Of a stretch of 64,000 nt of DNA, positions 1 through 64,000 are shown piece by piece. The stretch comes from an uncultured Actinomycetes bacterium. GTDB taxonomy: Bacteria; Actinomycetota; Actinomycetes; S36-B12. The translations under genes were made by a program, and so were the position numbers. The stretch's first letter is position 1. The number at the start of each line of letters is the position of its first letter. The notes beneath the pieces were generated by a model. The model ran no database searches and was not told the DNA's origin. It saw only the letters and a list, made by a program, of their open reading frames with translations. Location of the stretch: the NCBI GenBank assembly GCA_903960135.1, contig CAJBZP010000022.1, forward strand, positions 771 through 64,770, given 5' to 3'.

Positions 1-16
1 TTCACCATGGCGCCCC

Positions 17-895
17 CTAGACCGATCGCGCTTTGTGATGGCTGAAGATGCCTTCAGGTTTGAGGATCAAATTAAGGGCCAGCAACAACAACGCCACCAC
101 AGGTGCATTCCCAGAGTCGCTGTATCCGGATACCAAGGAGATGATCAAGCCGGTGAAAACACCAATGGAGATTGCGCCGATCAAGGAGTCGAGGCCGCCG
201 ATGACAGCGACGGTGAAGGCGTAGACCAGCAGGATGTCAAAACTATTCGGTGAAATCGTCGAGACGGGCGCCACCAGAATCCCGGCGACGGCGCCAACTG
301 AACCAGCGAGTGCCCAACCGAAAGTCAGGACACGCGAGACCCTGACCCCGGAAAGTTTCGCCACCTCCGGGTTGAATGCGGCCGCGCGCATCGATAGGCC
401 AAGTGAAGTCTTGGTGAAAAGCAAAGTGAGTCCAAGGACAAGGAGAGCGGTGATGCCAATTACCACAAAGTCATAAACCGAGATCGGCCACACCCGGCCG
501 GCGAACTCGATCCCGGAGTTATTGAATGGCTGCGGAAAGGCCTGGCTACCACCCGGCCAGATCATGCCGGCCGCTGCCTGCAATGCAATAAGTACGCCAA
601 AGGTGGCGATGATCGCCCCGGAAGTGTCGTTACGCTTCACCGGCCGAAGCACTAAGTATTGAATGATCACACCGAGAAGTGCGCCGGCGGCAAGTGCACC
701 GATAAGTGCTATATACCAAGACCCAGTCCAGGTCTGGATGGACAGCGCAATGAACGTGGTGAACATCGCTTGGCCAACTTGCGCGAAGTTCACTACGCGC
801 GTTGATCGCCAGATGAGCACCAAGGCCAGCGCCATCAAGGCGATGATCGCGCCGGATCCCAGCCCGCCGAGGAGGTAGTCGAAGAAAGTCGTCAT
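17..895 (-). CDS. livH: branched-chain amino acid ABC transporter permease (LivH type)
   Basis: 292-aa polytopic membrane ORF immediately after two LivG/LivF-type ATPase genes on the same strand. A further minus-strand ATG at 8..6 suggests a second permease gene runs off the window. Confidence 0.85.
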   Translation of the reverse strand: MTTFFDYLLGGLGSGAIIALMALALVLIWRSTRVVNFAQVGQAMFTTFIALSIQTWTGSWYIALIGALAAGALLGVIIQYLVLRPVKRNDTSGAIIATFGVLIALQAAAGMIWPGGSQAFPQPFNNSGIEFAGRVWPISVYDFVVIGITALLVLGLTLLFTKTSLGLSMRAAAFNPEVAKLSGVRVSRVLTFGWALAGSVGAVAGILVAPVSTISPNSFDILLVYAFTVAVIGGLDSLIGAISIGVFTGLIISLVSGYSDSGNAPVVALLLLALNLILKPEGIFSHHKARSV

Positions 896-906
896 TGCGT
901 TACCTC

Positions 907-1611
907 CTAGTAGCCCAGGTAGGCATGTCGAAGTTGCTCATCGGACGCGATTTCGGAGCCACTGCCGACCATGACAACTTTTCCGAGGTTAAGGACTACC
1001 CCGGTAGTGGCAACCCGCAATGCGGTCACGGCATTTTGCTCAACCAGCAGGACGGCCAAGTCAGACTCCCTGGCAAGGCGGCTCACTAGTTCGAGTATCT
1101 GCGTGACGATAAGGGGCGCAAGGCCAAGGGACGGCTCATCAAGAAGCAGCACACGGGGATCGGACATCAGGGCCCGGCCGATCGCAAGTTGTTGGCGCTC
1201 ACCGCCGCTCAAGGTGTCGGCGCGCATGCTGCGACGCTCGGCCAGCACCGGAAACAAATCAAATACCTGCACCTGGGTGGCATTTCGGGCCGCTTTGTCG
1301 CGCCACAGGCCACCGAGGCGCAGGTTCTCTTCGACGGTTAGCTCGGGGATGGTGGATCGACCCTCGGGTACGAGCGCGACGCCGAGGCGGACGATGTCCT
1401 CGGGTTTGCGGCCGGTGATGGTGACCCCACCGACCGTTGCGCTGCCAGAACCTGGCTTCACCAGTCCGGACAAAGTGCGCATAAGTGTTGACTTGCCGGC
1501 GCCATTGGCCCCGATGACAGCGGTTACCTCGCCTTTTGGCACTTCAATCGAAACATTGGAAAGGGCTTGAACCGCACCGTAGTTGACCGATAGTTCGGTG
1601 ATGGTGAGCAT
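907..1611 (-). CDS. livF: branched-chain amino acid ABC transporter ATP-binding protein (LivF type)
   Basis: 234 aa with Walker A GANGAGKST, signature LSGGERQ and Walker B LLLDEPS. ATGA start/stop overlap with the upstream ATPase gene. Confidence 0.9.
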   Translation of the reverse strand: MLTITELSVNYGAVQALSNVSIEVPKGEVTAVIGANGAGKSTLMRTLSGLVKPGSGSATVGGVTITGRKPEDIVRLGVALVPEGRSTIPELTVEENLRLGGLWRDKAARNATQVQVFDLFPVLAERRSMRADTLSGGERQQLAIGRALMSDPRVLLLDEPSLGLAPLIVTQILELVSRLARESDLAVLLVEQNAVTALRVATTGVVLNLGKVVMVGSGSEIASDEQLRHAYLGY

Positions 1612-2399
1612 CAGGCGGCACCTTCTTCGCCGAGATAGGCGGCCAGCACGGCAGGGTTCTGGCGCACTTCATCTGGGCGCCCTGCCGCGATCACTTTTCC
1701 GGCATCCAAGACCCAAATGAGGTCGCACACTTCCATGACCAGTTCCATGTGGTGCTCGACTAGCAGCACAGTTCGTTTGGGCACCCAACTGCGAATGAGG
1801 TCGGCCAGCTCGGAGATGTCAGCGGCGCTGATGCCACCTGCGGGTTCATCGAGTAGGAGTATTTGCGGATCGCTGATGAGGGCGCGGGCAAGTGCCACGC
1901 GCTTTTGAATCGGGTATGGCAACTCGCCTGGCAATCTGTTTGCTGAGTCAGCGATATTTAGCTCTCCGAGGATGGCCATGGCCTGCTCGCGAAGCCGGTT
2001 CTGCTCAATATCTGTCCACGGCATCGCAAGGGCTTGCGCGAAAATGCCGCTGCGCACCTGCGAGGAGCCACCGATCATGACATTTTCGATTGCGGTCATG
2101 GTCGGGAAGAGCCCGACACCTTGGAGGGTGCGGGCGATGCCCATTTTGGTGAGGTGGTGGGGGTGAATATGCTTTTGCCGCACCCCGTCAACTTTGATGG
2201 CGCCGGAGTCGGCCGCGACGAACCCACTAATTACGTTGAATACCGTGGTCTTGCCCGCACCATTCGGGCCGATCAGGCCCGTGACCGTGCCTTGCGGCAC
2301 CCCGATACTGACATTGTCGAGGATTTGGAGACCGCTGAGTTTGACACTGATATCGACCATTTCCAAGATCGGGTCGGTCAGTGGGAGAAAGTACTTCAC
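1611..2399 (-). CDS. livG: branched-chain amino acid ABC transporter ATP-binding protein (LivG type)
   Basis: 262 aa with Walker A GPNGAGKTT and Walker B LLLDEPAGG. GTG start preceded by AAGGGGG. Confidence 0.9.
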   Translation of the reverse strand: MKYFLPLTDPILEMVDISVKLSGLQILDNVSIGVPQGTVTGLIGPNGAGKTTVFNVISGFVAADSGAIKVDGVRQKHIHPHHLTKMGIARTLQGVGLFPTMTAIENVMIGGSSQVRSGIFAQALAMPWTDIEQNRLREQAMAILGELNIADSANRLPGELPYPIQKRVALARALISDPQILLLDEPAGGISAADISELADLIRSWVPKRTVLLVEHHMELVMEVCDLIWVLDAGKVIAAGRPDEVRQNPAVLAAYLGEEGAA

Positions 2400-2476
2400 C
2401 TAACCGCCCCCTTTCGTTATCGATCGCGTTACCTTACCCGCGCGCCGGGGGTGCGCGCGCGCCATTTGGGTTTGGT

Positions 2477-3076
2477 TTACGCGGGGGGTAGTCGGAGCAC
2501 GCTGACCGCGAACTCGGCATCGGCCCGCCAGGGACGTAAATCCCAGGTGGCGAACCGGTGCTCGAGGGTGAATCCGGCTCCCAAGAGGTGCCTGTCGAAT
2601 GCGTCCATCTCGTATCGGTCGGTATGAAAGCCAGCAACGGCAAAGGCGTCCGGCCGTAAGTGCTGGGCGATCTGGGCGAGTACCTGCTGTTCGGTGCCGG
2701 GGGCGACAAAAGCGAGCACATTGCCGGCGATGACCGCGGCATCGAAGGGTTCACCTTGGCCCTGTGCGGCGAGGTTGAGGTCACTGAGGTCAGCTACTAG
2801 CCAGGTTGGACCGGGATGGTCTTGTTCTGCCGCGGAAATTAGCTCAGGGTCAACGTCAACACCGACTACATCGTGTCCGCAGGCATGCAAAACGGCGCCG
2901 ACTCGGCCGGGTCCGCACCCGGCATCAAGGATGCGTGATCCGCGCGGCACCATCGCGTCGATGAGGCGCGCTTCACCGCCAAGATCGGTCCCGTCGGCCG
3001 CGAGCCCCCTGAACCGATCGATATACCACTGGGAGTGGCCTTCATCGGTATCGGTGAACCAGCGCGGGGTTGTCAT
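2477..3076 (-). CDS. class I SAM-dependent methyltransferase
   Basis: 199 aa with SAM-binding motif ILDAGCGPGRVG. 4-nt overlap with the upstream gene. Confidence 0.75.
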   Translation of the reverse strand: MTTPRWFTDTDEGHSQWYIDRFRGLAADGTDLGGEARLIDAMVPRGSRILDAGCGPGRVGAVLHACGHDVVGVDVDPELISAAEQDHPGPTWLVADLSDLNLAAQGQGEPFDAAVIAGNVLAFVAPGTEQQVLAQIAQHLRPDAFAVAGFHTDRYEMDAFDRHLLGAGFTLEHRFATWDLRPWRADAEFAVSVLRLPPA

Positions 3077-3561
3077 CCCTTGCGTGTTGCAAATGTGAAG
3101 GCGGCGAGGCCGAGCACGAGGGCACCTGCGCCGGCTCCGATGTAAAGGATCTCGCTGGGATCATTGACGTCAACCAGATAGCCGAGGAAAACCACCGCGA
3201 TGATCGCGACGACCACGCCGATTAGCTTGTTCTTGAGGTCATCGAGTGAGCGAATCTCTAGCCAGTCGGGCAGTTTCACCGAACTGTCGACGAAAAGTTC
3301 GTAAAGCCCGTATCCGATAACTAGTAGCACTGTTGCCAGGAGCAGGGTGTCTACGGCGGTCAAGATACCCACCACCGATCCTTTGACACTTACCGAGTTA
3401 TTGACGAGATTTACGATGGATACCCCGACTTCCCAGACCCCCAGGACCATTAGGACGAAGGATCCGATAATCGTGCCGATGGCAGGTACCGCTACGACGT
3501 AGCGAGAAAGTTCAATGATGCGGCGCATGCGGTAACGATAGTCCTTGGTCCATAGAGCCAA
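3073..3561 (-). CDS. YqhA/UPF0114-like small membrane protein
   Basis: 162 aa with four predicted hydrophobic helices. N-terminus resembles YqhA-family proteins. Family call is from memory. Confidence 0.5.
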   Translation of the reverse strand: MALWTKDYRYRMRRIIELSRYVVAVPAIGTIIGSFVLMVLGVWEVGVSIVNLVNNSVSVKGSVVGILTAVDTLLLATVLLVIGYGLYELFVDSSVKLPDWLEIRSLDDLKNKLIGVVVAIIAVVFLGYLVDVNDPSEILYIGAGAGALVLGLAAFTFATRKG

Positions 3562-3635
3562 TAGTGACTTGGGCGCTTGGCGCCGCTACCATCTAGTTAT
3601 TGCCGAGTTTTGGGCCTACCGGGGAGCACTGTCAG

Positions 3636-5060
3636 ATGTCAGCTAAAACGATCGACGCGACCGTAAGCGAACTGCCGCCGAATGACCCGGCGACCTGGCG
3701 CAATGTGCCGCAATCGTCAGTGCCAATCGACCCAGCCCGGGTGCAAGCGCTCCTAGATCAAGAGTGGGAGCGATTCGCCGCCACTACCAGCGGCTCCGCC
3801 GCGCAGTTTGCGCGTGCGGCAGGATCATTGCCGTTGGGTGTGCCCTCGTCTTTTCAGCATTGGGATCCGTACCCGATTTCGATCGAATCGGCCAAGGGTG
3901 CCTGGCTACAAGATGTCGATGGTCGCCCACTCCTTGACCTTTCAATGGGGTTTGGTGCGATGTTGGTTGGCCATCTCAATCCGGTCGTGGTCGCCGCTGT
4001 TACTACCGCGCTTGAAACGGGCACACTTTTCGTAACTCCATCGCCCTCGGCAACGCAGGTCGCTGAAAGATTCCAGCGCCGGTTCGGGCTCGACCTCATT
4101 CGCTTTACTAATTCGGGCACCGAGGCCACGATGTATGCGGTGCGCACTGCGCGTGCCTACACCCATCGCCACGCGATCGTGAAAATCGAGGGTGGGTACC
4201 ACGGCGGTTATGACGCACTGGCCGTTTCCGTCAAACCCGATGTAGCAGTAGCCGGTCCCGAAGGCTTCCCGACCCCGGTTGTCCCGTTTGACGTTGAGGC
4301 CGGCACCGTGCACGTTGTTCCATATAACAATCTCGAGCGCCTCGAGGAGATCCTGAGCGCTCATAGCGACGAGATCGCCGCGGTGGTCATGGAGCCGGTT
4401 TTGGAGAACATTTCGATCGTTCTTCCAGATGCCGGGTACCTAGCAGGAGTGCGGGCAGCATGTGATGCGCACGGTGTGCTCCTTGTTTTTGACGAAGTTA
4501 AGACCGGGCTGACCGCTGGTTACGGCGGTGCATCCCAACGCCTGGGAGTGACCCCGGATCTGGTTTGTCTTGCCAAGAGCATTGGCGGCGGCCTGCCGCT
4601 GGCTGCATTTGGTGGGCGCGCTGAGGTGATGGCCGCCGTTACCGATGGCCGCATGCCGCACTTTGGTACGTATAACGGAAATCCTTTGGTGATGGCGGCC
4701 GCAGCTGCGGTTGACGAGATTTGCACCGAGGAGGCACTTGCTGCCGCGGAGTCCGTGAATGAGGGTGCGCTGCGCGCCGTAGATGACCTAATCGTGCGCC
4801 ACGAACTACCCGCACACACCGTGGGCTTTGGGGTTAAGGGCGCGATCACCTGGTCGACCACACCGGTTCGCACCTACCGCGATTACAAGCGCACCGATTT
4901 CGGTGCCGCCGAACTCAGTTGGCTCTGGGGCGTTAACCGAGGCATCCTGACCCCGCCCGGGCTCGATGAGCAGTGGCTGGTCTCCCTTGCGCACACGGCC
5001 GCGGATATGACGTTGATGGTCGATGCTTTTGACGAGTTGGCACAAGCCCTGCGGGCTTAA
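3636..5060 (+). CDS. class III PLP-dependent aminotransferase (glutamate-1-semialdehyde aminomutase-like)
   Basis: Motifs [15 protein letters not shown] and the overall GSA-aminomutase-like layout. ATG at 3636 is preceded by GGGGAG, so the track start at 3600 is probably too long. Confidence 0.8.
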
Positions 5061-5095
5061 ATGGGAGTAAGGGCACCTCGCCCAGATCGCGGCCG

Positions 5096-7165
5096 GTGCC
5101 AAGGAGTGCTCGGGCGCCTGATGCGAGAAGATGGGGAGTGCCCAATCGCCTGGCGAACTCGACGTCACCTTATCTCCTGCAGCATGCCGACAATCCCGTG
5201 GATTGGTGGGAGTGGTCTGCCGAGGCGTTCGACGAAGCGCGGCGCCGTGATGTGCCAATCTTCTTATCAATCGGCTATTCAGCCTGCCACTGGTGTCATG
5301 TCATGGCCCATGAATCCTTCGAGGATCAAGGAATCGCGGAGTACTTGAATGCGAACTTTGTTTCAATAAAGGTTGATCGCGAGGAGCGTCCCGACATTGA
5401 TTCGGTGTACATGGACGTAACCGTTGCGATGACCGGCCATGGCGGCTGGCCGATGACGGTGATCTTGGATCATGATGCGCGCCCCTTCTATGCGGGTACT
5501 TACTTTCCGCCGACGCCGCGCCACGGCATGCCATCATTTCCGCAACTGCTGACGGCGATCACTGATTCGTGGACTCAGCGCCGTGATGAGGTTCTGGCGG
5601 CAGGTCAGCGCATCATCACCGCAATTAATGAACGGACCACTCTGATACCAGAAGGTGGGCCTCCTGATGCGGGCGACCTTCGTGCGGCGGTGGCGGCTGC
5701 AGAGCAAGACTTTGATGCAGCGCAGGGCGGGTTTGGCGGTGCACCTAAGTTCCCGCCGTCGATGCTGCTTGAGTTCTTACTGCGTGAGTCGGCGCGCACC
5801 GACGATGCATTCGCGCTCGCAATGGCGGAGCGCACCCTCAACGCGATGGCACGTGGCGGACTCTTCGATCAACTAGGTGGCGGGTTCGCTCGTTACTCGG
5901 TCGACGCCGACTGGGTGGTGCCACATTTTGAGAAGATGCTTTATGACAATGCGCTATTGCTGCGCGTCTATGCCCACTGGTGGCGACTAACCGGCTCAGC
6001 TCTTGCCGAGCGGGTGGTGCGGCAAACGGCCGAATTCTTGCTCCGGGAAATGCGAACCCCAGAAGGCGCATTCGCCTCCGCACTCGATGCCGATAGCGAA
6101 GGTGTTGAGGGCTTGTTCTATGCGTGGTCGCCTGCACAACTGGTTGAGGTGCTTGGCGCAGATGATGGCGTCTGGGCGGCTGACCTACTTGCGGTAACGA
6201 CTTCCGGAACCTTCGAGCACGGGCTGTCGACCCTGCAATTGCGCGACGAGCCGTCGGATCTGCCGCGTTGGGAGCAAATTAGGTCCGCCCTGTTCGAGGC
6301 TCGGGCGCAGCGGGTGCGACCAGGTCGCGACGACAAGGTGGTTGCGTCCTGGAACGGGCTCGCAATCGCGGCATTGGCAGAAGCAGGGGCACTATTCGGT
6401 GAGCCGGACTGGATCGAGGCGGCCGTAGCCGCGGCAGACCTGCTCCTGGCGGTGCATTTGGGTGCCCATGACGATGATCGGCTCTGCCGCACTTCGCGTG
6501 ACGGTCGGGCCGGTGCCAACGATGGTGTACTTGATGACTACGGCAACGTGGCTGAGGGCTTCTTGGCCCTCTACCAAGTGACCGGGGCTGATGAATGGCT
6601 GGTGCTCGCGGGCATGCTGCTTGATATCGCGATCCAGCATTTCGCCGATGGCGAAGGCGGGTTCTTCGATACAGCCGATGACGCACCCGCATTGGTGCGC
6701 CGACCACGCGATGCTGTTGACAATGCCGAGCCCTCGGGCTGGTTTGCCACCGCGAACGCCTGCATCACTTTCTCGGCACTTACCGGGGTCAGCGAATACC
6801 GGGTTATCGCGGAGCGGGCCCTTGGAGCTGCGAAGATGCTGTCAAAGCGATCGCCAAGGGCCGCTGGCTGGGGTTTGGCCGCGGCATCGGCTTTGCGCAC
6901 CGGACCAATTGAGATAGCCGTGATCGGTACGCCTGCAGATCCCCGCGCGGCCGACTTGCATCACATCGCCTTGATGTCGGCGTCACCAGGTGCGGTAACT
7001 GCGCTGGCGGTGGCCGGAGAGGAATCCAGTGTGCCGCTGCTGCGCGATCGGCCGGCGGTAGACCAGTTGGCGACCGCGTACGTCTGCCACGGGTTCGTTT
7101 GTCAGCGCCCGACTACATCCGCGGTTGAATTGGAAAAGTTAGTTGCGCCCAGCAATACGCATTAG
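5096..7165 (+). CDS. thioredoxin-domain (DUF255, YyaL-like) protein with six-hairpin glycosidase-like C-terminal domain
   Basis: N-terminus [17 protein letters not shown]...[11 protein letters not shown] is typical of YyaL/DUF255. 689-aa ORF. Start could also be the GTG at 5138. Confidence 0.85.
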
Positions 7166-7229
7166 CGAAGTCATCAGTCCTTCAAGGGATCCCCGCAGTT
7201 AGGCCGGTCTTTATCTAGACGAGTGCTAA

Positions 7230-7457
7230 TTACTCGTCATTCTCAAAGCAGGCAAACGCGATCCAGCACGAAGCGGTGTAAGAGGGTTTTTGGGTTTTGC
7301 CGATACCGGCCACGGCGGAACGCGCCCAACCCACCCCAAGTGCGAGTCGGTCAGACGGGGTTGAGCGAATACCCAAGGGGAACACGCGGGGAGCCGAAAC
7401 GCAACAACAAATGATCGACGGTCTAGAACCAACGGGGCAACCCCCATGAACGCCCAC
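7230..7457 (-). CDS. small-ORF family copy 1 (divergent, start codon uncertain)
   Basis: C-terminal 40 aa (SDRLALGVGWARSAVAGIGKTQKPSYTASCWIAFACFENDE) align with the ORFs at 21079..21246 and 27823..27990. Possible starts are GTG 7457 (75 aa) or GTG 7385 (51 aa). Neither has a good SD. Confidence 0.5.
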   Translation of the reverse strand: MGVHGGCPVGSRPSIICCCVSAPRVFPLGIRSTPSDRLALGVGWARSAVAGIGKTQKPSYTASCWIAFACFENDE

Positions 7458-7499
7458 CGCGCAACCGTGCTAGTTCTAGCCACGTCGGCTGACGTCTTT

Positions 7500-8291
7500 C
7501 TAAGGAATGAAATACATCGGGTTGGGTAGTAAGAACCCCTGAGCGGTATGCCCACCGGCCGAGTCACTGATTTGATCGCCGATCGCGAACCCGATTCGCC
7601 AGCCTTGCTTCTCGATTTCGGCACGGGCGTTTGATTTGTAGACGAGGGCGGTCAAGGACTCTTGGGCGGGGGAGCGAGTCACCAGTTTTTGCCAACCCGT
7701 GATGCCACGTGCACGCAAGCACGCGACTATGACGGGGCGCTGCGCATCGTTACCGCCGGTGATGATGAACACGGTGGCTCCGAGCTTCTTTGCCGCGTTG
7801 AATAAATCCCGCGTTGGCGCGATAGCGGGCATCGCGCATTCCTCGTCGTAAGTTAGCCATTGCGCATACGGCATGTCGAAGTTCGCCGCACTCTCGAGGT
7901 CGTACCAATCCAGCAGGGTGTCGTCGACGTCGAAGACCACCGCTGGCTTGCACACCTCCTGCGAGGTATCGCCGCAGGTTCGAACAAGCCATTTGCGCAG
8001 GAACTTCTCGGCGCTTTTCGCTACGGCGCGCTGATCATTTACGAATTGGCCGGATGCGCGGTATGCGCGGACTTCGTCGGCGAAGCCAGCTCCGGCTTGG
8101 TAGAAACCGGTGGCGGAAAGCGGTGGTAGCCGCTGGTCCACCCCCTGAATCTGGGTTGCCTGACCGGGCACGATGATCGGGTGCACATCGGTTGCCGCAA
8201 GCGCCGGCGCCACTGCCATTAAGCCGGTCAGGGCCAAGGCGGCAAGCGCCGTTGCTGGACTAGATACCCGGCGAGTTATTGGCTTACGCAT
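7500..8291 (-). CDS. secreted HAD-superfamily class B acid phosphatase
   Basis: Signal peptide ending ALAATD. HAD motif I FDVDDTLL and distal GDQISD motif. 263 aa. Confidence 0.7.
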   Translation of the reverse strand: MRKPITRRVSSPATALAALALTGLMAVAPALAATDVHPIIVPGQATQIQGVDQRLPPLSATGFYQAGAGFADEVRAYRASGQFVNDQRAVAKSAEKFLRKWLVRTCGDTSQEVCKPAVVFDVDDTLLDWYDLESAANFDMPYAQWLTYDEECAMPAIAPTRDLFNAAKKLGATVFIITGGNDAQRPVIVACLRARGITGWQKLVTRSPAQESLTALVYKSNARAEIEKQGWRIGFAIGDQISDSAGGHTAQGFLLPNPMYFIP

Positions 8292-8366
8292 TTTTCTATG
8301 TTATCCGGATGCTTCGGGCTGCGCGATAGTCCGCACTAACCGGGTGCAACGGAGTAACCTGCCCAT

Positions 8367-9128
8367 GTGGGTCTTAGAAATCTCCTATACGGCGTCTATG
8401 AGCGCAATCTCCTGGGGCAGATTCCGCCGGCTGATCGTCCGCGGCATATCGGGGTAATTCTCGACGGAAACCGCCGGTGGGCAACCGCCCAGGGCTCATC
8501 ATCTTCGGCCGGCCATCGAGCCGGCGCCGCCAAGATAGTTGATTTCCTCGGCTGGTGCGATGAAGTTGACGTGGAAGTGGTGACCTTGTGGCTGCTGTCC
8601 ACCGATAACCTGAATCGGCCGGAGCCTGAACTTGGCGCACTGCTAGGGATCATTGAAGAAACTGTGACCGGGCTGGTTGCCCAGGGCCGTTGGCGGCTGC
8701 ACCCGGTGGGCGCCCTTGATCTGTTGCCGGACTGCACGGCTCGGTTACTTAAAGAGGCCGAGGAGGCCACGGCCGACGTTTCCGGTTCACTTGTCAATAT
8801 CGCGGTTGGCTATGGCGGTCGACGTGAGGTGGTCGACGCCGTGCGTTCGTTACTTCAGGAACAAGCTAGTCAGGGCACGAGTCTGGACGAACTTGCTCAG
8901 GTTATTGACGTTGAGCACATCACCGAACACCTGTATACCAAAGGTCAGCCCGACCCTGACTTAGTAATTCGAACATCAGGTGAACAGCGGCTGTCCGGCT
9001 TCTTGCTGTGGCAAAGTGCGCACTCGGAGTTTTACTTCTGTGAGGCCTATTGGCCGGATTTTCGCCATGTTGACTTCCTGCGGGCTCTGCGTGCCTACGC
9101 CGATCGGCAGCGCCGGTTCGGCGTTTAG
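8367..9128 (+). CDS. uppS: isoprenyl transferase (cis-prenyl diphosphate synthase, UppS family)
   Basis: Diagnostic HIGVILDGNRRWA motif, later IRTSGEQRLSGFLLWQ. GTG start. Confidence 0.9.
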   Translation: MGLRNLLYGVYERNLLGQIPPADRPRHIGVILDGNRRWATAQGSSSSAGHRAGAAKIVDFLGWCDEVDVEVVTLWLLSTDNLNRPEPELGALLGIIEETVTGLVAQGRWRLHPVGALDLLPDCTARLLKEAEEATADVSGSLVNIAVGYGGRREVVDAVRSLLQEQASQGTSLDELAQVIDVEHITEHLYTKGQPDPDLVIRTSGEQRLSGFLLWQSAHSEFYFCEAYWPDFRHVDFLRALRAYADRQRRFGV

Positions 9129-9242
9129 TCACCGGCGTGTCATCGCACCATGTCACCTTTGTCCCTTTAGCGTCAGAGTCGCGGGTTTGCAGCCGCGGAC
9201 CCGCGTCCGCGCCCGGCCGCCTGCGGCCGCACAGGAGGCTAA

Positions 9243-10556
9243 GTGACCCCTTCAAAGTCCAGCCCAGCCCGCCGCACCTACGTCCTTGATACTTCGGTTT
9301 TACTCTCAGATCCCCGGGCAATGCTGCGCTTTGATGAACATGATGTCGTTATCCCTGTTGTTGTAATTATCGAGCTCGAGGCCAAGCGCAGTCATCCAGA
9401 GCTCGGGTATTTCGCGCGCAATGCGCTGCGATTATTAGACGATCTGCGTATTACCCATGGCCGCCTAGATGCCGCGATGCCGGTCGGTGAGCTAGGCGGC
9501 ACCTTGCGCGTCGAGCTCAACCACATCGATACCTCGGTATTGCCGACCGGGTTCCAATTGGGCGATAACGACACCCGCATTTTGGCGGTGGCCCGCAGTT
9601 TGTCCAATGAGGGGTGCGATGTTGTCCTTGTCAGCAAGGACCTCCCGATGCGCGTCAAGGCCTCAGCCGTCGGACTGGCCGCAGAGGAGTATCGCGCGGA
9701 GTTGGTCGTTGAGACCGGTTTCACCGGGATGGCCGAGATCGATGTAGCGGCCGCGGAAATCGATCAACTTTATGACGAAGCCGTTATTGATCTAGATGCT
9801 GCCCGCGACCTTGCCTGTCACACCGGCTTGGTGCTGATCTCCGATCGCGGTAGTGCACTGGGCAGGGTAACCGCCGATAAGCGAGTGCGCTTGGTGCGTG
9901 GTGATCGAGAGGCATTTGGTCTGCACGGGCGAAGTGCGGAGCAGCGCATCGCTCTTGACCTACTTCTTGACCCGGATATCGGGATCGTCTCACTTGGAGG
10001 TCGCGCCGGTACCGGAAAGAGCGCACTAGCTTTGTGTGCTGGCCTGGAGGCCGTGCTTGAGCGCAGGCAGCATCGCAAGGTGATCGTGTTCCGGCCGCTA
10101 TTTGCTGTCGGCGGTCAAGAGCTTGGCTACTTGCCGGGAAATGAGCAAGAGAAGATGTCTCCGTGGGGGCAGGCGGTCTTCGACACGTTGGGTGCGGTCA
10201 CGACCCAAGAGGTCGTCGAAGAGATCGTCGACCGCGGGATGCTCGAAGTCTTGCCCCTGACCCACATCCGGGGGCGCTCGCTGCACGATGCGTTCGTCAT
10301 CGTTGACGAAGCCCAATCCCTTGAACGCAATGTGCTGTTGACGGTGCTGTCGCGCATCGGCCGCGATAGCCGGGTCGTGCTCACCCACGACGTTGCTCAG
10401 CGCGACAATCTGCGGGTGGGCCGCCACGACGGCGTAGTAGCGGTGGTTGAGAAGTTGAAGGGGCACCCGTTATTCGCCCATGTCACCTTGACTCGATCAG
10501 AGCGCTCACCGATTGCGGCTTTGGTTACCGAGATGCTGGAAAGCATTGAACTTTAG
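9243..10556 (+). CDS. PhoH2-type PIN domain plus PhoH-like ATPase
   Basis: N-terminal PIN-like YVLDTSVLL, Walker A GRAGTGKS, PhoH C-terminal domain. GTG start after CAGGAGG. Confidence 0.85.
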
Positions 10557-10578
10557 CTTTTAACATTATCGCTTGTGC

Positions 10579-12258
10579 CTAGTCGTGCGTCTTGTGAACG
10601 TGACTTCGTGCATGTTCGATCGCGGCCGGGGTGCTTTCGAAGACGTGTTTTTCGTGCGAAAGGTGTTTGTACACTCCCATATTCTGAAAAATACTCACGT
10701 GGTCGGCTTTGATACCTGAGAGCAGAACGGTGATACCCCTGCCCTCTAGAGTCTTGATCGTCTGACCCAGTACTGCGGCCCCTGTTGCGTCCAACGTGTT
10801 CACTCGCGAAAGCCGAAGGATCACGACGCGAACGTCACTGACTTCAGCAACTTCGAGCAAGAAGGTGTGCGCCGCCCCGAAGAATAAGGGTCCGTCGAGG
10901 CGAAATGCGACAACGTGCTCGTTTAAAAGTGCAAGCTCAGCCGCACTGTGGTCACCAGTATCCAAGGGTATTTCATCTACGTGCGCAGACTTTGCAATCT
11001 GTCGCAATGCGTATAGACCGGCAATAACGAGGCCGATGATTACGGCTGTAACCAAGTCGAGCACGACGGTCGCTAGGGCAGTAGCGATTAACACGATGGC
11101 ATCACCGCGGGTAGTTCGTAACAAAGTGCGTAGATTCGAAACTTCCACCATCTGGACGGTGGTCGCGAGCAGGACGCCCGCGAGTGCCGCAAGTGGAATA
11201 TAGGAAACCCATTGCGCGGCCACGAGGATGACCAATAGCAACGCCAACGACTGCGTGATCGCGGCGAGCCTAGATCTCGCGCCGGTGCGCACATTGACCG
11301 CTGTCCGGGCAATTGCGGCAGTAGCCGGAATGCCGCCGAACAAGGGGGACGCGAGGTTAGCGATACCTTGACCGAATAGCTCCCTATTTGAATTGTGACG
11401 TTCACCCACGCTCATTGCGTCGGCGACCGTTGCTGAGAGCAGGCTTTCAAGTGCCGCCAGCGCGGCAACAGCTGCGGCTGGTAGCAGCAGCGCTGAAATC
11501 TGACCCCAGGGGATTGCTGGGATCGAAGGGGTTGGTAGCCCGGTTGGGATGGCTCCGATGGTCGCAACATCTAAGTCGGTGACCACTACGAGGATGGTTG
11601 CCACCGCAACGGCGACGAGTGAAACGGGTAGCCCGGGGCGAAATCGCAGTGCTAGGAGCATGCAGGCGGCGACACCGAATGCGATTAGTACCGGTGCGAG
11701 ATCTGGGTCTGCGAGCCACTGTTGAATTGATGAAAGTGCGATGAGGACGACTTTGTCTCCCACACCTGGATAGCCGAGCGCTGAGGGAACTTGTTGAAGA
11801 GCGATGATGATGGCAATTCCGAGAGTGAAGCCTTCGACGACAGGGAGCGGGATAAATCGCATATAGCGCCCAGCTCCAGCAAGTGCCAAGCCGATCAGCA
11901 TCAAACCGGCGATTAGGCCAACGACGAGCACCCCAGATGGCCCGTAGATCGCGACTATTGGCAGGAGCACCACCGCCATGGCGCCGGTGGGTCCGCTGAC
12001 CTGCAAGTTGCTGCCACCGAAGAATGCGGCGAATAATCCCGCGACGATTGCGGTGATTAGGCCAGGCCCAGCGCCCATCCCGGAAGTAAGGCCGAAAGCA
12101 AGTGCCAGTGGCAGGGCGACGATGGCCACGGTGATACCGGCGAGTACATCGCGCTTGGGATTTCGACGCATGGCCGTGTAGTCACTTCGAGTAGGCAACA
12201 AGGCCCGGGCTCGAGTCGAGATCTCGTGGGTGGCCGAACCAACCCAGTTGACGGTCAA
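10579..12258 (-). CDS. SulP family inorganic anion transporter with C-terminal STAS domain
   Basis: 559 aa with multiple TM helices and a STAS-like tail (VVILRLSRVNTLDATG). 4-nt overlap with the upstream arsR-like gene. Confidence 0.9.
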   Translation of the reverse strand: MTVNWVGSATHEISTRARALLPTRSDYTAMRRNPKRDVLAGITVAIVALPLALAFGLTSGMGAGPGLITAIVAGLFAAFFGGSNLQVSGPTGAMAVVLLPIVAIYGPSGVLVVGLIAGLMLIGLALAGAGRYMRFIPLPVVEGFTLGIAIIIALQQVPSALGYPGVGDKVVLIALSSIQQWLADPDLAPVLIAFGVAACMLLALRFRPGLPVSLVAVAVATILVVVTDLDVATIGAIPTGLPTPSIPAIPWGQISALLLPAAAVAALAALESLLSATVADAMSVGERHNSNRELFGQGIANLASPLFGGIPATAAIARTAVNVRTGARSRLAAITQSLALLLVILVAAQWVSYIPLAALAGVLLATTVQMVEVSNLRTLLRTTRGDAIVLIATALATVVLDLVTAVIIGLVIAGLYALRQIAKSAHVDEIPLDTGDHSAAELALLNEHVVAFRLDGPLFFGAAHTFLLEVAEVSDVRVVILRLSRVNTLDATGAAVLGQTIKTLEGRGITVLLSGIKADHVSIFQNMGVYKHLSHEKHVFESTPAAIEHARSHVHKTHD

Positions 12259-12584
12259 GAAGCCAACACCTTGCCCGCCCCTAATTCGCGCTTGAGCCCA
12301 TCTTGATCGTTGAGGACATCAAGCAGGATTGCGCGAGCTGCGATCAAGAGGTCACGAATCTCCGGCGCGGCGATCGAGTAGAAGACTTCGCCACCGCGAC
12401 GGGCCTGTAACACCAACCCGGTGCGCCTCAGCACGGCCAATTGGTGGGAAAGGTTACTGGGCTCGATTGCGATTTCAACTAGTAACTCGTGTACGGCATG
12501 CTCGCGTTCGGAAAGCAACTCAAGGACCCGGATCCGGGCGGGGTGACCGAGTGTCCGAAAAAAATCGGCTTTGGCTTCGTACAA
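12255..12584 (-). CDS. ArsR/SmtB family transcriptional regulator
   Basis: 109 aa winged-helix protein with LGHPARIRVLELL...ELLVEIAIEPSNLSHQLAVLRRTGLV. Confidence 0.85.
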   Translation of the reverse strand: MYEAKADFFRTLGHPARIRVLELLSEREHAVHELLVEIAIEPSNLSHQLAVLRRTGLVLQARRGGEVFYSIAAPEIRDLLIAARAILLDVLNDQDGLKRELGAGKVLAS

Positions 12585-12645
12585 CGGTTTGGTGATGGCG
12601 ACCTCCAGCGCTGCTACCTACTGCGGGATTCTTACCGTTGACTTT

Positions 12646-12661
12646 AACATGTGAACATGTT
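12646..12661. promoter_or_regulatory. candidate ArsR-type operator palindrome AACATGT-GA-ACATGTT
   Basis: Perfect 7-bp inverted repeat with a 2-nt spacer, 62-77 nt upstream of the arsR-sulP start. Confidence 0.4.
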
Positions 12662-12885
12662 TTCATTTTGCTGGCGCAATTACGGAACGATATGTGGACA
12701 AGGTTGTTGACAAGCATGTGATCCCCGTCACTTCAATGTGCTGGGCTCTCGGGTAATCCTGTTACGAAAATCGATCTATGTCCATTTTGTGCTATTTGGC
12801 AGTGAGAACTACCACCCGCAATTAACGTGACACAACGGCCGGCACCGGGCACGGTAGAGCCTATGAAGTCAGCGCCGAGGGGTGG

Positions 12886-13440
12886 GTGAAAATGCAGGGC
12901 AAGCTGATCGGGTCAACAGTTGTTGCTGTTGCCACCGCCCTTGCGCTGTTGCTTACCGGGCCGGGGGCCGTGGCGGCCGAGGGGCCGGCCGGCGCTGACC
13001 AGGTAGCTCCCGCGCCGCCCGAGCGCAAGCAGGTTGAATTTGCCCTGGCCCAGGGGGAATTCAAGTCAAGTGATCGTCGCGGGGTGCTGGTGAGCCTTTA
13101 TCAAGGTAAGTGGTTTATGCCACGGCGCGAGAAAGTCCGCAAGTGCATAGCCAAGCGTGAGAGCGGCGCGAATTACCGGGCCGTAAGCGCTGGCGGCCGC
13201 TATCGCGGTGCGTACCAGATGAGCCGCCGGCTAGCGGTGGGTGCCTCATGGATGATGCAGCGCGAGGTGCGCAAGGAGTTTGGATCCGAAGGAGTAAAGC
13301 TGGTGAGCGCCTTGCGCAAGAAGCCAACCCAGCAGTGGAACCGATATTGGCAGGACCGGGCTTTTTGGACCATCTGGCGTCATGGCGAAGGCAAAAGCCA
13401 CTGGCGCGGTGGCGGAAAAAAATGCATGAAGCGCCGGTAA
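12886..13440 (+). CDS. secreted lytic transglycosylase-like protein
   Basis: Signal peptide, then CIAKRESGANYRAVSAGGRYRGAYQM, a lysozyme-like transglycosylase motif. ATG preceded by GAGGGGTGGG. Confidence 0.6.
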   Translation: MKMQGKLIGSTVVAVATALALLLTGPGAVAAEGPAGADQVAPAPPERKQVEFALAQGEFKSSDRRGVLVSLYQGKWFMPRREKVRKCIAKRESGANYRAVSAGGRYRGAYQMSRRLAVGASWMMQREVRKEFGSEGVKLVSALRKKPTQQWNRYWQDRAFWTIWRHGEGKSHWRGGGKKCMKRR

Positions 13441-15123
13441 TTACTTCGGCGGCCCAACCGGAATCCGCGCGGAAATTGGGCGCATGGTCTCAGCAAAGAA
13501 ATCATTTCCCAAGTCATCGACGACAACGAAGGCCGGGAAGTCGACAACTTCAATGCGCCAGACGGCTTCCATCCCAAGTTCGGGAAAGTCAAGGACTTCG
13601 ACTTTAGTGATGTTGTCCTGCGCCAAGCGCGCAGCCGGCCCCCCAATTGACCCAAGATAAAAACCGCCGTTGGTCTTACAGGCTTCGGTGACGGCTTTAC
13701 TTCTGTTGCCCTTGGCGAGCATGACGAATGAGCCACCGGCTTTCTGGAATAGATCAACGTAACCATCCATCCGACCGGCGGTGGTTGGCCCGAAGGAACC
13801 CGATGCGTAGCCTGCGGGGGTCTTGGCCGGACCGGCGTAGTAGACGACGTGGTTTCGGAAATACTCAGGCAGCGGTTCGCCTCGGTCCAGCATTGACTTA
13901 ATCCGTGCATGGGCAAGGTCACGAGCGACGATCAAGGATCCGGTAAGTGATACCCGGGTTTTTACGGGTAGCCCATGTAATTGCGCTCGGACCTCATCCA
14001 TCGGTACATCAAGATTTATTCGCACAACTTCATGCTCAAGTGTGGCTTCTTCGATTTCCGGTAAGTAGTGGGCTGGTTCGCGCTCGAGTGCTTCCAGGAA
14101 GACACCTTCGGGGGTGATCTTTGCCAGTGCCTGCCGATCAGCGGAGCAGGAAACGGCAATTGCCACGGGGCACGAGGCGCCATGGCGGGGGAGCCGGATT
14201 ACTCGCACATCGTGGCAGAAGTACTTGCCGCCGAATTGCGCCCCGATACCAAACTCTTGGGTCATCTTCCAAATCACTTGCTCCATTGCCAGATCGCGAA
14301 AGCCATGCCCTGTTGGTGAGCCGTGCACTGGCAAGGAATCGTAATAACGTGCGCTCGCGTATTTTGCGGTCTTGACGGCAAACTCGGCGCTGGTGCCACC
14401 GACGACAACGGCTAAGTGATAGGGCGGGCAGGCGGCGGTGCCGATGCTGCGGAGTTTTTCATCCAAGAAAGTGGCGAATGACTCGGGATTTAGGAGCGCT
14501 GCCGTTTCCTGATACAAAAAACTCTTGTTCGCACTGCCACCACCTTTGGCCATAAAGAGGAATTCGTAGGACTCCTCATGACCAGCATGGTCATTGGCAT
14601 AAATCTCAATCTGGGCCGGCAGGTTGTTTCCGGTATTGCGCTCCTCCCACATCGTGATGGGCGCGAGTTGTGAGTAACGCAGGTTGAGTTTTTGATAGGC
14701 GTCAAAGATACCGGCCGATAGGTGCTCGGCATCTGCACCGGATGTCCAGACGTGTTTGCCGCGTTTGCCCATGACGATCGCGGTGCCGGTGTCCTGGCAC
14801 ATTGGCAAGACGCCGCCGGCCGCGATATTCGCATTCTTGAGCAGGTCCAGTGCAACAAAGCGGTCATTGGGGCTGGCCTCTGGGTCGGTCAAAATCGAAG
14901 CAAGCTGCTCGAGGTGAGCTGGGCGCAGCAGGTGCGAGATGTCTTTGATGGCCTCAAAGGCCAAAAGGCGTAGGGCTGCCGGCTCGACCTGGAGGAAGGT
15001 GCGCCCGCCGGCTGACACGGTGGAAACACCATCGGTGGTAATCAGCCGGTACTTGGTGGTGTCATCGCCGAGGGGCAGGAGGTCTTGGTACTGGAAGTCC
15101 ATGCCCTCAGCGTAGACCTGCAT
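13441..15123 (-). CDS. class I (Fe-S) fumarate hydratase, fused alpha/beta type
   Basis: [19 protein letters not shown] and KGNRS motifs. The track ORF (to 15297) is an antisense-extended version. Likely starts are ATG 15123 or ATG 15102 ([12 protein letters not shown] aligns with the FumA N-terminus). Confidence 0.9.
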
Positions 15124-16108
15124 GTCTTGGGGCGGGGTGGTGCTCACACTGCAGTTCGCGGATGGTCCCGCTCTTGCTACGCATGACGATTGAATGGGTG
15201 GTGGGGCCGTCTGGGCCGAAGTGGACCCCGCGCAGGAGATCACCGTCAGTGATGCCAGTGGCGCAGAAGAAAATATTGTCACCGGTAACCAGATCATCAG
15301 TTGTCAGTACCCGGTCTAGGTCGTGCCCGGCAGCAATAGCCTTTTGTCGTTCCTCCGCATCACGTGGCCAAAGGCGGGCCTGGATGGTGCCTCCGAGGCA
15401 GGCCATCGCGCAGGCGGCAATGATGCCTTCGGGGGTGCCCCCGATGCCGGCTAGCAAGTCAACGCCGGTGCCTGGCCGTGCGGCCATAATGGCCCCGGCT
15501 ACGTCGCCGTCGGTAATGAATTTGATGCGGGCGCCAGCTTTACGCACGTTCTCGACAAGTTCTTCGTGTCGGGGGCGATCAAGGATGCAAACGGTCAAGT
15601 CAGCAATGCTTTCGCCCTTACGTGCAGCTATCTGCTCCAGGTTCCAGGCGATTGGTGCGGTGATGTCGATGACATCTGCGCATTGGGGCCCGACTACGAG
15701 TTTTTCCATATAGAAAACCGCACTCGGGTCGTACATGGCCCAGCGCTCCGCGACGGCAATGACGGCGATCGCATTTGGCATCCCCTTTGCCGCAAGAGTG
15801 GTGCCATCGATGGGATCGACGGCCACGTCGGCTTCTGGCCCGGTGCCATCTCCCACCCGCTCGCCGTTGAAGAGCATGGGAGCATCATCTTTTTCGCCTT
15901 CACCGATCACGACAACGCCGTTCATCGACACGCTGCCGATCAGCGAGCGCATGGCGTTAACGGCGGCCGCGTCGGCACCATTTTTGTCACCTCGGCCGAC
16001 CCAGCGCGCAGCCGCGATTGCCGCGGTCTCGGTGACCCGAACTAATTCCAGAGCCAGGTTGCGGTCAGGTACTTCGCCGCCGGCTACAGAGGTATTCGCA
16101 GCGCTCAT
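15107..16108 (-). CDS. glpX: class II fructose-1,6-bisphosphatase
   Basis: Strong GlpX-like sequence ([25 protein letters not shown]). ATG at 16108 follows GGAGG. Confidence 0.9.
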
Positions 16109-16162
16109 CTTGGCCTCCATCGGGGGAGTCTAGCCGCTGGCCGCGGCGCTATCGCGCCTTTA

Positions 16163-16732
16163 GTGTTGATGCAGCATCATTGTCTGGTGACCACACCCCA
16201 GCCGACCGGGCGACCCAATGCCCGAATGCGCCAGAGCGTTGCCGACATGGTGTGGTCCATGGGTTTGGTGCTGGCCCTGATCGGCGTAATTATGCTCGTT
16301 ACCCTCCGGCCGCAACCTGATGCGGTGAAAGTCGTTGACCCAACGCAGGTGTTGATAGCCGCTCGGGCCTTGGCCCCGTTCCCGGTATTGGTGCCCGAGG
16401 GTCTAGACGGATATCAGGTCACGAGCGCGAGGTGGCAGGAGACTGCGAAATCTGGTGGTGCACTCGTGCTGCACCTTGGGTACGTGACCCCGGGCAACCA
16501 GTACTTACAGGTCAGCCAGTCGGCGGCAACTAGCGGCGAGTTCATCGCGGAGCAGACTGCTGGCGGTATTGTGGTTGAGCAAATACGCATCGACGGTGCG
16601 CAGTGGCAATTATATGAAACTGCCGAGCGGATCTCATTAGTGCTGCTTGGTGACGAGGTCATCACGGTGGTTAGCGGTACGGCGACCCGAGAAGAACTCG
16701 AGCAGGTCGTGCGGTCCTTGAAGCCGAACTAG
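16163..16732 (+). CDS. DUF4245-like membrane-anchored protein
   Basis: Single N-terminal TM helix. Divergent from glpX, as in other actinobacteria. Family call is from memory. Confidence 0.55.
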   Translation: MLMQHHCLVTTPQPTGRPNARMRQSVADMVWSMGLVLALIGVIMLVTLRPQPDAVKVVDPTQVLIAARALAPFPVLVPEGLDGYQVTSARWQETAKSGGALVLHLGYVTPGNQYLQVSQSAATSGEFIAEQTAGGIVVEQIRIDGAQWQLYETAERISLVLLGDEVITVVSGTATREELEQVVRSLKPN

Positions 16733-16941
16733 TCGGGGGCCTTTGCCTGCTCTAGTCGGGCTCGGGTGGTGTTGAGCCAGCCCTGGCAAACGGCCGCAAG
16801 TTCTTCACCGCGCTCCCAAAGGGCCAAGGACTCCTCGAGCGTGAGACCACCGGCTTCGAGTTGCTGAACAATCAGCGAGAGTTCATCGCGCGCGGCTTCG
16901 AAACTCGGGTTTTCGACACTTTCTGGTTTCTTGCTGGTCAC
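16729..16941 (-). CDS. xseB: exodeoxyribonuclease VII small subunit
   Basis: 70 aa with FEAARDELSLIVQQLEAGGLTLEESLALWERGEEL. Overlaps the xseA stop. Confidence 0.85.
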   Translation of the reverse strand: MTSKKPESVENPSFEAARDELSLIVQQLEAGGLTLEESLALWERGEELAAVCQGWLNTTRARLEQAKAPD

Positions 16942-18086
16942 GCCTTCTCCTTCATTCGGGTTGCGGCAAAACGCCCCTTGGCTAAGCGAATATCAACTAT
17001 CTGATCGTCTTTTACCTGTGACTCGTCGCGCACGATCGCACCATCACCGGCGAGAACTATCGCGTACCCACGATCTAGAGTCGCAGCCGGCGACAGTGCG
17101 CGAACCTGCGCGGCTAGGTGCGCGATCTGGGCTGCCGACTTTTCGACCAGATGGGTGATAACCGTCGTCATTCTTCTGCGATGATCCTGGATCTTGGTGG
17201 CTTCGCGTTCGAATTGGTTCATCACCGAGACCCGTGCTCGGTTGCGCAGGGCGAGGACGATGGACTCCTGCTCGACAAGTGAAGGCACCACTCGCTTGGC
17301 CGCATCGGTGGGTGTTGATGCGCGTAGATCCGAGACAAAATCCAATAGTGGCGCGTCCTGCTCGTGACCGATAGCGCTAACAATTGGTGTCAAGCAGTTA
17401 CTAACGGCGCGAACTAGACTCTCATTACTGAAAGGTAGAAGATCCTCAACGCTGCCACCGCCACGCGTAATGATGATGACATCAACGTCTGGATCTGCCG
17501 CCAACTGCTCAAGCGCACCGATTACCTCGGGCACGCACTGCACACCCTGCACCGCGACTTCGCGAATCTCGAATTCGATACCGGGCCACCGGTCGTTAGC
17601 GTTCACGGTGACATCGTGCATGGCGGCGCTGCCCCGACCGCAGATCAAGCCAATTTTACGTGGCAAAAATGGAAGGGGCCGCTTTCGCTCTGCCGCGAAG
17701 AGCCCTTCGGCGGCGAGTAGCGTGCGCAGGCGTTCGAGTTGGGCTAGTAGGTCACCGATGCCGACGGCACGGATTTGCTTGGCTCGAAACTGCAGGCTGC
17801 CTTTGCCGGTGTAGTACTCGGGCTGAGCAAACACGATGATGCGCTGCCCGGCGGCTACCGGTGGCTCGACCGCACCGAGCACTTTCGCATCGGCCACGAT
17901 CGTGATCGACATCTCCACATCTGGGTCGCGTAGCGTCAGATAGAACTGCCGCGCGCCAGGGCGTGGCCGGTATTCGGCCACCTGGCCGTCAATCCAGACG
18001 GCCCCGAGACGGCCAACCCATTCGGCAACCGCCCGCGAGACAGTGCGAACTGCCGCCGGTTCCTCTGGCGTGGTCTGCAGTGCCAT
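16938..18086 (-). CDS. xseA: exodeoxyribonuclease VII large subunit
   Basis: 382 aa with an OB-fold N-terminus and ITRGGGSVEDL motif. Confidence 0.9.
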   Translation of the reverse strand: MALQTTPEEPAAVRTVSRAVAEWVGRLGAVWIDGQVAEYRPRPGARQFYLTLRDPDVEMSITIVADAKVLGAVEPPVAAGQRIIVFAQPEYYTGKGSLQFRAKQIRAVGIGDLLAQLERLRTLLAAEGLFAAERKRPLPFLPRKIGLICGRGSAAMHDVTVNANDRWPGIEFEIREVAVQGVQCVPEVIGALEQLAADPDVDVIIITRGGGSVEDLLPFSNESLVRAVSNCLTPIVSAIGHEQDAPLLDFVSDLRASTPTDAAKRVVPSLVEQESIVLALRNRARVSVMNQFEREATKIQDHRRRMTTVITHLVEKSAAQIAHLAAQVRALSPAATLDRGYAIVLAGDGAIVRDESQVKDDQIVDIRLAKGRFAATRMKEKA

Positions 18087-18147
18087 TTGACCTCCTTTGC
18101 CAGCAGCAGCCTAAGCAGGGACCACCAGACGGCCGTACGATGGAGGG

Positions 18148-19122
18148 GTGGACAACCCGACCAAGAAGGTTCTGCTGGCTGAACCACGGGGTTACTGCGC
18201 TGGCGTCGATCGCGCGGTGGTGACCGTCGAGAAGGCTCTTGAGCTCTATGGCGCCCCGGTTTATGTGCGCAAGGAGATCGTTCATAACAAGCATGTCGTC
18301 CAAGATTTGCAAAGTCGCGGCGCCATCTTCGTTGACGAACTAGATGAGGTGCCGGAGGGCTCCACCGTGGTTTTTTCGGCCCACGGCGTGGCACCGATTG
18401 TGCATATGCAAGCCGCTGAACGGGATCTGAAAGCAATTGACGCCACCTGCCCGCTTGTTACCAAGGTGCACGCTGAAGTAAAGCGATTCGCAAATGAAGG
18501 ATTCCAGATCCTCCTGATCGGGCATGCTGACCACGAGGAGGTTGTCGGCACCGCCGGGGAGGCCCCCGAAGTCATTACGGTTGTGCAAGATGTGGCCGAA
18601 GCCGCCACGGTGGAGGTGTCCGACCCATCGAAGTTGATTTGGCTTTCGCAGACCACTTTGTCGGTAGACGAAGCGATGCAGACTGTGGATGTTTTGAAGT
18701 CAAGGTTCCCGAATCTACTCAGCCCGCCAAGTGATGACATCTGCTACGCAACCCAAAATCGCCAAGTAGCCGTCAAAGCAATGGCGGAACAATGTGATGT
18801 TGTCATTGTTGTTGGGTCTGCGAACTCCTCGAATTCGGTGCGCCTTGTCGAAGTCGCGCTTGAAGCTGGCGCCAGCAACTCGTACCGGGTAGACAATGCA
18901 ACCGAATTGCGCGAGGAATGGTTTAACCAAACTGCCACGGTAGGGGTGACCAGCGGGGCATCGGTCCCGGAGCAGCTGGTCGATGAGGTACTGGCTTGGT
19001 TGCAAGTGCGTGGCTACGGTTCGGTCGAAGTAGTTAAGACGGCCGAGGAGACGTTAATTTTCGCGCTGCCGCCGGAGTTGCGGCGGGATATGAAGGCCGC
19101 TGAGCAAGCCAAAGGCAAATAG
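18148..19122 (+). CDS. ispH: 4-hydroxy-3-methylbut-2-enyl diphosphate reductase
   Basis: 324 aa with [26 protein letters not shown] and SSNS motifs. Confidence 0.95.
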
Positions 19123-19126
19123 TCAA

Positions 19127-19891
19127 TCAGCGGCGCTGCGCGCGCACGATCACGATGATCAAGGCGATCAGTGTTGAGCCAATTACCCAGGCCCAGTTAT
19201 CGGCGAGGGTGAAGAACACCGCAACTGCTCGACCGATGAGCGCACCGCCCGTGCTGGTGACACCTATTTGACCGACCGTGATCGCCGCTAAGAAGAACGC
19301 AATGGGTGGTGCAATGACGGCGACAGCCAGATCGCCGGCTCGAACGGTTAATGCCGCGTAGCCACTTGAGATGAGCAGTGCCAGCCCGGTGACCAGCCCA
19401 AGGCCGGCGCCGGCGACGAAGATATCGATGCACCCAAAGAGCAACGTGCTGCCGATAACGATCGCGTATACGCCGATTGGCCGAAGCCCGCGGGTAGGTG
19501 TGGTGTTGGTGGTGTTGGTGGAGTTGGTGAAGGTACGTCGGGCTCTGCGCCCGCGCGGCTCATCAATTGCTACTAGCGCTGGTAAATCGGCATCTGGCGT
19601 GATCGCAATTACCGCAGGTGCGGTGCGACGCGGCGTTGGGGGCAGCAGGCCAGCAAGGGGTGCCGGCGCAACAGGTCGAGCCTCGCCGTCGATGACCTGC
19701 AGGGTGCGCAACTTGCCCACCCGGTCTGAACTGACGGCGGCAATCGCATCGGCCCCCGTGGTGGCCCGGCTACTGCGAAATAGCCGGCCGGTGTCAGCGG
19801 GCTGGCTATTCTTCGCCGGTGGCACATCATCCGGCGGCCGGAACAAGGAGCTGTATGCCTCGTCCTCGGCTGGGTTTGTTTCCTCGCTCAC
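19127..19891 (-). CDS. membrane protein of unknown function
   Basis: 254 aa with a disordered Pro/Ala/Thr-rich N-terminal half and four hydrophobic helices at the C-terminus. Contains a 9-bp coding repeat (NSTNTTNTT). Confidence 0.5.
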   Translation of the reverse strand: MSEETNPAEDEAYSSLFRPPDDVPPAKNSQPADTGRLFRSSRATTGADAIAAVSSDRVGKLRTLQVIDGEARPVAPAPLAGLLPPTPRRTAPAVIAITPDADLPALVAIDEPRGRRARRTFTNSTNTTNTTPTRGLRPIGVYAIVIGSTLLFGCIDIFVAGAGLGLVTGLALLISSGYAALTVRAGDLAVAVIAPPIAFFLAAITVGQIGVTSTGGALIGRAVAVFFTLADNWAWVIGSTLIALIIVIVRAQRR

Positions 19892-19904
19892 GGAAGTACG
19901 GTAC

Positions 19905-21017
19905 TCAACTGGCTAGGTGATTGGTGGTCGCCCGGTCACCGATGAATTCGCGCGCCGTCAAGACCCGCGCCTGCGCGGTGATGGCGGTGGCCTCTGGGAG
20001 CTCATCATCGGTGACACCGCATTCGTTAAATGCCCGAGTCGTGACCAGGACCCGCGTCTCAAGTGAGGCGACCGCTTTGTTGTAGTGCCCAACTGCGGAG
20101 TCCAGTGCGGAACCCACCTTGCTGAAGTGCTGGGCCAAAATGGCGATGCGTGAATGCAGATCGCGCCCAAGCCGAGAGATTTCCTCGGCGTTGGCGGCAA
20201 GGCGTTCGTGGCGCCAGGTCAGCGCGACGGTGCGCATGAGCGCAAACATCGTGGTCGGCGTGGCCGGCACGATATTGCGGCTGAATGCGTAATCCAGCAG
20301 GTCCGGGCGCATTTGCAAGGCGACTTCCAGGAGGGACTCCGACGGTAGGAACAACACCACGAACTCGACGTTCTGTGGCACATGTCGGCGGTAGTCCTTG
20401 CTATTTAGTGAGTCAATGTGGCGGATAACGTCAGTGGCGTGCTGGCCGAGCAGGTGCCTGACGGCGGCATCATCGGTTACTTGTTCGGCTTCTAGGAACG
20501 CCGCCAGTGGCACCTTGGCATCGACCACGATGGACCGATCACCGGCTAGGTGAATGACCATGTCGGGGCGAAGTGCCCCGCCGTCGCCTTGGTGCGTGGA
20601 CTGCTCATCAAAATCGACCCGGTCGAGCATCCCCGCGGCTTCGACTAGACGTCGCAATTGCATCTCACCCCACCGCCCACGGGCTCCGGTGCGACCAAGG
20701 ACCGCTGCGAGCCGCGAGGCCTCGCGCCGCACCTCGTCGGTTGAGCGCTGCAGTGATAGCACGTGCTGGCTCAGCTGTGTGGTCAGTTCCGTGCGCAAGG
20801 TGGCCTGGCCGGTGGTGGCTTCCTGCTGCTGCCGGGCGACCTGATCGGCGAGAGCGCCCAAAGAGGCGGTGACCGGAATCAGGGCCGACGCCCAATCGGC
20901 GGGCGCCGAGCGCCGAGCGGACCTGGCGGCGGCGGCGGCGCCAACCGCGATTCCCAGGGCCAAAACCAAACCGATACCGATGACGACAACTGCCAGTGCG
21001 GGAAGTGATGTATCCAT
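19905..21017 (-). CDS. rmuC: DNA recombination protein RmuC
   Basis: 370 aa with an N-terminal TM helix and coiled coil, then a RmuC nuclease-like domain (RPDMVIHLAGDRSIVVDAK). Confidence 0.85.
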   Translation of the reverse strand: MDTSLPALAVVVIGIGLVLALGIAVGAAAAARSARRSAPADWASALIPVTASLGALADQVARQQQEATTGQATLRTELTTQLSQHVLSLQRSTDEVRREASRLAAVLGRTGARGRWGEMQLRRLVEAAGMLDRVDFDEQSTHQGDGGALRPDMVIHLAGDRSIVVDAKVPLAAFLEAEQVTDDAAVRHLLGQHATDVIRHIDSLNSKDYRRHVPQNVEFVVLFLPSESLLEVALQMRPDLLDYAFSRNIVPATPTTMFALMRTVALTWRHERLAANAEEISRLGRDLHSRIAILAQHFSKVGSALDSAVGHYNKAVASLETRVLVTTRAFNECGVTDDELPEATAITAQARVLTAREFIGDRATTNHLAS

Positions 21018-21078
21018 GGCTCAAGGGTCCCAGCAGGGTCTGACAGTTACCGCCTTCGACACGGTTGCGATCGGTTAA

Positions 21079-21246
21079 CTACTCTTCATTACCCTCAAAG
21101 CAACTACCGTTATAGGCAGAGATATAACCTGAGGGGCTCGAGGTGCCGCCGATTCTGCCGGCACCCGGGCGCACCCACCCAACACTTAGGGCCAACCGGT
21201 CACTTGGTGCCGAGCAAATTGGCGCGGCAACTTCACTCTTCGACAT
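21079..21246 (-). CDS. small-ORF family copy 2 (55 aa, below the ORF-track cutoff)
   Basis: ATG at 21246 follows AAAGGAAATCAA. An in-frame TAA 7 codons upstream fixes the N-terminus. Product is MSKSEVAAPICSAPSDRLALSVGWVRPGAGRIGGTSSPSGYISAYNGSCFEGNEE, about 32/55 identical to copy 3, with mainly synonymous changes in conserved blocks. Confidence 0.65.
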   Translation of the reverse strand: MSKSEVAAPICSAPSDRLALSVGWVRPGAGRIGGTSSPSGYISAYNGSCFEGNEE

Positions 21247-21333
21247 TTGATTTCCTTTACTAAGTTAACCCGCTGCTTGCGGCTATCACCAATGAGAACA
21301 CCGCTAGCACCTAATGGCAATGACCCGACGAGA

Positions 21334-22750
21334 CTCACGAAAAGTGCCCGCGAAACACTCTCCGTGCCTCACGTAGGAATGCCCGCGTAACGGTGAGCAT
21401 TCTTAGGCATGAGAAATGGGTTATCGATGACGTCTCGTGCCGAGATCACCACCAAGTACGCGAAGGTTTATGCGAAGGCTTCGAAGAAGGACAAGGGCCG
21501 GATCCTGACCCAGGTGATGGGGGTGACGGGTTGGTCGCGGGATAACGCCCGCCGCCGACTTACCTCGGCCGCGAAGCGGCCGCCAGGTGGTGGTAGGCAG
21601 GTCGCGAAACGGGCCCGAAAACCGAGGTCACCCAAGTTCTCCTATGACGCCGTGAAGTTGCTGCAGCGGGTGTGGGCAGCCTCAGGTGGCCAATGCGGGA
21701 AGTACCTCGCGGTTTCGATGCGCATCCAACTCGACGGGCTAGAACGCCACGGTGAGTTGGTCGGCGGCGTTAACCGTTACTCCGGTGCGGTGCGCCTAGA
21801 ATTGTTGGCGATGAGTCCGGCGTCGATCGACCGGTATTTGAAGCCGGCGAAAGCCACCGATCAGATCCGAGGTGTCTCGACTACGAAGGCGTCGCCGCTG
21901 CTGAGGTCCTCGATTCAGATCCGTAGGGCTACTGATGAGGTCGAGGCTGAGCCGGGGTTCTTCGAGGGTGACACGGTCGCGCACTGTGGGCCAACGCTGA
22001 AGGGCGAGTTCGCCCGGACGCTGAACCTCACTGATGTCCACACCGGGTGGGTATTCACCCGCACGGTGCGTAACAACGCCCACGTCCACATCCTCGGTGC
22101 GCTCAAAGCTGGCGTTGAACAGATCCCGTTCGAGGTTACCGGCCTTGACTTTGATAACGGTAGCGAATTTCTCAACAAGGACGTGATTAAGTGGGCTGGC
22201 GATATGGAGATTTTCTTCACCAGGTCCCGGCCCTATAAGAAGAACGATCAGGCCACCATCGAGTCGAAGAACAATCATCTGGTGCGCAAATACGGGTTCT
22301 ACTACCGCTACGACACCGAGGTTGAACGCACCGTGTTGAACCGGCACTGGAAACGGGTCAACGACCGGTTCAACTACCTGACCCCGACGAAGAAGCCGGT
22401 CGGGTTCGGCGCCGACCGGGGTGGCAGGCGCAAACGTCTCTACGACGATCCTGCGACGCCACTGGATCGGCTCATCGCCGCGAAAGTATTGTCCCCAGCC
22501 CAGGTAGAAGAACTCCTCGCATACCGAGACTCGTTAAACCCCGCCAAGATCGCCCGTGAGATCTCCGAACTACAAGTCATGCTCTTGAAACTAGCCAAGA
22601 ACAAGACCGAGCAGCTCTACCTCGCCAGCTTCCCCAGCGCACTGCCCGACATCCGCAAAGGCATCCGGATCAAAGCCTCATGAGCACCCACATTTCGCGG
22701 GCATATTTAATTGAGGCACCGACCAAGTTTCGCGGGCAATTTGACTTGAG
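21334..22750 (+). mobile_element. insertion sequence, about 1.4 kb, single DDE (rve-type) transposase
   Basis: Imperfect terminal inverted repeats of about 60 bp. Each carries two TGCCCGCGAAA/TGCCCGCG boxes and a GTGCCTCA box. End coordinates are approximate and no clear target duplication was found. Confidence 0.75.
21409..22683 (+). CDS. DDE transposase, integrase-core (rve) type
   Basis: 424 aa with an N-terminal HTH region and catalytic-triad candidates FEGDTVAH, LDFDNGSEF and QATIESKNN. IS family not assigned. Confidence 0.85.
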   Translation: MRNGLSMTSRAEITTKYAKVYAKASKKDKGRILTQVMGVTGWSRDNARRRLTSAAKRPPGGGRQVAKRARKPRSPKFSYDAVKLLQRVWAASGGQCGKYLAVSMRIQLDGLERHGELVGGVNRYSGAVRLELLAMSPASIDRYLKPAKATDQIRGVSTTKASPLLRSSIQIRRATDEVEAEPGFFEGDTVAHCGPTLKGEFARTLNLTDVHTGWVFTRTVRNNAHVHILGALKAGVEQIPFEVTGLDFDNGSEFLNKDVIKWAGDMEIFFTRSRPYKKNDQATIESKNNHLVRKYGFYYRYDTEVERTVLNRHWKRVNDRFNYLTPTKKPVGFGADRGGRRKRLYDDPATPLDRLIAAKVLSPAQVEELLAYRDSLNPAKIAREISELQVMLLKLAKNKTEQLYLASFPSALPDIRKGIRIKAS

Positions 22751-22794
22751 GCACTACGTGACCAAGCGGGGAAAATCTTGCTTTTCGCCGGGCA

Positions 22795-25521
22795 CTACGG
22801 CTGGGCAGCGGCCGTTGGCTGGAGAGCGGCGAAAATTAGTGGTGGGGCAAATGGCAAGTCTCGAAACCGGACGCCGGTCGCATCGGCAATGGCATTGGCG
22901 ATCGCCGGTGCCACCGGGTCGATCGGCGGCTCGCCTGCGCCTTTGGCACCAAATGGGCCGAATTTATCTGCCGTGCCCGGCACATAGACCTCTACCTTGG
23001 GTGCGTCCGCGAAGTTTGGGATGCGGTACATGCGTAGACCGGGATTGAGTACCTCCCCACGTGGACCATTTTGGAACCATTCGGTAACTGCCCCGCCGAT
23101 ACCCATGACGACGGCTCCTTCAACCTGCCCACGCAGGGCCATGGGGTTGATCACGGTGCCGGCATCCACCGCATGGGCCACCTGCAAGAACACGATATCC
23201 CCGGTGGTTGTATTAATCGCGAGCCGCACGCCATGCACATTGAATCCATTGCTAATCGGTGATCCGTACGCTCGTCTTGCCTGCGCCAAGGTCACACCAG
23301 CGTCTTCGGCTGCGGCGAAGAGTTCAACAAGGCTGACGGAAGCTTTACCGGACCGAACTTCGTCTGCTCCCAATACACAGTCATTTGGTTCCACTCCCAG
23401 GTATCGGGAGGCGAAATTGACGATTTTCAACTGCAATGCTTGGGCGGCGAGCGCCACGGCCTTGCCTGCGACATTAAGTCCAGCGCTGGCGAAAGCCCCG
23501 GTGTCCCAGCCACTTGCGGCAGTGTCGCCGTGCACCACGGTGACACGATCGACGGTGGTGTTCAAGGCGGTTGCGGTGAACTGTGCTTGGGCGGTAGTAG
23601 TCCCGTTGCCAAACTCGCAGGTGCCGACATTGACCTGGTAGGTGGAGTCCGCGAGGAGCGTGACACTGGCTTCAGATCGATGTTCGGTGGGTGGCGAGGA
23701 CTCGAACATCGAAATTGCATAACCGGAGCCGACCCGCCAATCGTCGCCACTTGGTGCCTCTACTCCATTGCCGCGCGCCATCGCTGTTTCTACCAGTTCC
23801 ATGCACTCGTCTAGGCAGTAGCCGCCCAATACGTCATCACCGGGGCTGCGCTCGATTCCAACATCGTCGCCTGGCACCACGACATTCCTGCGCCGCATTT
23901 CAAGGGAATCAATGCCCAGTGCCGAGGCTAGTTCATCAATTGCGCATTCAATTGCGAATGTTGTCTGAACCGCGCCATACCCGCGCATTGCCCCAGATGG
24001 CACATTGTTCGTGTAGACGGCGCGGCCGTCGTACTGCTTGTTATTGCACCGGTACCACGTCATTGAATTGCTGCTCGCATAGAGAACTTCGCCACCGTGA
24101 TTGCCGTAAGCACCGGTGTTTGACGTCACGTCCATCTTCATGGCGGTCAAAGTGCCGTCGGCAAGGGCCCCAAGCTTGACGATTACCCGCATCGGGTGTC
24201 TTGGTGCTGCTCCGTAGAACTCTTCTTCACGGGTAAACTCCCACTGCACCGGCCGGCCGGTGTCAAGGGTGGCAAGTAGGCACAGGTCTTCGGTAAACAC
24301 CTCCTGCTTAGATCCGAAGCCACCGCCGACCCGCTTGCTAAAGAGGCGGATTTCGCTCGCATGCAGGTCAAATAGATAACAGAGTTTGGCTTGGGCCAAG
24401 AATGGCGTTTGCGTGCTCGTTCGGACTTGAAGCACGCCGGTTTCATCGATCCAGGTGACACTGCCATGGGTTTCAAGGGGCGCCTGAGCCATCCGCGGCG
24501 TGTTATACGTTGCCTCATGGACGATGTGAGCCTGCGCGAATCCGGCCTCGACGTCACCGCGTGACTTGTTGAACTCAAGGAGAATGTTGCTTGCAGGGCG
24601 CTTCAAATGCCCATCGAGTGTTGAGCCTTCATGTAGCAGGGGTGCACCCGGTTGCATGGCCGCCGAGGGGTCAAAGACAGCCGGCAACTCCTGCCACTCG
24701 ATAGCCACCTGCCGGCACCCCTCTTCGGCAGCGCCAACGCTCTCTGCAACAACAGCCACCATGCGTTGCCCGATGAACCGGGCAACTTGGTCGAGCATGC
24801 GGGTGTCGTCGGGGTCTACCAGGTGGTTCTCGTGGCCGGCGGTGTCGTAGAGCTTGTCGGGTACGTCCTCCCAGGTGTAGACGGCAACAACTCCCGGTAC
24901 TGCCTTCGCGGCACTGGTGTCGATGGAGAGCACCCGCGCATGTGCATGTGGTGAGCGCACCACCTTCAGGTGAAGTAACCCGGTGATGTCGTGGTCGAGG
25001 GTGTACTGGGCGGTGCCGGTGACGATGCCCCTGCCGTCGGCCGGGCCGACACTGGCCCCCACCGCTTTTCCTGCGGCTGGCGCCTCGTCTATGTTCGTGA
25101 CGGCGTTAAGTGCATCCTCAATTGCTCGATAGCCGGTGCACCGGCAAAGTGACCCGCGCATTGCCGCCGGCAGGTCAGCTCGTTGCTCTTCGTTCATCCC
25201 TGCACAAGTCATGATCATGCCCGCCGTGCAGAAGCCGCATTGGAATGCGCAGGCTTTAAGGAACTGCTCCTGCATCGGATGCAGGTTGTCGCCGTCGGCT
25301 AGACCTTCGATGGTGGTGATCTCATGGCGTTCGGCCTGCACGGCTGACACCAGGCAACTGTGAACTGGCTCACCGTCAAGCCAAACCGTGCACGCACCGC
25401 AGTCGCCGCTGTCACAACCCTTCTTGACACCATGGAGACCCAACTCGCGCAAAAAGGTGCGTAAGCACTGACCGGGGTTCGGTGCCGCTTCGAAGGTTCG
25501 CCCATTAACTCTGATAGCCAT
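22795..25521 (-). CDS. molybdopterin-dependent hydroxylase (xanthine dehydrogenase family), fused [2Fe-2S] and MoCo-binding subunit
   Basis: N-terminal CDSGDCGACTV and CGFCTAGM ferredoxin motifs followed by aldehyde/xanthine dehydrogenase a/b-hammerhead and MoCo domains. ATG 25521 (MAIRVNG) is the likely start. Confidence 0.85.
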   Translation of the reverse strand: MAIRVNGRTFEAAPNPGQCLRTFLRELGLHGVKKGCDSGDCGACTVWLDGEPVHSCLVSAVQAERHEITTIEGLADGDNLHPMQEQFLKACAFQCGFCTAGMIMTCAGMNEEQRADLPAAMRGSLCRCTGYRAIEDALNAVTNIDEAPAAGKAVGASVGPADGRGIVTGTAQYTLDHDITGLLHLKVVRSPHAHARVLSIDTSAAKAVPGVVAVYTWEDVPDKLYDTAGHENHLVDPDDTRMLDQVARFIGQRMVAVVAESVGAAEEGCRQVAIEWQELPAVFDPSAAMQPGAPLLHEGSTLDGHLKRPASNILLEFNKSRGDVEAGFAQAHIVHEATYNTPRMAQAPLETHGSVTWIDETGVLQVRTSTQTPFLAQAKLCYLFDLHASEIRLFSKRVGGGFGSKQEVFTEDLCLLATLDTGRPVQWEFTREEEFYGAAPRHPMRVIVKLGALADGTLTAMKMDVTSNTGAYGNHGGEVLYASSNSMTWYRCNNKQYDGRAVYTNNVPSGAMRGYGAVQTTFAIECAIDELASALGIDSLEMRRRNVVVPGDDVGIERSPGDDVLGGYCLDECMELVETAMARGNGVEAPSGDDWRVGSGYAISMFESSPPTEHRSEASVTLLADSTYQVNVGTCEFGNGTTTAQAQFTATALNTTVDRVTVVHGDTAASGWDTGAFASAGLNVAGKAVALAAQALQLKIVNFASRYLGVEPNDCVLGADEVRSGKASVSLVELFAAAEDAGVTLAQARRAYGSPISNGFNVHGVRLAINTTTGDIVFLQVAHAVDAGTVINPMALRGQVEGAVVMGIGGAVTEWFQNGPRGEVLNPGLRMYRIPNFADAPKVEVYVPGTADKFGPFGAKGAGEPPIDPVAPAIANAIADATGVRFRDLPFAPPLIFAALQPTAAAQP

Positions 25522-25534
25522 AGTTTGATAGTCC

Positions 25535-26356
25535 TTAGGAGGCCGAAAGTTCGGTTCGGATTTGCTCGGCAAAGACATACGTCAGATGACGTCGGTGGGC
25601 TGGTGTCCCGTTTGGGTCATCGAAGTAGAGCTTTGCGGGAATCAGTTGGTCCACCGCTTTGCGAACTTGCTCGCTTGAGGGCAGACCGGTGAAACGTAGA
25701 TGGACCGGGTGGATCGTGGCAGCGCTCACAGTGATGAGAATTTCACTTGACTTCGTATCGTGAGTTCCCACGAGGTAGATGCTCGAGCGCCCATGCTTTG
25801 TCAGTGAGAACCTGCGGAGGGTGTAGTTCCTCATAAGCGAGGCCATGGGTAGGTGGATGGATCTCAGTAGCTCACCCGGTTGCAAGATGTTCGTGTTGTC
25901 TCCGGTGACGAAGTTGATCGCCGGCACAATTCGGTCGCTCCCATCCATTGCGAGCAACTTGTACTGGGCCTCTAGCGCCGCACCCATCGTCACCATCGGC
26001 CCGGCGGGCAAGGAGGCGCAGATATTGCCACCCACAGTCTGCCGATTCCACACTTTGAAGCTTGCGAGGTACTCCTCGACACTTTGTCGAAGGAATGGCC
26101 CTGCGCGCCAGTGTTCGGGTGGCTTGAATTCATGTAACTCGGTGATACCGCAGGTGGCGGCAATCTCCAGTCCGGCTTCACTTACGGTAATGCTCTGCCA
26201 GCCGGTGTCTGAAAGATCGCGCAGGCGGCGCAGGTGCGGCATCGGCTGACTGAATATCAAAGTGCCACCGGCGAGCCAGGTATCGCCATCTCGCCAGTCG
26301 TGGAACAGGTCCTGCGCGGGAGGCACGAGCATATCCGTCACGGTCGGCTGATCCAC
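25535..26356 (-). CDS. FAD-binding subunit of the molybdenum hydroxylase (CoxM/XdhB-like)
   Basis: 273 aa in FAD_binding_5-like layout, immediately upstream of the FeS/MoCo gene. Confidence 0.75.
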   Translation of the reverse strand: MDQPTVTDMLVPPAQDLFHDWRDGDTWLAGGTLIFSQPMPHLRRLRDLSDTGWQSITVSEAGLEIAATCGITELHEFKPPEHWRAGPFLRQSVEEYLASFKVWNRQTVGGNICASLPAGPMVTMGAALEAQYKLLAMDGSDRIVPAINFVTGDNTNILQPGELLRSIHLPMASLMRNYTLRRFSLTKHGRSSIYLVGTHDTKSSEILITVSAATIHPVHLRFTGLPSSEQVRKAVDQLIPAKLYFDDPNGTPAHRRHLTYVFAEQIRTELSAS

Positions 26357-26472
26357 GGCCCGAATATGCCATAAAGAGGTGGTGCCGGCAATGAGGAAAT
26401 TGCTGGAGCGGTGCGAGCCGTGACCAACCCAACTTGTTCGACTAACCGCACTAACGCATAAGGTGGCCGATT

Positions 26473-27546
26473 GTGGCTTTAACCATTGGCATCGTAGGGC
26501 TCCCGAATGTGGGTAAATCCACCCTATTTAATGCACTCACCAAGAATGATGTGCTCGCTGCCAACTACCCGTTCGCAACCATTGAGCCGAACACGGGCGT
26601 CGTGGGCGTACCCGATCCGCGACTTGGTGTCCTCGCCAAGATCTTCGGGTCGGAACGTGAGTTGCCAGCAGCCGTGACGTTCGTCGACATCGCGGGAATC
26701 GTGAAAGGGGCCAGTGAGGGCGCGGGCCTTGGAAATAAGTTCTTGGCAAATATCCGGGAGTCAGAAGCGATCTGCCAGGTGCTGCGAGCGTTTCATGACG
26801 ATGACGTGGTGCACGTCGAAGGTCGAGTATCGCCCGAAGAGGATATGGAGACGATCAATACTGAGTTGATCTTGGCTGATCTCCAAACACTTGACAAGGC
26901 GATCCCGAGGCTGGAGAAAGAGGCACGAACTGATAAAACCAAAGCCGCCAACTTGGCTGCCGCGCAAGAGGCGCGTGCACTACTTGATGGCGGCACGACA
27001 ATTTTCGCATCGGGTATCGACACTTCGCCGCTGCGCGAATTGTTCTTGCTTACCGCTAAGCCGTTCCTGTATGTGATCAATGTCGATGAGCAAGAACTCG
27101 CCGATGCGGATTTTCAAAAACGCATGCGGGAACTCGTTGCCCCTGCTGAGGCTGTCTTCCTTGACGCGAAATTGGAGGCGGAACTCGTCGAACTACCCGA
27201 CGATGAAGCACTTGAGTTATTGCAGTCGGTCGGCCAGGTCGAATCTGGGTTACATGCGCTCGCGCGTGTCGGGTTCGCCACATTGGGTTTGCAGACCTAC
27301 CTGACCGCAGGCCCCAAGGAAGCCCGTGCCTGGACCATTCCGATCGGTGCAACCGCGCCTGAGGCCGCCGGGGTAATCCACACCGACTTCCAGAAGGGCT
27401 TCATCAAAGCCGAGGTTGTGTCCTTCGATGATCTAGTCGCCAATGGCTCGATGGCCGAGGCCAAGGCCAAGGGCAAGGTTCGCATCGAAGGCAAGGAATA
27501 TGTCATGGCCGATGGTGACGTGGTCGAGTTTCGCTTCAACGTCTGA
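26473..27546 (+). CDS. ychF: redox-regulated ATPase YchF
   Basis: 357 aa with GIVGLPNVGKSTLFNALT, DIAGIVKGASEG and a TGS-like C-terminus. Confidence 0.95.
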   Translation: MALTIGIVGLPNVGKSTLFNALTKNDVLAANYPFATIEPNTGVVGVPDPRLGVLAKIFGSERELPAAVTFVDIAGIVKGASEGAGLGNKFLANIRESEAICQVLRAFHDDDVVHVEGRVSPEEDMETINTELILADLQTLDKAIPRLEKEARTDKTKAANLAAAQEARALLDGGTTIFASGIDTSPLRELFLLTAKPFLYVINVDEQELADADFQKRMRELVAPAEAVFLDAKLEAELVELPDDEALELLQSVGQVESGLHALARVGFATLGLQTYLTAGPKEARAWTIPIGATAPEAAGVIHTDFQKGFIKAEVVSFDDLVANGSMAEAKAKGKVRIEGKEYVMADGDVVEFRFNV

Positions 27547-27548
27547 AG

Positions 27549-27764
27549 CTATGGGGTTTTATTGGCCCGCCTAGTGTTTCCCTCACAAACTAGATGCCCA
27601 GAGATACCTGCAAGTCCCCCAGATTGTTCACGGATTGCGGACTGGTTGCGGATCGAGGGGCATGCCTCAGCCCCATAGTCGTCGTGCCAGTCCAGATGAA
27701 ATCTGCCAAGGCAACCACTGGGGGCGGCCCAGTTCACTACCGTGAAAAACTGGCCCCCAACCAA
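27549..27764 (-). pseudogene. possible degenerate tandem copy of the small-ORF family
   Basis: Track ORF ends ...SAIREQSGGLAGISGHLVCEGNTRRANKTP. Plus-strand segments TTTCCCTCACAAAC (27577..27590) and GATACCTGCA resemble TTACCCTCAAAAC and GATACCACCTGCA of copy 3. It has an internal deletion and lacks the family stop position. Confidence 0.3.
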
Positions 27765-27822
27765 TATCGGTCAAGGGCCCGCAACAGGGTTTAAACACCG
27801 CACCTCACGGTAGGGACAGGTG

Positions 27823-27990
27823 CTACTTCTCATTACCCTCAAAACAGTAGCTCACACACCCGGCACCGTAAGAGGAGGGCTTTAGGGTGCCACCGATACC
27901 ACCTGCACCTGGGCGCACCCAATCAACACCGAGTGCGAGCCGATCGGTTGGCGCTGAACTTGCTGGGGTAGCAATATCAATATTTGGCAT
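27823..27990 (-). CDS. small-ORF family copy 3 (55 aa)
   Basis: ATG 27990 follows GGGAGCACCAA. Product is MPNIDIATPASSAPTDRLALGVDWVRPGAGGIGGTLKPSSYGAGCVSYCFEGNEK. In the track it appears only as the tail of a 249-aa shadow ORF (27823..28572). Confidence 0.7.
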   Translation of the reverse strand: MPNIDIATPASSAPTDRLALGVDWVRPGAGGIGGTLKPSSYGAGCVSYCFEGNEK

Positions 27991-28261
27991 TTGGTGCTCC
28001 CATCCGTTAACGGGCCGATACCCAAACGGGCACCTGTGAAGAAGAGTAAAATACTTCCGCCCTAAAACCAAGGGCTTAGCGACATTCTCCCCGGCTATGC
28101 CAAGACCTATCCCAAGAAGGCACCCCGAGTTCTTGTGACATGAATTAAATGAGCAATCAGGTAATGAGCTCGTCGAGGCTTTGTTACTGCTTGCGATCTC
28201 GATCATCTTGGCGTTGCTGCAGTTCGCCCGTTGGGCAGCAAAGGACCCATCGCGGCTGAGT

Positions 28262-28320
28262 GCGCGCGTTTTTGTCGTTAAATCACCGTAAATTGGGTTT
28301 TTGACGACAAAAACGTGCGC
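28262..28320. promoter_or_regulatory. long perfect inverted repeat (12 bp perfect, 17 bp with one G-T pair) with a 25-nt loop
   Basis: CGTTTTTGTCGT (28267..28278) pairs with ACGACAAAAACG (28304..28315). It lies 62 nt upstream of the typA GTG, in the shared typA/small-ORF intergenic region. Confidence 0.4.
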
Positions 28321-28381
28321 GTTCACGTCGTTGTCCAATGTCAGCGTTTTCACTGATCGGCCCCAAAGCACATAGGCTGCC

Positions 28382-30250
28382 GTGGTGACCCACCGCGAAG
28401 ATCTTCGAAATGTTGCCATTATCGCCCACGTAGACCACGGGAAAACGACTCTCGTAGACGCCATGCTGTGGCAGTCGGGCGCCTTTCGCGAGAACCAGGA
28501 CGTCAATGACCGGGTCATGGACTCCATGGATCTGGAGCGCGAGAAGGGCATCACGATCCTCGCGAAGAACACCTCCGTCCACTACACCGGCCCGGGTGCT
28601 CCCGACGGTGGCGTGACCTTCAACATCATCGACACCCCAGGCCACGCGGACTTCGGCGGCGAGGTCGAACGCGGCCTGGAGATGGTTGACGGCGTAGTGC
28701 TGCTCGTTGACGCATCCGAGGGCCCGCTGCCACAGACCCGCTTCGTGCTGCGTAAAGCCTTGCAGAAGAACCTGCCCGTGGTGCTCGTCATCAACAAGGT
28801 CGACCGCCCCGATGCCCGCATCGGGGAGGTGGTCGACGAGACCTACGAGTTGTTCTTGGATTTGGATGCCGACGAGAAGCAAATTGACTTTCCGATTGTT
28901 TACACCAGCGCAAAGGCCGGTCGCGCATCACTTACTCGACCCACCGACGGCGGTATGCCGGAGGAGGAAAACCTCGAACCTTTGTTCACCACCTTATTAA
29001 CTGCGGTGCCCGCACCAACCTACGACGAGGCCAAGCCTTTGCAAGCCCACGTCACCAACCTTGATGCCTCGCCGTACCTCGGTCGCCTTGCACTTTGTCG
29101 GGTGCACCAGGGCCACATTAAAAAGGGCCAGCAGGTTGCCTGGATGAAGGCCGATGGCACCGTCGAGCGCGTCAAGGTTGTTGAACTGTTGATTACTAAG
29201 GCGCTTACTCGCGTGCCAGCTGAAAGCGCGGGTCCGGGCGACATCATCGCGGTTGCCGGCATCCCGGAGATCACTATCGGTGAGACCCTCGCGGATATCG
29301 AAAATCCGGTGGCGCTACCGGTCATCACCGTCGACGAGCCATCGATCTCGATGACTTTCGGGATAAATACCGCGCCGCTTGCCGGTCGAAGCGGCAAAAA
29401 GCTCACCGCCAGTATGGTCAAGGCTCGACTGGAGCAAGAACTCGTCGGCAATGTCTCAATCCGAATGAATCCGACCGAGCGCCCCGACACGTGGGAGATC
29501 CAGGGCCGTGGTGAGTTGCAGCTCGCGATCCTCGTTGAGATGATGCGGCGCGAGGACTTCGAGCTCACCGTTGGCAAGCCCCAGGTTGTCACGCGCATCA
29601 TTGACGGCAAAATCAATGAGCCGATGGAGCGCCTGTCGGTAGATATTCCCGAGGACTACCTCGGTGTGGTTACCCAATTGATGGCACTGCGTAAGGGTCG
29701 CATGGAACAGATGGTCAATCACGGTACCGGCTGGGTCCGCATGGACTACATCGTGCCGGCCCGTGGCCTGATCGGTTTTCGCACCGAGTTCCTCACCGAG
29801 ACTCGTGGCACCGGCCTGCTGCACCACGTCTTTGATCGCTACGAGCCATGGCACGGTGAACTTCGTACCCGGCCAACCGGATCGCTAGTGGCCGATCGCA
29901 CGGGCCCGACAACTGGCTTTGCCCTCGCCAACCTGCAAGAGCGCGGCACCATGTTCGTCGGCCCCGGCACCGATGTCTATGAGGGCATGATCGTCGGGGA
30001 GAACTCACGATCAGACGATATGGACGTCAATCCGACTAAGGAGAAGAAGCTCACCAATATGCGCCAATCCTCCGGCGACATCTTGGTGCCCCTCATCCCG
30101 CACAAGCAGCTCAGCCTCGAGCAGGCCTTGGAGTTCTGCCGTGAGGACGAATGCGTCGAGGTGACTCCGGCTACGGTGCGGATCCGCAAGGTGCAGCTCC
30201 TTGCTGCCGATCGGGCCAAGGCCGGCCGGAAACCCAAACCCCAGAATTAA
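28382..30250 (+). CDS. typA: translational GTPase TypA/BipA
   Basis: 622 aa with [23 protein letters not shown] and NKVDR motifs. Confidence 0.95.
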
Positions 30251-30369
30251 ACCCGCGCCGTAGGGAGCCTCGGTGTGACACAACTAGGTCACGAAGATCC
30301 CGTTAGGCGGGTTATTGGGTGGCGGGCGGGTTACCCTGACCTGTCCGGTGGGGTCAAGGGGGTGGGCTG

Positions 30370-31353
30370 TTGAGTAAGACGGGGGTCATCGACGGCCCTG
30401 CGGCCTTAGCCTCCGACGAAGTTGCCAGTCGATCCCTTCGGCAGATTGTGTGGGCGCGCCTGCGCCGCGATCGGTTGGCGATGGTCTGTTTGATCATCTT
30501 GATCTTTTTGTACTTGATTGCGATTTTTGCCCCCCTTATCTGCGACCTGCTGGGCGTTGACCCATATTCATTCGACAAGGAGTCCATCAGCGATAGCGGC
30601 GGCGGCCCGGTGGGCGCATGGGGCGGTATCAGCACCGAGCACCCACTCGGGGTCGAATGGGGAACAGGGCGCGATATTTTCGCGCAGTTGCTCTATGGGC
30701 TGCGCATCTCGCTACTGATTGCCACCACCGCGACGATCCTCACGGTCTTCTTCGGCACCGTCCTAGGCATTGTCTCTGGATACGCGCGCGGCAAGACCGA
30801 CGCCGTCATCGGCCGGATCATGGATCTAATTCTTGCTTTCCCGTTCCTGTTAATCATTTTGGCGCTGTCCGGGGTCCTGACACAGCGCCTCACCGATCTG
30901 GGTGTGCCTGATGGCAACCCATCGCGCATCATGTACTTGATCATCGTGTTGAGTATTTTTGGCTGGCCTTATCTGGCGCGCATTGTTCGTGGGCAAGTAT
31001 TGAGTGTGCGCGAGCGTGAATTTGTTGAAGCTTCAATCGCGATGGGGGCTAGCCGCTACCGCATCTTATTTAAGGAAATCCTGCCTAACCTGTGGGCACC
31101 GATTTTGGTCTACGCAACTTTGACCCTGCCAACCTACATCGGCACCGAGGCGGCGCTGTCATTTCTTGGAATCGGCGTATTACCACCGGATACTTCATTC
31201 GGTGGCATGTTAGGTAATTCGGTGAGTTACTTCAGTGTGGTGCCCTCCTATCTGTTTATTCCAGGCACGGTCCTGGTTGTCTTGGTAGTGACGTTTAACC
31301 TCGTCGGGGACGCTGTCCGCGATGCCTTAGACCCCCGTGCCGGACGGGTGTGA
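30370..31353 (+). CDS. peptide ABC transporter permease (OppC/DppC type)
   Basis: 327 aa with six TM helices and an EAA-like loop (REREFVEASIAMGAS). Confidence 0.85.
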   Translation: MSKTGVIDGPAALASDEVASRSLRQIVWARLRRDRLAMVCLIILIFLYLIAIFAPLICDLLGVDPYSFDKESISDSGGGPVGAWGGISTEHPLGVEWGTGRDIFAQLLYGLRISLLIATTATILTVFFGTVLGIVSGYARGKTDAVIGRIMDLILAFPFLLIILALSGVLTQRLTDLGVPDGNPSRIMYLIIVLSIFGWPYLARIVRGQVLSVREREFVEASIAMGASRYRILFKEILPNLWAPILVYATLTLPTYIGTEAALSFLGIGVLPPDTSFGGMLGNSVSYFSVVPSYLFIPGTVLVVLVVTFNLVGDAVRDALDPRAGRV

Positions 31354-31467
31354 GCCACATGCTCACGCTTTCGGCAGCTAACAAGGTCCGTAACCGCGTT
31401 GCCGGAAGGCGACGGGGACGCGATGTCATGGGCGAAGGAAACTTAGCCCGAATTATTGGGAGGAAAT

Positions 31468-33216
31468 ATGGGCAAGGCCAATAAGAGCCTGCGCTTAGCT
31501 GCGGTAGGTGCAGTCGCTGCACTTGCACTTGCCGCCTGCGGTGGAGGCAGTAGTTCAACTGATGCAAGTGGCGGTGCTGAACCCACCAAGGGTGGCACCC
31601 TTTATTACCTAACGAATGCGGAGCAGTTCGATCAGATCGATCCGCAGCGCATCTACACGGGTGAGGATCTGGCCTTCTTCAATGGCACGATCTATCGGAC
31701 CCTCACCGCGTACAAGTTCTCCCCGGATGCGGCTGAAGGCACGTCGATCGTTGCTGACCTGGCAACTGACACCGGAACTGCGACAAACGGTGGAAAGACT
31801 TGGGAGTTCACCATCCGTGATGGGGCTACCTTCCAAGATGGTTCCCCGGTTACCTGTGCAGACGTTGCCTATGGCACCTCGCGTACCTTTGCAACCGATG
31901 TCATCACCGGCGGCCCGACCTACGCCATCTCGATGCTGGACATCCCAACCCTCGAGGATGGTTCATCGGCCTATAAGGGCCCGTACACCGGCGAGGGCCA
32001 GGAGCTGTTCGATAAGGCGGTTACCTGCTCGGCCGATGGCAAGACCATCACGTTCAATCTGAGCCGCCCGGTTCCGGATTTCAACTACACGGTAACCCTG
32101 ACCGCCTTCGCACCAGTACCAAAGGCATCGGATACCGGTGAGAAGTACGGTGATGCGCCGGTCTCCTCCGGCCCATACAAGATCGAGTCGAATAAGAACG
32201 GCAAGGGCGGAAAGATGGTCCTGGTTCGTAACGACAAGTGGGATCCCGCCAGCGATGATTACCGCAAGGCCTATCCCGATACCTGGGAAGTTGACTACGG
32301 CCTTGATGTCAAGGTGATCGATCAGCGCCTCATCACCAGTTCGGGCAATGACGCCACCGCACTCGCCAACGGCGTTGAGCCGGAGCAATTGGGAGTGATC
32401 TACAAGAGCGCCACCGAAGCCAATCCGGAGTTCGCGGGTCGGGCTATCAGTGAGCTGGATCCGTATGTGCGGTACCTCGCGATCAACGTGCAAAAGGTGC
32501 CGAACTTGAAGATCCGCCAGGCAATTGCGGTGGCACTTGACCGTGATGCACTGCGCAAGAATGCCGGTGGCGATTTTGCCGGTGACTATGCAGATGGCGT
32601 GATCAAGCCCAATATGGGTGTCGACTATGCGCCTAGCGGCATGTGGGACAGCCTGCTCGGGGGCAAGATCCCAGATGCCGGCGATCCGGAGCTGGCGAAG
32701 AAGCTGATCGCCGAATCCGGTGAAGCCGCACCGACGATCACCTTCGATTACCCGCAGTCGCCAACTGCTGACAAGGCAGCAGCGATTGTTGTCGATTCAC
32801 TCGGCAAGGCTGGCATCACCGCCAAGCCGAACCCGATTGAGCCAGGCCAGTACTACGGCGTGGTCTTCGATCCGGAGCAAGCACATGAATTAATCAACGC
32901 AGGTTGGGGTCCTGACTGGCCGAACGCATCGACCATCATCCCCGAACTGTTCACACCAACGGGTGGCTTCAACCTCTCGCAGTATGACAACGCGGAGTTC
33001 AACGCCGCTGTCGAAGCGGCGAAGATCGAGCCAGACCGCGCAAAGCAGGCCAAGATGTGGCAAGACCTGAACACCTTGGCGATGAAGGATGTCGTTGTCG
33101 TGCCAACCAGGTTTGGCCGTGAGCAGCGCATCGTTGGCAAGCAGATTGGCCCGGTGTACCTGTGGCCCGCCTACGGCTCATGGCCGTATGGCGACATGTA
33201 CGCGGTTCAGCAGTAA
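31468..33216 (+). CDS. peptide ABC transporter substrate-binding lipoprotein (family 5)
   Basis: ATG 31468 follows GGGAGGAAAT. Lipobox LALAACGG. SBP_bac_5-like body. Confidence 0.85.
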   Translation: MGKANKSLRLAAVGAVAALALAACGGGSSSTDASGGAEPTKGGTLYYLTNAEQFDQIDPQRIYTGEDLAFFNGTIYRTLTAYKFSPDAAEGTSIVADLATDTGTATNGGKTWEFTIRDGATFQDGSPVTCADVAYGTSRTFATDVITGGPTYAISMLDIPTLEDGSSAYKGPYTGEGQELFDKAVTCSADGKTITFNLSRPVPDFNYTVTLTAFAPVPKASDTGEKYGDAPVSSGPYKIESNKNGKGGKMVLVRNDKWDPASDDYRKAYPDTWEVDYGLDVKVIDQRLITSSGNDATALANGVEPEQLGVIYKSATEANPEFAGRAISELDPYVRYLAINVQKVPNLKIRQAIAVALDRDALRKNAGGDFAGDYADGVIKPNMGVDYAPSGMWDSLLGGKIPDAGDPELAKKLIAESGEAAPTITFDYPQSPTADKAAAIVVDSLGKAGITAKPNPIEPGQYYGVVFDPEQAHELINAGWGPDWPNASTIIPELFTPTGGFNLSQYDNAEFNAAVEAAKIEPDRAKQAKMWQDLNTLAMKDVVVVPTRFGREQRIVGKQIGPVYLWPAYGSWPYGDMYAVQQ

Positions 33217-33223
33217 TCAAGCC

Positions 33224-33252
33224 GGAGGGCGGGTGCTCAGCACCCGCCCTCC
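33224..33252 (+). terminator. perfect 13-bp GC-rich hairpin after the binding-protein gene (attenuator or mRNA stabiliser, no U tract)
   Basis: GGAGGGCGGGTGC-TCA-GCACCCGCCCTCC, 8 nt after the stop codon. Confidence 0.45.
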
Positions 33253-33315
33253 GCGACTGCCGCCAAGTCACCTGCGACGCGATTGCGCGTCCCTAGCGGA
33301 TAGGCCGATTCGAAG

Positions 33316-34311
33316 ATGAGTGCTTATGTAGTCCGACGAGTGATCAGCATGATCATTTTGTTGCTACTGCTAACACTTGTGGTTTTCATTCTTTTCAGCT
33401 TGCTGCCGGCAGATCCAGCACGCCTGACCTGCGGTAAGGGCTGCACCCCGGCGGTGCTCGAGGCCAATCGACACAAACTCGGGTTGGACTTACCGGTAAT
33501 CCAGCAGTATTGGGAGTTCATGAAGGGGCTGTTTGTCGGCCGCATCTACGCTGCCGACTCACCGGACCCGGTGGTGTGCAACGCCCCGTGCCTTGGCTAC
33601 TCCTTCAAGCGCGGTGAAGAAGTCCTCGTACTGATCAAGGATCGCCTACCGGCCACCATCTGGTTGGCGCTTGGTGCATTCATCCTTTGGTTGGCCGCCG
33701 GCATTTCGGTTGGCGTCTACGCAGCCTTGCGTCGGGGTAGGTGGCAGGACAAAACGGTGATGGGCATCTCACTGGCCGGCTACTCCCTGCCCTCGTTCTT
33801 CTTGGGGTTGATGGCGATCTTCTTTATCGTGATTCGGCTGCAACTCTTGCCGTATCCGTCCTATGTGTCGCCGTTTGAGAATCCCATTCAGTTCTTTCAG
33901 ACCATGCTATTGCCGTGGATCGTGTTAGCGATCCTCTACGCCGCCTTCTACATGCGATTAACGCGCAATCAAATGCTCGAAGTATTAGGCGAGGATTACA
34001 TCCGCACGGCGCGGGCCAAAGGCCTGCCGGAGCGCATTGTCATCCGAAAGCACGCCTTGCGGGCCGGCTTGACCCCGATTGTTACGGCAGCGGGGCTTGA
34101 CCTTGCGGGCCTACTCGGTGGGGCGATCATCACCGAGAGCATTTTTAGCCTGCCAGGGCTCGGTTCTCTCGCAGTCAACTCGGTAAATGATGCCGATCTG
34201 CCGGTGATCGTTGGCATCACCTTGGTGACAGCAACCTTCATTATCGTGGCCAATCTCATTGTCGATTTGCTCTATGCCGTAATCGACCCTCGGGTCAGGT
34301 TGGTCTCATGA
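33316..34311 (+). CDS. peptide ABC transporter permease (OppB/DppB type)
   Basis: 331 aa with EDYIRTARAKGL, the EAA motif typical of OppB/DppB. Confidence 0.85.
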   Translation: MSAYVVRRVISMIILLLLLTLVVFILFSLLPADPARLTCGKGCTPAVLEANRHKLGLDLPVIQQYWEFMKGLFVGRIYAADSPDPVVCNAPCLGYSFKRGEEVLVLIKDRLPATIWLALGAFILWLAAGISVGVYAALRRGRWQDKTVMGISLAGYSLPSFFLGLMAIFFIVIRLQLLPYPSYVSPFENPIQFFQTMLLPWIVLAILYAAFYMRLTRNQMLEVLGEDYIRTARAKGLPERIVIRKHALRAGLTPIVTAAGLDLAGLLGGAIITESIFSLPGLGSLAVNSVNDADLPVIVGITLVTATFIIVANLIVDLLYAVIDPRVRLVS

Positions 34312-35363
34312 CCGAATATTCGAACTTGCGGCGCGCCTTCTTGGAGGTTTCGGATCTATCGGTCCAGTTCCCAACCGAAGACGGCATCGTTCGCGCGGTG
34401 GATGGTGTTAGCTTTTCCATCGAGCGCGGGCAGACTCTAGCTATCGTGGGTGAGTCCGGCTCCGGCAAGAGTGTGACAGCCCAAGCGGTGATGGGCTTGA
34501 TCAACAAGCGCAATGCCGATGTCAGCGGGCAGGTGATTTTTGACGGCGAAGACTTAGTGGCCATGTCAGATGAAGACTTGCGCAAGTTGCGAGGCAACAA
34601 AATGTCGATGATTTTTCAGGATCCGATGTCTAGCCTGCACCCGTTTTATCGGATCGGCGATCAATTAACCGAAGCCATTAATGCACACCAGAAGGTGTCG
34701 AAGACTGATGCCCGCGACCGCGCAATTGAGATGTTGCACAAAGTCGGTATCCCGTTACCGGCAAAGCGGTTCGATGATTATCCGCACCAGTTCTCTGGTG
34801 GGATGCGGCAACGGGTAATGATCGCAATGGCGCTCATCAACTCACCCTCCTTGTTGATAGCCGATGAGCCAACTACTGCGCTAGATGTCACGGTGCAGGC
34901 GCAGATCATTGAACTCATTTCGCAGCTACAGCGCGAGTTTGACACCGCGGTCATTCTGATCACCCACGATCTAGGGATCGTGGCGGATGTAGCAGATGAA
35001 GTTGCGGTGATGTATGGCGCGCGCGTCGTCGAGCACGGTGCCGTCGACGACATCTTTTATCACCCGCAGATGCCGTACACTCTTGGACTCTTGGCATCGG
35101 TGCCGCGGCTGACTCAGGTGCGTAGCGATCGACTTGACCCGATACCGGGTAATCCGCCCTCGCCACTTCGATTACCTACCGGCTGCGTATTTCAGCCACG
35201 GTGCGTTTATCAAGATGAAGTTGTCGGCGACTTGTGCCGCACCCAGCGGCCCGACTTGGAAAGTGTCGGGCCCGGGCATGAAGTGCGATGCCACCTGCCG
35301 GCTGCCAAGCGCCAAGCGGCGGCCGAGGTGGCCTTAGCGGCGCTGGGGAGGTCGAGCTCATGA
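34308..35363 (+). CDS. peptide ABC transporter ATP-binding protein (OppD/DppD type)
   Basis: Walker A GESGSGKS, signature FSGGMRQR, oligopeptide C-terminal Cys motif. Confidence 0.9.
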   Translation: MTEYSNLRRAFLEVSDLSVQFPTEDGIVRAVDGVSFSIERGQTLAIVGESGSGKSVTAQAVMGLINKRNADVSGQVIFDGEDLVAMSDEDLRKLRGNKMSMIFQDPMSSLHPFYRIGDQLTEAINAHQKVSKTDARDRAIEMLHKVGIPLPAKRFDDYPHQFSGGMRQRVMIAMALINSPSLLIADEPTTALDVTVQAQIIELISQLQREFDTAVILITHDLGIVADVADEVAVMYGARVVEHGAVDDIFYHPQMPYTLGLLASVPRLTQVRSDRLDPIPGNPPSPLRLPTGCVFQPRCVYQDEVVGDLCRTQRPDLESVGPGHEVRCHLPAAKRQAAAEVALAALGRSSS

Positions 35364-36535
35364 GCCAGTCGGTGGAGCCGGCGGCTGGGGTGCCGGCATT
35401 AAGGGTAAGTGACCTTCGGACCTACTTCCCGGTGCGATCCAAAGGTTTGTTCCCAAAGACCATCGGCCAGGTAAAAGCCGTAGATGGGGTCAGTTTCGAG
35501 GTATACCCAGGTGAGACTTTGGGTTTAGTCGGGGAGAGTGGGTGCGGTAAGTCAACAACTGGGCGCAGTGTCCTGCGGCTGATTGAGCCAACAAGTGGGC
35601 GCATTGAGTTTGACGGGGTTGACGTAACGGGCCTGTCCAGCAAGGAGATGGTGCCTGTTCGCCGAAAGGCGGCAATGATCTTCCAAGATCCGTACAACGC
35701 CCTGAACCCGCGGCACACAGTCGGCGCGATCATCAGTGCACCATTCGCAGTGCAGGGAGTCAAGCCTCCTGGTGGAGTCAAGGCCGCGGTTCAAGAACTC
35801 ATGGAGCGCGTCGGCCTGAATCCGGAGCACTACAACCGGTACCCCGCTGAATTCTCGGGGGGACAGCGCCAGCGCATCGGTATTGCGCGAGCGGTGGCAC
35901 TACGACCTAAGTTCATCGTCTGCGATGAGCCGGTTTCGGCCCTTGATGTGTCGATCCAAGCGCAAGTAATCAATCTGCTGCGCGACCTGCAAGATGAGTT
36001 TGGGATCGCGTACCTCTTTGTAGCGCACGATCTTGCGGTTGTTCGCCAGATCTCAAATCGAGTGGCCGTGATGTATTTGGGTCAGGTGATGGAACTTGCA
36101 ACGCGGGAAGATCTCTACGCGCGGCCACTTCACCCTTACACCCATGCGCTCCTCTCGGCGATCCCGGTACCGGACCCGCGTGCCCAAAAACAGCGTGAGC
36201 ACATCATGTTGTCCGGGGATCTACCGAGCCCGGCGGCTCCACCGACCGGATGTGTTTTTCACACCCGGTGTTTCCAGGCACAGGAAATCTGCGCGTCCGA
36301 GAAGCCAGCCCTTGTCGAGCCCACGACTGGGCACCACGTGGCGTGCCACTTCCCGATTTTGGAGTTCTTGGGCACCAAGGAGATCCTCGGGCCAGATCCG
36401 GGGTTGACACCGCGGGCGGGCGGTTCGCTAGCTGGTGCGGCTGCTGGGTCGAATGATCTGATCCGGGAGATCGGCACGGACTACGGAGTAGGACCGGACA
36501 CACCGATTGACCCGGGCCCGAGCATTTGGCGGTGA
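35360..36535 (+). CDS. peptide ABC transporter ATP-binding protein (OppF/DppF type)
   Basis: The ATG at 35360 overlaps the upstream TGA (ATGA). Walker A GESGCGKST, signature FSGGQRQR. Confidence 0.9.
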   Translation: MSQSVEPAAGVPALRVSDLRTYFPVRSKGLFPKTIGQVKAVDGVSFEVYPGETLGLVGESGCGKSTTGRSVLRLIEPTSGRIEFDGVDVTGLSSKEMVPVRRKAAMIFQDPYNALNPRHTVGAIISAPFAVQGVKPPGGVKAAVQELMERVGLNPEHYNRYPAEFSGGQRQRIGIARAVALRPKFIVCDEPVSALDVSIQAQVINLLRDLQDEFGIAYLFVAHDLAVVRQISNRVAVMYLGQVMELATREDLYARPLHPYTHALLSAIPVPDPRAQKQREHIMLSGDLPSPAAPPTGCVFHTRCFQAQEICASEKPALVEPTTGHHVACHFPILEFLGTKEILGPDPGLTPRAGGSLAGAAAGSNDLIREIGTDYGVGPDTPIDPGPSIWR

Positions 36536-36537
36536 AG

Positions 36538-38625
36538 TCACTGCAGATGAGTGGTAAAGAAATCGACTTCGGCCCGCAGTAAGTTTTCGGCGACGATCTC
36601 CTGGGGTGTCATGTGGGTTACCCCGCTTAACGGCAGCACGGAGTGCGTTCGGCCGGCCGCTAGCAGTGCGCTAGAGAACTGCAAGGTGTGCGCCGCGAGC
36701 ACATTGTCGTCGGCCAGCCCGTGGATGAGCAGCAACGGGCGCTGAAGTTTGTGCGCCCTGGTCAGTAGTGATGATTGGTCGTAGGCCGCCGGCGCGGTGT
36801 TTGGGTCCCCAAGGTAGCGCTCGGTGTAGGCGGTGTCGTAGAGGCGCCACTCGGTGACGGGTGCCCCGGCTACCGCGCAACAGAAGATATCTGGGCGCTC
36901 GAGAACGGCTAGGGCGGCAAGGTAGCCGCCGAAGGACCAGCCGACTATTCCGACTCGGGTGCGGTCAAGGTCTGGGAGTTCGTCGCCGAGGGCCGCGAGG
37001 GCCGAGACCTGATCGGCCAAGATGCCTAGGGCTAGGTCAGCTTGTATCAGGCGCTCCCAGGCGGGCCCACGCCCCGGCGTGCCGCGCCCATCGACGACCA
37101 CCACCGCGAACCCTTGGTCAGCCAACCATTGATCGGATGCGTGGCCGCCGGCAATGTGGGTGACCATCTGGGCATGCGGGCCGCCATACGGGGACATGAT
37201 CACCGGGAGCTTTCGCGAACCCGTGACATGGCCGGTTGGCCAGAACACGCAGGTGCGCAATTTGCTGGCGCCAACGGTGCTGAAGTTGGGCCTGATAGCC
37301 ACATTCGGTGTTTGCGCGTGCGAAGTAATGGAGTGCACTCCCGAGGAATGCACAACGGTGAACTCGACCCGTGGCGAAATTGAGTTAGCGCTCGCCAATG
37401 CGTAAGTATCGCCGTCAGCAACGGCATTATTCCAGCTTGCTCCCGAGGTGAGCGACGTAGTTACGCCGTCGTTGGTAATTCGGTAGAGATGTTGTTCCAT
37501 CGGGTCCGGGGAGGCGACTGCGAGAACACCGCCGGCCGATGAGTCGACAATTGCATTAATCTGCAATCCACCCGGTGAGATGAATACGCCATCACGGGTG
37601 ATTCGGTTGGTATCAGATTCTGCATCGACAATGATTTCAATTAGTGCACCATCGGTGTCGAGGTACGGCAGTTCACCATGAATATCAATCCATGCCGGAT
37701 CCGTTCGCACGGCGCGTTCGGTCATGGCCCCGGCTTTCAGGTCGACCTGATTGATGCTTACTGTTCGTTGATCTCGCGATAGCACACTTACTACGCTGCC
37801 AACTTCATTGACTGCAACCGTTGCTAAATAAGGGAATTTGACGAGATCCCAGGTCAGTTGGGTGCGGGTACCGTCGAGTGCAACCAACCAAAGTTCAACA
37901 ATCGGGTTGGGTTCACCGGCTGCAGGATAACGATGGGCAACCGGCTCGCTAGTGGGCTTTGCTGGATCACTTATCCACCGGACTTCAACCGGTGAGTCAT
38001 CCGAGCGTTCAACAATCAACCCGGACCCGTCGGGCAGCCACCAGTAGCCGCGTAACCTTTCAAGTTCCTCGGCAGCGATGAAATCAGCCAACCCCCAAGT
38101 TTCGGTATCACTAGTTGACTCGCAAAGCAATTGCGGTTGTGCATCTAGATCGTGTGCATCGATAATCCAGAGCGAGCCATCGACCACATAGGCAACATGC
38201 TGGCCGTCGGGGCTGACGCGTGGATCGGTAACCGAACCGGGTGCTGCCAGCTCTCGAGTTCGAATTGCTGGGTCGAGCACACTCACATAAGGGATCCCGG
38301 AAATCGCGAAGGCGAGCGCCGTGCCTGATTTGGTGGCGGTGAAATGGGTGATACCTGAGGTCACCTCGCGCATTCGTTCGCGGCGGGCGCGCTCAGCAGC
38401 GGGGAGATCACCGGTTGTCAGCAGCGTTGCTGCATCAACCAAACAAACCTCGGTCGGCGGCTGCGTCGTCAGATCAAGTTGCCAAAGACTGCCCGCCGGG
38501 TCAATCCCACTGCTGCTTCGGATGAACAGCACCCGGTCGCCAATGACCTTTAGGCCCCGAGGGCGACCCAATTGAAATCCGCGGGTCCGGGCCTTTTGTC
38601 GCGGGAAGGGTTCGGGTGTGTTCAC
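36538..38625 (-). CDS. S9 family serine peptidase (dipeptidyl aminopeptidase / prolyl oligopeptidase-like)
   Basis: 695 aa with a beta-propeller N-terminal part and the nucleophile motif GWSFGGY. Confidence 0.85.
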   Translation of the reverse strand: MNTPEPFPRQKARTRGFQLGRPRGLKVIGDRVLFIRSSSGIDPAGSLWQLDLTTQPPTEVCLVDAATLLTTGDLPAAERARRERMREVTSGITHFTATKSGTALAFAISGIPYVSVLDPAIRTRELAAPGSVTDPRVSPDGQHVAYVVDGSLWIIDAHDLDAQPQLLCESTSDTETWGLADFIAAEELERLRGYWWLPDGSGLIVERSDDSPVEVRWISDPAKPTSEPVAHRYPAAGEPNPIVELWLVALDGTRTQLTWDLVKFPYLATVAVNEVGSVVSVLSRDQRTVSINQVDLKAGAMTERAVRTDPAWIDIHGELPYLDTDGALIEIIVDAESDTNRITRDGVFISPGGLQINAIVDSSAGGVLAVASPDPMEQHLYRITNDGVTTSLTSGASWNNAVADGDTYALASANSISPRVEFTVVHSSGVHSITSHAQTPNVAIRPNFSTVGASKLRTCVFWPTGHVTGSRKLPVIMSPYGGPHAQMVTHIAGGHASDQWLADQGFAVVVVDGRGTPGRGPAWERLIQADLALGILADQVSALAALGDELPDLDRTRVGIVGWSFGGYLAALAVLERPDIFCCAVAGAPVTEWRLYDTAYTERYLGDPNTAPAAYDQSSLLTRAHKLQRPLLLIHGLADDNVLAAHTLQFSSALLAAGRTHSVLPLSGVTHMTPQEIVAENLLRAEVDFFTTHLQ

Positions 38626-38669
38626 CTACGCATCGTGCCGCATTGGGTATGGGTCACTAATCTTCGGGG

Positions 38670-39551
38670 ATGAGTAGACGCCTAATGCTGGTCCACGCCC
38701 ACCCGGATGATGAAACCATCGGCACCGGGGTGACCATGGCCAAGTACGTGGCCGAGGGGGCTGAAGTCACCTTGGTCACCTGCACCCTCGGCGAGGAGGG
38801 CGAGATCTTGCTCGACGAGTTCGCGCACTTAGCGGCCGATAAGGATGACGCCCTAGGTGCCCACCGGTTAACCGAACTTGGCGCGGCGATGGCTGAACTG
38901 GGCGTGGTGGATTGGCGTCTACTGGGCGGCCCGGGCCGGTTTCGTGACTCGGGGATGGTGGGCACGGCCAGTAATGCGAATCCCGAGTGCTTCTGGCGCA
39001 CCGATTTGCTCGTAGCCGCATCCGAACTGGTGCAGGTCATCCGGCAGGTGCGACCGCAGGTGGTCGTGACTTATGACGACTTCGGCGGCTACGGGCATCC
39101 AGACCACATCCAGGCGCACCGCGTAACCCACTACGCGGTCACCCTCGCTGCCAGTTCCACGTTCGGCCCGGAGCTCGGGCCACCTTGGCAGGTGACGAAG
39201 GTTTACTGGACAGCTTTCCCAAAAAGTGTCATTCGAGCGGGCATTGAAGCGATGAAGGCAGCCGGTGGTGAGCACGCTGAGTCGGAGTTTGCAGTGATGG
39301 ACCCGGACGACATCCCGTTCGCCTGCGATGACGACTTGGTAACCACGACCATCGTTGCCCCGGAGTTCTTGCCGGCGAAAATGGCGGCGCTGCGAGCCCA
39401 CGGTACCCAGGTTGATGTCAGCGGTGGGTTCTTCGCCCTGGCCGACAATGTTGGCGCCGAGGCGTTCGGTACCGAGTTTTACCGCTTGGCGCTGGGACCG
39501 ATCTCGACGACCCGGCCCGAGACCGACCTCTTTGCGGGTATTTCTACGTGA
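38670..39551 (+). CDS. mshB: LmbE-family deacetylase, probably mycothiol biosynthesis MshB
   Basis: LMLVHAHPDDETIGTG and HPDH motifs. 293 aa. Followed by the small membrane protein usually seen after mshB. Confidence 0.75.
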   Translation: MSRRLMLVHAHPDDETIGTGVTMAKYVAEGAEVTLVTCTLGEEGEILLDEFAHLAADKDDALGAHRLTELGAAMAELGVVDWRLLGGPGRFRDSGMVGTASNANPECFWRTDLLVAASELVQVIRQVRPQVVVTYDDFGGYGHPDHIQAHRVTHYAVTLAASSTFGPELGPPWQVTKVYWTAFPKSVIRAGIEAMKAAGGEHAESEFAVMDPDDIPFACDDDLVTTTIVAPEFLPAKMAALRAHGTQVDVSGGFFALADNVGAEAFGTEFYRLALGPISTTRPETDLFAGIST

Positions 39552-39928
39552 CCCGGCTGCTCCTTCTTGCCGCCTTGTTCGTGATCGGGCTGGCCACCGG
39601 CCTACTCGGTGCGTTCGTGCAGGCGAGCCGGTTGGTCACCACCTGGCCATGGGGTCAGCTGGTTGTCCCCTGGGGGGTGGCCCTGGTCGTGCTGCTCCTC
39701 TTGGTCTTGATTCGCGGTGGGGCTTGGCTGCTGCGCAGCCGGCTCGGGGCCTGGTCGGTACTCACCGGTTGGCTGCTGGGCACCATCGTCATGTCAACTC
39801 CATCCCCATCGGGTGATCTTTTGCTCGCTGGCGGAACCCGGCAGTGGGTTTACTTACTAGGCGGGGTCATACTTGGTGCGGCGGTGGCAACTTTCCCGGT
39901 GATCGAATCGCAATCACGCTTGCGTTGA
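39548..39928 (+). CDS. small integral membrane protein (DUF6113-like)
   Basis: 126 aa with four hydrophobic segments. 4-nt overlap with mshB. Confidence 0.5.
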   Translation: MTRLLLLAALFVIGLATGLLGAFVQASRLVTTWPWGQLVVPWGVALVVLLLLVLIRGGAWLLRSRLGAWSVLTGWLLGTIVMSTPSPSGDLLLAGGTRQWVYLLGGVILGAAVATFPVIESQSRLR

Positions 39929-40005
39929 TTTATCGCAAATGTCGCTTACCATCAAGGTCACATCTACTTCGCACTGCGAACGAAAATCGGTAAGGGGTTG
40001 CCCGC

Positions 40006-41814
40006 GTGGCTGAGCATGAGCGTCAGGCCGCGCCTTGGCCAGCCTCGCGACGGGCGTTGGTTGCCGTCCTCGGCATCGCGGTCGCCCTGGGTGCTCTTTA
40101 TCTGGGGGCCATCGCCTTGGCCGGCGACGGTTTTCGCTCGGGTACCACCGTGTCCGGGGTGGATATCAGCGGTCTGAGTGAAGCCGAGGCCATCGACAAG
40201 CTAACTGGGACGATAGGTGCGGTGGCCCGTAAGCCCCTCAGGGTTCGAACCGGTGAGCGGCTCTTTGTCATTGACCCGCAGGCGGCGGGCTTGAAATTTG
40301 ATGCCGAGGCGACGGTCGCCCAGGCCACCGGCCGTACCTGGAATCCGATCGCTCTGGTTAGCGATTTCATGACCCAGCGTGAACTAGAGCCGATCACCTC
40401 GATCGACCAAAATGCTTTGGACGAACAACTGGCCGGTGTTGCGACCGGCATCGATCAACCCGCGCTTGAGCCCACTTTGATTATGACGCAGCGCAAACCG
40501 GTACTGACACCTGGCGTTGATGGTGTGGCACTTGACATTGCGGCGACCGGCGATGCACTGAAAGCCGCATTCATGCAGAAGCGACAGCCGATTACCGCGG
40601 AGTTGGTCGATGTGGCGCCGGTGCTGTCTGCCGAGAGTGCGAAGCAAGCCGAGGCGTTCGCGCGCACCGCAATTAAGAATCCGATCAATGTTAACGCCGG
40701 AAACATCACCGCAACCATCCCGGCCGCAGCCATCGCGGACGCATTGACATTCACGAGGGAGGGCGATCAATTTGTGCCGGAGCTCGACGGCGCAGTGTTG
40801 CACGAGTCCATTGCCGGTGAACTCGAGGCAGTTGAAACTCCGGGCCGCGATGCGACCTTTGAAATAGTAGATAAGCGCCCGGTCGTCGTGCCCTCACAGG
40901 TTGGCTCCGGGATCGCCGACGACGAGTTATCGGCGCAGGTCGCATCGGTTCTAGTTAACCAACCAGCAAACCGAACCGTTACCGTTTCGATGGGCACGCG
41001 CGATCCGAGACTCACCACCGAGCAAGCGGAGCAGTTGGGCATCACCCAAAAAATCTCAAGTTTCACGCAGCAGTTTCCTTATGCTGCCTACCGGGTGCAA
41101 AATATTGGCGAGGCGGCTAGACGCATAAATGGAACTTTGTTAATGCCCGGCGAGACATTCTCCATGAACGACACCATCAAAGAAAGAACGATCGCGAATG
41201 GCTACACCGTCGGCTTCGTGATCGGTGAGGGCGGCGTGTTCGCGGAGGAGCTTGGTGGCGGGGTGTCGGCGGCCACAACAACAATGTGGACGGCGGCGTT
41301 CTTCGCGGGCATGGAGCGCACCTTCACCCAAGCACACTCCATCTATATCTCCCGGTACCAACCCGGCCTTGAGGCCACGGTGGCGTGGGGGAGTTTCGAT
41401 ATGGAGTTCACCAACGACACCCCGCATGCGGTTTTTATCACTACCAAAATGACAAATACCTCGATGAATGCGACTTTCTGGGGTACCCCAACCTACGATG
41501 AAATCAAGGCGGAGTTTGGGCCTAAGCACGATATTCGGCCATACCCAACTATCTACGACAAAACCAAGAAATGCCTCGGTCAATCCGGCATGGACGGCTT
41601 CATCATTGACGTTGATCGGGTGTTCTACAAAGACGGAGCCGAAGTGAACCGCGAGACGATAACCACGAGTTATCGCGCCTCACCCAAGGTAATTTGCGGT
41701 AAGAACCCCGGCAAAGATCCCGGTAAACCCAGCAAGCCCGGCAAGCCAGGGGCAAACCCGAGTGTTTCACCTTCGCCGTCGCCATCGGCTGACGAAGTCG
41801 CGCCAGCGCCGTAG
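40006..41814 (+). CDS. VanW domain-containing cell-envelope protein
   Basis: N-terminal TM anchor, repeated PG-binding-like modules, VanW core (ETFSMNDTIKERTIANGY), Pro/Lys/Gly-rich tail. Confidence 0.75.
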   Translation: MAEHERQAAPWPASRRALVAVLGIAVALGALYLGAIALAGDGFRSGTTVSGVDISGLSEAEAIDKLTGTIGAVARKPLRVRTGERLFVIDPQAAGLKFDAEATVAQATGRTWNPIALVSDFMTQRELEPITSIDQNALDEQLAGVATGIDQPALEPTLIMTQRKPVLTPGVDGVALDIAATGDALKAAFMQKRQPITAELVDVAPVLSAESAKQAEAFARTAIKNPINVNAGNITATIPAAAIADALTFTREGDQFVPELDGAVLHESIAGELEAVETPGRDATFEIVDKRPVVVPSQVGSGIADDELSAQVASVLVNQPANRTVTVSMGTRDPRLTTEQAEQLGITQKISSFTQQFPYAAYRVQNIGEAARRINGTLLMPGETFSMNDTIKERTIANGYTVGFVIGEGGVFAEELGGGVSAATTTMWTAAFFAGMERTFTQAHSIYISRYQPGLEATVAWGSFDMEFTNDTPHAVFITTKMTNTSMNATFWGTPTYDEIKAEFGPKHDIRPYPTIYDKTKKCLGQSGMDGFIIDVDRVFYKDGAEVNRETITTSYRASPKVICGKNPGKDPGKPSKPGKPGANPSVSPSPSPSADEVAPAP

Positions 41815-41843
41815 CGCTTGAAAGCACATGTGGATTGGGCTAA

Positions 41844-43253
41844 CTAATTGGTTTGTTGGCCACCTGCGGTATCGACGACCTCAACACCTAGCGCAGCGAG
41901 TTCATCGCGCAGCCGGTCGCTAGCCGCCCAATCCTTATTGGTTCGCGCCACTGCGCGGTCGGCAAGTAGGCCTTGCACCTGCGGTGAGTGGGCCGTGGGT
42001 GGCCGTCCGACATCGCGGGCTAAGTCCAATCCGAAAAGTCGGTCAAGATGGGCGAAGGTCTCGAATTTGGTGCCATCACTTAGAGTTTCGCTTCGCTCGA
42101 CCGCACGTAATTGCTGAAGGGCGAGTGGCGTATCGAGATCCTCGTTAAAGGCTTCGGTAACTAGTTGAACGGCACCTGCGTCAACCGGCGCAGAAGGCGC
42201 CGTTGCCCACTGGGCAACGCGGTTGCGCCACCTTGTCAGAGTGGTTTCAGCGCCTTGGATAACCTCCCAGGTCAGGTTCATTTGCTGCCGGTAGCGATGC
42301 TGCAGGAACGCGAGCCGCAAGCTAAGCGGGTCGAGCCCGCGGGCAATCACGTCCGAAACGAGCACCACATTGCCACTGGACTTACTCATCTTGCGGCCTT
42401 CAAATAAGAGGTGTTCAGCGTGCACCCAGTGGCGGACGACTTCATGCCCGGTTAGTGAATTGCTTTGGGCCCGCTCGTCTTCATGGTGCGGAAACCTTAG
42501 ATCAATGCCGCCGGTGTGGATGTCAATTTCGGGCCCGAGGATGTCCAGGCTCATGGCGCTGCACTCCGTGTGCCAACCGGGGAAGCCGGTGCCCCAAGGC
42601 GTCTGCCAAACCAATTGGGTGCGAGTTGGGCCCGACTTCTTCCACAGCGCCCAGTCGGCATGGAAGCGTTTTGCTGGATCAACCTCGCCAGCGAACCGGT
42701 GCCCGGGTCGCAGTTGATCAAGGTGGTTGCCGCTGAGTTCGCCGTACCCTTCGAAGGCGCGGGCGTCGAAGTACACCGAACCGTCGGTGCCGATGTAGGC
42801 GTGGCCGCTGGCGATTAGTTTGCCGATTAATTCGATCATCAAGTCAATTGACTCACTGGCCCGCGGGTATTCGTCGGCCGGATAGATATTGAGCGAAGCT
42901 AAATCGCGATGGAAGCTAGCCTCGTAATGCCGGGCTAACTCGAGGGCGCCTTTGCCTTCGGTTGCCGCCTGTTGCAGCACCCGATCCTCGGTTTCGCCCT
43001 GACCCTCATCAACACCGCCAAGGCCGGTGTCGTCGGCCATGTGGCCGACGTCGGTGATGTTCTGAACCAATCGAACCTGGATTTTTCCGAATTCGGCGGT
43101 GCGGCGAATCAGGTCGGTGAGCAAAAAAGTGCGCATATTGCCCACATGGGCATCGCGGTAGACGGTGGGACCACAGGCATAGACCCGCAGGAGTCCGGGC
43201 TGGGCCGAGATGATCGGAACCACCGAGCGGTGCATGGTGTCGTACAGGCGCAC
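41844..43253 (-). CDS. cysS: cysteine--tRNA ligase (CysS family, MshC not fully excluded)
   Basis: HVGN (HIGH), KMSKS, GWHTECSAM and a CysS-type C-terminal tail (KDWAASDRLRDELAALGVEVVD). GTG 43253 follows GGCGGAGGATAC and gives VRLYDTM, the usual CysS N-terminus. Confidence 0.75.
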   Translation of the reverse strand: MRLYDTMHRSVVPIISAQPGLLRVYACGPTVYRDAHVGNMRTFLLTDLIRRTAEFGKIQVRLVQNITDVGHMADDTGLGGVDEGQGETEDRVLQQAATEGKGALELARHYEASFHRDLASLNIYPADEYPRASESIDLMIELIGKLIASGHAYIGTDGSVYFDARAFEGYGELSGNHLDQLRPGHRFAGEVDPAKRFHADWALWKKSGPTRTQLVWQTPWGTGFPGWHTECSAMSLDILGPEIDIHTGGIDLRFPHHEDERAQSNSLTGHEVVRHWVHAEHLLFEGRKMSKSSGNVVLVSDVIARGLDPLSLRLAFLQHRYRQQMNLTWEVIQGAETTLTRWRNRVAQWATAPSAPVDAGAVQLVTEAFNEDLDTPLALQQLRAVERSETLSDGTKFETFAHLDRLFGLDLARDVGRPPTAHSPQVQGLLADRAVARTNKDWAASDRLRDELAALGVEVVDTAGGQQTN

Positions 43254-43378
43254 GTATCCTCCGCCACTTAGCCTATGGTGACCCGAGGGGAGGCGCACCG
43301 CATCGGTCCTTGGGTTGTGTAAGTTAGGGGCGTCCAGCACGAACCGCAGGCCGTTTTATTCATCTCTCGGAGGCTCGG

Positions 43379-43705
43379 GTGACATACACCATCGCATTTC
43401 CATGCGTGGATCTCAAAGACAAGGCGTGTATCGAGGAGTGCCCGGTCGACTGCATCTATGAAGGCGGCCGGATGCTCTATATCCAGCCCGATGAGTGCGT
43501 TGACTGTGGTGCCTGCGAACCGGTCTGCCCCGTCGAGGCCATTTTCTATGAAGATGATGTTCCCGAGGAGTGGAAGGAGTACACCGCCGCGAATGCGGAG
43601 TTCTTCGTCGAGCTTGGCTCACCCGGTGGCGCTGCCAAACTGGGCGCCCAAGATTTTGATGCGCCCCTGATCCTCACCGTGCCGCCACAGGTGCACGAGC
43701 ACTGA
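43379..43705 (+). CDS. fdxA: 7Fe ferredoxin
   Basis: 108 aa with CIEECPVDCIY and CVDCGACEPVCPVEAI cluster motifs. Confidence 0.9.
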   Translation: MTYTIAFPCVDLKDKACIEECPVDCIYEGGRMLYIQPDECVDCGACEPVCPVEAIFYEDDVPEEWKEYTAANAEFFVELGSPGGAAKLGAQDFDAPLILTVPPQVHEH

Positions 43706-43734
43706 CCAGACCACTGACCAGACCACTGACCAGT
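43699..43734. repeat. 12-bp tandem repeat x3 (CCACTGACCAGA) containing the fdxA stop codon
   Basis: The three units are GCACTGACCAGA, CCACTGACCAGA and CCACTGACCAGT. This gives three in-frame TGA codons for fdxA and three CTG codons in the dapC frame. Confidence 0.9.
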
Positions 43735-44817
43735 TCACCGGCCGACCGGCTGCCGGATTTCCCGTGGGATGTCCTGGCCCCGTATGCGGCCCGCGCCGCG
43801 CAGCACCCGCACGGGGCCGTTGATTTATCTGTTGGCACCCCGGTCGACCACACACCCGCGGTGGTGCAAGCGGCCCTGGCCGCGGGCGCAGATGCGCCGG
43901 GCTACCCGACCACCGCCGGGTCACCTGCGGTGCGGGAAGCCGCGGCCGGGTGGATCAACCGGCGGTTAGGCGCAAAAGTGGCACCTGCAGCGGTGCTGCC
44001 GGTGATCGGTTCCAAGGAGTTCGTGGGTTGGTTACCCACCTTGCTGGGCCTAGACCAGGAAGCAACGGTGGTGATCCCAAAAATCGCCTATCCGACGTAT
44101 GCGGTGGGCGCGGCCCTCGTGGGGGCAAAGATCATCGCGACCGATCGCCCCGAGGAGGTCAAGGCACCGTCCCTCATCTGGATCAACTCACCGAGCAATC
44201 CGACGGGCGCGGTGCTGTCGGCGACCCGGCTTGCCGAAATCGTGGCCTATGGGCGTTCGGTATCGGCGTTGGTGGTCAGCGATGAGTGCTATTTGGAATT
44301 GGGCTGGGAGGTCGACCCGGTCTCAATATTGCATCCCCTGGTATCTGGGCCAGAGCACGTCGGGGTCCTGGGCTTGTTCTCCTTGTCTAAGCGCTCGAAT
44401 TTGGCCGGGTACCGGTTTGGTTTTGCGGCCGGTGACCAAGCGGTGATCTCGCAGCTATTAGCAGTGCGCAAGCACCTGGGAATGATGGTGCCGGCACCAG
44501 TGCAGTTGGCCGCGGTGGCCGCTCTAGGCGACGACGCGCATGTATTAGAGCAGCGGGGCCGCTATGCCCGAAGGCGCGAAATTATGCGTGCTGCGTTGAC
44601 TCAGGCCGGATTCGTTATCGACCATAGTGAGGCGGGACTTTATCTTTGGGCAACCCGGGGCGAGCCCTGTTGGCAAAGTGTCGGTTGGTTTGCTGACCGC
44701 GGTATTTTGGTGACCCCCGGTGACTTCTATGGAGTTGCCGGGGCGCAGCACGTGCGAGTGGCACTAACCGCACCCGATGCCGGTGTTGCCCAATTCGCTA
44801 AGCGCATTGGCGACTAG
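43702..44817 (+). CDS. dapC: succinyldiaminopimelate aminotransferase (DapC type)
   Basis: The conserved N-terminal block RLPDFPWDVLA...VDLSVGTPVD is in frame upstream of the track start (GTG 43861), but no ATG/GTG/TTG exists after the in-frame TGA at 43657. The start is therefore unresolved (CTG 43702, 43714 or 43726, or GTG 43861). Confidence 0.75.
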   Translation: MTRPLTRPLTSSPADRLPDFPWDVLAPYAARAAQHPHGAVDLSVGTPVDHTPAVVQAALAAGADAPGYPTTAGSPAVREAAAGWINRRLGAKVAPAAVLPVIGSKEFVGWLPTLLGLDQEATVVIPKIAYPTYAVGAALVGAKIIATDRPEEVKAPSLIWINSPSNPTGAVLSATRLAEIVAYGRSVSALVVSDECYLELGWEVDPVSILHPLVSGPEHVGVLGLFSLSKRSNLAGYRFGFAAGDQAVISQLLAVRKHLGMMVPAPVQLAAVAALGDDAHVLEQRGRYARRREIMRAALTQAGFVIDHSEAGLYLWATRGEPCWQSVGWFADRGILVTPGDFYGVAGAQHVRVALTAPDAGVAQFAKRIGD

Positions 44818-44842
44818 GTAGTCTTCGGCGCAGGAGGACAAA

Positions 44843-46126
44843 GTGGCTGACGCCGTACTGCAATTTTCAGGTGGGGAACTACCGCTAGCCGAGGTGCCAG
44901 CAACTGTTGGGGCGAGCGGGCTTAACATCGGATCACTGCTCGGCACCACCGGCAACGTCACTCTTGACCATGGGTTCGTTAACACCGCTTCCTGCTCATC
45001 GTCGATCACCTATATCGACGGTGACGCCGGTATCTTGCGCTACCGCGGCTACCCGATCGAGCAATTGGCCGAGCAATCTAGCTTCCTGGAGACTTCGTAC
45101 CTGCTTATCTACGGCTACCTACCATCACAACTTGAACTAGATGACTTCAAGGCGCTGATCCGCAAGCACACCATGCTGCACGAGGAGTTGCGCCAGTTCT
45201 TTGACGGCTTCCCGCGTGATGCGCACCCGATGCCGGTGCTGTCGTCGGCGATCTCGGCCCTTTCGACTTTCTACCAGGACTCCCTTGACCCATTTGACCC
45301 GCGACAGGTTGAAATTTCAACCATTAGGCTGTTGGCGAAGATGCCGACGATCGCGGCCTACGCCTACAAGAAGTCCATTGGCCAGCCGTTCCTCTACCCC
45401 GACAACTCACTTGGTTTCATCGATAATTTCTTGCGTATGACTTTTGGGGTGCCAGCGGAGGAGTACGAAGTAAACCCGATCGTTTCCCGTGCCCTCAATC
45501 AGTTATTCCTTTTACATGCAGATCATGAGCAGAACTGCTCCACCTCCACGGTGCGTTTGGTTGGCTCATCACATGCAAACATGTTCGCGTCGGTATCGGC
45601 CGGCATCAATGCGCTCTTCGGGCCGCTGCATGGCGGCGCCAACCAGGCGGTACTTGAGATGCTCGAGAAGATCCACGCCTCGGGCGGTGGCGTGAACACC
45701 TTCATCCGCCAGGTCAAAGATCGCAAGGATGGTGTCAAGCTCATGGGGTTTGGCCACCGCGTCTACAAGAGCTACGACCCGCGCGCGGCCATTGTCAAGA
45801 AGACGGCCTACCAGGTTTTCGAAGAGATGAATGTCAGCGATCCGCTGCTTGACATTGCGTTACGGCTCGAAGAAGTGGCATTGGCCGATGACTTCTTCAT
45901 TTCGCACAAGCTCTACCCCAATGTGGATTTCTACACCGGCTTGATTTACAAGGCGATGGGCTTCCCGCCGCGGATGTTCACCGTGCTGTTCGCCCTGGGC
46001 CGCTTGCCCGGGTGGATTGCGCAGTGGCGCGAGATGATCGAGGATCCTGCCACGAAGATAGGCCGCCCGCGCCAGGTCTACACCGGTGAAGTCCTGCGCG
46101 ACTACGCGCCGATGGGCACCCGCTAA
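44843..46126 (+). CDS. gltA: type II citrate synthase
   Basis: 427 aa with HADHEQNCSTSTVR, GPLHGGAN and GFGHRVYK motifs. GTG after AGGAGGACAAA. Confidence 0.95.
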   Translation: MADAVLQFSGGELPLAEVPATVGASGLNIGSLLGTTGNVTLDHGFVNTASCSSSITYIDGDAGILRYRGYPIEQLAEQSSFLETSYLLIYGYLPSQLELDDFKALIRKHTMLHEELRQFFDGFPRDAHPMPVLSSAISALSTFYQDSLDPFDPRQVEISTIRLLAKMPTIAAYAYKKSIGQPFLYPDNSLGFIDNFLRMTFGVPAEEYEVNPIVSRALNQLFLLHADHEQNCSTSTVRLVGSSHANMFASVSAGINALFGPLHGGANQAVLEMLEKIHASGGGVNTFIRQVKDRKDGVKLMGFGHRVYKSYDPRAAIVKKTAYQVFEEMNVSDPLLDIALRLEEVALADDFFISHKLYPNVDFYTGLIYKAMGFPPRMFTVLFALGRLPGWIAQWREMIEDPATKIGRPRQVYTGEVLRDYAPMGTR

Positions 46127-46172
46127 CCCACTTCACGTACCAAGGTTTTAGATCGTCGCAGCCGCCAAAACT

Positions 46173-47120
46173 TCAGTCGGTTGCGTGCAGGGTGGCATTG
46201 AGCCCGCCCCAGGTGCCGGTGCGCATTACTACTTCGATCGCACCGCTTTGCGAGTTCCGTCTAAACAGCAGGTTATCGGCCCCCGAGATGGCACCGGCTT
46301 TCGCGACGGCACCGTCTGGCAACATGACTTTGGAACCTGCCGTTACATAAAGTCCCGCCTCGACCACGCAATTGGCCCCGAGGGAAAGCCCAACGCCGGC
46401 GTTGGCGCCGATGAGGCAGCCTTTTCCGATACTGACGACTTCCTTGCCGCCACCGGACAAAGTGCCCATGATGGAGGCGCCCCCGCCGATGTCAGAGCCG
46501 TCATCGACGACCACGCCGGCCGAGATCCGCCCTTCGACCATTGAGGTCCCCAAGGTGCCAGCATTGAAGTTAACGAATCCTTCGTGCATCACCACGGTGC
46601 CCGAAGCTAGGTGGGCACCGAGGCGGACGCGGTCAGCGTCGGCGATGCGCACCCCGCTTGGCACCACGTAGTCGACCATGCGTGGGAAGCGGTCGACGCC
46701 GTAGACCGTCAGGTGATGGCCTTTTGAGCGGGCTCGTAGGCGCACCTCGGTGAGTCGATCAAGGGGCACCGGCCCGGAGTTTGTCCAGGCGACAATCGGC
46801 AGCAACCCGAAGATCCCATCAAGGTTGATGGTGCGCGGCTGCACGAGGCGGTGCGAGAGCAGGTGCAGTCGAAGGTAGGCGTCAGCAGTGTCGATTGGGG
46901 GTGCGGACAGGTCGGCAATGGTCGTTGCAATGCTGCGTACCTGGGCGCCGATGGTCTCGGTTGAATTGATTCCGCTGCTGATGTCTGGCACATCCTTGGG
47001 GATGGCGCCGAGGGTGGGGGACGGATACCAAGCGTCAAGCATGACCTCACCGGCGATGGTGGCCAGGCCAATAGCTGATGCCGGCCCGAAGACCGGGGGT
47101 AGGTCAAGAGGGGCACTCAT
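46173..47120 (-). CDS. dapD: 2,3,4,5-tetrahydropyridine-2,6-dicarboxylate N-succinyltransferase
   Basis: Left-handed beta-helix hexapeptide repeats in actinobacterial DapD layout. ATG 47120 is preferred over the TTG at 47144. Confidence 0.9.
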
Positions 47121-47137
47121 CGCACTACCGTATCCAT

Positions 47138-48208
47138 GTGGCAACCGCGGATATCACCTTGGACCTGTCGACGGACGTTGTCGCGCTGGCAGCAGCCCTG
47201 ATTGATATCCCGAGCCAGTCACACCATGAGGAGCAACTAGCAGATTTGGTACACGCCGCCTTGGCTGGCCGCGCGCATTTAACAGTGCAGCGGGTCGGCA
47301 ACACCATCGTGGCGCAGACCCACCTGGGCCACTCTGAGCGGGTGCTCATCGGTGGCCATCTCGACACCGTGCCGTCGGCCGGCAACCTCCCGCATCATTT
47401 TGCGAAAGACCTGCTCTACGGTCTTGGGTCCTGCGACATGAAAGGCGGGGTTGCGGTTGCGCTCCGGTTGGCGGCAACGCTAACTGCACCCAGTCGCGAT
47501 GTCACCTACGTGTTTTATGAGTGCGAGGAAGTTGCGGGCGAATTCAATGGCCTGCAGAAATTGGCCGATGAGCACCCGCACCTTCTCGAAGCCGATCTCG
47601 CAATCTTGATGGAGCCATCCAATGCCGGAATCGAGGCTGGCTGCCAGGGCACGTTACGTGCCGAGGTAACTGTCAGCGGGATCCGAGCGCACAGCGCGCG
47701 TTCATGGCTCGGTGATAACGCAATTCACTCAGCGGCAGATGTGCTTCAAGTGCTCCGCGCCTATGAGCCTCGTAGCCCGATCGTCGATGGCCTGGAGTAT
47801 CGCGAGGGGCTCAATGCGGTTGCCATAAACGCTGGTATCGCCGGCAATGTGATACCGGATAATTGCGTTGTGACGGTGAACTATCGCTTTGCGCCGGATC
47901 GGTCACTTGATCAGGCTAAGGCGCATGTGCGCGAGGTATTCGCTGGTTACGAGGTTGTCATCGTTGACGAGGCGGCCGGTGCTCGGCCCGGGCTAGACCG
48001 ACCGGCTGCCGCTGACTTCGTGGCGGTGGTGGGCGAAGACCCGCAACCGAAGTTCGGGTGGACCGACGTGGCTCGGTTCACCGCACTGGGCACCCCGGCC
48101 CTGAACTTCGGACCGGGGAACCCAGCACTAGCGCATAGCGCGGATGAGCATGTCCCTGTCGAGCAATTGCGAGCCTGCGAGGAGCGACTGCGCGCCTGGC
48201 TCACCTAG
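47138..48208 (+). CDS. dapE: succinyl-diaminopimelate desuccinylase
   Basis: M20 peptidase motifs ([18 protein letters not shown]). Start is GTG 47138 or TTG 47159 ([19 protein letters not shown]). Confidence 0.9.
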
Positions 48209-48235
48209 CTCACCTAGCTCACCTAGCTCACCTAG
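48200..48235. repeat. 9-bp tandem repeat x4 (CTCACCTAG) containing the dapE stop codon
   Basis: Four perfect units giving four consecutive in-frame TAG codons (LT* LT* LT* LT*). Confidence 0.95.
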
Positions 48236-48244
48236 CAAGCGGGG

Positions 48245-48787
48245 TTACTGCTTATTGGCTTCGACATCAAGGGTCAAGGTGATGTCATCGCCGACCATCA
48301 CACCGCCTGTTTCGAGGGCTGCATTCCAGACTAAGCCGAATTCCTTGCGGCTGATCTTCGCGGATCCTTCGAAGCCGATCTTGTTGTTGCCATAAGGGTC
48401 GGTGCTGAGGCCGATGAATTCATATTTGACCTCAACCGACTTGGTAACCCCGTGAATGGTCAGATCGCCGGTTACCAGGATGTCGTCTCCCTTGGCGGAT
48501 ACACCGGTTGACACAAAGGTAAGAGTCGGGAAATTCTCGACATCGAGAAAATCCGGTGACGCCAGATGCGCATCGCGGTCGGCCGAGTTGGTGTTGATGC
48601 TGGCTGCCGAGATGGTGAGTTCGGCCGTTGATTCTGACAAATTCTCGCCGTCGATGGTGAATGAACCGGAGTAGGTACCGAAACTTCCACGGACTCGGGC
48701 AACCATTGCATGTCGAACGGAGAACCCAATGGTGGTGTGGGAAGGGTCGATTACCCAGGTACCGGTGGCAGCAGACAGGGTGCTCAT
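48245..48787 (-). CDS. YceI family periplasmic/lipid-binding protein
   Basis: 180 aa with WVIDPSHTTIGFSVRH, a typical YceI N-terminus. AAGGAG SD. Confidence 0.85.
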   Translation of the reverse strand: MSTLSAATGTWVIDPSHTTIGFSVRHAMVARVRGSFGTYSGSFTIDGENLSESTAELTISAASINTNSADRDAHLASPDFLDVENFPTLTFVSTGVSAKGDDILVTGDLTIHGVTKSVEVKYEFIGLSTDPYGNNKIGFEGSAKISRKEFGLVWNAALETGGVMVGDDITLTLDVEANKQ

Positions 48788-48889
48788 GGAACTCCTTAAT
48801 TAATGGATAGGTAGTTGAACCTACAACTAATATATTTGAACATTCAACTAAAGTCAAGGTACTAAAACCTGGCGACTAGAATTAGCTCC

Positions 48890-49477
48890 GTGCCGACGAT
48901 CTGTGTCTACTGCGCCTCAAGCTCGAATATCCCCGACCGGTACTTGGATTTGGCAACCGCGGTGGGCGCAGGGATCGCGGCGCGCGGTTGGCAGTTGGTC
49001 TCCGGGGGTGGCTCGGTATCGATGATGGGGGCGGTGGCGCGCGCGGTCCGGGCCGCGGGTGGGCACACCACCGGGGTGATTCCGCGGGCTTTGGTTCAGA
49101 TGGAAGTCGCCGACCATGACGCTGATGAATTGATAATCACCGACGACATGCGCGCGCGCAAAGGGCTGATGGATGACCGGGCCGACGCTTTCTTAGCCCT
49201 GCCGGGGGGGATCGGCACCCTGGAGGAGTTGATGGAGGTATGGACCGCCCGCTGCCTGGGAATGCATGACAAGCCGGTGGTGGGTCTTGATCCGTGGGGC
49301 GATTTCGCGTTGTTGCGCGAGCAAGTGCGGCACTGGGAGCAGCAGGGCTTCGTCGGCGCGGCGGCTGTTGCGGAGTTGAGGTGGACCACGGAGGTGGAAC
49401 AGGCACTTGATCTCATTGCGGCCGAATTGGCCACCGCAGTGCACCAACCCGGTTCCCGTGGTGGGATGGAGTCATGA
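48890..49477 (+). CDS. LOG family (TIGR00730) nucleotide phosphoribohydrolase
   Basis: VYCASS, GGGSVSMMG and PGGIGTLEEL motifs. Confidence 0.85.
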   Translation: MPTICVYCASSSNIPDRYLDLATAVGAGIAARGWQLVSGGGSVSMMGAVARAVRAAGGHTTGVIPRALVQMEVADHDADELIITDDMRARKGLMDDRADAFLALPGGIGTLEELMEVWTARCLGMHDKPVVGLDPWGDFALLREQVRHWEQQGFVGAAAVAELRWTTEVEQALDLIAAELATAVHQPGSRGGMES

Positions 49478-49701
49478 CATTTGTCTTTGTGTTGCTGGCG
49501 GTGGGCGTCATTGCGTTGATCGGTTTATTGGCAAGTGGTCGACTCGGTGAACTACCAGAACCGATCCGTGATGCACGTCCAAATAAGAAACTTGGTAAAC
49601 CGGAGTTTGATGTAGTGGTTCGCGGTTACCGAATGGACGAAGTCGACCAGGTCATTGACGAGCTGCAAGCCCAGATCACCAAGTTATCCAGCAAAAGCTG
49701 A
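49474..49701 (+). CDS. membrane-anchored DivIVA-domain protein
   Basis: 75 aa with an N-terminal TM helix, then FDVVVRGYRMDEVDQVIDEL. Confidence 0.6.
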   Translation: MTFVFVLLAVGVIALIGLLASGRLGELPEPIRDARPNKKLGKPEFDVVVRGYRMDEVDQVIDELQAQITKLSSKS

Positions 49702-50162
49702 TGAGTAAGCCCGTGCACGTCGCTCTCGACGTTGTCATAAATGCCCCGGTATCGGCGGTGTTTACGGCCTTTAGCCAATGGTCTGAGCAGGGCCGGTGGA
49801 TGCTTGGCACCCACGTTGAGGTCACCAAAGGCGATGGCGCCAGTGTCGGGTCGGAGTTGTCGGCGTTTACCGGCCTCGGGCCGGCTGGATTCTTAGACAC
49901 GATGACGATCACCAGGTGGGATGCGCCATATCGGGTGGACGTATTACACACGGGCAAGGTGGTCCGCGGCACCGGCATCATGGAGGTAGTCGCTTTACCG
50001 GGTGGGCGTTCTAGGTTCATCTGGAGCGAGGACCTAGACCTGCCATTAGGTCGCCTGGGGCGGTTGGGCTGGCCACTTGCCCGCCCGGCCTTCCTCAGTG
50101 GGGTAAGGCGTTCGCTAGTGGCCTTCGGGCGCCTTGTTGAATGCGGGGTCCTGCCCCGCTAG
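49701..50162 (+). CDS. SRPBCC family protein
   Basis: 153 aa. N-terminus VHVALDVVINAPVSAVFTAF is typical of polyketide-cyclase/SRPBCC folds. Confidence 0.6.
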   Translation: MSKPVHVALDVVINAPVSAVFTAFSQWSEQGRWMLGTHVEVTKGDGASVGSELSAFTGLGPAGFLDTMTITRWDAPYRVDVLHTGKVVRGTGIMEVVALPGGRSRFIWSEDLDLPLGRLGRLGWPLARPAFLSGVRRSLVAFGRLVECGVLPR

Positions 50163-50195
50163 GTCAACCCCGCTAGGTCAACCCCGATAGGTGAG
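50154..50195. repeat. 14-bp tandem repeat x3 (CCCCGCTAGGTCAA) containing the SRPBCC gene stop codon
   Basis: Two perfect units plus a diverged third (CCCCGATAGGTGAG). Confidence 0.9.
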
Positions 50196-50241
50196 CTGGG
50201 GTGTGCACCCGCGATAATGGTCCAATGAGAAAGGGGTCTAC

Positions 50242-50409
50242 ATGGCCGCGATGAAGCCACGGACGGGTGATGGTCCCCTCGAGGTAACAAAGGAGGGGCG
50301 CAGTTATGTGATGCGCGTCCCACTCGAAGGCGGCGGTCGACTCGTCGTCGAACTCAAGGCCGACGAAGCCCGCGAACTTGGTGACAAATTGTTGGCGGTT
50401 TTCGTCTAG
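50242..50409 (+). CDS. DUF3117-type conserved actinobacterial small protein (55 aa)
   Basis: Not in the ORF track (<60 aa). ATG follows GAGAAAGGGG. Product is MAAMKPRTGDGPLEVTKEGRSYVMRVPLEGGGRLVVELKADEARELGDKLLAVFV, which matches my recollection of DUF3117 proteins. Confidence 0.8.
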   Translation: MAAMKPRTGDGPLEVTKEGRSYVMRVPLEGGGRLVVELKADEARELGDKLLAVFV

Positions 50410-50430
50410 GGGAAAGCCAGAACTACTTTA

Positions 50431-50475
50431 TATCGAGGTGCCGGTCCAAGTGGCCGGTCACCTCGATACTTTTTT
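50431..50475 (+). terminator. intrinsic terminator
   Basis: Stem of about 16 bp (TATCGAGGTGCCGGTC...GGCCGGTCACCTCGATA) followed by CTTTTTT, 21 nt after the DUF3117 stop. Confidence 0.75.
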
Positions 50476-50477
50476 GG

Positions 50478-51260
50478 CTACTGCATCTCGCCGCGGAGCA
50501 CGGCAGCGAGCAGGCCGTCACCAATTGTCATGAGGGCTGGCACCCAGTGTTCGTCATCGCGTAGTGCGTGCGCCACATCGCGCAGTGCCGCGGTTTCAGC
50601 ATCGCGCTGGCCCGGGTCGGCTACCCGGCCGTTCGATAAGACATTGTCGAAAGCCAAGATGCCGCCAACGCGCAGCAGGCGCCGGGCCTGCTGCAAGATC
50701 GCCGGGTATTCGGCCTTATCGCCGTCGACGAAAACCAGGTCGTAGGCCTGATCGGTAAGTCGGGGCAGGACGTCCAGCGCGCGGCCGGCAATCAAACGGG
50801 CCCGCACGTGGTCGTAGCCCAGCTCGGTAAGGGTGTCGCGGGCTACCCGTTGGTTCTCGGCTTCAATATCTATTGAGGTCAAGATTGAGTCCGGGGCCAT
50901 TCCCGATAAGAGTGCGGCGGCCGAGACGCCGGTGCCGGTGCCGACCTCGACCACGGTTTGGGCGTTGATCGCCGTTGCGAGTAGTCGCAGGACGGCCGCC
51001 GTCGACCGAGTGACCGGCGTGCAGTCAAGTTCGACCGCCTTGCGCCGGGCGGCCCGGATGTGCTCGTCGTCCTCAAGCCAACCCTCGGCATAGGCCCAAG
51101 ATGCGGTATTGGGTGGGGTGGTCGGTTTACCCGGTGATTCGGGCTGGTTGCTGGTAATGGTGCACCTCCGCTGCGCTGGGATTGCCCGCAGCCTAGCCTT
51201 AGCCCAGATAAGAGGAGCCAACGAGCATGAGCATTGATCCGATGACCCCTTCGGTGCCAA
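50478..51260 (-). CDS. class I SAM-dependent O-methyltransferase (caffeoyl-CoA OMT-like)
   Basis: VVEVGTGTGVS SAM motif and VFVDGDKAEY. The track start (TTG 51260) overlaps the htrA start. ATT 51158, preceded by GGAGG at 6-nt spacing, gives a family-typical 226 aa. Confidence 0.8.
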   Translation of the reverse strand: MAPKGSSDQCSCSLAPLIWAKARLRAIPAQRRCTITSNQPESPGKPTTPPNTASWAYAEGWLEDDEHIRAARRKAVELDCTPVTRSTAAVLRLLATAINAQTVVEVGTGTGVSAAALLSGMAPDSILTSIDIEAENQRVARDTLTELGYDHVRARLIAGRALDVLPRLTDQAYDLVFVDGDKAEYPAILQQARRLLRVGGILAFDNVLSNGRVADPGQRDAETAALRDVAHALRDDEHWVPALMTIGDGLLAAVLRGEMQ

Positions 51261-52402
51261 CGGCCCAGCCCGAGCCGAGCCTGCCCCCAGTGGCGCCGGT
51301 GCGCCCAGAGCCGCGCCGAGGACTTGGGCTTTTCGCCACCGTCTTGGTTGCCGGGATCACGGCACTGGTAGTTGGACTCGTTGCCGGACTTAGCGGTTAT
51401 CTAATCGGACAGTCCGTTGACGAAAATGCCGTGCCGGCCGCACCGGTTGTCGCAGCGGTGCCGCTCACCCAATCCAGCGGCGATACCTCACCGCGCTCGG
51501 ACCAATCAATTGCCGGCATCGTGTCGGCGGTGCTGCCGTCGGTGGTTTCCATCCTCGTCGAAGGCGCTGAGGAGTCCGGTAGCGGTTCGGGATTTGTTCT
51601 GCGGCCCGACGGCTACATTCTCACCAACAACCATGTTGTCAATTTCTCTGATGATGACAAAAAGATCACCGTGGTTTTCAGTGACGGGACCGAAGCAAAG
51701 GGCACGATTGTCGGCACCAACGATTCATATGACCTAGCGGTCATCAAGGTCAAAGAGTCAGCGCTTCGACCATTAACCCTTGGTAACTCGGATGCGCTAG
51801 CGGTAGGGGATTCAGCGATTGCCATCGGCGCACCGCTCGGACTTGATGGCACCGTCACTTACGGCATCATCAGTGCGCTTGATCGTCCGGTTACCGCCGG
51901 CACTCAGGGTGATGTTTCGTATATCAACGCAATTCAAACGGACGCTGCAATTAACCCCGGAAACTCAGGTGGCCCGCTACTCGATGCCACCGGGCGCGTT
52001 ATCGGCGTCAACTCCGCAATCGCCACGATGATCGGTGGCGGCGAGGGTGGCAGTATCGGGCTTGGGTTCGCTATCCCGGTTAATTCCGCGAAGCGCATCG
52101 CCGAGGAAATCATCGCGACGGGTTCCGCAAGCACTCCGGTGATTGGCGTGACACTCGATCTGACCTTCACCGAGGACGGCGCCAAGATCGGTGAGATAAA
52201 TCCCGGTGGGCCATCTGAAAAGGGTGGGCTGGTCAAGGGTGACATCATCGTCAAGCTCGGGGATCGGGTAATTAACGACTCCACCGAGCTGGTCGTGGCC
52301 ATTCGCGAATATGCGCCCGGTGATCCGGTGGTGCTCGAATTCCGTCGGGGTGGCGTTACGCGTGAGGTAACGATCACATTGGGCACCGCCGAAGCTAATT
52401 AG
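51227..52402 (+). CDS. htrA: HtrA/DegP-type trypsin-like serine protease with PDZ domain
   Basis: TM anchor, TNNHV, DLAVIKV and GNSGGPL catalytic motifs, C-terminal PDZ domain. ATG follows AGAGGAGCC. Confidence 0.9.
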   Translation: MSIDPMTPSVPTAQPEPSLPPVAPVRPEPRRGLGLFATVLVAGITALVVGLVAGLSGYLIGQSVDENAVPAAPVVAAVPLTQSSGDTSPRSDQSIAGIVSAVLPSVVSILVEGAEESGSGSGFVLRPDGYILTNNHVVNFSDDDKKITVVFSDGTEAKGTIVGTNDSYDLAVIKVKESALRPLTLGNSDALAVGDSAIAIGAPLGLDGTVTYGIISALDRPVTAGTQGDVSYINAIQTDAAINPGNSGGPLLDATGRVIGVNSAIATMIGGGEGGSIGLGFAIPVNSAKRIAEEIIATGSASTPVIGVTLDLTFTEDGAKIGEINPGGPSEKGGLVKGDIIVKLGDRVINDSTELVVAIREYAPGDPVVLEFRRGGVTREVTITLGTAEAN

Positions 52403-52419
52403 CAAGGTAGTGTTCGGCT

Positions 52420-52755
52420 ATGTTCGATATTGGCATCGGCGAGATCATGATCTTGGCCGTCCTGGGCCTGTTGATCTTCGGCCCGGAGCGCCTGCCCAAG
52501 GCCGCCGCTGATGCCGGCCGCCTGGCCCGCCAACTCCGTGAGATGGCATCAGGGGCCAAGCGTGATCTGGCCGACTCGGCTGGCCTGGACATGAGCGAGA
52601 CCATGGAGTCAGTGCGAAGTATCGGGGATCTACACCCGCGCAAGTTGGCGGCAAGTTTGTTCGCCGATGATGGGCCGGCGGACGCAAAGCCGGCGAAAAC
52701 CGAAGCTGACGCCAGCCCGGCGACCAAACCGGTTTTTGATCCCGACGCTACCTAG
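52420..52755 (+). CDS. tatB: Sec-independent protein translocase TatB
   Basis: 111 aa. MFDIGIGEIMILAVLGLLIFGPERLPK is the TatA/B signature. Position after htrA matches tatB. Confidence 0.85.
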   Translation: MFDIGIGEIMILAVLGLLIFGPERLPKAAADAGRLARQLREMASGAKRDLADSAGLDMSETMESVRSIGDLHPRKLAASLFADDGPADAKPAKTEADASPATKPVFDPDAT

Positions 52756-53888
52756 CGCGCGGTTGGCGTAAGGCTCAGGTTTAGCTGGGCCAAGCCCCGC
52801 GGCTTGGTGCCCAGGGTGCGGGCGATTTCGCGAAGAGCAAGTGCTGCCGGCGCCTCCGGCTGGCTGAGCACCAATGGTGAACCAGCGTCACCGCCCTCGC
52901 GAAGTGCCACATCGAATGGGATCTTGCCAAGTAGTGGCACCGGCTTGCCGAAGACTTCAGAAAGTTGCTCAGCAACCAACGCCCCTCCGCCCATGCCAAA
53001 CAGGTCAAGTGGCTCGCCACAGTGCGGGCACGGGAAACCACTCATGTTTTCAATGACGCCGGCAACTCGCTGCTTGGTCTGTTCGGCGAGGGTGCCGGCC
53101 CGGACTGCTACATCGGCGGCCGCCGGCTGTGGGGTGGTGACTACGACGATTTCAGCATCCGGCAGCAGCTGCGCGGTGGAGATTGCGATATCGCCCGTGC
53201 CCGGCGGCAGGTCAAGCAGCAGGACGTCTAGATCACCCCACCACACATCTGACAGGAATTGCTCGAGGGCGCGGTGCAGCATTGGTCCGCGAAAGGCGAC
53301 CGGCTGCGTGACCCCACCCGGCTTGAAAGCAAGCATCGAGATAAGCCGAACCCCAAATGCCATCGGCGGCATGATCATGCCCTCAACCATGTTCGGTTCG
53401 GCCGTGGTGCCGAGCATTCGGGGTATTGAGTGCCCATACATATCGGCGTCTACGAGACCGACGGCCAGCCCCATGTCGGCCATGGCGACGGCGAGATTAG
53501 CGGTGACCGATGACTTGCCGACACCGCCTTTACCAGATGCAATTGCATAGACCCGCGTTAGTGATCCGGGCTGGGCGAATTGGATTTCGCGTGCATCATG
53601 CCCGCGCAGCAGTTTCTTTAGGTCGGCACGTTGCTGGTCGCCCATCACGTCGAGCACCACATTTACGCCGGTAACCCCGGGGACGGGTTTCACGGCATTG
53701 GTCACGCGCTCGGTGATGGTGTCGCGCATCGGGCAGCCTTTTATGGTCAGCCAAACCGTGACGGTGACTACACCCTTCTTCGAACATTCAACGTCCTTGA
53801 GCATCCCGATCTCAGTTATCGGGCGGTTTATCTCAGGGTCTTTAACGTCGGCGAGGGCAAGGCGAACTGCTGCTAGGTCAACGCTCAT
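52752..53888 (-). CDS. mrp: Mrp/ApbC-type Fe-S cluster carrier ATPase
   Basis: N-terminal DUF59-like domain, deviant Walker A SGKGGVGKSS, CPHCGE motif. Confidence 0.9.
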   Translation of the reverse strand: MSVDLAAVRLALADVKDPEINRPITEIGMLKDVECSKKGVVTVTVWLTIKGCPMRDTITERVTNAVKPVPGVTGVNVVLDVMGDQQRADLKKLLRGHDAREIQFAQPGSLTRVYAIASGKGGVGKSSVTANLAVAMADMGLAVGLVDADMYGHSIPRMLGTTAEPNMVEGMIMPPMAFGVRLISMLAFKPGGVTQPVAFRGPMLHRALEQFLSDVWWGDLDVLLLDLPPGTGDIAISTAQLLPDAEIVVVTTPQPAAADVAVRAGTLAEQTKQRVAGVIENMSGFPCPHCGEPLDLFGMGGGALVAEQLSEVFGKPVPLLGKIPFDVALREGGDAGSPLVLSQPEAPAALALREIARTLGTKPRGLAQLNLSLTPTAR

Positions 53889-53897
53889 GCCGACAGA

Positions 53898-54416
53898 CTA
53901 CGCACGGTCATCCGATCGCGCATTCGCGTCATCGAGTTTGTCGGTTAGATCTCCAAGTAGATCACGGATTTCGCCGTGCACGTAGTCGCGGGTTGCGACT
54001 TCGCCGATAGCTAGGCGAAGCGCTGCAATTTCCCGCGCTAGGTAGTCGCTATCCGCGAGTAAACGCTCGGTTCGGGCCCGATCCTCTTGGTATTGAACGC
54101 GGTCGCGGTCGGCCTGCCGATATTGGGCCAGCAAAATCAGTGGCGCCGCGTACGACGCTTGGAGTGAGAGCAGCAGGGTTAAGAAAATGAATGGAAACGG
54201 ATCAATGCGTAGGTCGACGGGGGCCAAGGAGTTCCAGGACACCCAACCAATGACAACCGCTGTCATCCACGCGATAAAAGCCCATGACCCGATGCGCCGC
54301 GCAACGCGCTCAGATAGTCGGCCGAAAAGCTCTGGATCATAGGCACCACGAAGTTGCAAGCCGCGCTCAAGGGGTTGATCCAAGCGCGACTGCCGACGCG
54401 GTGCTGGCCTAGCCAT
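53898..54416 (-). CDS. DUF1003 membrane protein
   Basis: ATG 54416 overlaps the upstream stop by 8 nt. Two TM helices, then a coiled C-terminal tail. Confidence 0.65.
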   Translation of the reverse strand: MARPAPRRQSRLDQPLERGLQLRGAYDPELFGRLSERVARRIGSWAFIAWMTAVVIGWVSWNSLAPVDLRIDPFPFIFLTLLLSLQASYAAPLILLAQYRQADRDRVQYQEDRARTERLLADSDYLAREIAALRLAIGEVATRDYVHGEIRDLLGDLTDKLDDANARSDDRA

Positions 54417-55671
54417 GTTGATCACCGTCGTGGTTTTCGCGTTCGCGCCAATCGCCGGGGAGCATGTGGTCAATTACGTCATCGACTGTTACCGCACCAA
54501 GGAGCCGGTTGTTCTCATCGACAACCGGAAGGGCGACCAAGTTATAGGCTGCGAATGTGCGTGCGACCTCTGCGAGCCCGACATGTGGGCCGATGGGAAC
54601 CAGTGAAGTGTCGACAATGGACGAAACCATGGTGGCCGGTGGCTCGCGCAGCAAGCGCTGAAAATGGCAAGTACCCAAGTACCTACCGGTTGGTGTTTCG
54701 GTTGGCGAGCGGGTCACGTAGACCTGCGAGGCAAGGGCCGGTGAAAGATCGGCATTTCTTATGTGGGCGAGGGCGTCGGCAACCGTGGCATCGGCCGGTA
54801 GAACTACTGGCTCAGTTGTCATCATGCCGCCGGCGGAGAAATCGTCATAAGTCAACAGGCGCCGAATATCCTCGGCCTCATCTGGCTCCATGCGCTCGAG
54901 TAGGTCTTCGGCCTGATCCTTTGGTAGGCCGGAGATCAGGTCAGCCGCATCGTCGGGGTCCATCTCTTCGAGGACGTCAGCGGCGCGTTCGGCTTCGAGC
55001 ATCTGCAAAATCCCAAACTGATCATCCTCGGGAAGTTCTTCAAGGACATCGGCAAGTCGCTCGTCATCTAGCTCGCGCACAAGTTCAAGTCGCCGCTTTG
55101 GGGTGAGGTCCTGCAACACCGCTGCGATGTCGGCCGCCGGTAGGGAGTCAAGGCTGGCCAGCAGGAGCTCGGCCGGCTGATCGGCTAGTGGCAACGACAA
55201 CCCGCGAATTTCGGGCCAATCGACGATGAAACGCTCACCGCGCCGCCGAAATCCGTGACCGCCTCTACGAACGAAGAGTTGCGACACCAGCCAGTCCTGC
55301 GTGCGGCTTTGTTCAACCGCCATGTCGAGTACGGAAACCGCCGCGCCGCCGGTAATAAGTTCAACGGTCCGGTCGAGGATCTCGGCGGTGACTAGGGTCT
55401 CGCCCGGTCGCTGTTCGAAACGGCGCAGGTTCACGGTGCCGGTAACGATGATCTGGCCGGTGTCGATATTGGTGACTTTGGTCATCGGGACAAAGATGCG
55501 TCGGCGTGGTTGTACCTCGACGACTAGGCCGGTGAGCCGGGGCGGGTTATTGCCGCTGCGGAGAACCACGATGGCATCGCGAACCTTGCCCAGTTGGTCA
55601 CCATTGGGGTCAAAAACCCCGAGGCCGGCCAACCGGGCCAGGAAAACCCGGGTCGCGGTGCTCGTCGTCAC
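54409..55671 (-). CDS. MgtE N-terminal domain plus CBS-pair protein (no transporter domain)
   Basis: 420 aa with acidic MgtE_N repeats (LEELPEDDQ, LEEMDPDDAADL) and tandem CBS motifs. No TM segments. Confidence 0.8.
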   Translation of the reverse strand: MTTSTATRVFLARLAGLGVFDPNGDQLGKVRDAIVVLRSGNNPPRLTGLVVEVQPRRRIFVPMTKVTNIDTGQIIVTGTVNLRRFEQRPGETLVTAEILDRTVELITGGAAVSVLDMAVEQSRTQDWLVSQLFVRRGGHGFRRRGERFIVDWPEIRGLSLPLADQPAELLLASLDSLPAADIAAVLQDLTPKRRLELVRELDDERLADVLEELPEDDQFGILQMLEAERAADVLEEMDPDDAADLISGLPKDQAEDLLERMEPDEAEDIRRLLTYDDFSAGGMMTTEPVVLPADATVADALAHIRNADLSPALASQVYVTRSPTETPTGRYLGTCHFQRLLREPPATMVSSIVDTSLVPIGPHVGLAEVARTFAAYNLVALPVVDENNRLLGAVTVDDVIDHMLPGDWRERENHDGDQHG

Positions 55672-55694
55672 GACCGAAGGCTACCGTCGCTGAC

Positions 55695-56621
55695 GTGTCA
55701 GCAGCCCCGCAGCCGTCAACTACCCTGCACCGCCCCCCGGCTGGGGACCTGGCCTGGCTGGGGGTGGCCATAGTTTTCATCTCAACCTCGGGCCCGATTA
55801 TCACCGTTATCGCGGCCCCGGCCCTGGCCATTGCTTTTTGGCGTTGCTTCCTGGGCTCGGGGGCCACCGGGGTTTGGGTGCTGCTCCGCCAGCGTGGAGC
55901 CTTTGGGCAATTGACCCGGCGCGAGGTCAAGCTCATGGTGTTCGCCGGCCTGCTATTGGGCGCACACTTTGCCGCTTGGATCCCGTCCCTGCGGTTCACC
56001 ACGGTCGCTTCGTCCACCGCGCTGGTCGCAACGCAGCCAATCTGGGCAGCCCTCTTGGCACGCTTTCGCGGAGTGCACATCCCCGGGCAGGCCTGGTTTG
56101 GCATCGCGGTCGCCCTGATAGGCATCCTCGTCTTGACCGGCATCGATTTCACCGTCGACCCGAAGCACTTAATCGGTGATGGGTTGGCACTGCTGGGTGG
56201 CATGCTTGCCGCCGCCTATGTGACGGTAGCCGGGCAGGCCCGTCAGAGTGTTTCGACTTCGGTAACGACTTTTGGTGTTTACGCAAGTGCCGGCGCCCTG
56301 CTGATTGTCATGTGCTTAGTGCTCCGGGTGCCGCTGGTGGGCTTTAGTTTGCGAGATTGGCTGTTGATCTTGGCCTTGACCGTGGGGGCACAGCTACTTG
56401 GTCACACCCTCATAAACAAAGTGCTGTCGACTACGTCTGCGACGGTGGTTTCCCTGGCGATTTTATTTGAAATGCCCGGTTCGACCTTGGTGGCCGCTGT
56501 CTGGCTGGGCCAGATCCCGCCACTTGGCATCATTCCGGCGGTGGCCTTGATGTTCATCGGGCTGGTACTCGTGATTAGGTCCAGCAGTGTGAAAGAGCCC
56601 ACAGAAAGCCCGCCAATCTAG
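55695..56621 (+). CDS. DMT superfamily (EamA) transporter
   Basis: 308 aa with ten hydrophobic helices in a duplicated EamA layout. Confidence 0.8.
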   Translation: MSAAPQPSTTLHRPPAGDLAWLGVAIVFISTSGPIITVIAAPALAIAFWRCFLGSGATGVWVLLRQRGAFGQLTRREVKLMVFAGLLLGAHFAAWIPSLRFTTVASSTALVATQPIWAALLARFRGVHIPGQAWFGIAVALIGILVLTGIDFTVDPKHLIGDGLALLGGMLAAAYVTVAGQARQSVSTSVTTFGVYASAGALLIVMCLVLRVPLVGFSLRDWLLILALTVGAQLLGHTLINKVLSTTSATVVSLAILFEMPGSTLVAAVWLGQIPPLGIIPAVALMFIGLVLVIRSSSVKEPTESPPI

Positions 56622-56680
56622 TTTTCGAGTAGGCGCCCCCGCGCCAGGTCGGTACGCTCACCTTGCCCCAAGGAGGATAA

Positions 56681-57643
56681 ATGTCCAGTCCAAGAGTGCT
56701 GCGCTCGCGTCGCTCAAACCTCGCAGTGCCCGGCAGCAGCCCCAAAATGCTCGACAAGGCCCGCGGGCTGGCAGCCGACCAGATCTTCATGGATATCGAA
56801 GATGCCGTTGCGCCACTTGCCAAGCCCGAAGCGCGCAAGAACATAGTTGCTGCGTTAAACGAAGGCGGTTACGAGGGCAAGGTTCGCTCGGTGCGGGTAA
56901 ATGACTGGACTACCCAGTGGACTTATCAAGACGTGGTAGAAGTTGTTGAAGGTGCCGGCCCCAACCTGGATTGCATCATGTTGCCGAAGGTGCAAACAGC
57001 CGATCAGGTCGTGGCACTTGACCTGTTACTCACCCAAATCGAAAAGTCGAATGGTCTTGAAGTCGGCCGCATAGGCATTGAAGCGCAGATCGAGAACGCG
57101 CTCGGCCTGATCAACGTTGATGCCATCGCGCAGGCCAGCCCGCGGGTCGAGACCATCATCTTCGGCCCGGCCGATTTCATGGCCAGCATCAACATGAAGT
57201 CACTTGTTGTGGGTGAGCAGCCACCAGGTTATGACGTTGGCGATGCCTACCACTACATCTTGATGCGAATCTTGATGGCGGCTCGCGCCTTCGACAAGCA
57301 GGCCATTGATGGCCCTTATCTGCAGATCAAGGATGTCGATGGCTTCCGCCGGGTCGCTGGACGCGCGGCCGCTTTGGGTTTCGATGGCAAATGGGTTTTG
57401 CACCCGGGTCAACTGGACGCCGCCAATGAGATCTTCTCCCCGCGGCAAGATGACTATGACAAAGCCGAAATGATTCTTGACGCCTACGACTACTACACCT
57501 CTGCTGCCGGTGGCGCAAAAGGCGCCGCGATGCTCGGTGACGAGATGATTGATGAAGCCTCGCGCAAAATGGCGCTCGTAGTTTCAGCCAAGGGTCGTGC
57601 CGCCGGAATGGCTCGTACTCAGACTTTCACCCCACCGGAGTAA
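56681..57643 (+). CDS. HpcH/HpaI aldolase / citrate lyase beta subunit-like CoA-ester lyase
   Basis: 320 aa with RSNLAVPGSSPKM, IFMDIEDAV and LPKV motifs typical of CitE/malyl-CoA lyase. Confidence 0.85.
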   Translation: MSSPRVLRSRRSNLAVPGSSPKMLDKARGLAADQIFMDIEDAVAPLAKPEARKNIVAALNEGGYEGKVRSVRVNDWTTQWTYQDVVEVVEGAGPNLDCIMLPKVQTADQVVALDLLLTQIEKSNGLEVGRIGIEAQIENALGLINVDAIAQASPRVETIIFGPADFMASINMKSLVVGEQPPGYDVGDAYHYILMRILMAARAFDKQAIDGPYLQIKDVDGFRRVAGRAAALGFDGKWVLHPGQLDAANEIFSPRQDDYDKAEMILDAYDYYTSAAGGAKGAAMLGDEMIDEASRKMALVVSAKGRAAGMARTQTFTPPE

Positions 57644-57652
57644 AGGATTGCG

Positions 57653-58855
57653 ATGAAGAAGCTGGCGGAGACCGAAGGACTGACAGAGATTCAAGGCGAC
57701 ATCATTGCCGCAATTCGGGATTTTGTTGACAAGGAGATCCTGCCTTATGCGACGGAGTTGGAGCATAAGGACGAGTACCCGGCCGATATCGTCGATGGAT
57801 TGAAGGACCTTGGGGTCTTTGGCCTGATGATTCCCGAGGAGTATGGCGGTCTCGGGGAGTCGCTCCTCACCTACGCCCTCGTTGTTGAAGAAATTGCCCG
57901 GGGTTGGATGAGTGTCAGCGGCGTCATCAATACGCACTTCATCGTGGCATACATGCTCATGCATCACGGAACCGAGCAGCAAAAGCAGTACTACCTACCG
58001 CGGATGGCAACCGGTGAGGTGCGCGGTGCATTCTCGATGAGTGAGCCAGGGTGTGGTTCTGATGTGGCGGCGATTACCAGCAAGGCGGTCAAAGACGGCG
58101 ATGACTACTTGCTGACCGGCCAGAAGATGTGGCTGACGAATGGCGGGTCGTCAACCCTTGTAGCGGTACTCGTGCGCACCGATGATGTCGAAGCGGACGC
58201 CAGTGTCTATAAGAAGATGTCTACGTTCCTGATCGAGAAGCCGGCTGGGTTTGGTGAGGTAATTCCTGGCCTGACCATTCCGGGCAGGATCGAAAAGATG
58301 GGTTACAAGGGCGTGGACACCACCGAAATGGTGATGGATGGCGTCCGCATCTCGCAAGACAATCTACTCGGCGGGGTGCCCGGGCAGGGCTTCTATCAAA
58401 TGATGGATGGTGTTGAAGTTGGCCGGGTAAACGTTGCCGCTCGCGGCTGCGGGGTGGCGCTTCGGGCGTTCGAGCTCGGGATCGAGTACGCGCAGCAGCG
58501 GGTTACCTTCGGCAAGCCCATTGTCGAACATCAGGCGGTGGCATTTCGACTAGCCGATATGGCGACCAAAGTCGAAGCTGCGCATCAAATGATGGTGATG
58601 GCTGCACGTAAAAAGGACTCTGGCGAGCGCAATGACCTTGAGTCTGGCATGGCGAAATATCTCGCGAGCGAATACTGCAAAGAGGTGGTCGAAGACTCCT
58701 TCCGGATCCATGGTGGTTACGGCTACTCAAAGGAATACGAGATCGAGCGCTTGTATCGCGAGGCGCCGATGCTCCTGATTGGCGAAGGCACCGCCGATAT
58801 TCAACGCATCATCATTGCTCGCCGCCTACTCGAGGAATACAAAATCCGCACGTGA
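57653..58855 (+). CDS. acyl-CoA dehydrogenase
   Basis: 400 aa with FSMSEPGCGSD, WLTNG and IGEGTADIQR motifs. Confidence 0.9.
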   Translation: MKKLAETEGLTEIQGDIIAAIRDFVDKEILPYATELEHKDEYPADIVDGLKDLGVFGLMIPEEYGGLGESLLTYALVVEEIARGWMSVSGVINTHFIVAYMLMHHGTEQQKQYYLPRMATGEVRGAFSMSEPGCGSDVAAITSKAVKDGDDYLLTGQKMWLTNGGSSTLVAVLVRTDDVEADASVYKKMSTFLIEKPAGFGEVIPGLTIPGRIEKMGYKGVDTTEMVMDGVRISQDNLLGGVPGQGFYQMMDGVEVGRVNVAARGCGVALRAFELGIEYAQQRVTFGKPIVEHQAVAFRLADMATKVEAAHQMMVMAARKKDSGERNDLESGMAKYLASEYCKEVVEDSFRIHGGYGYSKEYEIERLYREAPMLLIGEGTADIQRIIIARRLLEEYKIRT

Positions 58856-59253
58856 GCACCCTGATCCCGTGCGTCGGTGCGGTGGTTTTCGATGAGGCCG
58901 GCGCATTGTTGTTAGTCAAGCGGGGCCACGAGCCGGCCCTTGGCCGCTGGTCGTTGCCCGGTGGTCGGGTTGAGCCCGGTGAAAGCCACGAGGCCGCCAT
59001 CATCCGCGAGGTCTTTGAGGAGACGGGCCTAACCATCTCGGTGGTGCGCGAGGTGGGCACGGTGCACCGAGCGGCCCCGGGGGGCGGCACCTACGTCGTC
59101 AAAGATTTCCTTGGCAAGTGCATCGAGAGTCGAATCCCGGTCGGGAATGATGACGCGGATGAGGCGAGCTTTTTCGCGCTCGAGGATCTGGGCGACCTAG
59201 ACACTAGCGACGGGCTGCTCGAAGCCTTGGCCGAATGGGGCCTAATCGACTAG
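58852..59253 (+). CDS. NUDIX hydrolase
   Basis: Nudix box GGRVEPGESHEAAIIREVFEETGL. GTGA overlap with the upstream stop. Confidence 0.85.
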   Translation: MSTLIPCVGAVVFDEAGALLLVKRGHEPALGRWSLPGGRVEPGESHEAAIIREVFEETGLTISVVREVGTVHRAAPGGGTYVVKDFLGKCIESRIPVGNDDADEASFFALEDLGDLDTSDGLLEALAEWGLID

Positions 59254-59276
59254 CAGGGCGGGGGTGAATTCAATTG

Positions 59277-59654
59277 TCACCGGGGGATATCGGCCCAGAC
59301 GGTAATTAGCTCGGGGTCGATGTCGGTGCCCCAGGAACCGGCGAGCGCTTCCACCAACTGCAGCCCACGCCCCCCACTGCCCGCAATCACCGGCCGCTGG
59401 TTTGTCATCTTCGGGATGGTGCCACCGGCCCCCCTGCGATTCGTCACCTCTAAGTGCAGGTTGTCGTCATCGATAACCAATTTGAGGTTTTGTGGCGGGC
59501 TACCGTGCAAAATCGCATTGGTGCACAACTCGGAGGCAATCGAGACGGCATCGGCGCCATCGCCCCAGGTAGCGAGGCTGGACGCCACCCATCCCCGGGC
59601 GGCGGCCGCGGCGGTGGTATCCGCTGGGAGCGTCCAACTATGTGTCACGGTCAT
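59277..59654 (-). CDS. HATPase-type anti-sigma regulatory factor (RsbW-like Ser kinase)
   Basis: 125 aa with ELCTNAILHG and GRGLQLV motifs. No partner STAS gene is nearby. Confidence 0.6.
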   Translation of the reverse strand: MTVTHSWTLPADTTAAAAARGWVASSLATWGDGADAVSIASELCTNAILHGSPPQNLKLVIDDDNLHLEVTNRRGAGGTIPKMTNQRPVIAGSGGRGLQLVEALAGSWGTDIDPELITVWADIPR

Positions 59655-59677
59655 GGCATACCCGATATCGCCGCGAA

Positions 59678-61120
59678 CTAAACCTCGGCGGCAGGTTTTC
59701 CGGCGCGGGTGCGCTGCCGCGGGCGCTTTGGCTTATCTGTCTTTGGCTTATCGGTTCGGGGCTTATCGGTTCGGGGCTTATCCCCATGTTTGCCCTTAGC
59801 GTGGGCCGGCTTACGGTCATCGAGCTTCGGCTTTTTCTTGCCGGTCTCGCCGAGGTCTTCGACCCCTTCGGCGGCCAAGCCCGCACGGGTGCGGCCGGCC
59901 TTGGGGAGCTGGCCGGTGGTGCCTGGCGCGATACCAAGGCCGGTGTAGATGTGCTCACTTGATGAGTAGGTTTCGATTGGGTCCTTGAACGGCAGCTTCA
60001 GGGCGCGGTCGATCATCTGCCAGCGCGCGATGTCTTCCCAGTCGACCAAAGTCACAGCAACTCCGGACGCCCCGGCGCGGCCGGTGCGACCGATTCGGTG
60101 CAGGTAGGTCTTCTCGTCATCGGGGCATTCATAGTTGATGACGTGGGTCACGCCGTCAACGTCAATACCACGCGCTGCGACATCGGTGGCCACGAGAACA
60201 TCGACCTTGCCATTGCGGAAGGCGCGTAAAGCCTGTTCGCGCGCGCCCTGGCCGAGGTCACCATGCACGGTGCCGACGGCGAATCCGCGCTCGGTGAGGT
60301 CATCGCAGATCCGCTGGGCCTTGCGCTTCGTCCGGGTGAAGATCATGACGAGGCCGCGTCCGTCGGCCTGCAAGATGCGGGCGAGGATTTCGATTTTGTC
60401 CATGGGATGCGCGCGCCAAACGTGCTGCTCGATGGTGTCGACGATGGCGCTATCGTCACCAGGCTCACTCGCGCGCAGGTGGATCGGCTGGGTCATGTAT
60501 CGGCGGGCGAGATTGACGATTTGGCCGGGCATGGTTGCGGAGAACAGCATTGTTTGCCGTTTCGCGGGGATTTCAGAGACTATGCGCTCGACGTCGGGCA
60601 AGAAACCCATGTCGAGCATTTCATCTGCTTCGTCAAGCACCAAGGTGCGAATCCCGGTGAGCATGAGGTCGCGCCTATTTACTAGGTCAATTAGTCGCCC
60701 GGGTGTGCCCACCACCACGTCGACACCTTTGTGCAGCGCCTCAATTTGCGGCTCGTAGGCCCGGCCACCATAAATGGCCAGAACTTTGATGCCCTTCAGA
60801 CGGCCGGCTCGCTCCAAGTCCGTTGCCACCTGTAGACCGAGTTCACGGGTGGGGCACACCACGAGTGCCTGCGGCACGCTGCGGTCACCTTCGAGGTCGA
60901 TGCGTTGAAGTAGCGGGATGCCGAAACCCAGGGTCTTACCGGTGCCGGTCTTGGCCTGGCCGATTAGGTCCTTGCCCTCAAGGGCCAAGGGAAGGCACAT
61001 TTGCTGGATAGGGAATGCGCGATCGATGCCGTCAGCGGCAAGGGCTTCGGCAATCAGTGGATCGGTGCCGAGCTCTACGAAGGTGGGAGCCGAGGTTGGG
61101 TCGACCGGGGAAGTAGTCAC
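59678..61120 (-). CDS. DEAD-box ATP-dependent RNA helicase
   Basis: Q motif, AKTGTGKT, DEAD, SAT and HRIGRTGRAG motifs, with a basic repetitive C-terminal tail. Confidence 0.95.
   Translation of the reverse strand: MTTSPVDPTSAPTFVELGTDPLIAEALAADGIDRAFPIQQMCLPLALEGKDLIGQAKTGTGKTLGFGIPLLQRIDLEGDRSVPQALVVCPTRELGLQVATDLERAGRLKGIKVLAIYGGRAYEPQIEALHKGVDVVVGTPGRLIDLVNRRDLMLTGIRTLVLDEADEMLDMGFLPDVERIVSEIPAKRQTMLFSATMPGQIVNLARRYMTQPIHLRASEPGDDSAIVDTIEQHVWRAHPMDKIEILARILQADGRGLVMIFTRTKRKAQRICDDLTERGFAVGTVHGDLGQGAREQALRAFRNGKVDVLVATDVAARGIDVDGVTHVINYECPDDEKTYLHRIGRTGRAGASGVAVTLVDWEDIARWQMIDRALKLPFKDPIETYSSSEHIYTGLGIAPGTTGQLPKAGRTRAGLAAEGVEDLGETGKKKPKLDDRKPAHAKGKHGDKPRTDKPRTDKPKTDKPKRPRQRTRAGKPAAEV
59730..59785. 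repeat. 15-bp coding tandem repeat (about 3.7 units) in the helicase tail
   Basis: GGCTTATCGGTTCGG units encode KPRTD KPRTD KPKTD KPK on the minus strand. Confidence 0.85.
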
Positions 61121-61164
61121 TCCCTTGAGTCTACCCGCTGGCCTTTCGCTAGCCTTCGACCACC

Positions 61165-61857
61165 ATGGATCAGCCGTCTCTTCAGACTTTGGACACCGAC
61201 CCGGAGTACCGGGCCGCGGTCGTCGACCTGCTTGCGGTGTTGGCCTACGGTGCGCTCACCGCTTTCGAACGGATCGCCGCTGATGCGGCGATGGCGCCGA
61301 CCATTGATGACAAGGCCGCCCTGGCGGCAATGGCGGCAACGGAGTATCGGCACTTTGAAACCTTGCGGAATCGCCTAGTTGAGCTTGGGGTGTCGCCGGA
61401 GGCGGCGATCGCACCATTTAGGCAGCCCCTTGAAGAATTCCACGCCCATACCGCGCCCAATGACTGGCTCGAAGGTTTGGTCAAGGCTTATGTGGGTGAC
61501 GGTATCGCCCTTGACTTTTATGTCGAGATAGCCAAGTACCTCGACCCGGAAACAAATGCGCTGGTACTAAGTGTCTGCGATGAAATGGGGCAGTCGGAAT
61601 TCGCGGTCGGCCGGGTCCGTGCCGCGATAGCCGCTGATCCGCGAATCGGTGGCCGGTTGGCGCTTTGGGGTCGGCGCCTTGTTGGCGAGGCCCTATCACA
61701 AGCGCAACGAGTCGCTGCTGAGCGCGATGCGCTCTCCAGTTTGTTGGTCGGTGGCGTTGATCGCCCCGGCGCGGACCTAGCGGAGATCGGGCGGATGCTC
61801 GCCCGGCTCACCGACAATCACACCAAGCGGATGGCCGCGCTCGGACTTGCCGCTTAG
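61165..61857 (+). CDS. ferritin-like fold protein of unknown function
   Basis: 230-aa helical protein with paired E..H-like motifs (EYRHFE, EEFHAH). Family call is tentative. Confidence 0.5.
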   Translation: MDQPSLQTLDTDPEYRAAVVDLLAVLAYGALTAFERIAADAAMAPTIDDKAALAAMAATEYRHFETLRNRLVELGVSPEAAIAPFRQPLEEFHAHTAPNDWLEGLVKAYVGDGIALDFYVEIAKYLDPETNALVLSVCDEMGQSEFAVGRVRAAIAADPRIGGRLALWGRRLVGEALSQAQRVAAERDALSSLLVGGVDRPGADLAEIGRMLARLTDNHTKRMAALGLAA

Positions 61858-61877
61858 CTCAACTGGGTTGTCGGCCG

Positions 61878-62105
61878 CTAGGAGGTGCTGCCGAACCCAA
61901 CTCGACGGGTTGATTCGGCGCCGACTTCGACATAAGCGATCTTCTCGGCGGGCACTAAGACGGTGCGTCCGCGCTCATCGGTCAGCGAGAGCAGGCCGCC
62001 TTTAGCAATGGCGGCTTCGACCGCCTTGATGATCTCGGCTTGCTCCTGTGCACTCTCGAGTGATATTTCGCGTGCGGTGTCTTGGACACCGATCTTGACC
62101 TCCAC
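61878..62105 (-). CDS. DUF3107 family protein
   Basis: GTG 62105 follows GGAGGACTGACC and gives VEVKIGVQDTAREISLES, a typical DUF3107 N-terminus. 75 aa. Confidence 0.75.
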   Translation of the reverse strand: MEVKIGVQDTAREISLESAQEQAEIIKAVEAAIAKGGLLSLTDERGRTVLVPAEKIAYVEVGAESTRRVGFGSTS

Positions 62106-62191
62106 GGTCAGTCCTCCTGTCAAGGGTGCAAGTGCTTTAACTGTGCTGCTGATAGTTGTGTTATGCGCTCATCGTGTCAAGGTGAGGTGGC

Positions 62192-62827
62192 TTAGTCCTC
62201 CGGTGGGTGCGATAGCGGGAAGCCGCTAATGCCGCGCCAACCAAGGGAGGCGATGAGTTCAGCGGCTTCCTCGCGGCTGATTTCAGTTCGCGCGTGGCGT
62301 AACCAACGACGGGCGGCAACCTGCGACATCCCGAGCATTCCGGAACCGAGCAGGAGCGCCTGTTGCGGGTTCAACCCGGTGTCCTCGGTGATGACGTGGG
62401 CAATCGCCTGCGCGACCGCCAAGTCAGCTCGGTCAACGCGTTCGCGCACCGCCGGCTCATTGATCAGATCACTTTCAAATACCAACCGGAAAGCCCCTTG
62501 TGGGTCTTCGACGAAGGCAAAGTAGGCCTGCACGGTGCGTTGCACCCGGACTTTATTGTCGGAAGTCGAGCGCAGGCCAGCGGTATATGCGGCGTGCAGT
62601 TCCTCGATGCCGGCGTCTAGCAGGGCAAGATAAAGATCCAATTTGCTCGAGAAGTGCTGGTAAAGCACCGGCTTGGATACCCCAGCGCGCTCGGCGATGT
62701 CGTCCATCCCGGCGGCGTGGTACCCGGCTGCCACGAAAACCTCTTGGGCGGCCGCTAGAACCTGCGCCCGACGTTCGGACTTGGGTAGGCGCCCACTGGC
62801 TTTCGCCCCGGTTATGGTCACCACCAA
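62192..62827 (-). CDS. TetR/AcrR family transcriptional regulator
   Basis: HTH motif GYHAAGMDDIAERAGVSKPVLYQHF. Confidence 0.9.
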   Translation of the reverse strand: MVVTITGAKASGRLPKSERRAQVLAAAQEVFVAAGYHAAGMDDIAERAGVSKPVLYQHFSSKLDLYLALLDAGIEELHAAYTAGLRSTSDNKVRVQRTVQAYFAFVEDPQGAFRLVFESDLINEPAVRERVDRADLAVAQAIAHVITEDTGLNPQQALLLGSGMLGMSQVAARRWLRHARTEISREEAAELIASLGWRGISGFPLSHPPED

Positions 62828-62931
62828 AGCCTACCCGCCGGTAACCTGCGGTGTTGGGTTCAGGTCTGCCTCGATTTGGCCGGCTTGGGCATTCGGTACC
62901 GGCCCTTTGATAATGGGGGTATTCTGGTCCG

Positions 62932-63840
62932 ATGTCCCAATTGACCGCGCCGTGGCCGCGGGCTGAAGCCTGGCTCCCGTCCTGCTCGATGTCGGCGCGT
63001 CACGCTCCGAGCCTGATCCCAGGTGCGCCGGCTGCGGTTTATATCCACGGCCTTGGTGGCTCGTCGCTTAACTGGACCGACTTAATGGACAACCTTCGCG
63101 CCGATGTCGATGGTTGGGCCGTTGACCTAGGCGGCTTTGGCCAGTCGCCGCCGCCGCGCAATGGCGACATGAGCCCGGCCGGCCACGCGGCGTGTGTAAT
63201 CGAATTCATCGAAAATGAAATCAAGGCACCGGTTCACCTCTTCGGCAACTCCCTCGGTGGTGCCGTGGCATTGCAACTCGCGGCTCGGCGCCCGGATTTA
63301 GTCCGCTCGCTGACCTTGATCTCACCCGCGCTCCCGGCCATGCGTCCAACAAAGTCGAATGTGCACCTTCCGGTGATTGCGGTACCAGGTCTTGGTGAGC
63401 GGCTACTCGCGAAATATCTGGAACTAGACGCCGGTGCCCGCGTCAAGGGCACGATGGACACCTGCCTTGCCGACCCGGGGCGGTTACCCGCCCAGCGCGT
63501 AGATGAGGCGATCGAAGAGGCCCGTAATCGCGATCACCTGACTTATGCGGGCGATGCTTTCCTAAGATCCCTGCGCGGCCTGCTTCGCACCTTTGTCGAC
63601 GTCGGGCCGGATCGACCATGGAAGCTAGCGGAGCGTGTTCAGTGCGAAACCTTGGTTGTCTACGGCAAGAAGGATCCATTGGTTGACGCTAGTGCTGCAC
63701 ATCGCATCACCCGTCATTTTCGCCGTGGTCATGTGATGGTGCTCCCGGAATCCGGGCATGCCGCGCAGATGGAGCACCCAGACTTAGTAGCTCGGGCATG
63801 GCGCAGGTTCTTCCAGTCGGAGTTTTCCGCACTGGCGTAG
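62932..63840 (+). CDS. alpha/beta hydrolase
   Basis: HGLGGS oxyanion motif, GNSLGG nucleophile elbow, C-terminal SGHAAQME. Confidence 0.85.
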   Translation: MSQLTAPWPRAEAWLPSCSMSARHAPSLIPGAPAAVYIHGLGGSSLNWTDLMDNLRADVDGWAVDLGGFGQSPPPRNGDMSPAGHAACVIEFIENEIKAPVHLFGNSLGGAVALQLAARRPDLVRSLTLISPALPAMRPTKSNVHLPVIAVPGLGERLLAKYLELDAGARVKGTMDTCLADPGRLPAQRVDEAIEEARNRDHLTYAGDAFLRSLRGLLRTFVDVGPDRPWKLAERVQCETLVVYGKKDPLVDASAAHRITRHFRRGHVMVLPESGHAAQMEHPDLVARAWRRFFQSEFSALA

Positions 63841-64000
63841 GGGCGCACGTCGTAAGTCCAGATGCCCTACGGCGCGAAGCAGGTCACAACCACGCGAGTA
63901 CGTGGGAGCACCAAATAGCGAGTTCAGGTACCGGATCCCTCAACCTGCTGAAACCGTCAAAAATGGGCCCAGAAATGACGGTTCGAGCAGGTTTAGGCCC

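Follow-up and report, generated by a model that had tools for sequence, protein, structure and literature searches.

Copy 2, one of three related genes in the window (the whole 64-kb stretch of DNA that was analyzed), is a genuine coding gene and a real member of a conserved peptide family. It probably encodes the ribosomal precursor in a RiPP pathway of the cyanobactin type that belongs to uncultured freshwater Actinobacteria, represented by metagenome-assembled genomes (MAGs) labeled acSTL or 'Ca. Nanopelagicales'. We have fair confidence that the family as a whole consists of precursor peptides of a cyanobactin-type cluster, with most copies acting in trans. We also lean toward a broader proposal, in which this lineage would run a prochlorosin-style combinatorial library on cyanobactin-type chemistry, with one PatA/PatG-YcaO-ThcOx(-sulfotransferase) cluster, at least 8 to 34 trans precursor genes per genome, and essentially unrelated cores among paralogues.

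RESULTS

A short gene upstream of rmuC

Direct reading of the minus strand found the 55-codon ORF that a first-pass annotation had reported, with its ATG at 21246, and the other elements claimed for it held as well: a Shine-Dalgarno sequence 6 nt ahead of the ATG, an in-frame TAA 7 codons upstream, and a stop codon separated by exactly 61 nt from the ATG (21017) of rmuC on the same strand. The 55-aa product is MSKSEVAAPICSAPSDRLALSVGWVRPGAGRIGGTSSPSGYISAYNGSCFEGNEE. The parts of the gene and its downstream neighbor are as follows.

21079..21246, minus strand: copy 2, putative precursor-peptide gene, 55 codons, TAG stop at 21079-21081; full-length match to the family HMM (108 bits)
21253..21257, minus strand: Shine-Dalgarno sequence AAGGA of copy 2; the family consensus before the ATG is GGAG
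21130..21246, minus strand: leader region, aa 1-39, MSKSEVAAPICSAPSDRLALSVGWVRPGAGRIGGTSSPS, delimited by family alignments and the codon-position test
21100..21129, minus strand: predicted core, aa 40-49, GYISAYNGSC, with the conserved Cys as its last residue; the segment is hypervariable in the family, and its bounds are predicted by analogy to PatE
21082..21099, minus strand: predicted follower, or C-terminal recognition sequence, FEGNEE, near-invariant in the family
21018..21078, minus strand: spacer between copy 2 and rmuC, without a terminator; its 3' ~45 nt (GTGTCGAAGG..TGTCAGACCCTGCTGGGACCCTT) are the conserved upstream region of rmuC
19905..21017, minus strand: rmuC (Pfam RmuC), downstream and possibly cotranscribed

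Family membership, also asserted in the first-pass annotation, was borne out by tblastn of the window, which recovered copy 3 (27826-27990, minus strand, 58% identity, E = 6e-17) and copy 1 (approximately 7233-7364, minus strand, E = 1e-8), and by a search of 5.8 billion proteins, which returned 273 relatives of copy 2. Among the relatives listed, nearly all are 53 to 60 aa long and align over the whole query, and no entry carries a Pfam domain or is named anything more specific than 'hypothetical protein.' Pfam and NCBIfam models matched nothing in the three window copies, even at E ≤ 10.

The copy 2 protein (P0001) recurs unchanged on 30 contigs, drawn from several samples. Its leader holds every residue that is invariant in the family (P9, R17, L20, V22, W24, R26, I32, G33, P38, and S39) and ends in TSSPS, where the family consensus is TLNPS; the last residue of the predicted core is C49. 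The same core is present in P0002, and L010, a locus of the closest MAG (SYJA01), carries an intact orthologue whose ORF is 87% identical and whose core counterpart is GYLSGYNGS; the cores of paralogues are unrelated. The L010 orthologue has an E51A change, which removes the near-invariant Glu of the follower. For copy 2, the window and L010 give a pN/pS of about 0.64, a value that comes from just 12 differences; for rmuC it is 0.19.

The family has a conserved leader, a hypervariable core, and a conserved C terminus

We built a family HMM and ran it on the six-frame ORFs of all fetched loci. This yielded 190 copies, and 146 of these are both distinct and full length; 30 of the 190 matches fall short of the full profile, some ending well inside a contig and others cut by a contig end. 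The 146 copies start with ATG (132) or GTG (12) in all but two cases (144/146), stop with TAG in 131 cases, and measure 52 to 65 aa apart from two outliers. In the codon alignment, entropy at codon positions 1, 2, and 3 is 0, 0, and 1.34 bits at P9, 0.06, 0, and 1.18 bits at R26, and 0.06, 0, and 1.54 bits at P27. Because codons of invariant residues vary almost exclusively at the third position, selection acts on the protein, and an open frame arising by chance over a repetitive DNA or RNA element is excluded.

The leader follows the consensus M(S/P)xx(E/D)(V/I)xxPxSSAPxDRLALGVGWVRPGxxxIGGTLNPS; its conserved part spans 39 aa and ends in NPS, or (N/S)PS across copies. The core that follows is 7 to 19 aa long, and its entropy is close to the maximum at each of the three codon positions; 114 of 125 extracted cores are distinct. 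Cores contain much Gly, Ala, Ser, Cys, Pro, and Tyr and almost no Lys, Glu, or Asp. The C-terminal end is an almost invariant C-F-E-G-N-E-E immediately before the stop, with the Cys that closes the core conserved in 142 of 146 copies, the F in 145, the E in 138, and the G in 140. As in cyanobactin precursors, then, a conserved leader precedes a hypervariable core that lies between N- and C-terminal recognition sequences, and a heterocyclizable residue, here Cys, stands last in the core, before the C-terminal site, where cyanobactin precursors have such a residue or Pro. Judged from the alignments, this succession of conserved leader, hypervariable core, and conserved flanking sites is the logic of a RiPP precursor.

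Family genes are followed by a conserved 3' untranslated region, CACC.TTCCCTACCACTAGGTGGGGTGTTTAAACCCTGTTGCTGGCCCCTGACCGCT...GGGGCC (consensus of 141 copies; e.g., window 27735-27822), with two hairpins, the second being a terminator; several distinct conserved 5' regions occur as well. These units look like cassettes, and their conserved 5' and 3' untranslated flanks may serve as recombination handles through which cassettes spread and are reshuffled. A diversity-generating retroelement was considered and dropped, since the cores vary in length and at all bases and no reverse transcriptase occurs among the annotated flanking genes; a CRISPR-like array, Flp pilin, Pup, metallothionein, and a Cys-leader attenuator were likewise dropped on sequence or architecture.

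Other copies in the window and their genomic positions

The two paralogues of copy 2 differ in their state of preservation.

27823..27990, minus strand: copy 3, intact paralogue with core SYGAGCVSYC (tblastn and HMM)
27752..27779, minus strand: intrinsic terminator of copy 3 (z = -2.9; 12-bp stem), within the conserved 3' untranslated region of the family
7230..7385, minus strand: copy 1, divergent paralogue (HMM positions 6 to 55, 79 bits)

Copy 3 has both the conserved 3' untranslated region and its terminator; copy 2 has neither. In copy 1, the first ~11 residues of the leader are swapped for unrelated sequence, the ATG is missing, and a GTG at 7385 is a possible start; its middle reads WARSAVAGIGKTQKPS and its follower CFENDE. 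Copy 1 may represent a precursor that is truncated or in decay.

Beyond ychF, at the position of copy 3, one to three family copies occur in five other MAG species (L038, L040, L059, L071, and L087). Their leaders are near-identical and their cores completely different, so the position is conserved while the core turns over. We rejected the idea that the rmuC-upstream position of copy 2 is common to six MAGs: only L010 shares it, and the others share the copy 3 site. In five more distant MAGs (e.g., L038/L059/L071/L087), ychF directly adjoins rmuC as its divergent neighbor; the FAD-binding and xanthine-dehydrogenase-like genes together with copy 2 (the window 21247-26356 region) are thus an insertion specific to the window/L010 lineage.

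The window (59.6% G+C) contains no Rfam family along its whole length and no tRNA or tmRNA detectable by ARAGORN, and the genes examined around the copies are ordinary housekeeping genes. An Opp-type oligopeptide ABC transporter and a DPPIV_N/S9 peptidase (window 30370-38625) lie a few kilobases from copy 3. We considered this peptidase and transporter, and a Thioredox_DsbH protein near copy 1, as maturation partners and set them aside, as none has a specific link to the family.

An insertion sequence upstream of copy 2

The region upstream of copy 2 contains the following features.

21326..22758, plus strand: insertion sequence (IS) of 1433 bp, with an rve transposase and inverted repeats; absent from L010
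21409..22683, plus strand: DDE/rve transposase ORF, 424 aa (Pfam rve)
21321..21325 (left) and 22759-22763 (right), no strand: target-site duplication TGACC, recognized by comparison with the empty site in L010
21292..21320, minus strand: promoter-like block TTGCCA-N17-TCTCAT, kept between the IS and copy 2 (seven-paralogue alignment; collinearity with L010)

An IS had been proposed to end at about 21334, about 88 nt upstream of the copy 2 ATG. The element is real, and its end lies slightly closer, at 21326 and 79 nt from the ATG; it sits 31 nt past the stop of the xanthine-dehydrogenase-like gene. The insertion was confirmed by a check that the first-pass annotation had suggested, comparison with a relative free of the IS: L010 is collinear on both sides (window 27549..22772 with L010 1136..5912, and window 21325..16001 with L010 5922..11238) and carries the uninterrupted site, AATGGCAA-TGACC-AAACGTC. 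A transposase, terminal inverted repeats, a target duplication, and an empty site in a relative are thus all present. The terminal inverted repeats are imperfect, and each end has two subterminal TGCCCGCGAAAC repeats. The IS occupies the same site in all five contigs of the population, which come from different samples. Its transposase scores 33 to 36 bits against IS30/IS481 models, far below their cutoffs, and the element may belong to a poorly described IS group.

The same comparison speaks against the suggestion that the IS displaced the native promoter of copy 2 or replaced it with an outward-reading one. Between the IS and the ATG, 79 nt remain that align collinearly with L010 (69/80 identical) and retain the promoter-like block, which, as TTGCCA-N17-TCTCAT or 'CGGTGTTCyCATTGG,' recurs upstream of seven paralogues in other genomes; the IS separates just the distal 'CGTTT' edge of this block. 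The transposase gene is divergent from copy 2. The block is not a canonical sigma-70 match, and a strict sigma-70 scan found no promoter on either strand in the upstream region of copy 2 or of its L010 counterpart and none reading outward from the IS. With these 79 nt kept and the block retained, the IS has probably not removed the promoter-like block of copy 2. L010 has no detectable terminator between the xanthine-dehydrogenase-like gene and the copy 2 orthologue; in the window, the IS would block read-through from that gene into copy 2.

On the downstream side, the first-pass annotation had considered read-through into rmuC possible, and the sequence agrees: within the 61-nt spacer, no site resembles a terminator and no structure is significant (z = +0.84), which makes read-through plausible. 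Relatives that do not carry copy 2 nevertheless conserve the 45 nt ahead of the rmuC ATG; these are therefore the control region of rmuC itself, and rmuC has no need of the copy 2 transcript.

We also observed that the sequence upstream of rmuC (window 21018-21062, minus strand) has the form GGTGTCGAA-N9-AATGTCAGACCCTGCTGGGACCCTT-N5-ATG, conserved across six genomes. It resembles the mycobacterial RecA-independent DNA damage promoter (TGTCRgtg-N8-TAnnnT) and may drive a leaderless transcript.

Occurrence of the family in freshwater actinobacterial MAGs

In a scan of one genome per species, the family occurred only in about eleven freshwater actinobacterial MAGs, from Lakes Baikal and Mendota, Rimov, ELA, and Swiss lakes, which are labeled acSTL, 'Ca. 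Nanopelagicales,' or just Actinomycetota. A profile search of 1.84 billion representative proteins returned just 60 clusters, all of the same family, and no distant relative of known function. Most of these MAGs carry 8 to 34 copies, counted in the fetched loci alone, and the two MAGs with the fewest fetched loci carry 2 and 6. Copies stand alone or form tandem arrays with as many as nine members, and many copies lie at contig ends. Two lake MAGs with dozens of copies (CAMBQX01 and CAMDKJ01; L018, L025, L036, L042-44, etc.) are titled 'Bifidobacterium breve,' almost certainly a taxonomic mislabel.

Family members adjoin a cyanobactin-type cluster in other genomes

A divergent subfamily (alignment A2) exposed the link between the family and a biosynthetic cluster. 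One member, P0197, and a second one flank a cluster on three contigs, L095-97, that codes for a cyanobactin oxidase of the ThcOx type carrying a nitroreductase domain, for two subtilases (PatG_D plus PatG_C), and for ABC exporters; tblastn with the L098 proteins located a PatB-like ORF there as well. Homologues of the cluster protease in Ca. Nanopelagicales and other actinobacterial MAGs are named 'PatA/PatG family cyanobactin maturation protease' by NCBI (PGAP).

Longer contigs place the cluster downstream of rpoBC, in the order DUF4190 membrane protein, PatA-like protease, PatB, 128-aa protein, second PatA/PatG-family protease, ThcOx/SagB, 264-aa protein, sulfotransferase-PqqD fusion, and fused YcaO cyclodehydratase, the last being seen in clusters where the contig extends far enough. 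The two proteases, both with PatG_D and PatG_C, score 719 and 447 bits against TIGR03895 (cutoff, 421), and PatB scores 48.9 bits, just under its cutoff of 55. The oxidase combines ThcOx (PF22767) with a SagB dehydrogenase domain (TIGR03605). The YcaO protein matches TIGR03604 with 251 bits (cutoff, 219) and the TOMM leader-binding domain TIGR03882 with 88 bits (cutoff, 36.9).

The best PDB matches of the cluster proteases are PatA/PagA. The first protease matches PatA/PagA structures with 289 bits versus 132 bits for the PatG macrocyclase, and the second matches PatA/PagA and PatG structures about equally. When the second protease is aligned with PagG (4h6x), query residues 56 to 62 stand opposite chain residues 66 to 107, so that the query lacks about 40 residues in the stretch from the catalytic Asp to the His. 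In published macrocyclase structures, the capping helices lie in the insert between these two residues. The absence of this insert makes macrocyclization doubtful, and the product may be linear.

Family members stand directly beside the PatA-like gene on L095-97 (two), L105 (one), L106 (three), and L109 (two). L105, L106, and L109 came from a metagenome scan with the protease. The L105 copy sits directly upstream of the PatA-like gene; the L106 copies are of the window's own type (...TLNPS...CFEGNDE), and L109 has a GC content of 68%. These linked clusters form four independent contig groups whose enzymes are 41 to 100% identical to one another. At nine other cluster loci (L098-L104, L107, and L108), no family member lies within the available flanks of up to 10 kb, and the substrate must therefore be encoded elsewhere, in trans. 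In one MAG, SHUQ01 (Baikal-deep-G14), the cluster (L098) occurs together with six scattered family loci (L030, L039, L045, L059, L061, and L089). No cluster or maturation gene occurs in the 64-kb window or in the 89 family loci fetched first; adjacency to PatA/PatG-family proteases is thus a property of the family elsewhere, absent for copy 2 and the other window copies within these 64 kb. The clusters contain no other candidate precursor that matches the family profile, and hhalign of the family against PatE detected no homology (probability, 0.07%).

The sulfotransferase of the cluster is fused to a PqqD-like (RRE) domain (L098 17505-18824 and orthologues). This fusion suggests leader-guided sulfation of Tyr/Ser-rich cores, a tailoring step that is not known from cyanobactins.

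Proposed maturation of copy 2

By analogy with the patellamide pathway, the 39-aa leader would be bound by the leader-binding domain of the fused YcaO cyclodehydratase. Core Cys residues, and possibly Ser/Thr, would be converted to azolines and then to azoles through the ThcOx-type FMN dehydrogenase. The PatA-like subtilase would cleave after ...(N/S)PS, and the second PatA/PatG-family subtilase would separate the azole that the conserved Cys yields from the FEGNEE follower. For copy 2, the predicted product would comprise roughly 10 residues from GYISAYNGSC. One cluster would process in trans the precursors, which lie alone or in tandem arrays across the genome; the genome of the window presumably carries that cluster outside the window. 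Copy 2, between the xanthine-dehydrogenase-like operon and rmuC, would probably be expressed from its own retained upstream block and, because the usual terminator of the family is absent, could read through into rmuC.

Alternative explanations for copy 2 and its family

A functional, trans-encoded precursor is the reading of copy 2 that we rank first and that the sequence comparisons make most likely. Its main rival, which we consider unlikely, accepts copy 2 as a family member and sees in it a decaying orphan that arrived with or beside the xanthine-dehydrogenase insertion, was left poorly expressed by the IS, and goes unprocessed. The high pN/pS of copy 2 relative to rmuC, the nonconsensus recognition site TSSPS, the E51A change in the L010 orthologue, the lack of the family's 3' untranslated region and terminator, and the cut that the IS makes at the distal edge of the upstream block would all fit decay, as would the restriction of the rmuC-side position to the window population and L010 and the incompleteness of 30 of the 190 HMM matches across the family. 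However, the ORF is intact with all invariant residues in place, and it is identical across its 30 contigs and their several samples; its core is kept in P0002 and nearly so in L010, although paralogous cores are unrelated; and the pN/pS estimate derives from only 12 substitutions.

A different objection concerns the family rather than copy 2. Its members might be some other small protein, such as a signaling peptide or the product of a self-spreading cassette, that is not a substrate of the cluster and came to lie beside it through general landing in intergenic regions. At least 190 copies in many unrelated housekeeping contexts, the conserved, cassette-like flanks, the majority of cluster loci without an adjacent copy, and the missing PatE homology speak for this reading. 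We nonetheless find this improbable: adjacency is always right at the PatA-like gene, in four divergent cluster lineages including the one with 68% GC; the leader, the hypervariable core, and the Cys with its acidic follower form the layout that PatA/G, YcaO, and ThcOx need; and no rival precursor matching the family profile is found in the clusters. Least credible of all is that copy 2 is not a gene. Strong nucleotide conservation of some codons and of the flanking untranslated regions, along with the absence of Pfam and NCBIfam matches, could be taken for a conserved DNA or RNA repeat that happens to contain an open frame, but the third-position variation at invariant residues effectively refutes this, start, stop, and length are conserved in 146 copies, the Shine-Dalgarno sequence is conserved, and the window has no Rfam family.

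DISCUSSION

The precursor family proposed here combines traits of several known systems. PatE has a conserved leader, an N-terminal protease site ending in Ser, and a core whose terminal Cys is followed by AYDGE (...C|AYDGE). Like PatE/TruE, the family has a conserved leader, a hypervariable core, an N-terminal site ending in Ser, and an aromatic-acidic-Gly sequence right after the core-terminal Cys (...C|FEGNEE); unlike them, it has one core per precursor, and it lacks detectable homology to PatE. The linked cluster likewise resembles cyanobactin machinery (PatA, PatD, PatG, and ThcOx) in its two TIGR03895 proteases, PatB, ThcOx, and fused YcaO, and departs from it in a second protease without the macrocyclase insert and in an additional sulfotransferase-PqqD fusion. 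The hosts, too, differ from those of cyanobactins, being Actinobacteria with dozens of precursor genes, most of them far from the cluster.

In marine picocyanobacteria, prochlorosins arise from many ProcA precursors with near-identical leaders and hypervariable cores that are modified by one ProcM. The family parallels this arrangement in its near-identical leaders, hypervariable cores, and genes scattered over a small planktonic genome, presumably served in trans by one enzyme set. The predicted chemistry is different, with azole formation and subtilase cleavage in place of lanthionine formation through LanM, and prochlorosin leaders are of the NHLP/Nif11 type and their precursors lack a conserved C-terminal follower. 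LAP pathways share the azole-forming YcaO and dehydrogenase chemistry and proteolytic release with no obligatory macrocycle, which fits the absent macrocyclase insert; in contrast to the family, their precursors lie inside the cluster, and LAP clusters have no PatA/PatG-family proteases.

A 2015 survey of thiazole/oxazole-containing natural products treated cyanobactins as products of Cyanobacteria with precursors encoded within the cluster (PMC4603692). In the limited set of publications that our literature search covered, there was no description of this family, of actinobacterial cyanobactin precursors, or of an expanded, dispersed repertoire in Actinobacteria. The protease names in these MAGs were already in place through PGAP; for the precursor family, we found no Pfam-A or NCBIfam model, name, or paper. 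Within the reach of our searches, the system would have no precedent, either as an expanded, trans-acting version of the cyanobactin type or as one from outside the cyanobacteria.

If confirmed, the system would be a second, independent example of a streamlined planktonic bacterium that follows the prochlorosin strategy, and would offer a natural library of short azole peptides together with promiscuous enzymes for peptide engineering. For annotation, it would mean that genes of 50 to 60 codons, below common ORF-size cutoffs, hide the substrates of clusters that are already labeled.

It would also account for frequent contig breaks at these repeats, as many MAG contigs terminate within a family copy. 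At L006-L009, one tandem array of three to five copies, depending on the sample, stands on three different left flanks (asd, an alpha/beta-hydrolase gene, and a TetR gene), through either recombination between arrays or assembly chimeras at the repeats. An alpha/beta-hydrolase gene (Abhydrolase_1/S33-like) lies directly upstream of arrays in two nonorthologous contexts (L027/L037/L043 and L007/L049), and the L027 and L043 arrays contain a fragment of a T2SSE ATPase.

Follow-up and report, generated by a model that had tools for sequence, protein, structure and literature searches.

The 64,000-nucleotide stretch of DNA that was analyzed here (referred to as the window) contains, on the minus strand in an 835-nt gap between ychF and typA/bipA, an intact 55-codon open reading frame that is preceded by a Shine-Dalgarno site and followed by an intrinsic terminator-like hairpin (Table 1). 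Two paralogs of this gene were found in the window, and we refer to the three as copies 1 to 3 in the order of their coordinates. Copy 2 is identical to copy 3 at 32 of 55 residues (tblastn E value of 3e-18), whereas the match to copy 1 gave an E value of 2e-10. No fourth copy is present in the window, as the next tblastn hit had an E value of 0.004. Copy 1 is the most divergent; its tail and stop codon are in frame, but its N terminus is not conserved and it has no clear start codon, and it may be decaying. A sequence-only reading had started copy 1 at the GTG at 7457, which gives 75 amino acids, but an in-frame GTG at 7385 gives 51 amino acids.

Table 1. Coordinates of the precursor genes, their parts, and neighboring features in the window
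Feature	Coordinates	Strand	Description
ychF	26473..27546	+	Flanking gene
typA/bipA	28382..30250	+	Flanking gene
Precursor gene, copy 3	27823..27990	-	55 aa plus stop; MPNIDIATPASSAPTDRLALGVDWVRPGAGGIGGTLKPS / SYGAGCVSY / C / FEGNEK
Start codon, copy 3	27990	-	ATG
Leader, copy 3	27874..27990	-	Codons 1-39; near-invariant DRLAL.V.W.RPG motif (putative heterocyclase/RRE recognition), ending in (T)L(N/K)PS (putative PatA-type cleavage site)
Predicted core, copy 3	27844..27873	-	Codons 40-49; SYGAGCVSY plus the invariant Cys49
C-terminal recognition (follower) sequence, copy 3	27826..27843	-	FEGNEK; family consensus FEGNEE
Stop codon, copy 3	27823..27825	-	
Shine-Dalgarno site, copy 3	27997..28001	-	GGGAG, 6 nt before the ATG
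Conserved upstream region, copy 3	27991..28074	-	About 85 nt; possible promoter (TTGGTT, 17 nt, TACTCT; inferred only) and 5' UTR
Intrinsic terminator-like hairpin, copy 3	27742..27779	-	12-bp stem followed by a T-run, about 45 nt after the stop codon
Precursor gene, copy 2	21079..21246	-	55 aa, MSKSEV subtype; predicted core GYISAYNGS+C, tail FEGNEE
Divergent copy 1	7230..7385	-	...STPSDRLALGVGWARSAVAGIGKTQKPS / YTASCWIAFA / C / FENDE; start uncertain (GTG at 7385 or at 7457)
tblastn match to copy 1	7233..7364	-	

The region upstream of the start codon is conserved among at least 35 non-redundant copies of the family, and GGAGCA at the Shine-Dalgarno site is conserved across copies. The upstream motif CCCTTGGTTTTAGGGCGG occurs once in the window, and a 14-nt match to the Shine-Dalgarno region at 63903..63916 was not significant (E value of 0.53). 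A strict sigma-70 scan found no promoter at this site.

A database search recovered 702 homologs, nearly all of them 52 to 60 amino acids long, without a Pfam domain and annotated as hypothetical. The exact copy 3 peptide is called as a gene in 218 blocks of the metagenome collection, and copy 2 is called as a 55-amino-acid gene in metagenome contigs, with its N-terminal subtype recurring at seven further loci (L006, L030, L032, L045, L047, L074, and L084; L numbers denote the genomic loci that were fetched). To avoid gene-caller bias, 855 kb of fetched DNA was searched with the N-terminal 29 residues alone, which gave 169 copies. Of these, 133 read on in frame to CFE..-stop although the middle part is 7 to 25 amino acids long; nine are cut off by contig ends, most of the remainder are in-frame variants such as CFAGNEE, PFEGNEE, or CFDGNEE, and a few look decayed. 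Over 103 canonical copies, pS was 0.30, pN was 0.105, and dN/dS was about 0.27 for the leader plus tail, and the entropies at codon positions 1, 2, and 3 were 0.35, 0.33, and 0.74. For copy 3 against copy 2, pS was 0.617, pN was 0.195, and dN/dS was 0.17. These results support translation of the family under purifying selection, although there are no transcript, peptide, or product data. AlphaFold2 with the family alignment predicted no fold (pLDDT of 57, pTM of 0.10, no secondary structure), as expected for a precursor peptide. An exhaustive profile search of 1.84 billion representative proteins returned only 66 hits, and the family is therefore narrow.

The family consensus is MPNIDIATPASSAPTDRLALGVGWVRPG(AG/VA)xIGGTLNPS, followed by a hypervariable stretch and then by CFEGNEE and the stop codon. 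The canonical set holds 89 distinct cores among 103 copies, with 7 to 19 amino acids before the invariant Cys; Cys is enriched 10.8x and Tyr 3.1x in the cores, while K, E, and D are depleted. Paralog pairs whose flanks are 90 to 98% identical at the nucleotide level (third positions 87 to 96%) have cores at the shuffled-sequence baseline of 0.48, as in two adjacent genes of locus L010 (WAPHMPSI against ANPWSGNYLVAPYL). The flanks are thus kept uniform while the cores are replaced or diversified. A diversity-generating retroelement target was rejected because the cores differ in length and at all bases.

All 101 confirmed genomic loci lie in about a dozen freshwater actinobacterial MAGs, which are labelled Ca. 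Nanopelagicales, acSTL, or acI-Baikal, with several lake MAGs mislabelled Bifidobacterium breve. The organism of the window is close to these MAGs, with TypA 96% and YchF 97% identical at the amino acid level. Lower bounds for copies per MAG are 38, 27, 26, 17, and 16. In these sister MAGs, copies sit at roughly 25 or more intergenic sites, many of them syntenic and beside housekeeping genes, in arrays of up to 10 (locus L009) and often at contig ends. A T2SSE/TadA gene follows one array, but it is simply the next syntenic gene and the peptide has no hydrophobic segment, so a role as a Flp pilin or Tad substrate was rejected.

Clustering of the open reading frames around 84 loci in search of a recurrent neighbor gave only synteny and an antisense artefact. 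When the large neighboring open reading frames were scanned, however, a gene encoding a Peptidase_S8 + PatG_D + PatG_C protein (9465-11522 of locus L051) was found to start 7 nt after a family copy. The genes that follow encode a 128-amino-acid protein, a second S8 + PatG_D + PatG_C protein, a ThcOx + nitroreductase oxidase, a 264-amino-acid protein, a sulfotransferase fused to a PqqD-type RRE, and a YcaO protein; a DHA2 MFS exporter completes the cluster. In a PDB sequence search, the first subtilase matched PatA/PagA (4h6v, 1.6e-84) and the second matched both the PatA-type 4h6w (1e-62) and the PatG macrocyclase 4h6x (7e-59), whereas the full-length YcaO of locus L093 matched LynD (3e-145) and TruD (4e-140). 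Both subtilases exceed the curated NCBIfam cutoff for TIGR03895, "PatA/PatG family cyanobactin maturation protease" (723 and 453 bits against 421), and the YcaO passes TIGR03604 and TIGR03882, the latter being a leader-peptide-binding domain model. The core gene order (PatA-like, orf127, PatG-like, oxidase) recurs across about 20 loci, many of them partial contigs. The G-type protease has about 48 close homologs, all from freshwater or actinobacterial sources, after which identity drops to 30 to 35% against cyanobacterial PatA/PatG.

Family copies or homologous precursors were found beside this cluster in several lineages. Locus L060, from CAMAVT01, has the same cluster beside a copy. In more distant clusters (L089, L090, L092, and L094) the adjacent small genes share an MP..SP..(V/I)DRL.L leader, and several carry two cores, each followed by CF(D/E)A.., as in ...GYGPISLMCFDASDTAAPSTAQQNLTCTGYACFDASDE; this is the multicassette layout of PatE. 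Locus L093 has the full cluster, between rpoBC and rpsL, with no precursor within 10 kb, and trans-encoded precursors are therefore needed there. The window itself contains no gene of the cluster, as tblastn with eight cluster proteins found nothing at an E value of ≤1e-6, in agreement with the sequence-only reading that no maturation enzyme lies there. Nor was the cluster found in the window's own MAG (GCA_903939615.1), in its closest relatives, or in the high-copy sister MAGs with the contig look-ups and metagenome scan that were made. Only one MAG (WLNQ01, loci L051 and L029) was shown to hold both the cluster and dispersed copies, including positional orthologs of copy 3 between ychF and typA, and it is only 89% identical to the window in TypA.

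The most likely explanation, which we hold with fairly high though not full confidence, is that the open reading frame encodes a ribosomally made precursor peptide of a cyanobactin-type RiPP pathway found in freshwater Actinomycetota related to the Nanopelagicales. Cyanobactin precursors have been described as hypervariable cores flanked by conserved cleavage sites, with PatA cutting at the N-terminal site and PatG cutting at the C-terminal site and macrocyclizing (PMC4603692; PMC11575548). G enzymes act after a thiazoline or a proline and bind the C-terminal recognition sequence (RSIII) through capping helices, that sequence being AYDGE or SYDD in PatG substrates and FAGDDAE in PagG substrates (bioRxiv 10.1101/2020.03.17.996157). 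In the 103 canonical copies the residue before CFE is never Pro and the Cys is invariant. We therefore read the Cys as the heterocyclized P1 residue and FEGNEE as the recognition sequence, and LNPS as the PatA-type site, since it appears to resemble the G(L/V)E(A/P)S sites of PatE (VEPS/LEAS).

In the mechanism inferred from these comparisons, the leader (residues 1-39) docks on the leader-binding domain of the heterocyclase, and Cys in the core, including Cys49 and possibly also Ser/Thr, is cyclodehydrated to azolines that the oxidase converts to azoles. The PatA-like protease then cuts after LNPS and the PatG-like protease between the invariant Cys and FEGNEE, although the cleavage sites rest on analogy only, and the excised peptide of 8 to 20 residues is exported. 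The predicted cores are SYGAGCVSYC for copy 3, GYISAYNGSC for copy 2, and YTASCWIAFAC for copy 1. Because the enzymes are not in the window, in this scheme they must act in trans on precursors scattered around the chromosome, as ProcM does on the prochlorosins. Macrocyclization is doubtful. The alignment of the G-type protease to PatGmac 4h6x splits, with query residues 6-53 aligning to chain residues 16-63 and query residues 54-298 to chain residues 99-352, so that 35 residues corresponding to the PatG capping helices are absent, while the same protein aligns end to end with the PatA-type 4h6w; the catalytic Asp/His/Ser motifs are present. This tips the balance slightly toward a linear product with a C-terminal thiazol(in)e, but both the linear and the cyclic product remain tentative and the linear one is only marginally ahead.

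The sequence-only reading had argued that selection acts on a protein rather than on an RNA or a repeat, that the peptide has a leader-like part, a variable part, and an invariant tail, and that it loosely recalls a RiPP precursor, although it could not place the family. All three points are supported here. It missed that the family is far larger than three copies and that the invariant Cys plus FEGNEE matches a cyanobactin C-terminal recognition signal.

It remains possible, although unlikely, that the dispersed copies, including those in the window, descend from cyanobactin-type precursors but are no longer processed, either because the cluster is absent from this genome or because only cluster-adjacent copies are used. 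The failure to link the cluster to the window's MAG or its closest relatives is consistent with this, as are the degenerate copy 1 and visibly decayed copies elsewhere, such as ...SEGSLAGCIYGG and ...AAYCDESFVRQCGM. However, the leader and tail of the dispersed copies are under purifying selection and are better conserved across lineages at the nucleotide level (86 to 87%) than ychF (71%), and each copy keeps its Shine-Dalgarno site, upstream region, and terminator. The recurrence of the exact copy 3 peptide in 218 collection blocks and the absence of a local precursor at L093 also argue against relic status. A free-standing small protein, in which an unconstrained linker joins two conserved segments and the protein acts as such, for example by binding a conserved partner, is less likely still. 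There is no signal peptide and no adjacent enzyme in the window, the core could be a fast-evolving linker, and at about 84% ychF identity positional orthologs would have diverged anyway. However, no fold is predicted, cores are unrelated even where flanks are 96% identical within one genome, the core is strongly biased in composition, with charged residues depleted, and the family is repeatedly adjacent to PatA/PatG/YcaO clusters, with two cassettes in some relatives. A noncoding element (an RNA gene, a REP/MITE-like repeat, or an IS-borne passenger) is already largely refuted: copies do break assemblies as repeats do, conservation extends about 85 nt upstream and about 30 to 60 nt downstream of the open reading frame, and an IS lies 80 nt upstream of copy 2, but Rfam gave no match at gathering score in the window and no sensible one at an E value of ≤10 at the locus, the weak 5' UTR hairpin has a covariation term of only −0.39 kcal/mol, homology to the IS stops before the open reading frame unit, and the codon-position pattern, dN/dS, and frame retention all argue for coding.

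Literature searches found no description of this family or of PatA/PatG clusters in freshwater Actinobacteria, although this is not proof of novelty. On the reading favored here, the family gives a function to otherwise unexplained long intergenic regions and to small genes annotated as hypothetical, explains assembly breaks in these MAGs, and offers a natural library of at least 89 distinct cores for broad-substrate RiPP enzymes. Genome-mining tools that look for precursors only beside clusters would miss almost all of these genes. More tentatively, an abundant freshwater actinobacterial lineage with a small genome may run a combinatorial peptide library in which one promiscuous PatA/PatG + LynD-type + oxidase cluster, in one clade with an RRE-fused sulfotransferase, processes about 40 chromosomally dispersed precursors kept uniform in leader and follower and made different in the core. 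With no capping helices in the G-type protease, this would be a new actinobacterial branch of cyanobactin-type chemistry, possibly yielding sulfated thiazole peptides, and an independent second case of the prochlorosin strategy.

Compared with the cyanobactin pathways (patellamide, trunkamide, and prenylagaramide), the enzyme families are the same, with the YcaO aligning full-length with LynD and TruD and the oxidase being of the ThcOx/SagB type, and the precursor follows the same logic of a leader, an N-terminal cleavage motif ending in (A/P)S, a hypervariable core ending in Cys, and an acidic aromatic C-terminal recognition sequence. However, the host belongs to the Actinomycetota rather than the Cyanobacteria, the G-type protease lacks the capping-helix insertion, one clade of clusters adds the sulfotransferase-PqqD fusion, no product is known, and most precursor genes lie far from the cluster at tens of copies per genome. 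The precursor is also not detectably homologous to PatE-type leaders; no Pfam or NCBIfam model, including the cyanobactin and Nif11/NHLP leader models, matched the window peptides at an E value of ≤10 or the L051 and L090 precursors at ≤0.001. The linear cyanobactins (aeruginosamides and viridisamide) appear to be short peptides that are cut out on both sides by PatA/PatG-family proteases without macrocyclization and carry a C-terminal thiazole, a possible outcome here, although they are probably distinguished by their cyanobacterial origin, prenylation and methylation, and cores of 3 to 5 residues. The organization resembles that of the prochlorosins of Prochlorococcus and Synechococcus, in which one biosynthetic locus serves many ProcA precursor genes with near-identical leaders and unrelated cores that are scattered through the small genome of an abundant planktonic bacterium, although a single cluster per genome was not shown here. 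The chemistry is unrelated, as prochlorosins are class II lanthipeptides with a Nif11-type leader and a LanM enzyme, whereas the enzymes found beside the homologs described here are PatA/PatG/YcaO; there is also no C-terminal follower of that kind here. The Streptomyces "cyanobactin-like" polyazole macrocycles (curacozole, YM-216391, and aurantizolicin) are likewise actinobacterial and use a YcaO plus an FMN oxidase to make azoles in a short core flanked by a leader and a C-terminal extension, but those clusters lack the class-defining PatA/PatG proteases (PMC11575548), whereas the clusters found here have both.

An insertion sequence (IS) of about 1.43 kb, which encodes an rve-integrase transposase (PF00665) and has terminal inverted repeats of about 50 bp, ends 80 nt upstream of the copy 2 ATG. 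The same IS family lies in the same divergent position next to copies of the precursor family in two of the loci recovered from related genomes, L023 and L025, and it may prefer the conserved upstream region of these genes as a target. In sister MAGs (loci L010, L026, L027, L048, and L052), ychF is followed directly by rmuC, whereas in the window a segment of about 5.4 kb lies between them, holding FAD_binding_5 and Mo-cofactor dehydrogenase genes, the IS, and copy 2.

The right end of the window (HpcH aldolase, acyl-CoA dehydrogenase, NUDIX, DEAD helicase, MiaE-like, TetR, and alpha/beta hydrolase) is syntenic with loci L009, L023, L045, L053, and L066, where 1 to 10 tandem family copies follow the hydrolase and precede a TadA-like T2SSE ATPase. 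The window stops about 180 nt before the point where the array begins in L009. In L090, one of the loci carrying a maturation cluster, the whole cluster sits immediately upstream of the same tad locus. Several lake MAGs (L007, L011, L014, L021, L023, and others; CAMBQX01, CAMDKJ01, and CAMAVT01) have about 57% GC and actinobacterial plankton gene content but are titled "Bifidobacterium breve" in their public records, which is evidently a mislabel.

The leader and tail DNA of the copy between ychF and typA in the window was compared with that of L029, a locus from a different lineage, and was found to be 86-87% identical even though the ychF genes of these lineages are only 71% identical. This suggests gene conversion, transfer, or an extra constraint on synonymous sites. 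A conserved antisense ORF of about 165 aa overlaps the precursor genes in L001 and 14 other loci; it is an artefact of the repeated conserved sequence and could be miscalled as a gene.

Coordinates of features in the window and in the compared loci
Sequence	Coordinates	Strand	Feature
Window	21326..22758		IS
Window	21409..22683	+	Transposase ORF of the IS
Window	21079..26356		Region compared with L010, L026, L027, L048, and L052
Window	22795..26356		FAD_binding_5 and Mo-cofactor dehydrogenase genes
Window	56681..64000		Right end, syntenic with L009, L023, L045, L053, and L066
Window	62932..63840		Alpha/beta hydrolase
Window	27826..27990		Precursor DNA compared with L029
L029	5509..5928		Region compared with the window precursor DNA
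L001	9982..10509	-	Antisense ORF overlapping precursor genes
L051	17252..18490		Sulfotransferase-PqqD-type fusion
L093	15134..16354		Sulfotransferase-PqqD-type fusion
L051	11723..12109 and 16465..17259		Two conserved cluster ORFs
L093	9609..9992 and 14347..15141		Two conserved cluster ORFs
L111	3073..5732		Variant cluster

Two conserved cluster ORFs of about 127 aa and 264 aa, present in the cluster loci L051 and L093, had no Pfam or NCBIfam match. A variant cluster in L111 pairs the PatA/PatG-type proteases with a short YcaO plus TfuA, which is a thioamidation-type pair, in place of the fused LynD-type heterocyclase. In one clade, the cluster includes a sulfotransferase fused to a PqqD-type RiPP recognition element. 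The cores are enriched 3.1x in Tyr, and peptide sulfation would be an unusual tailoring step for a cyanobactin.
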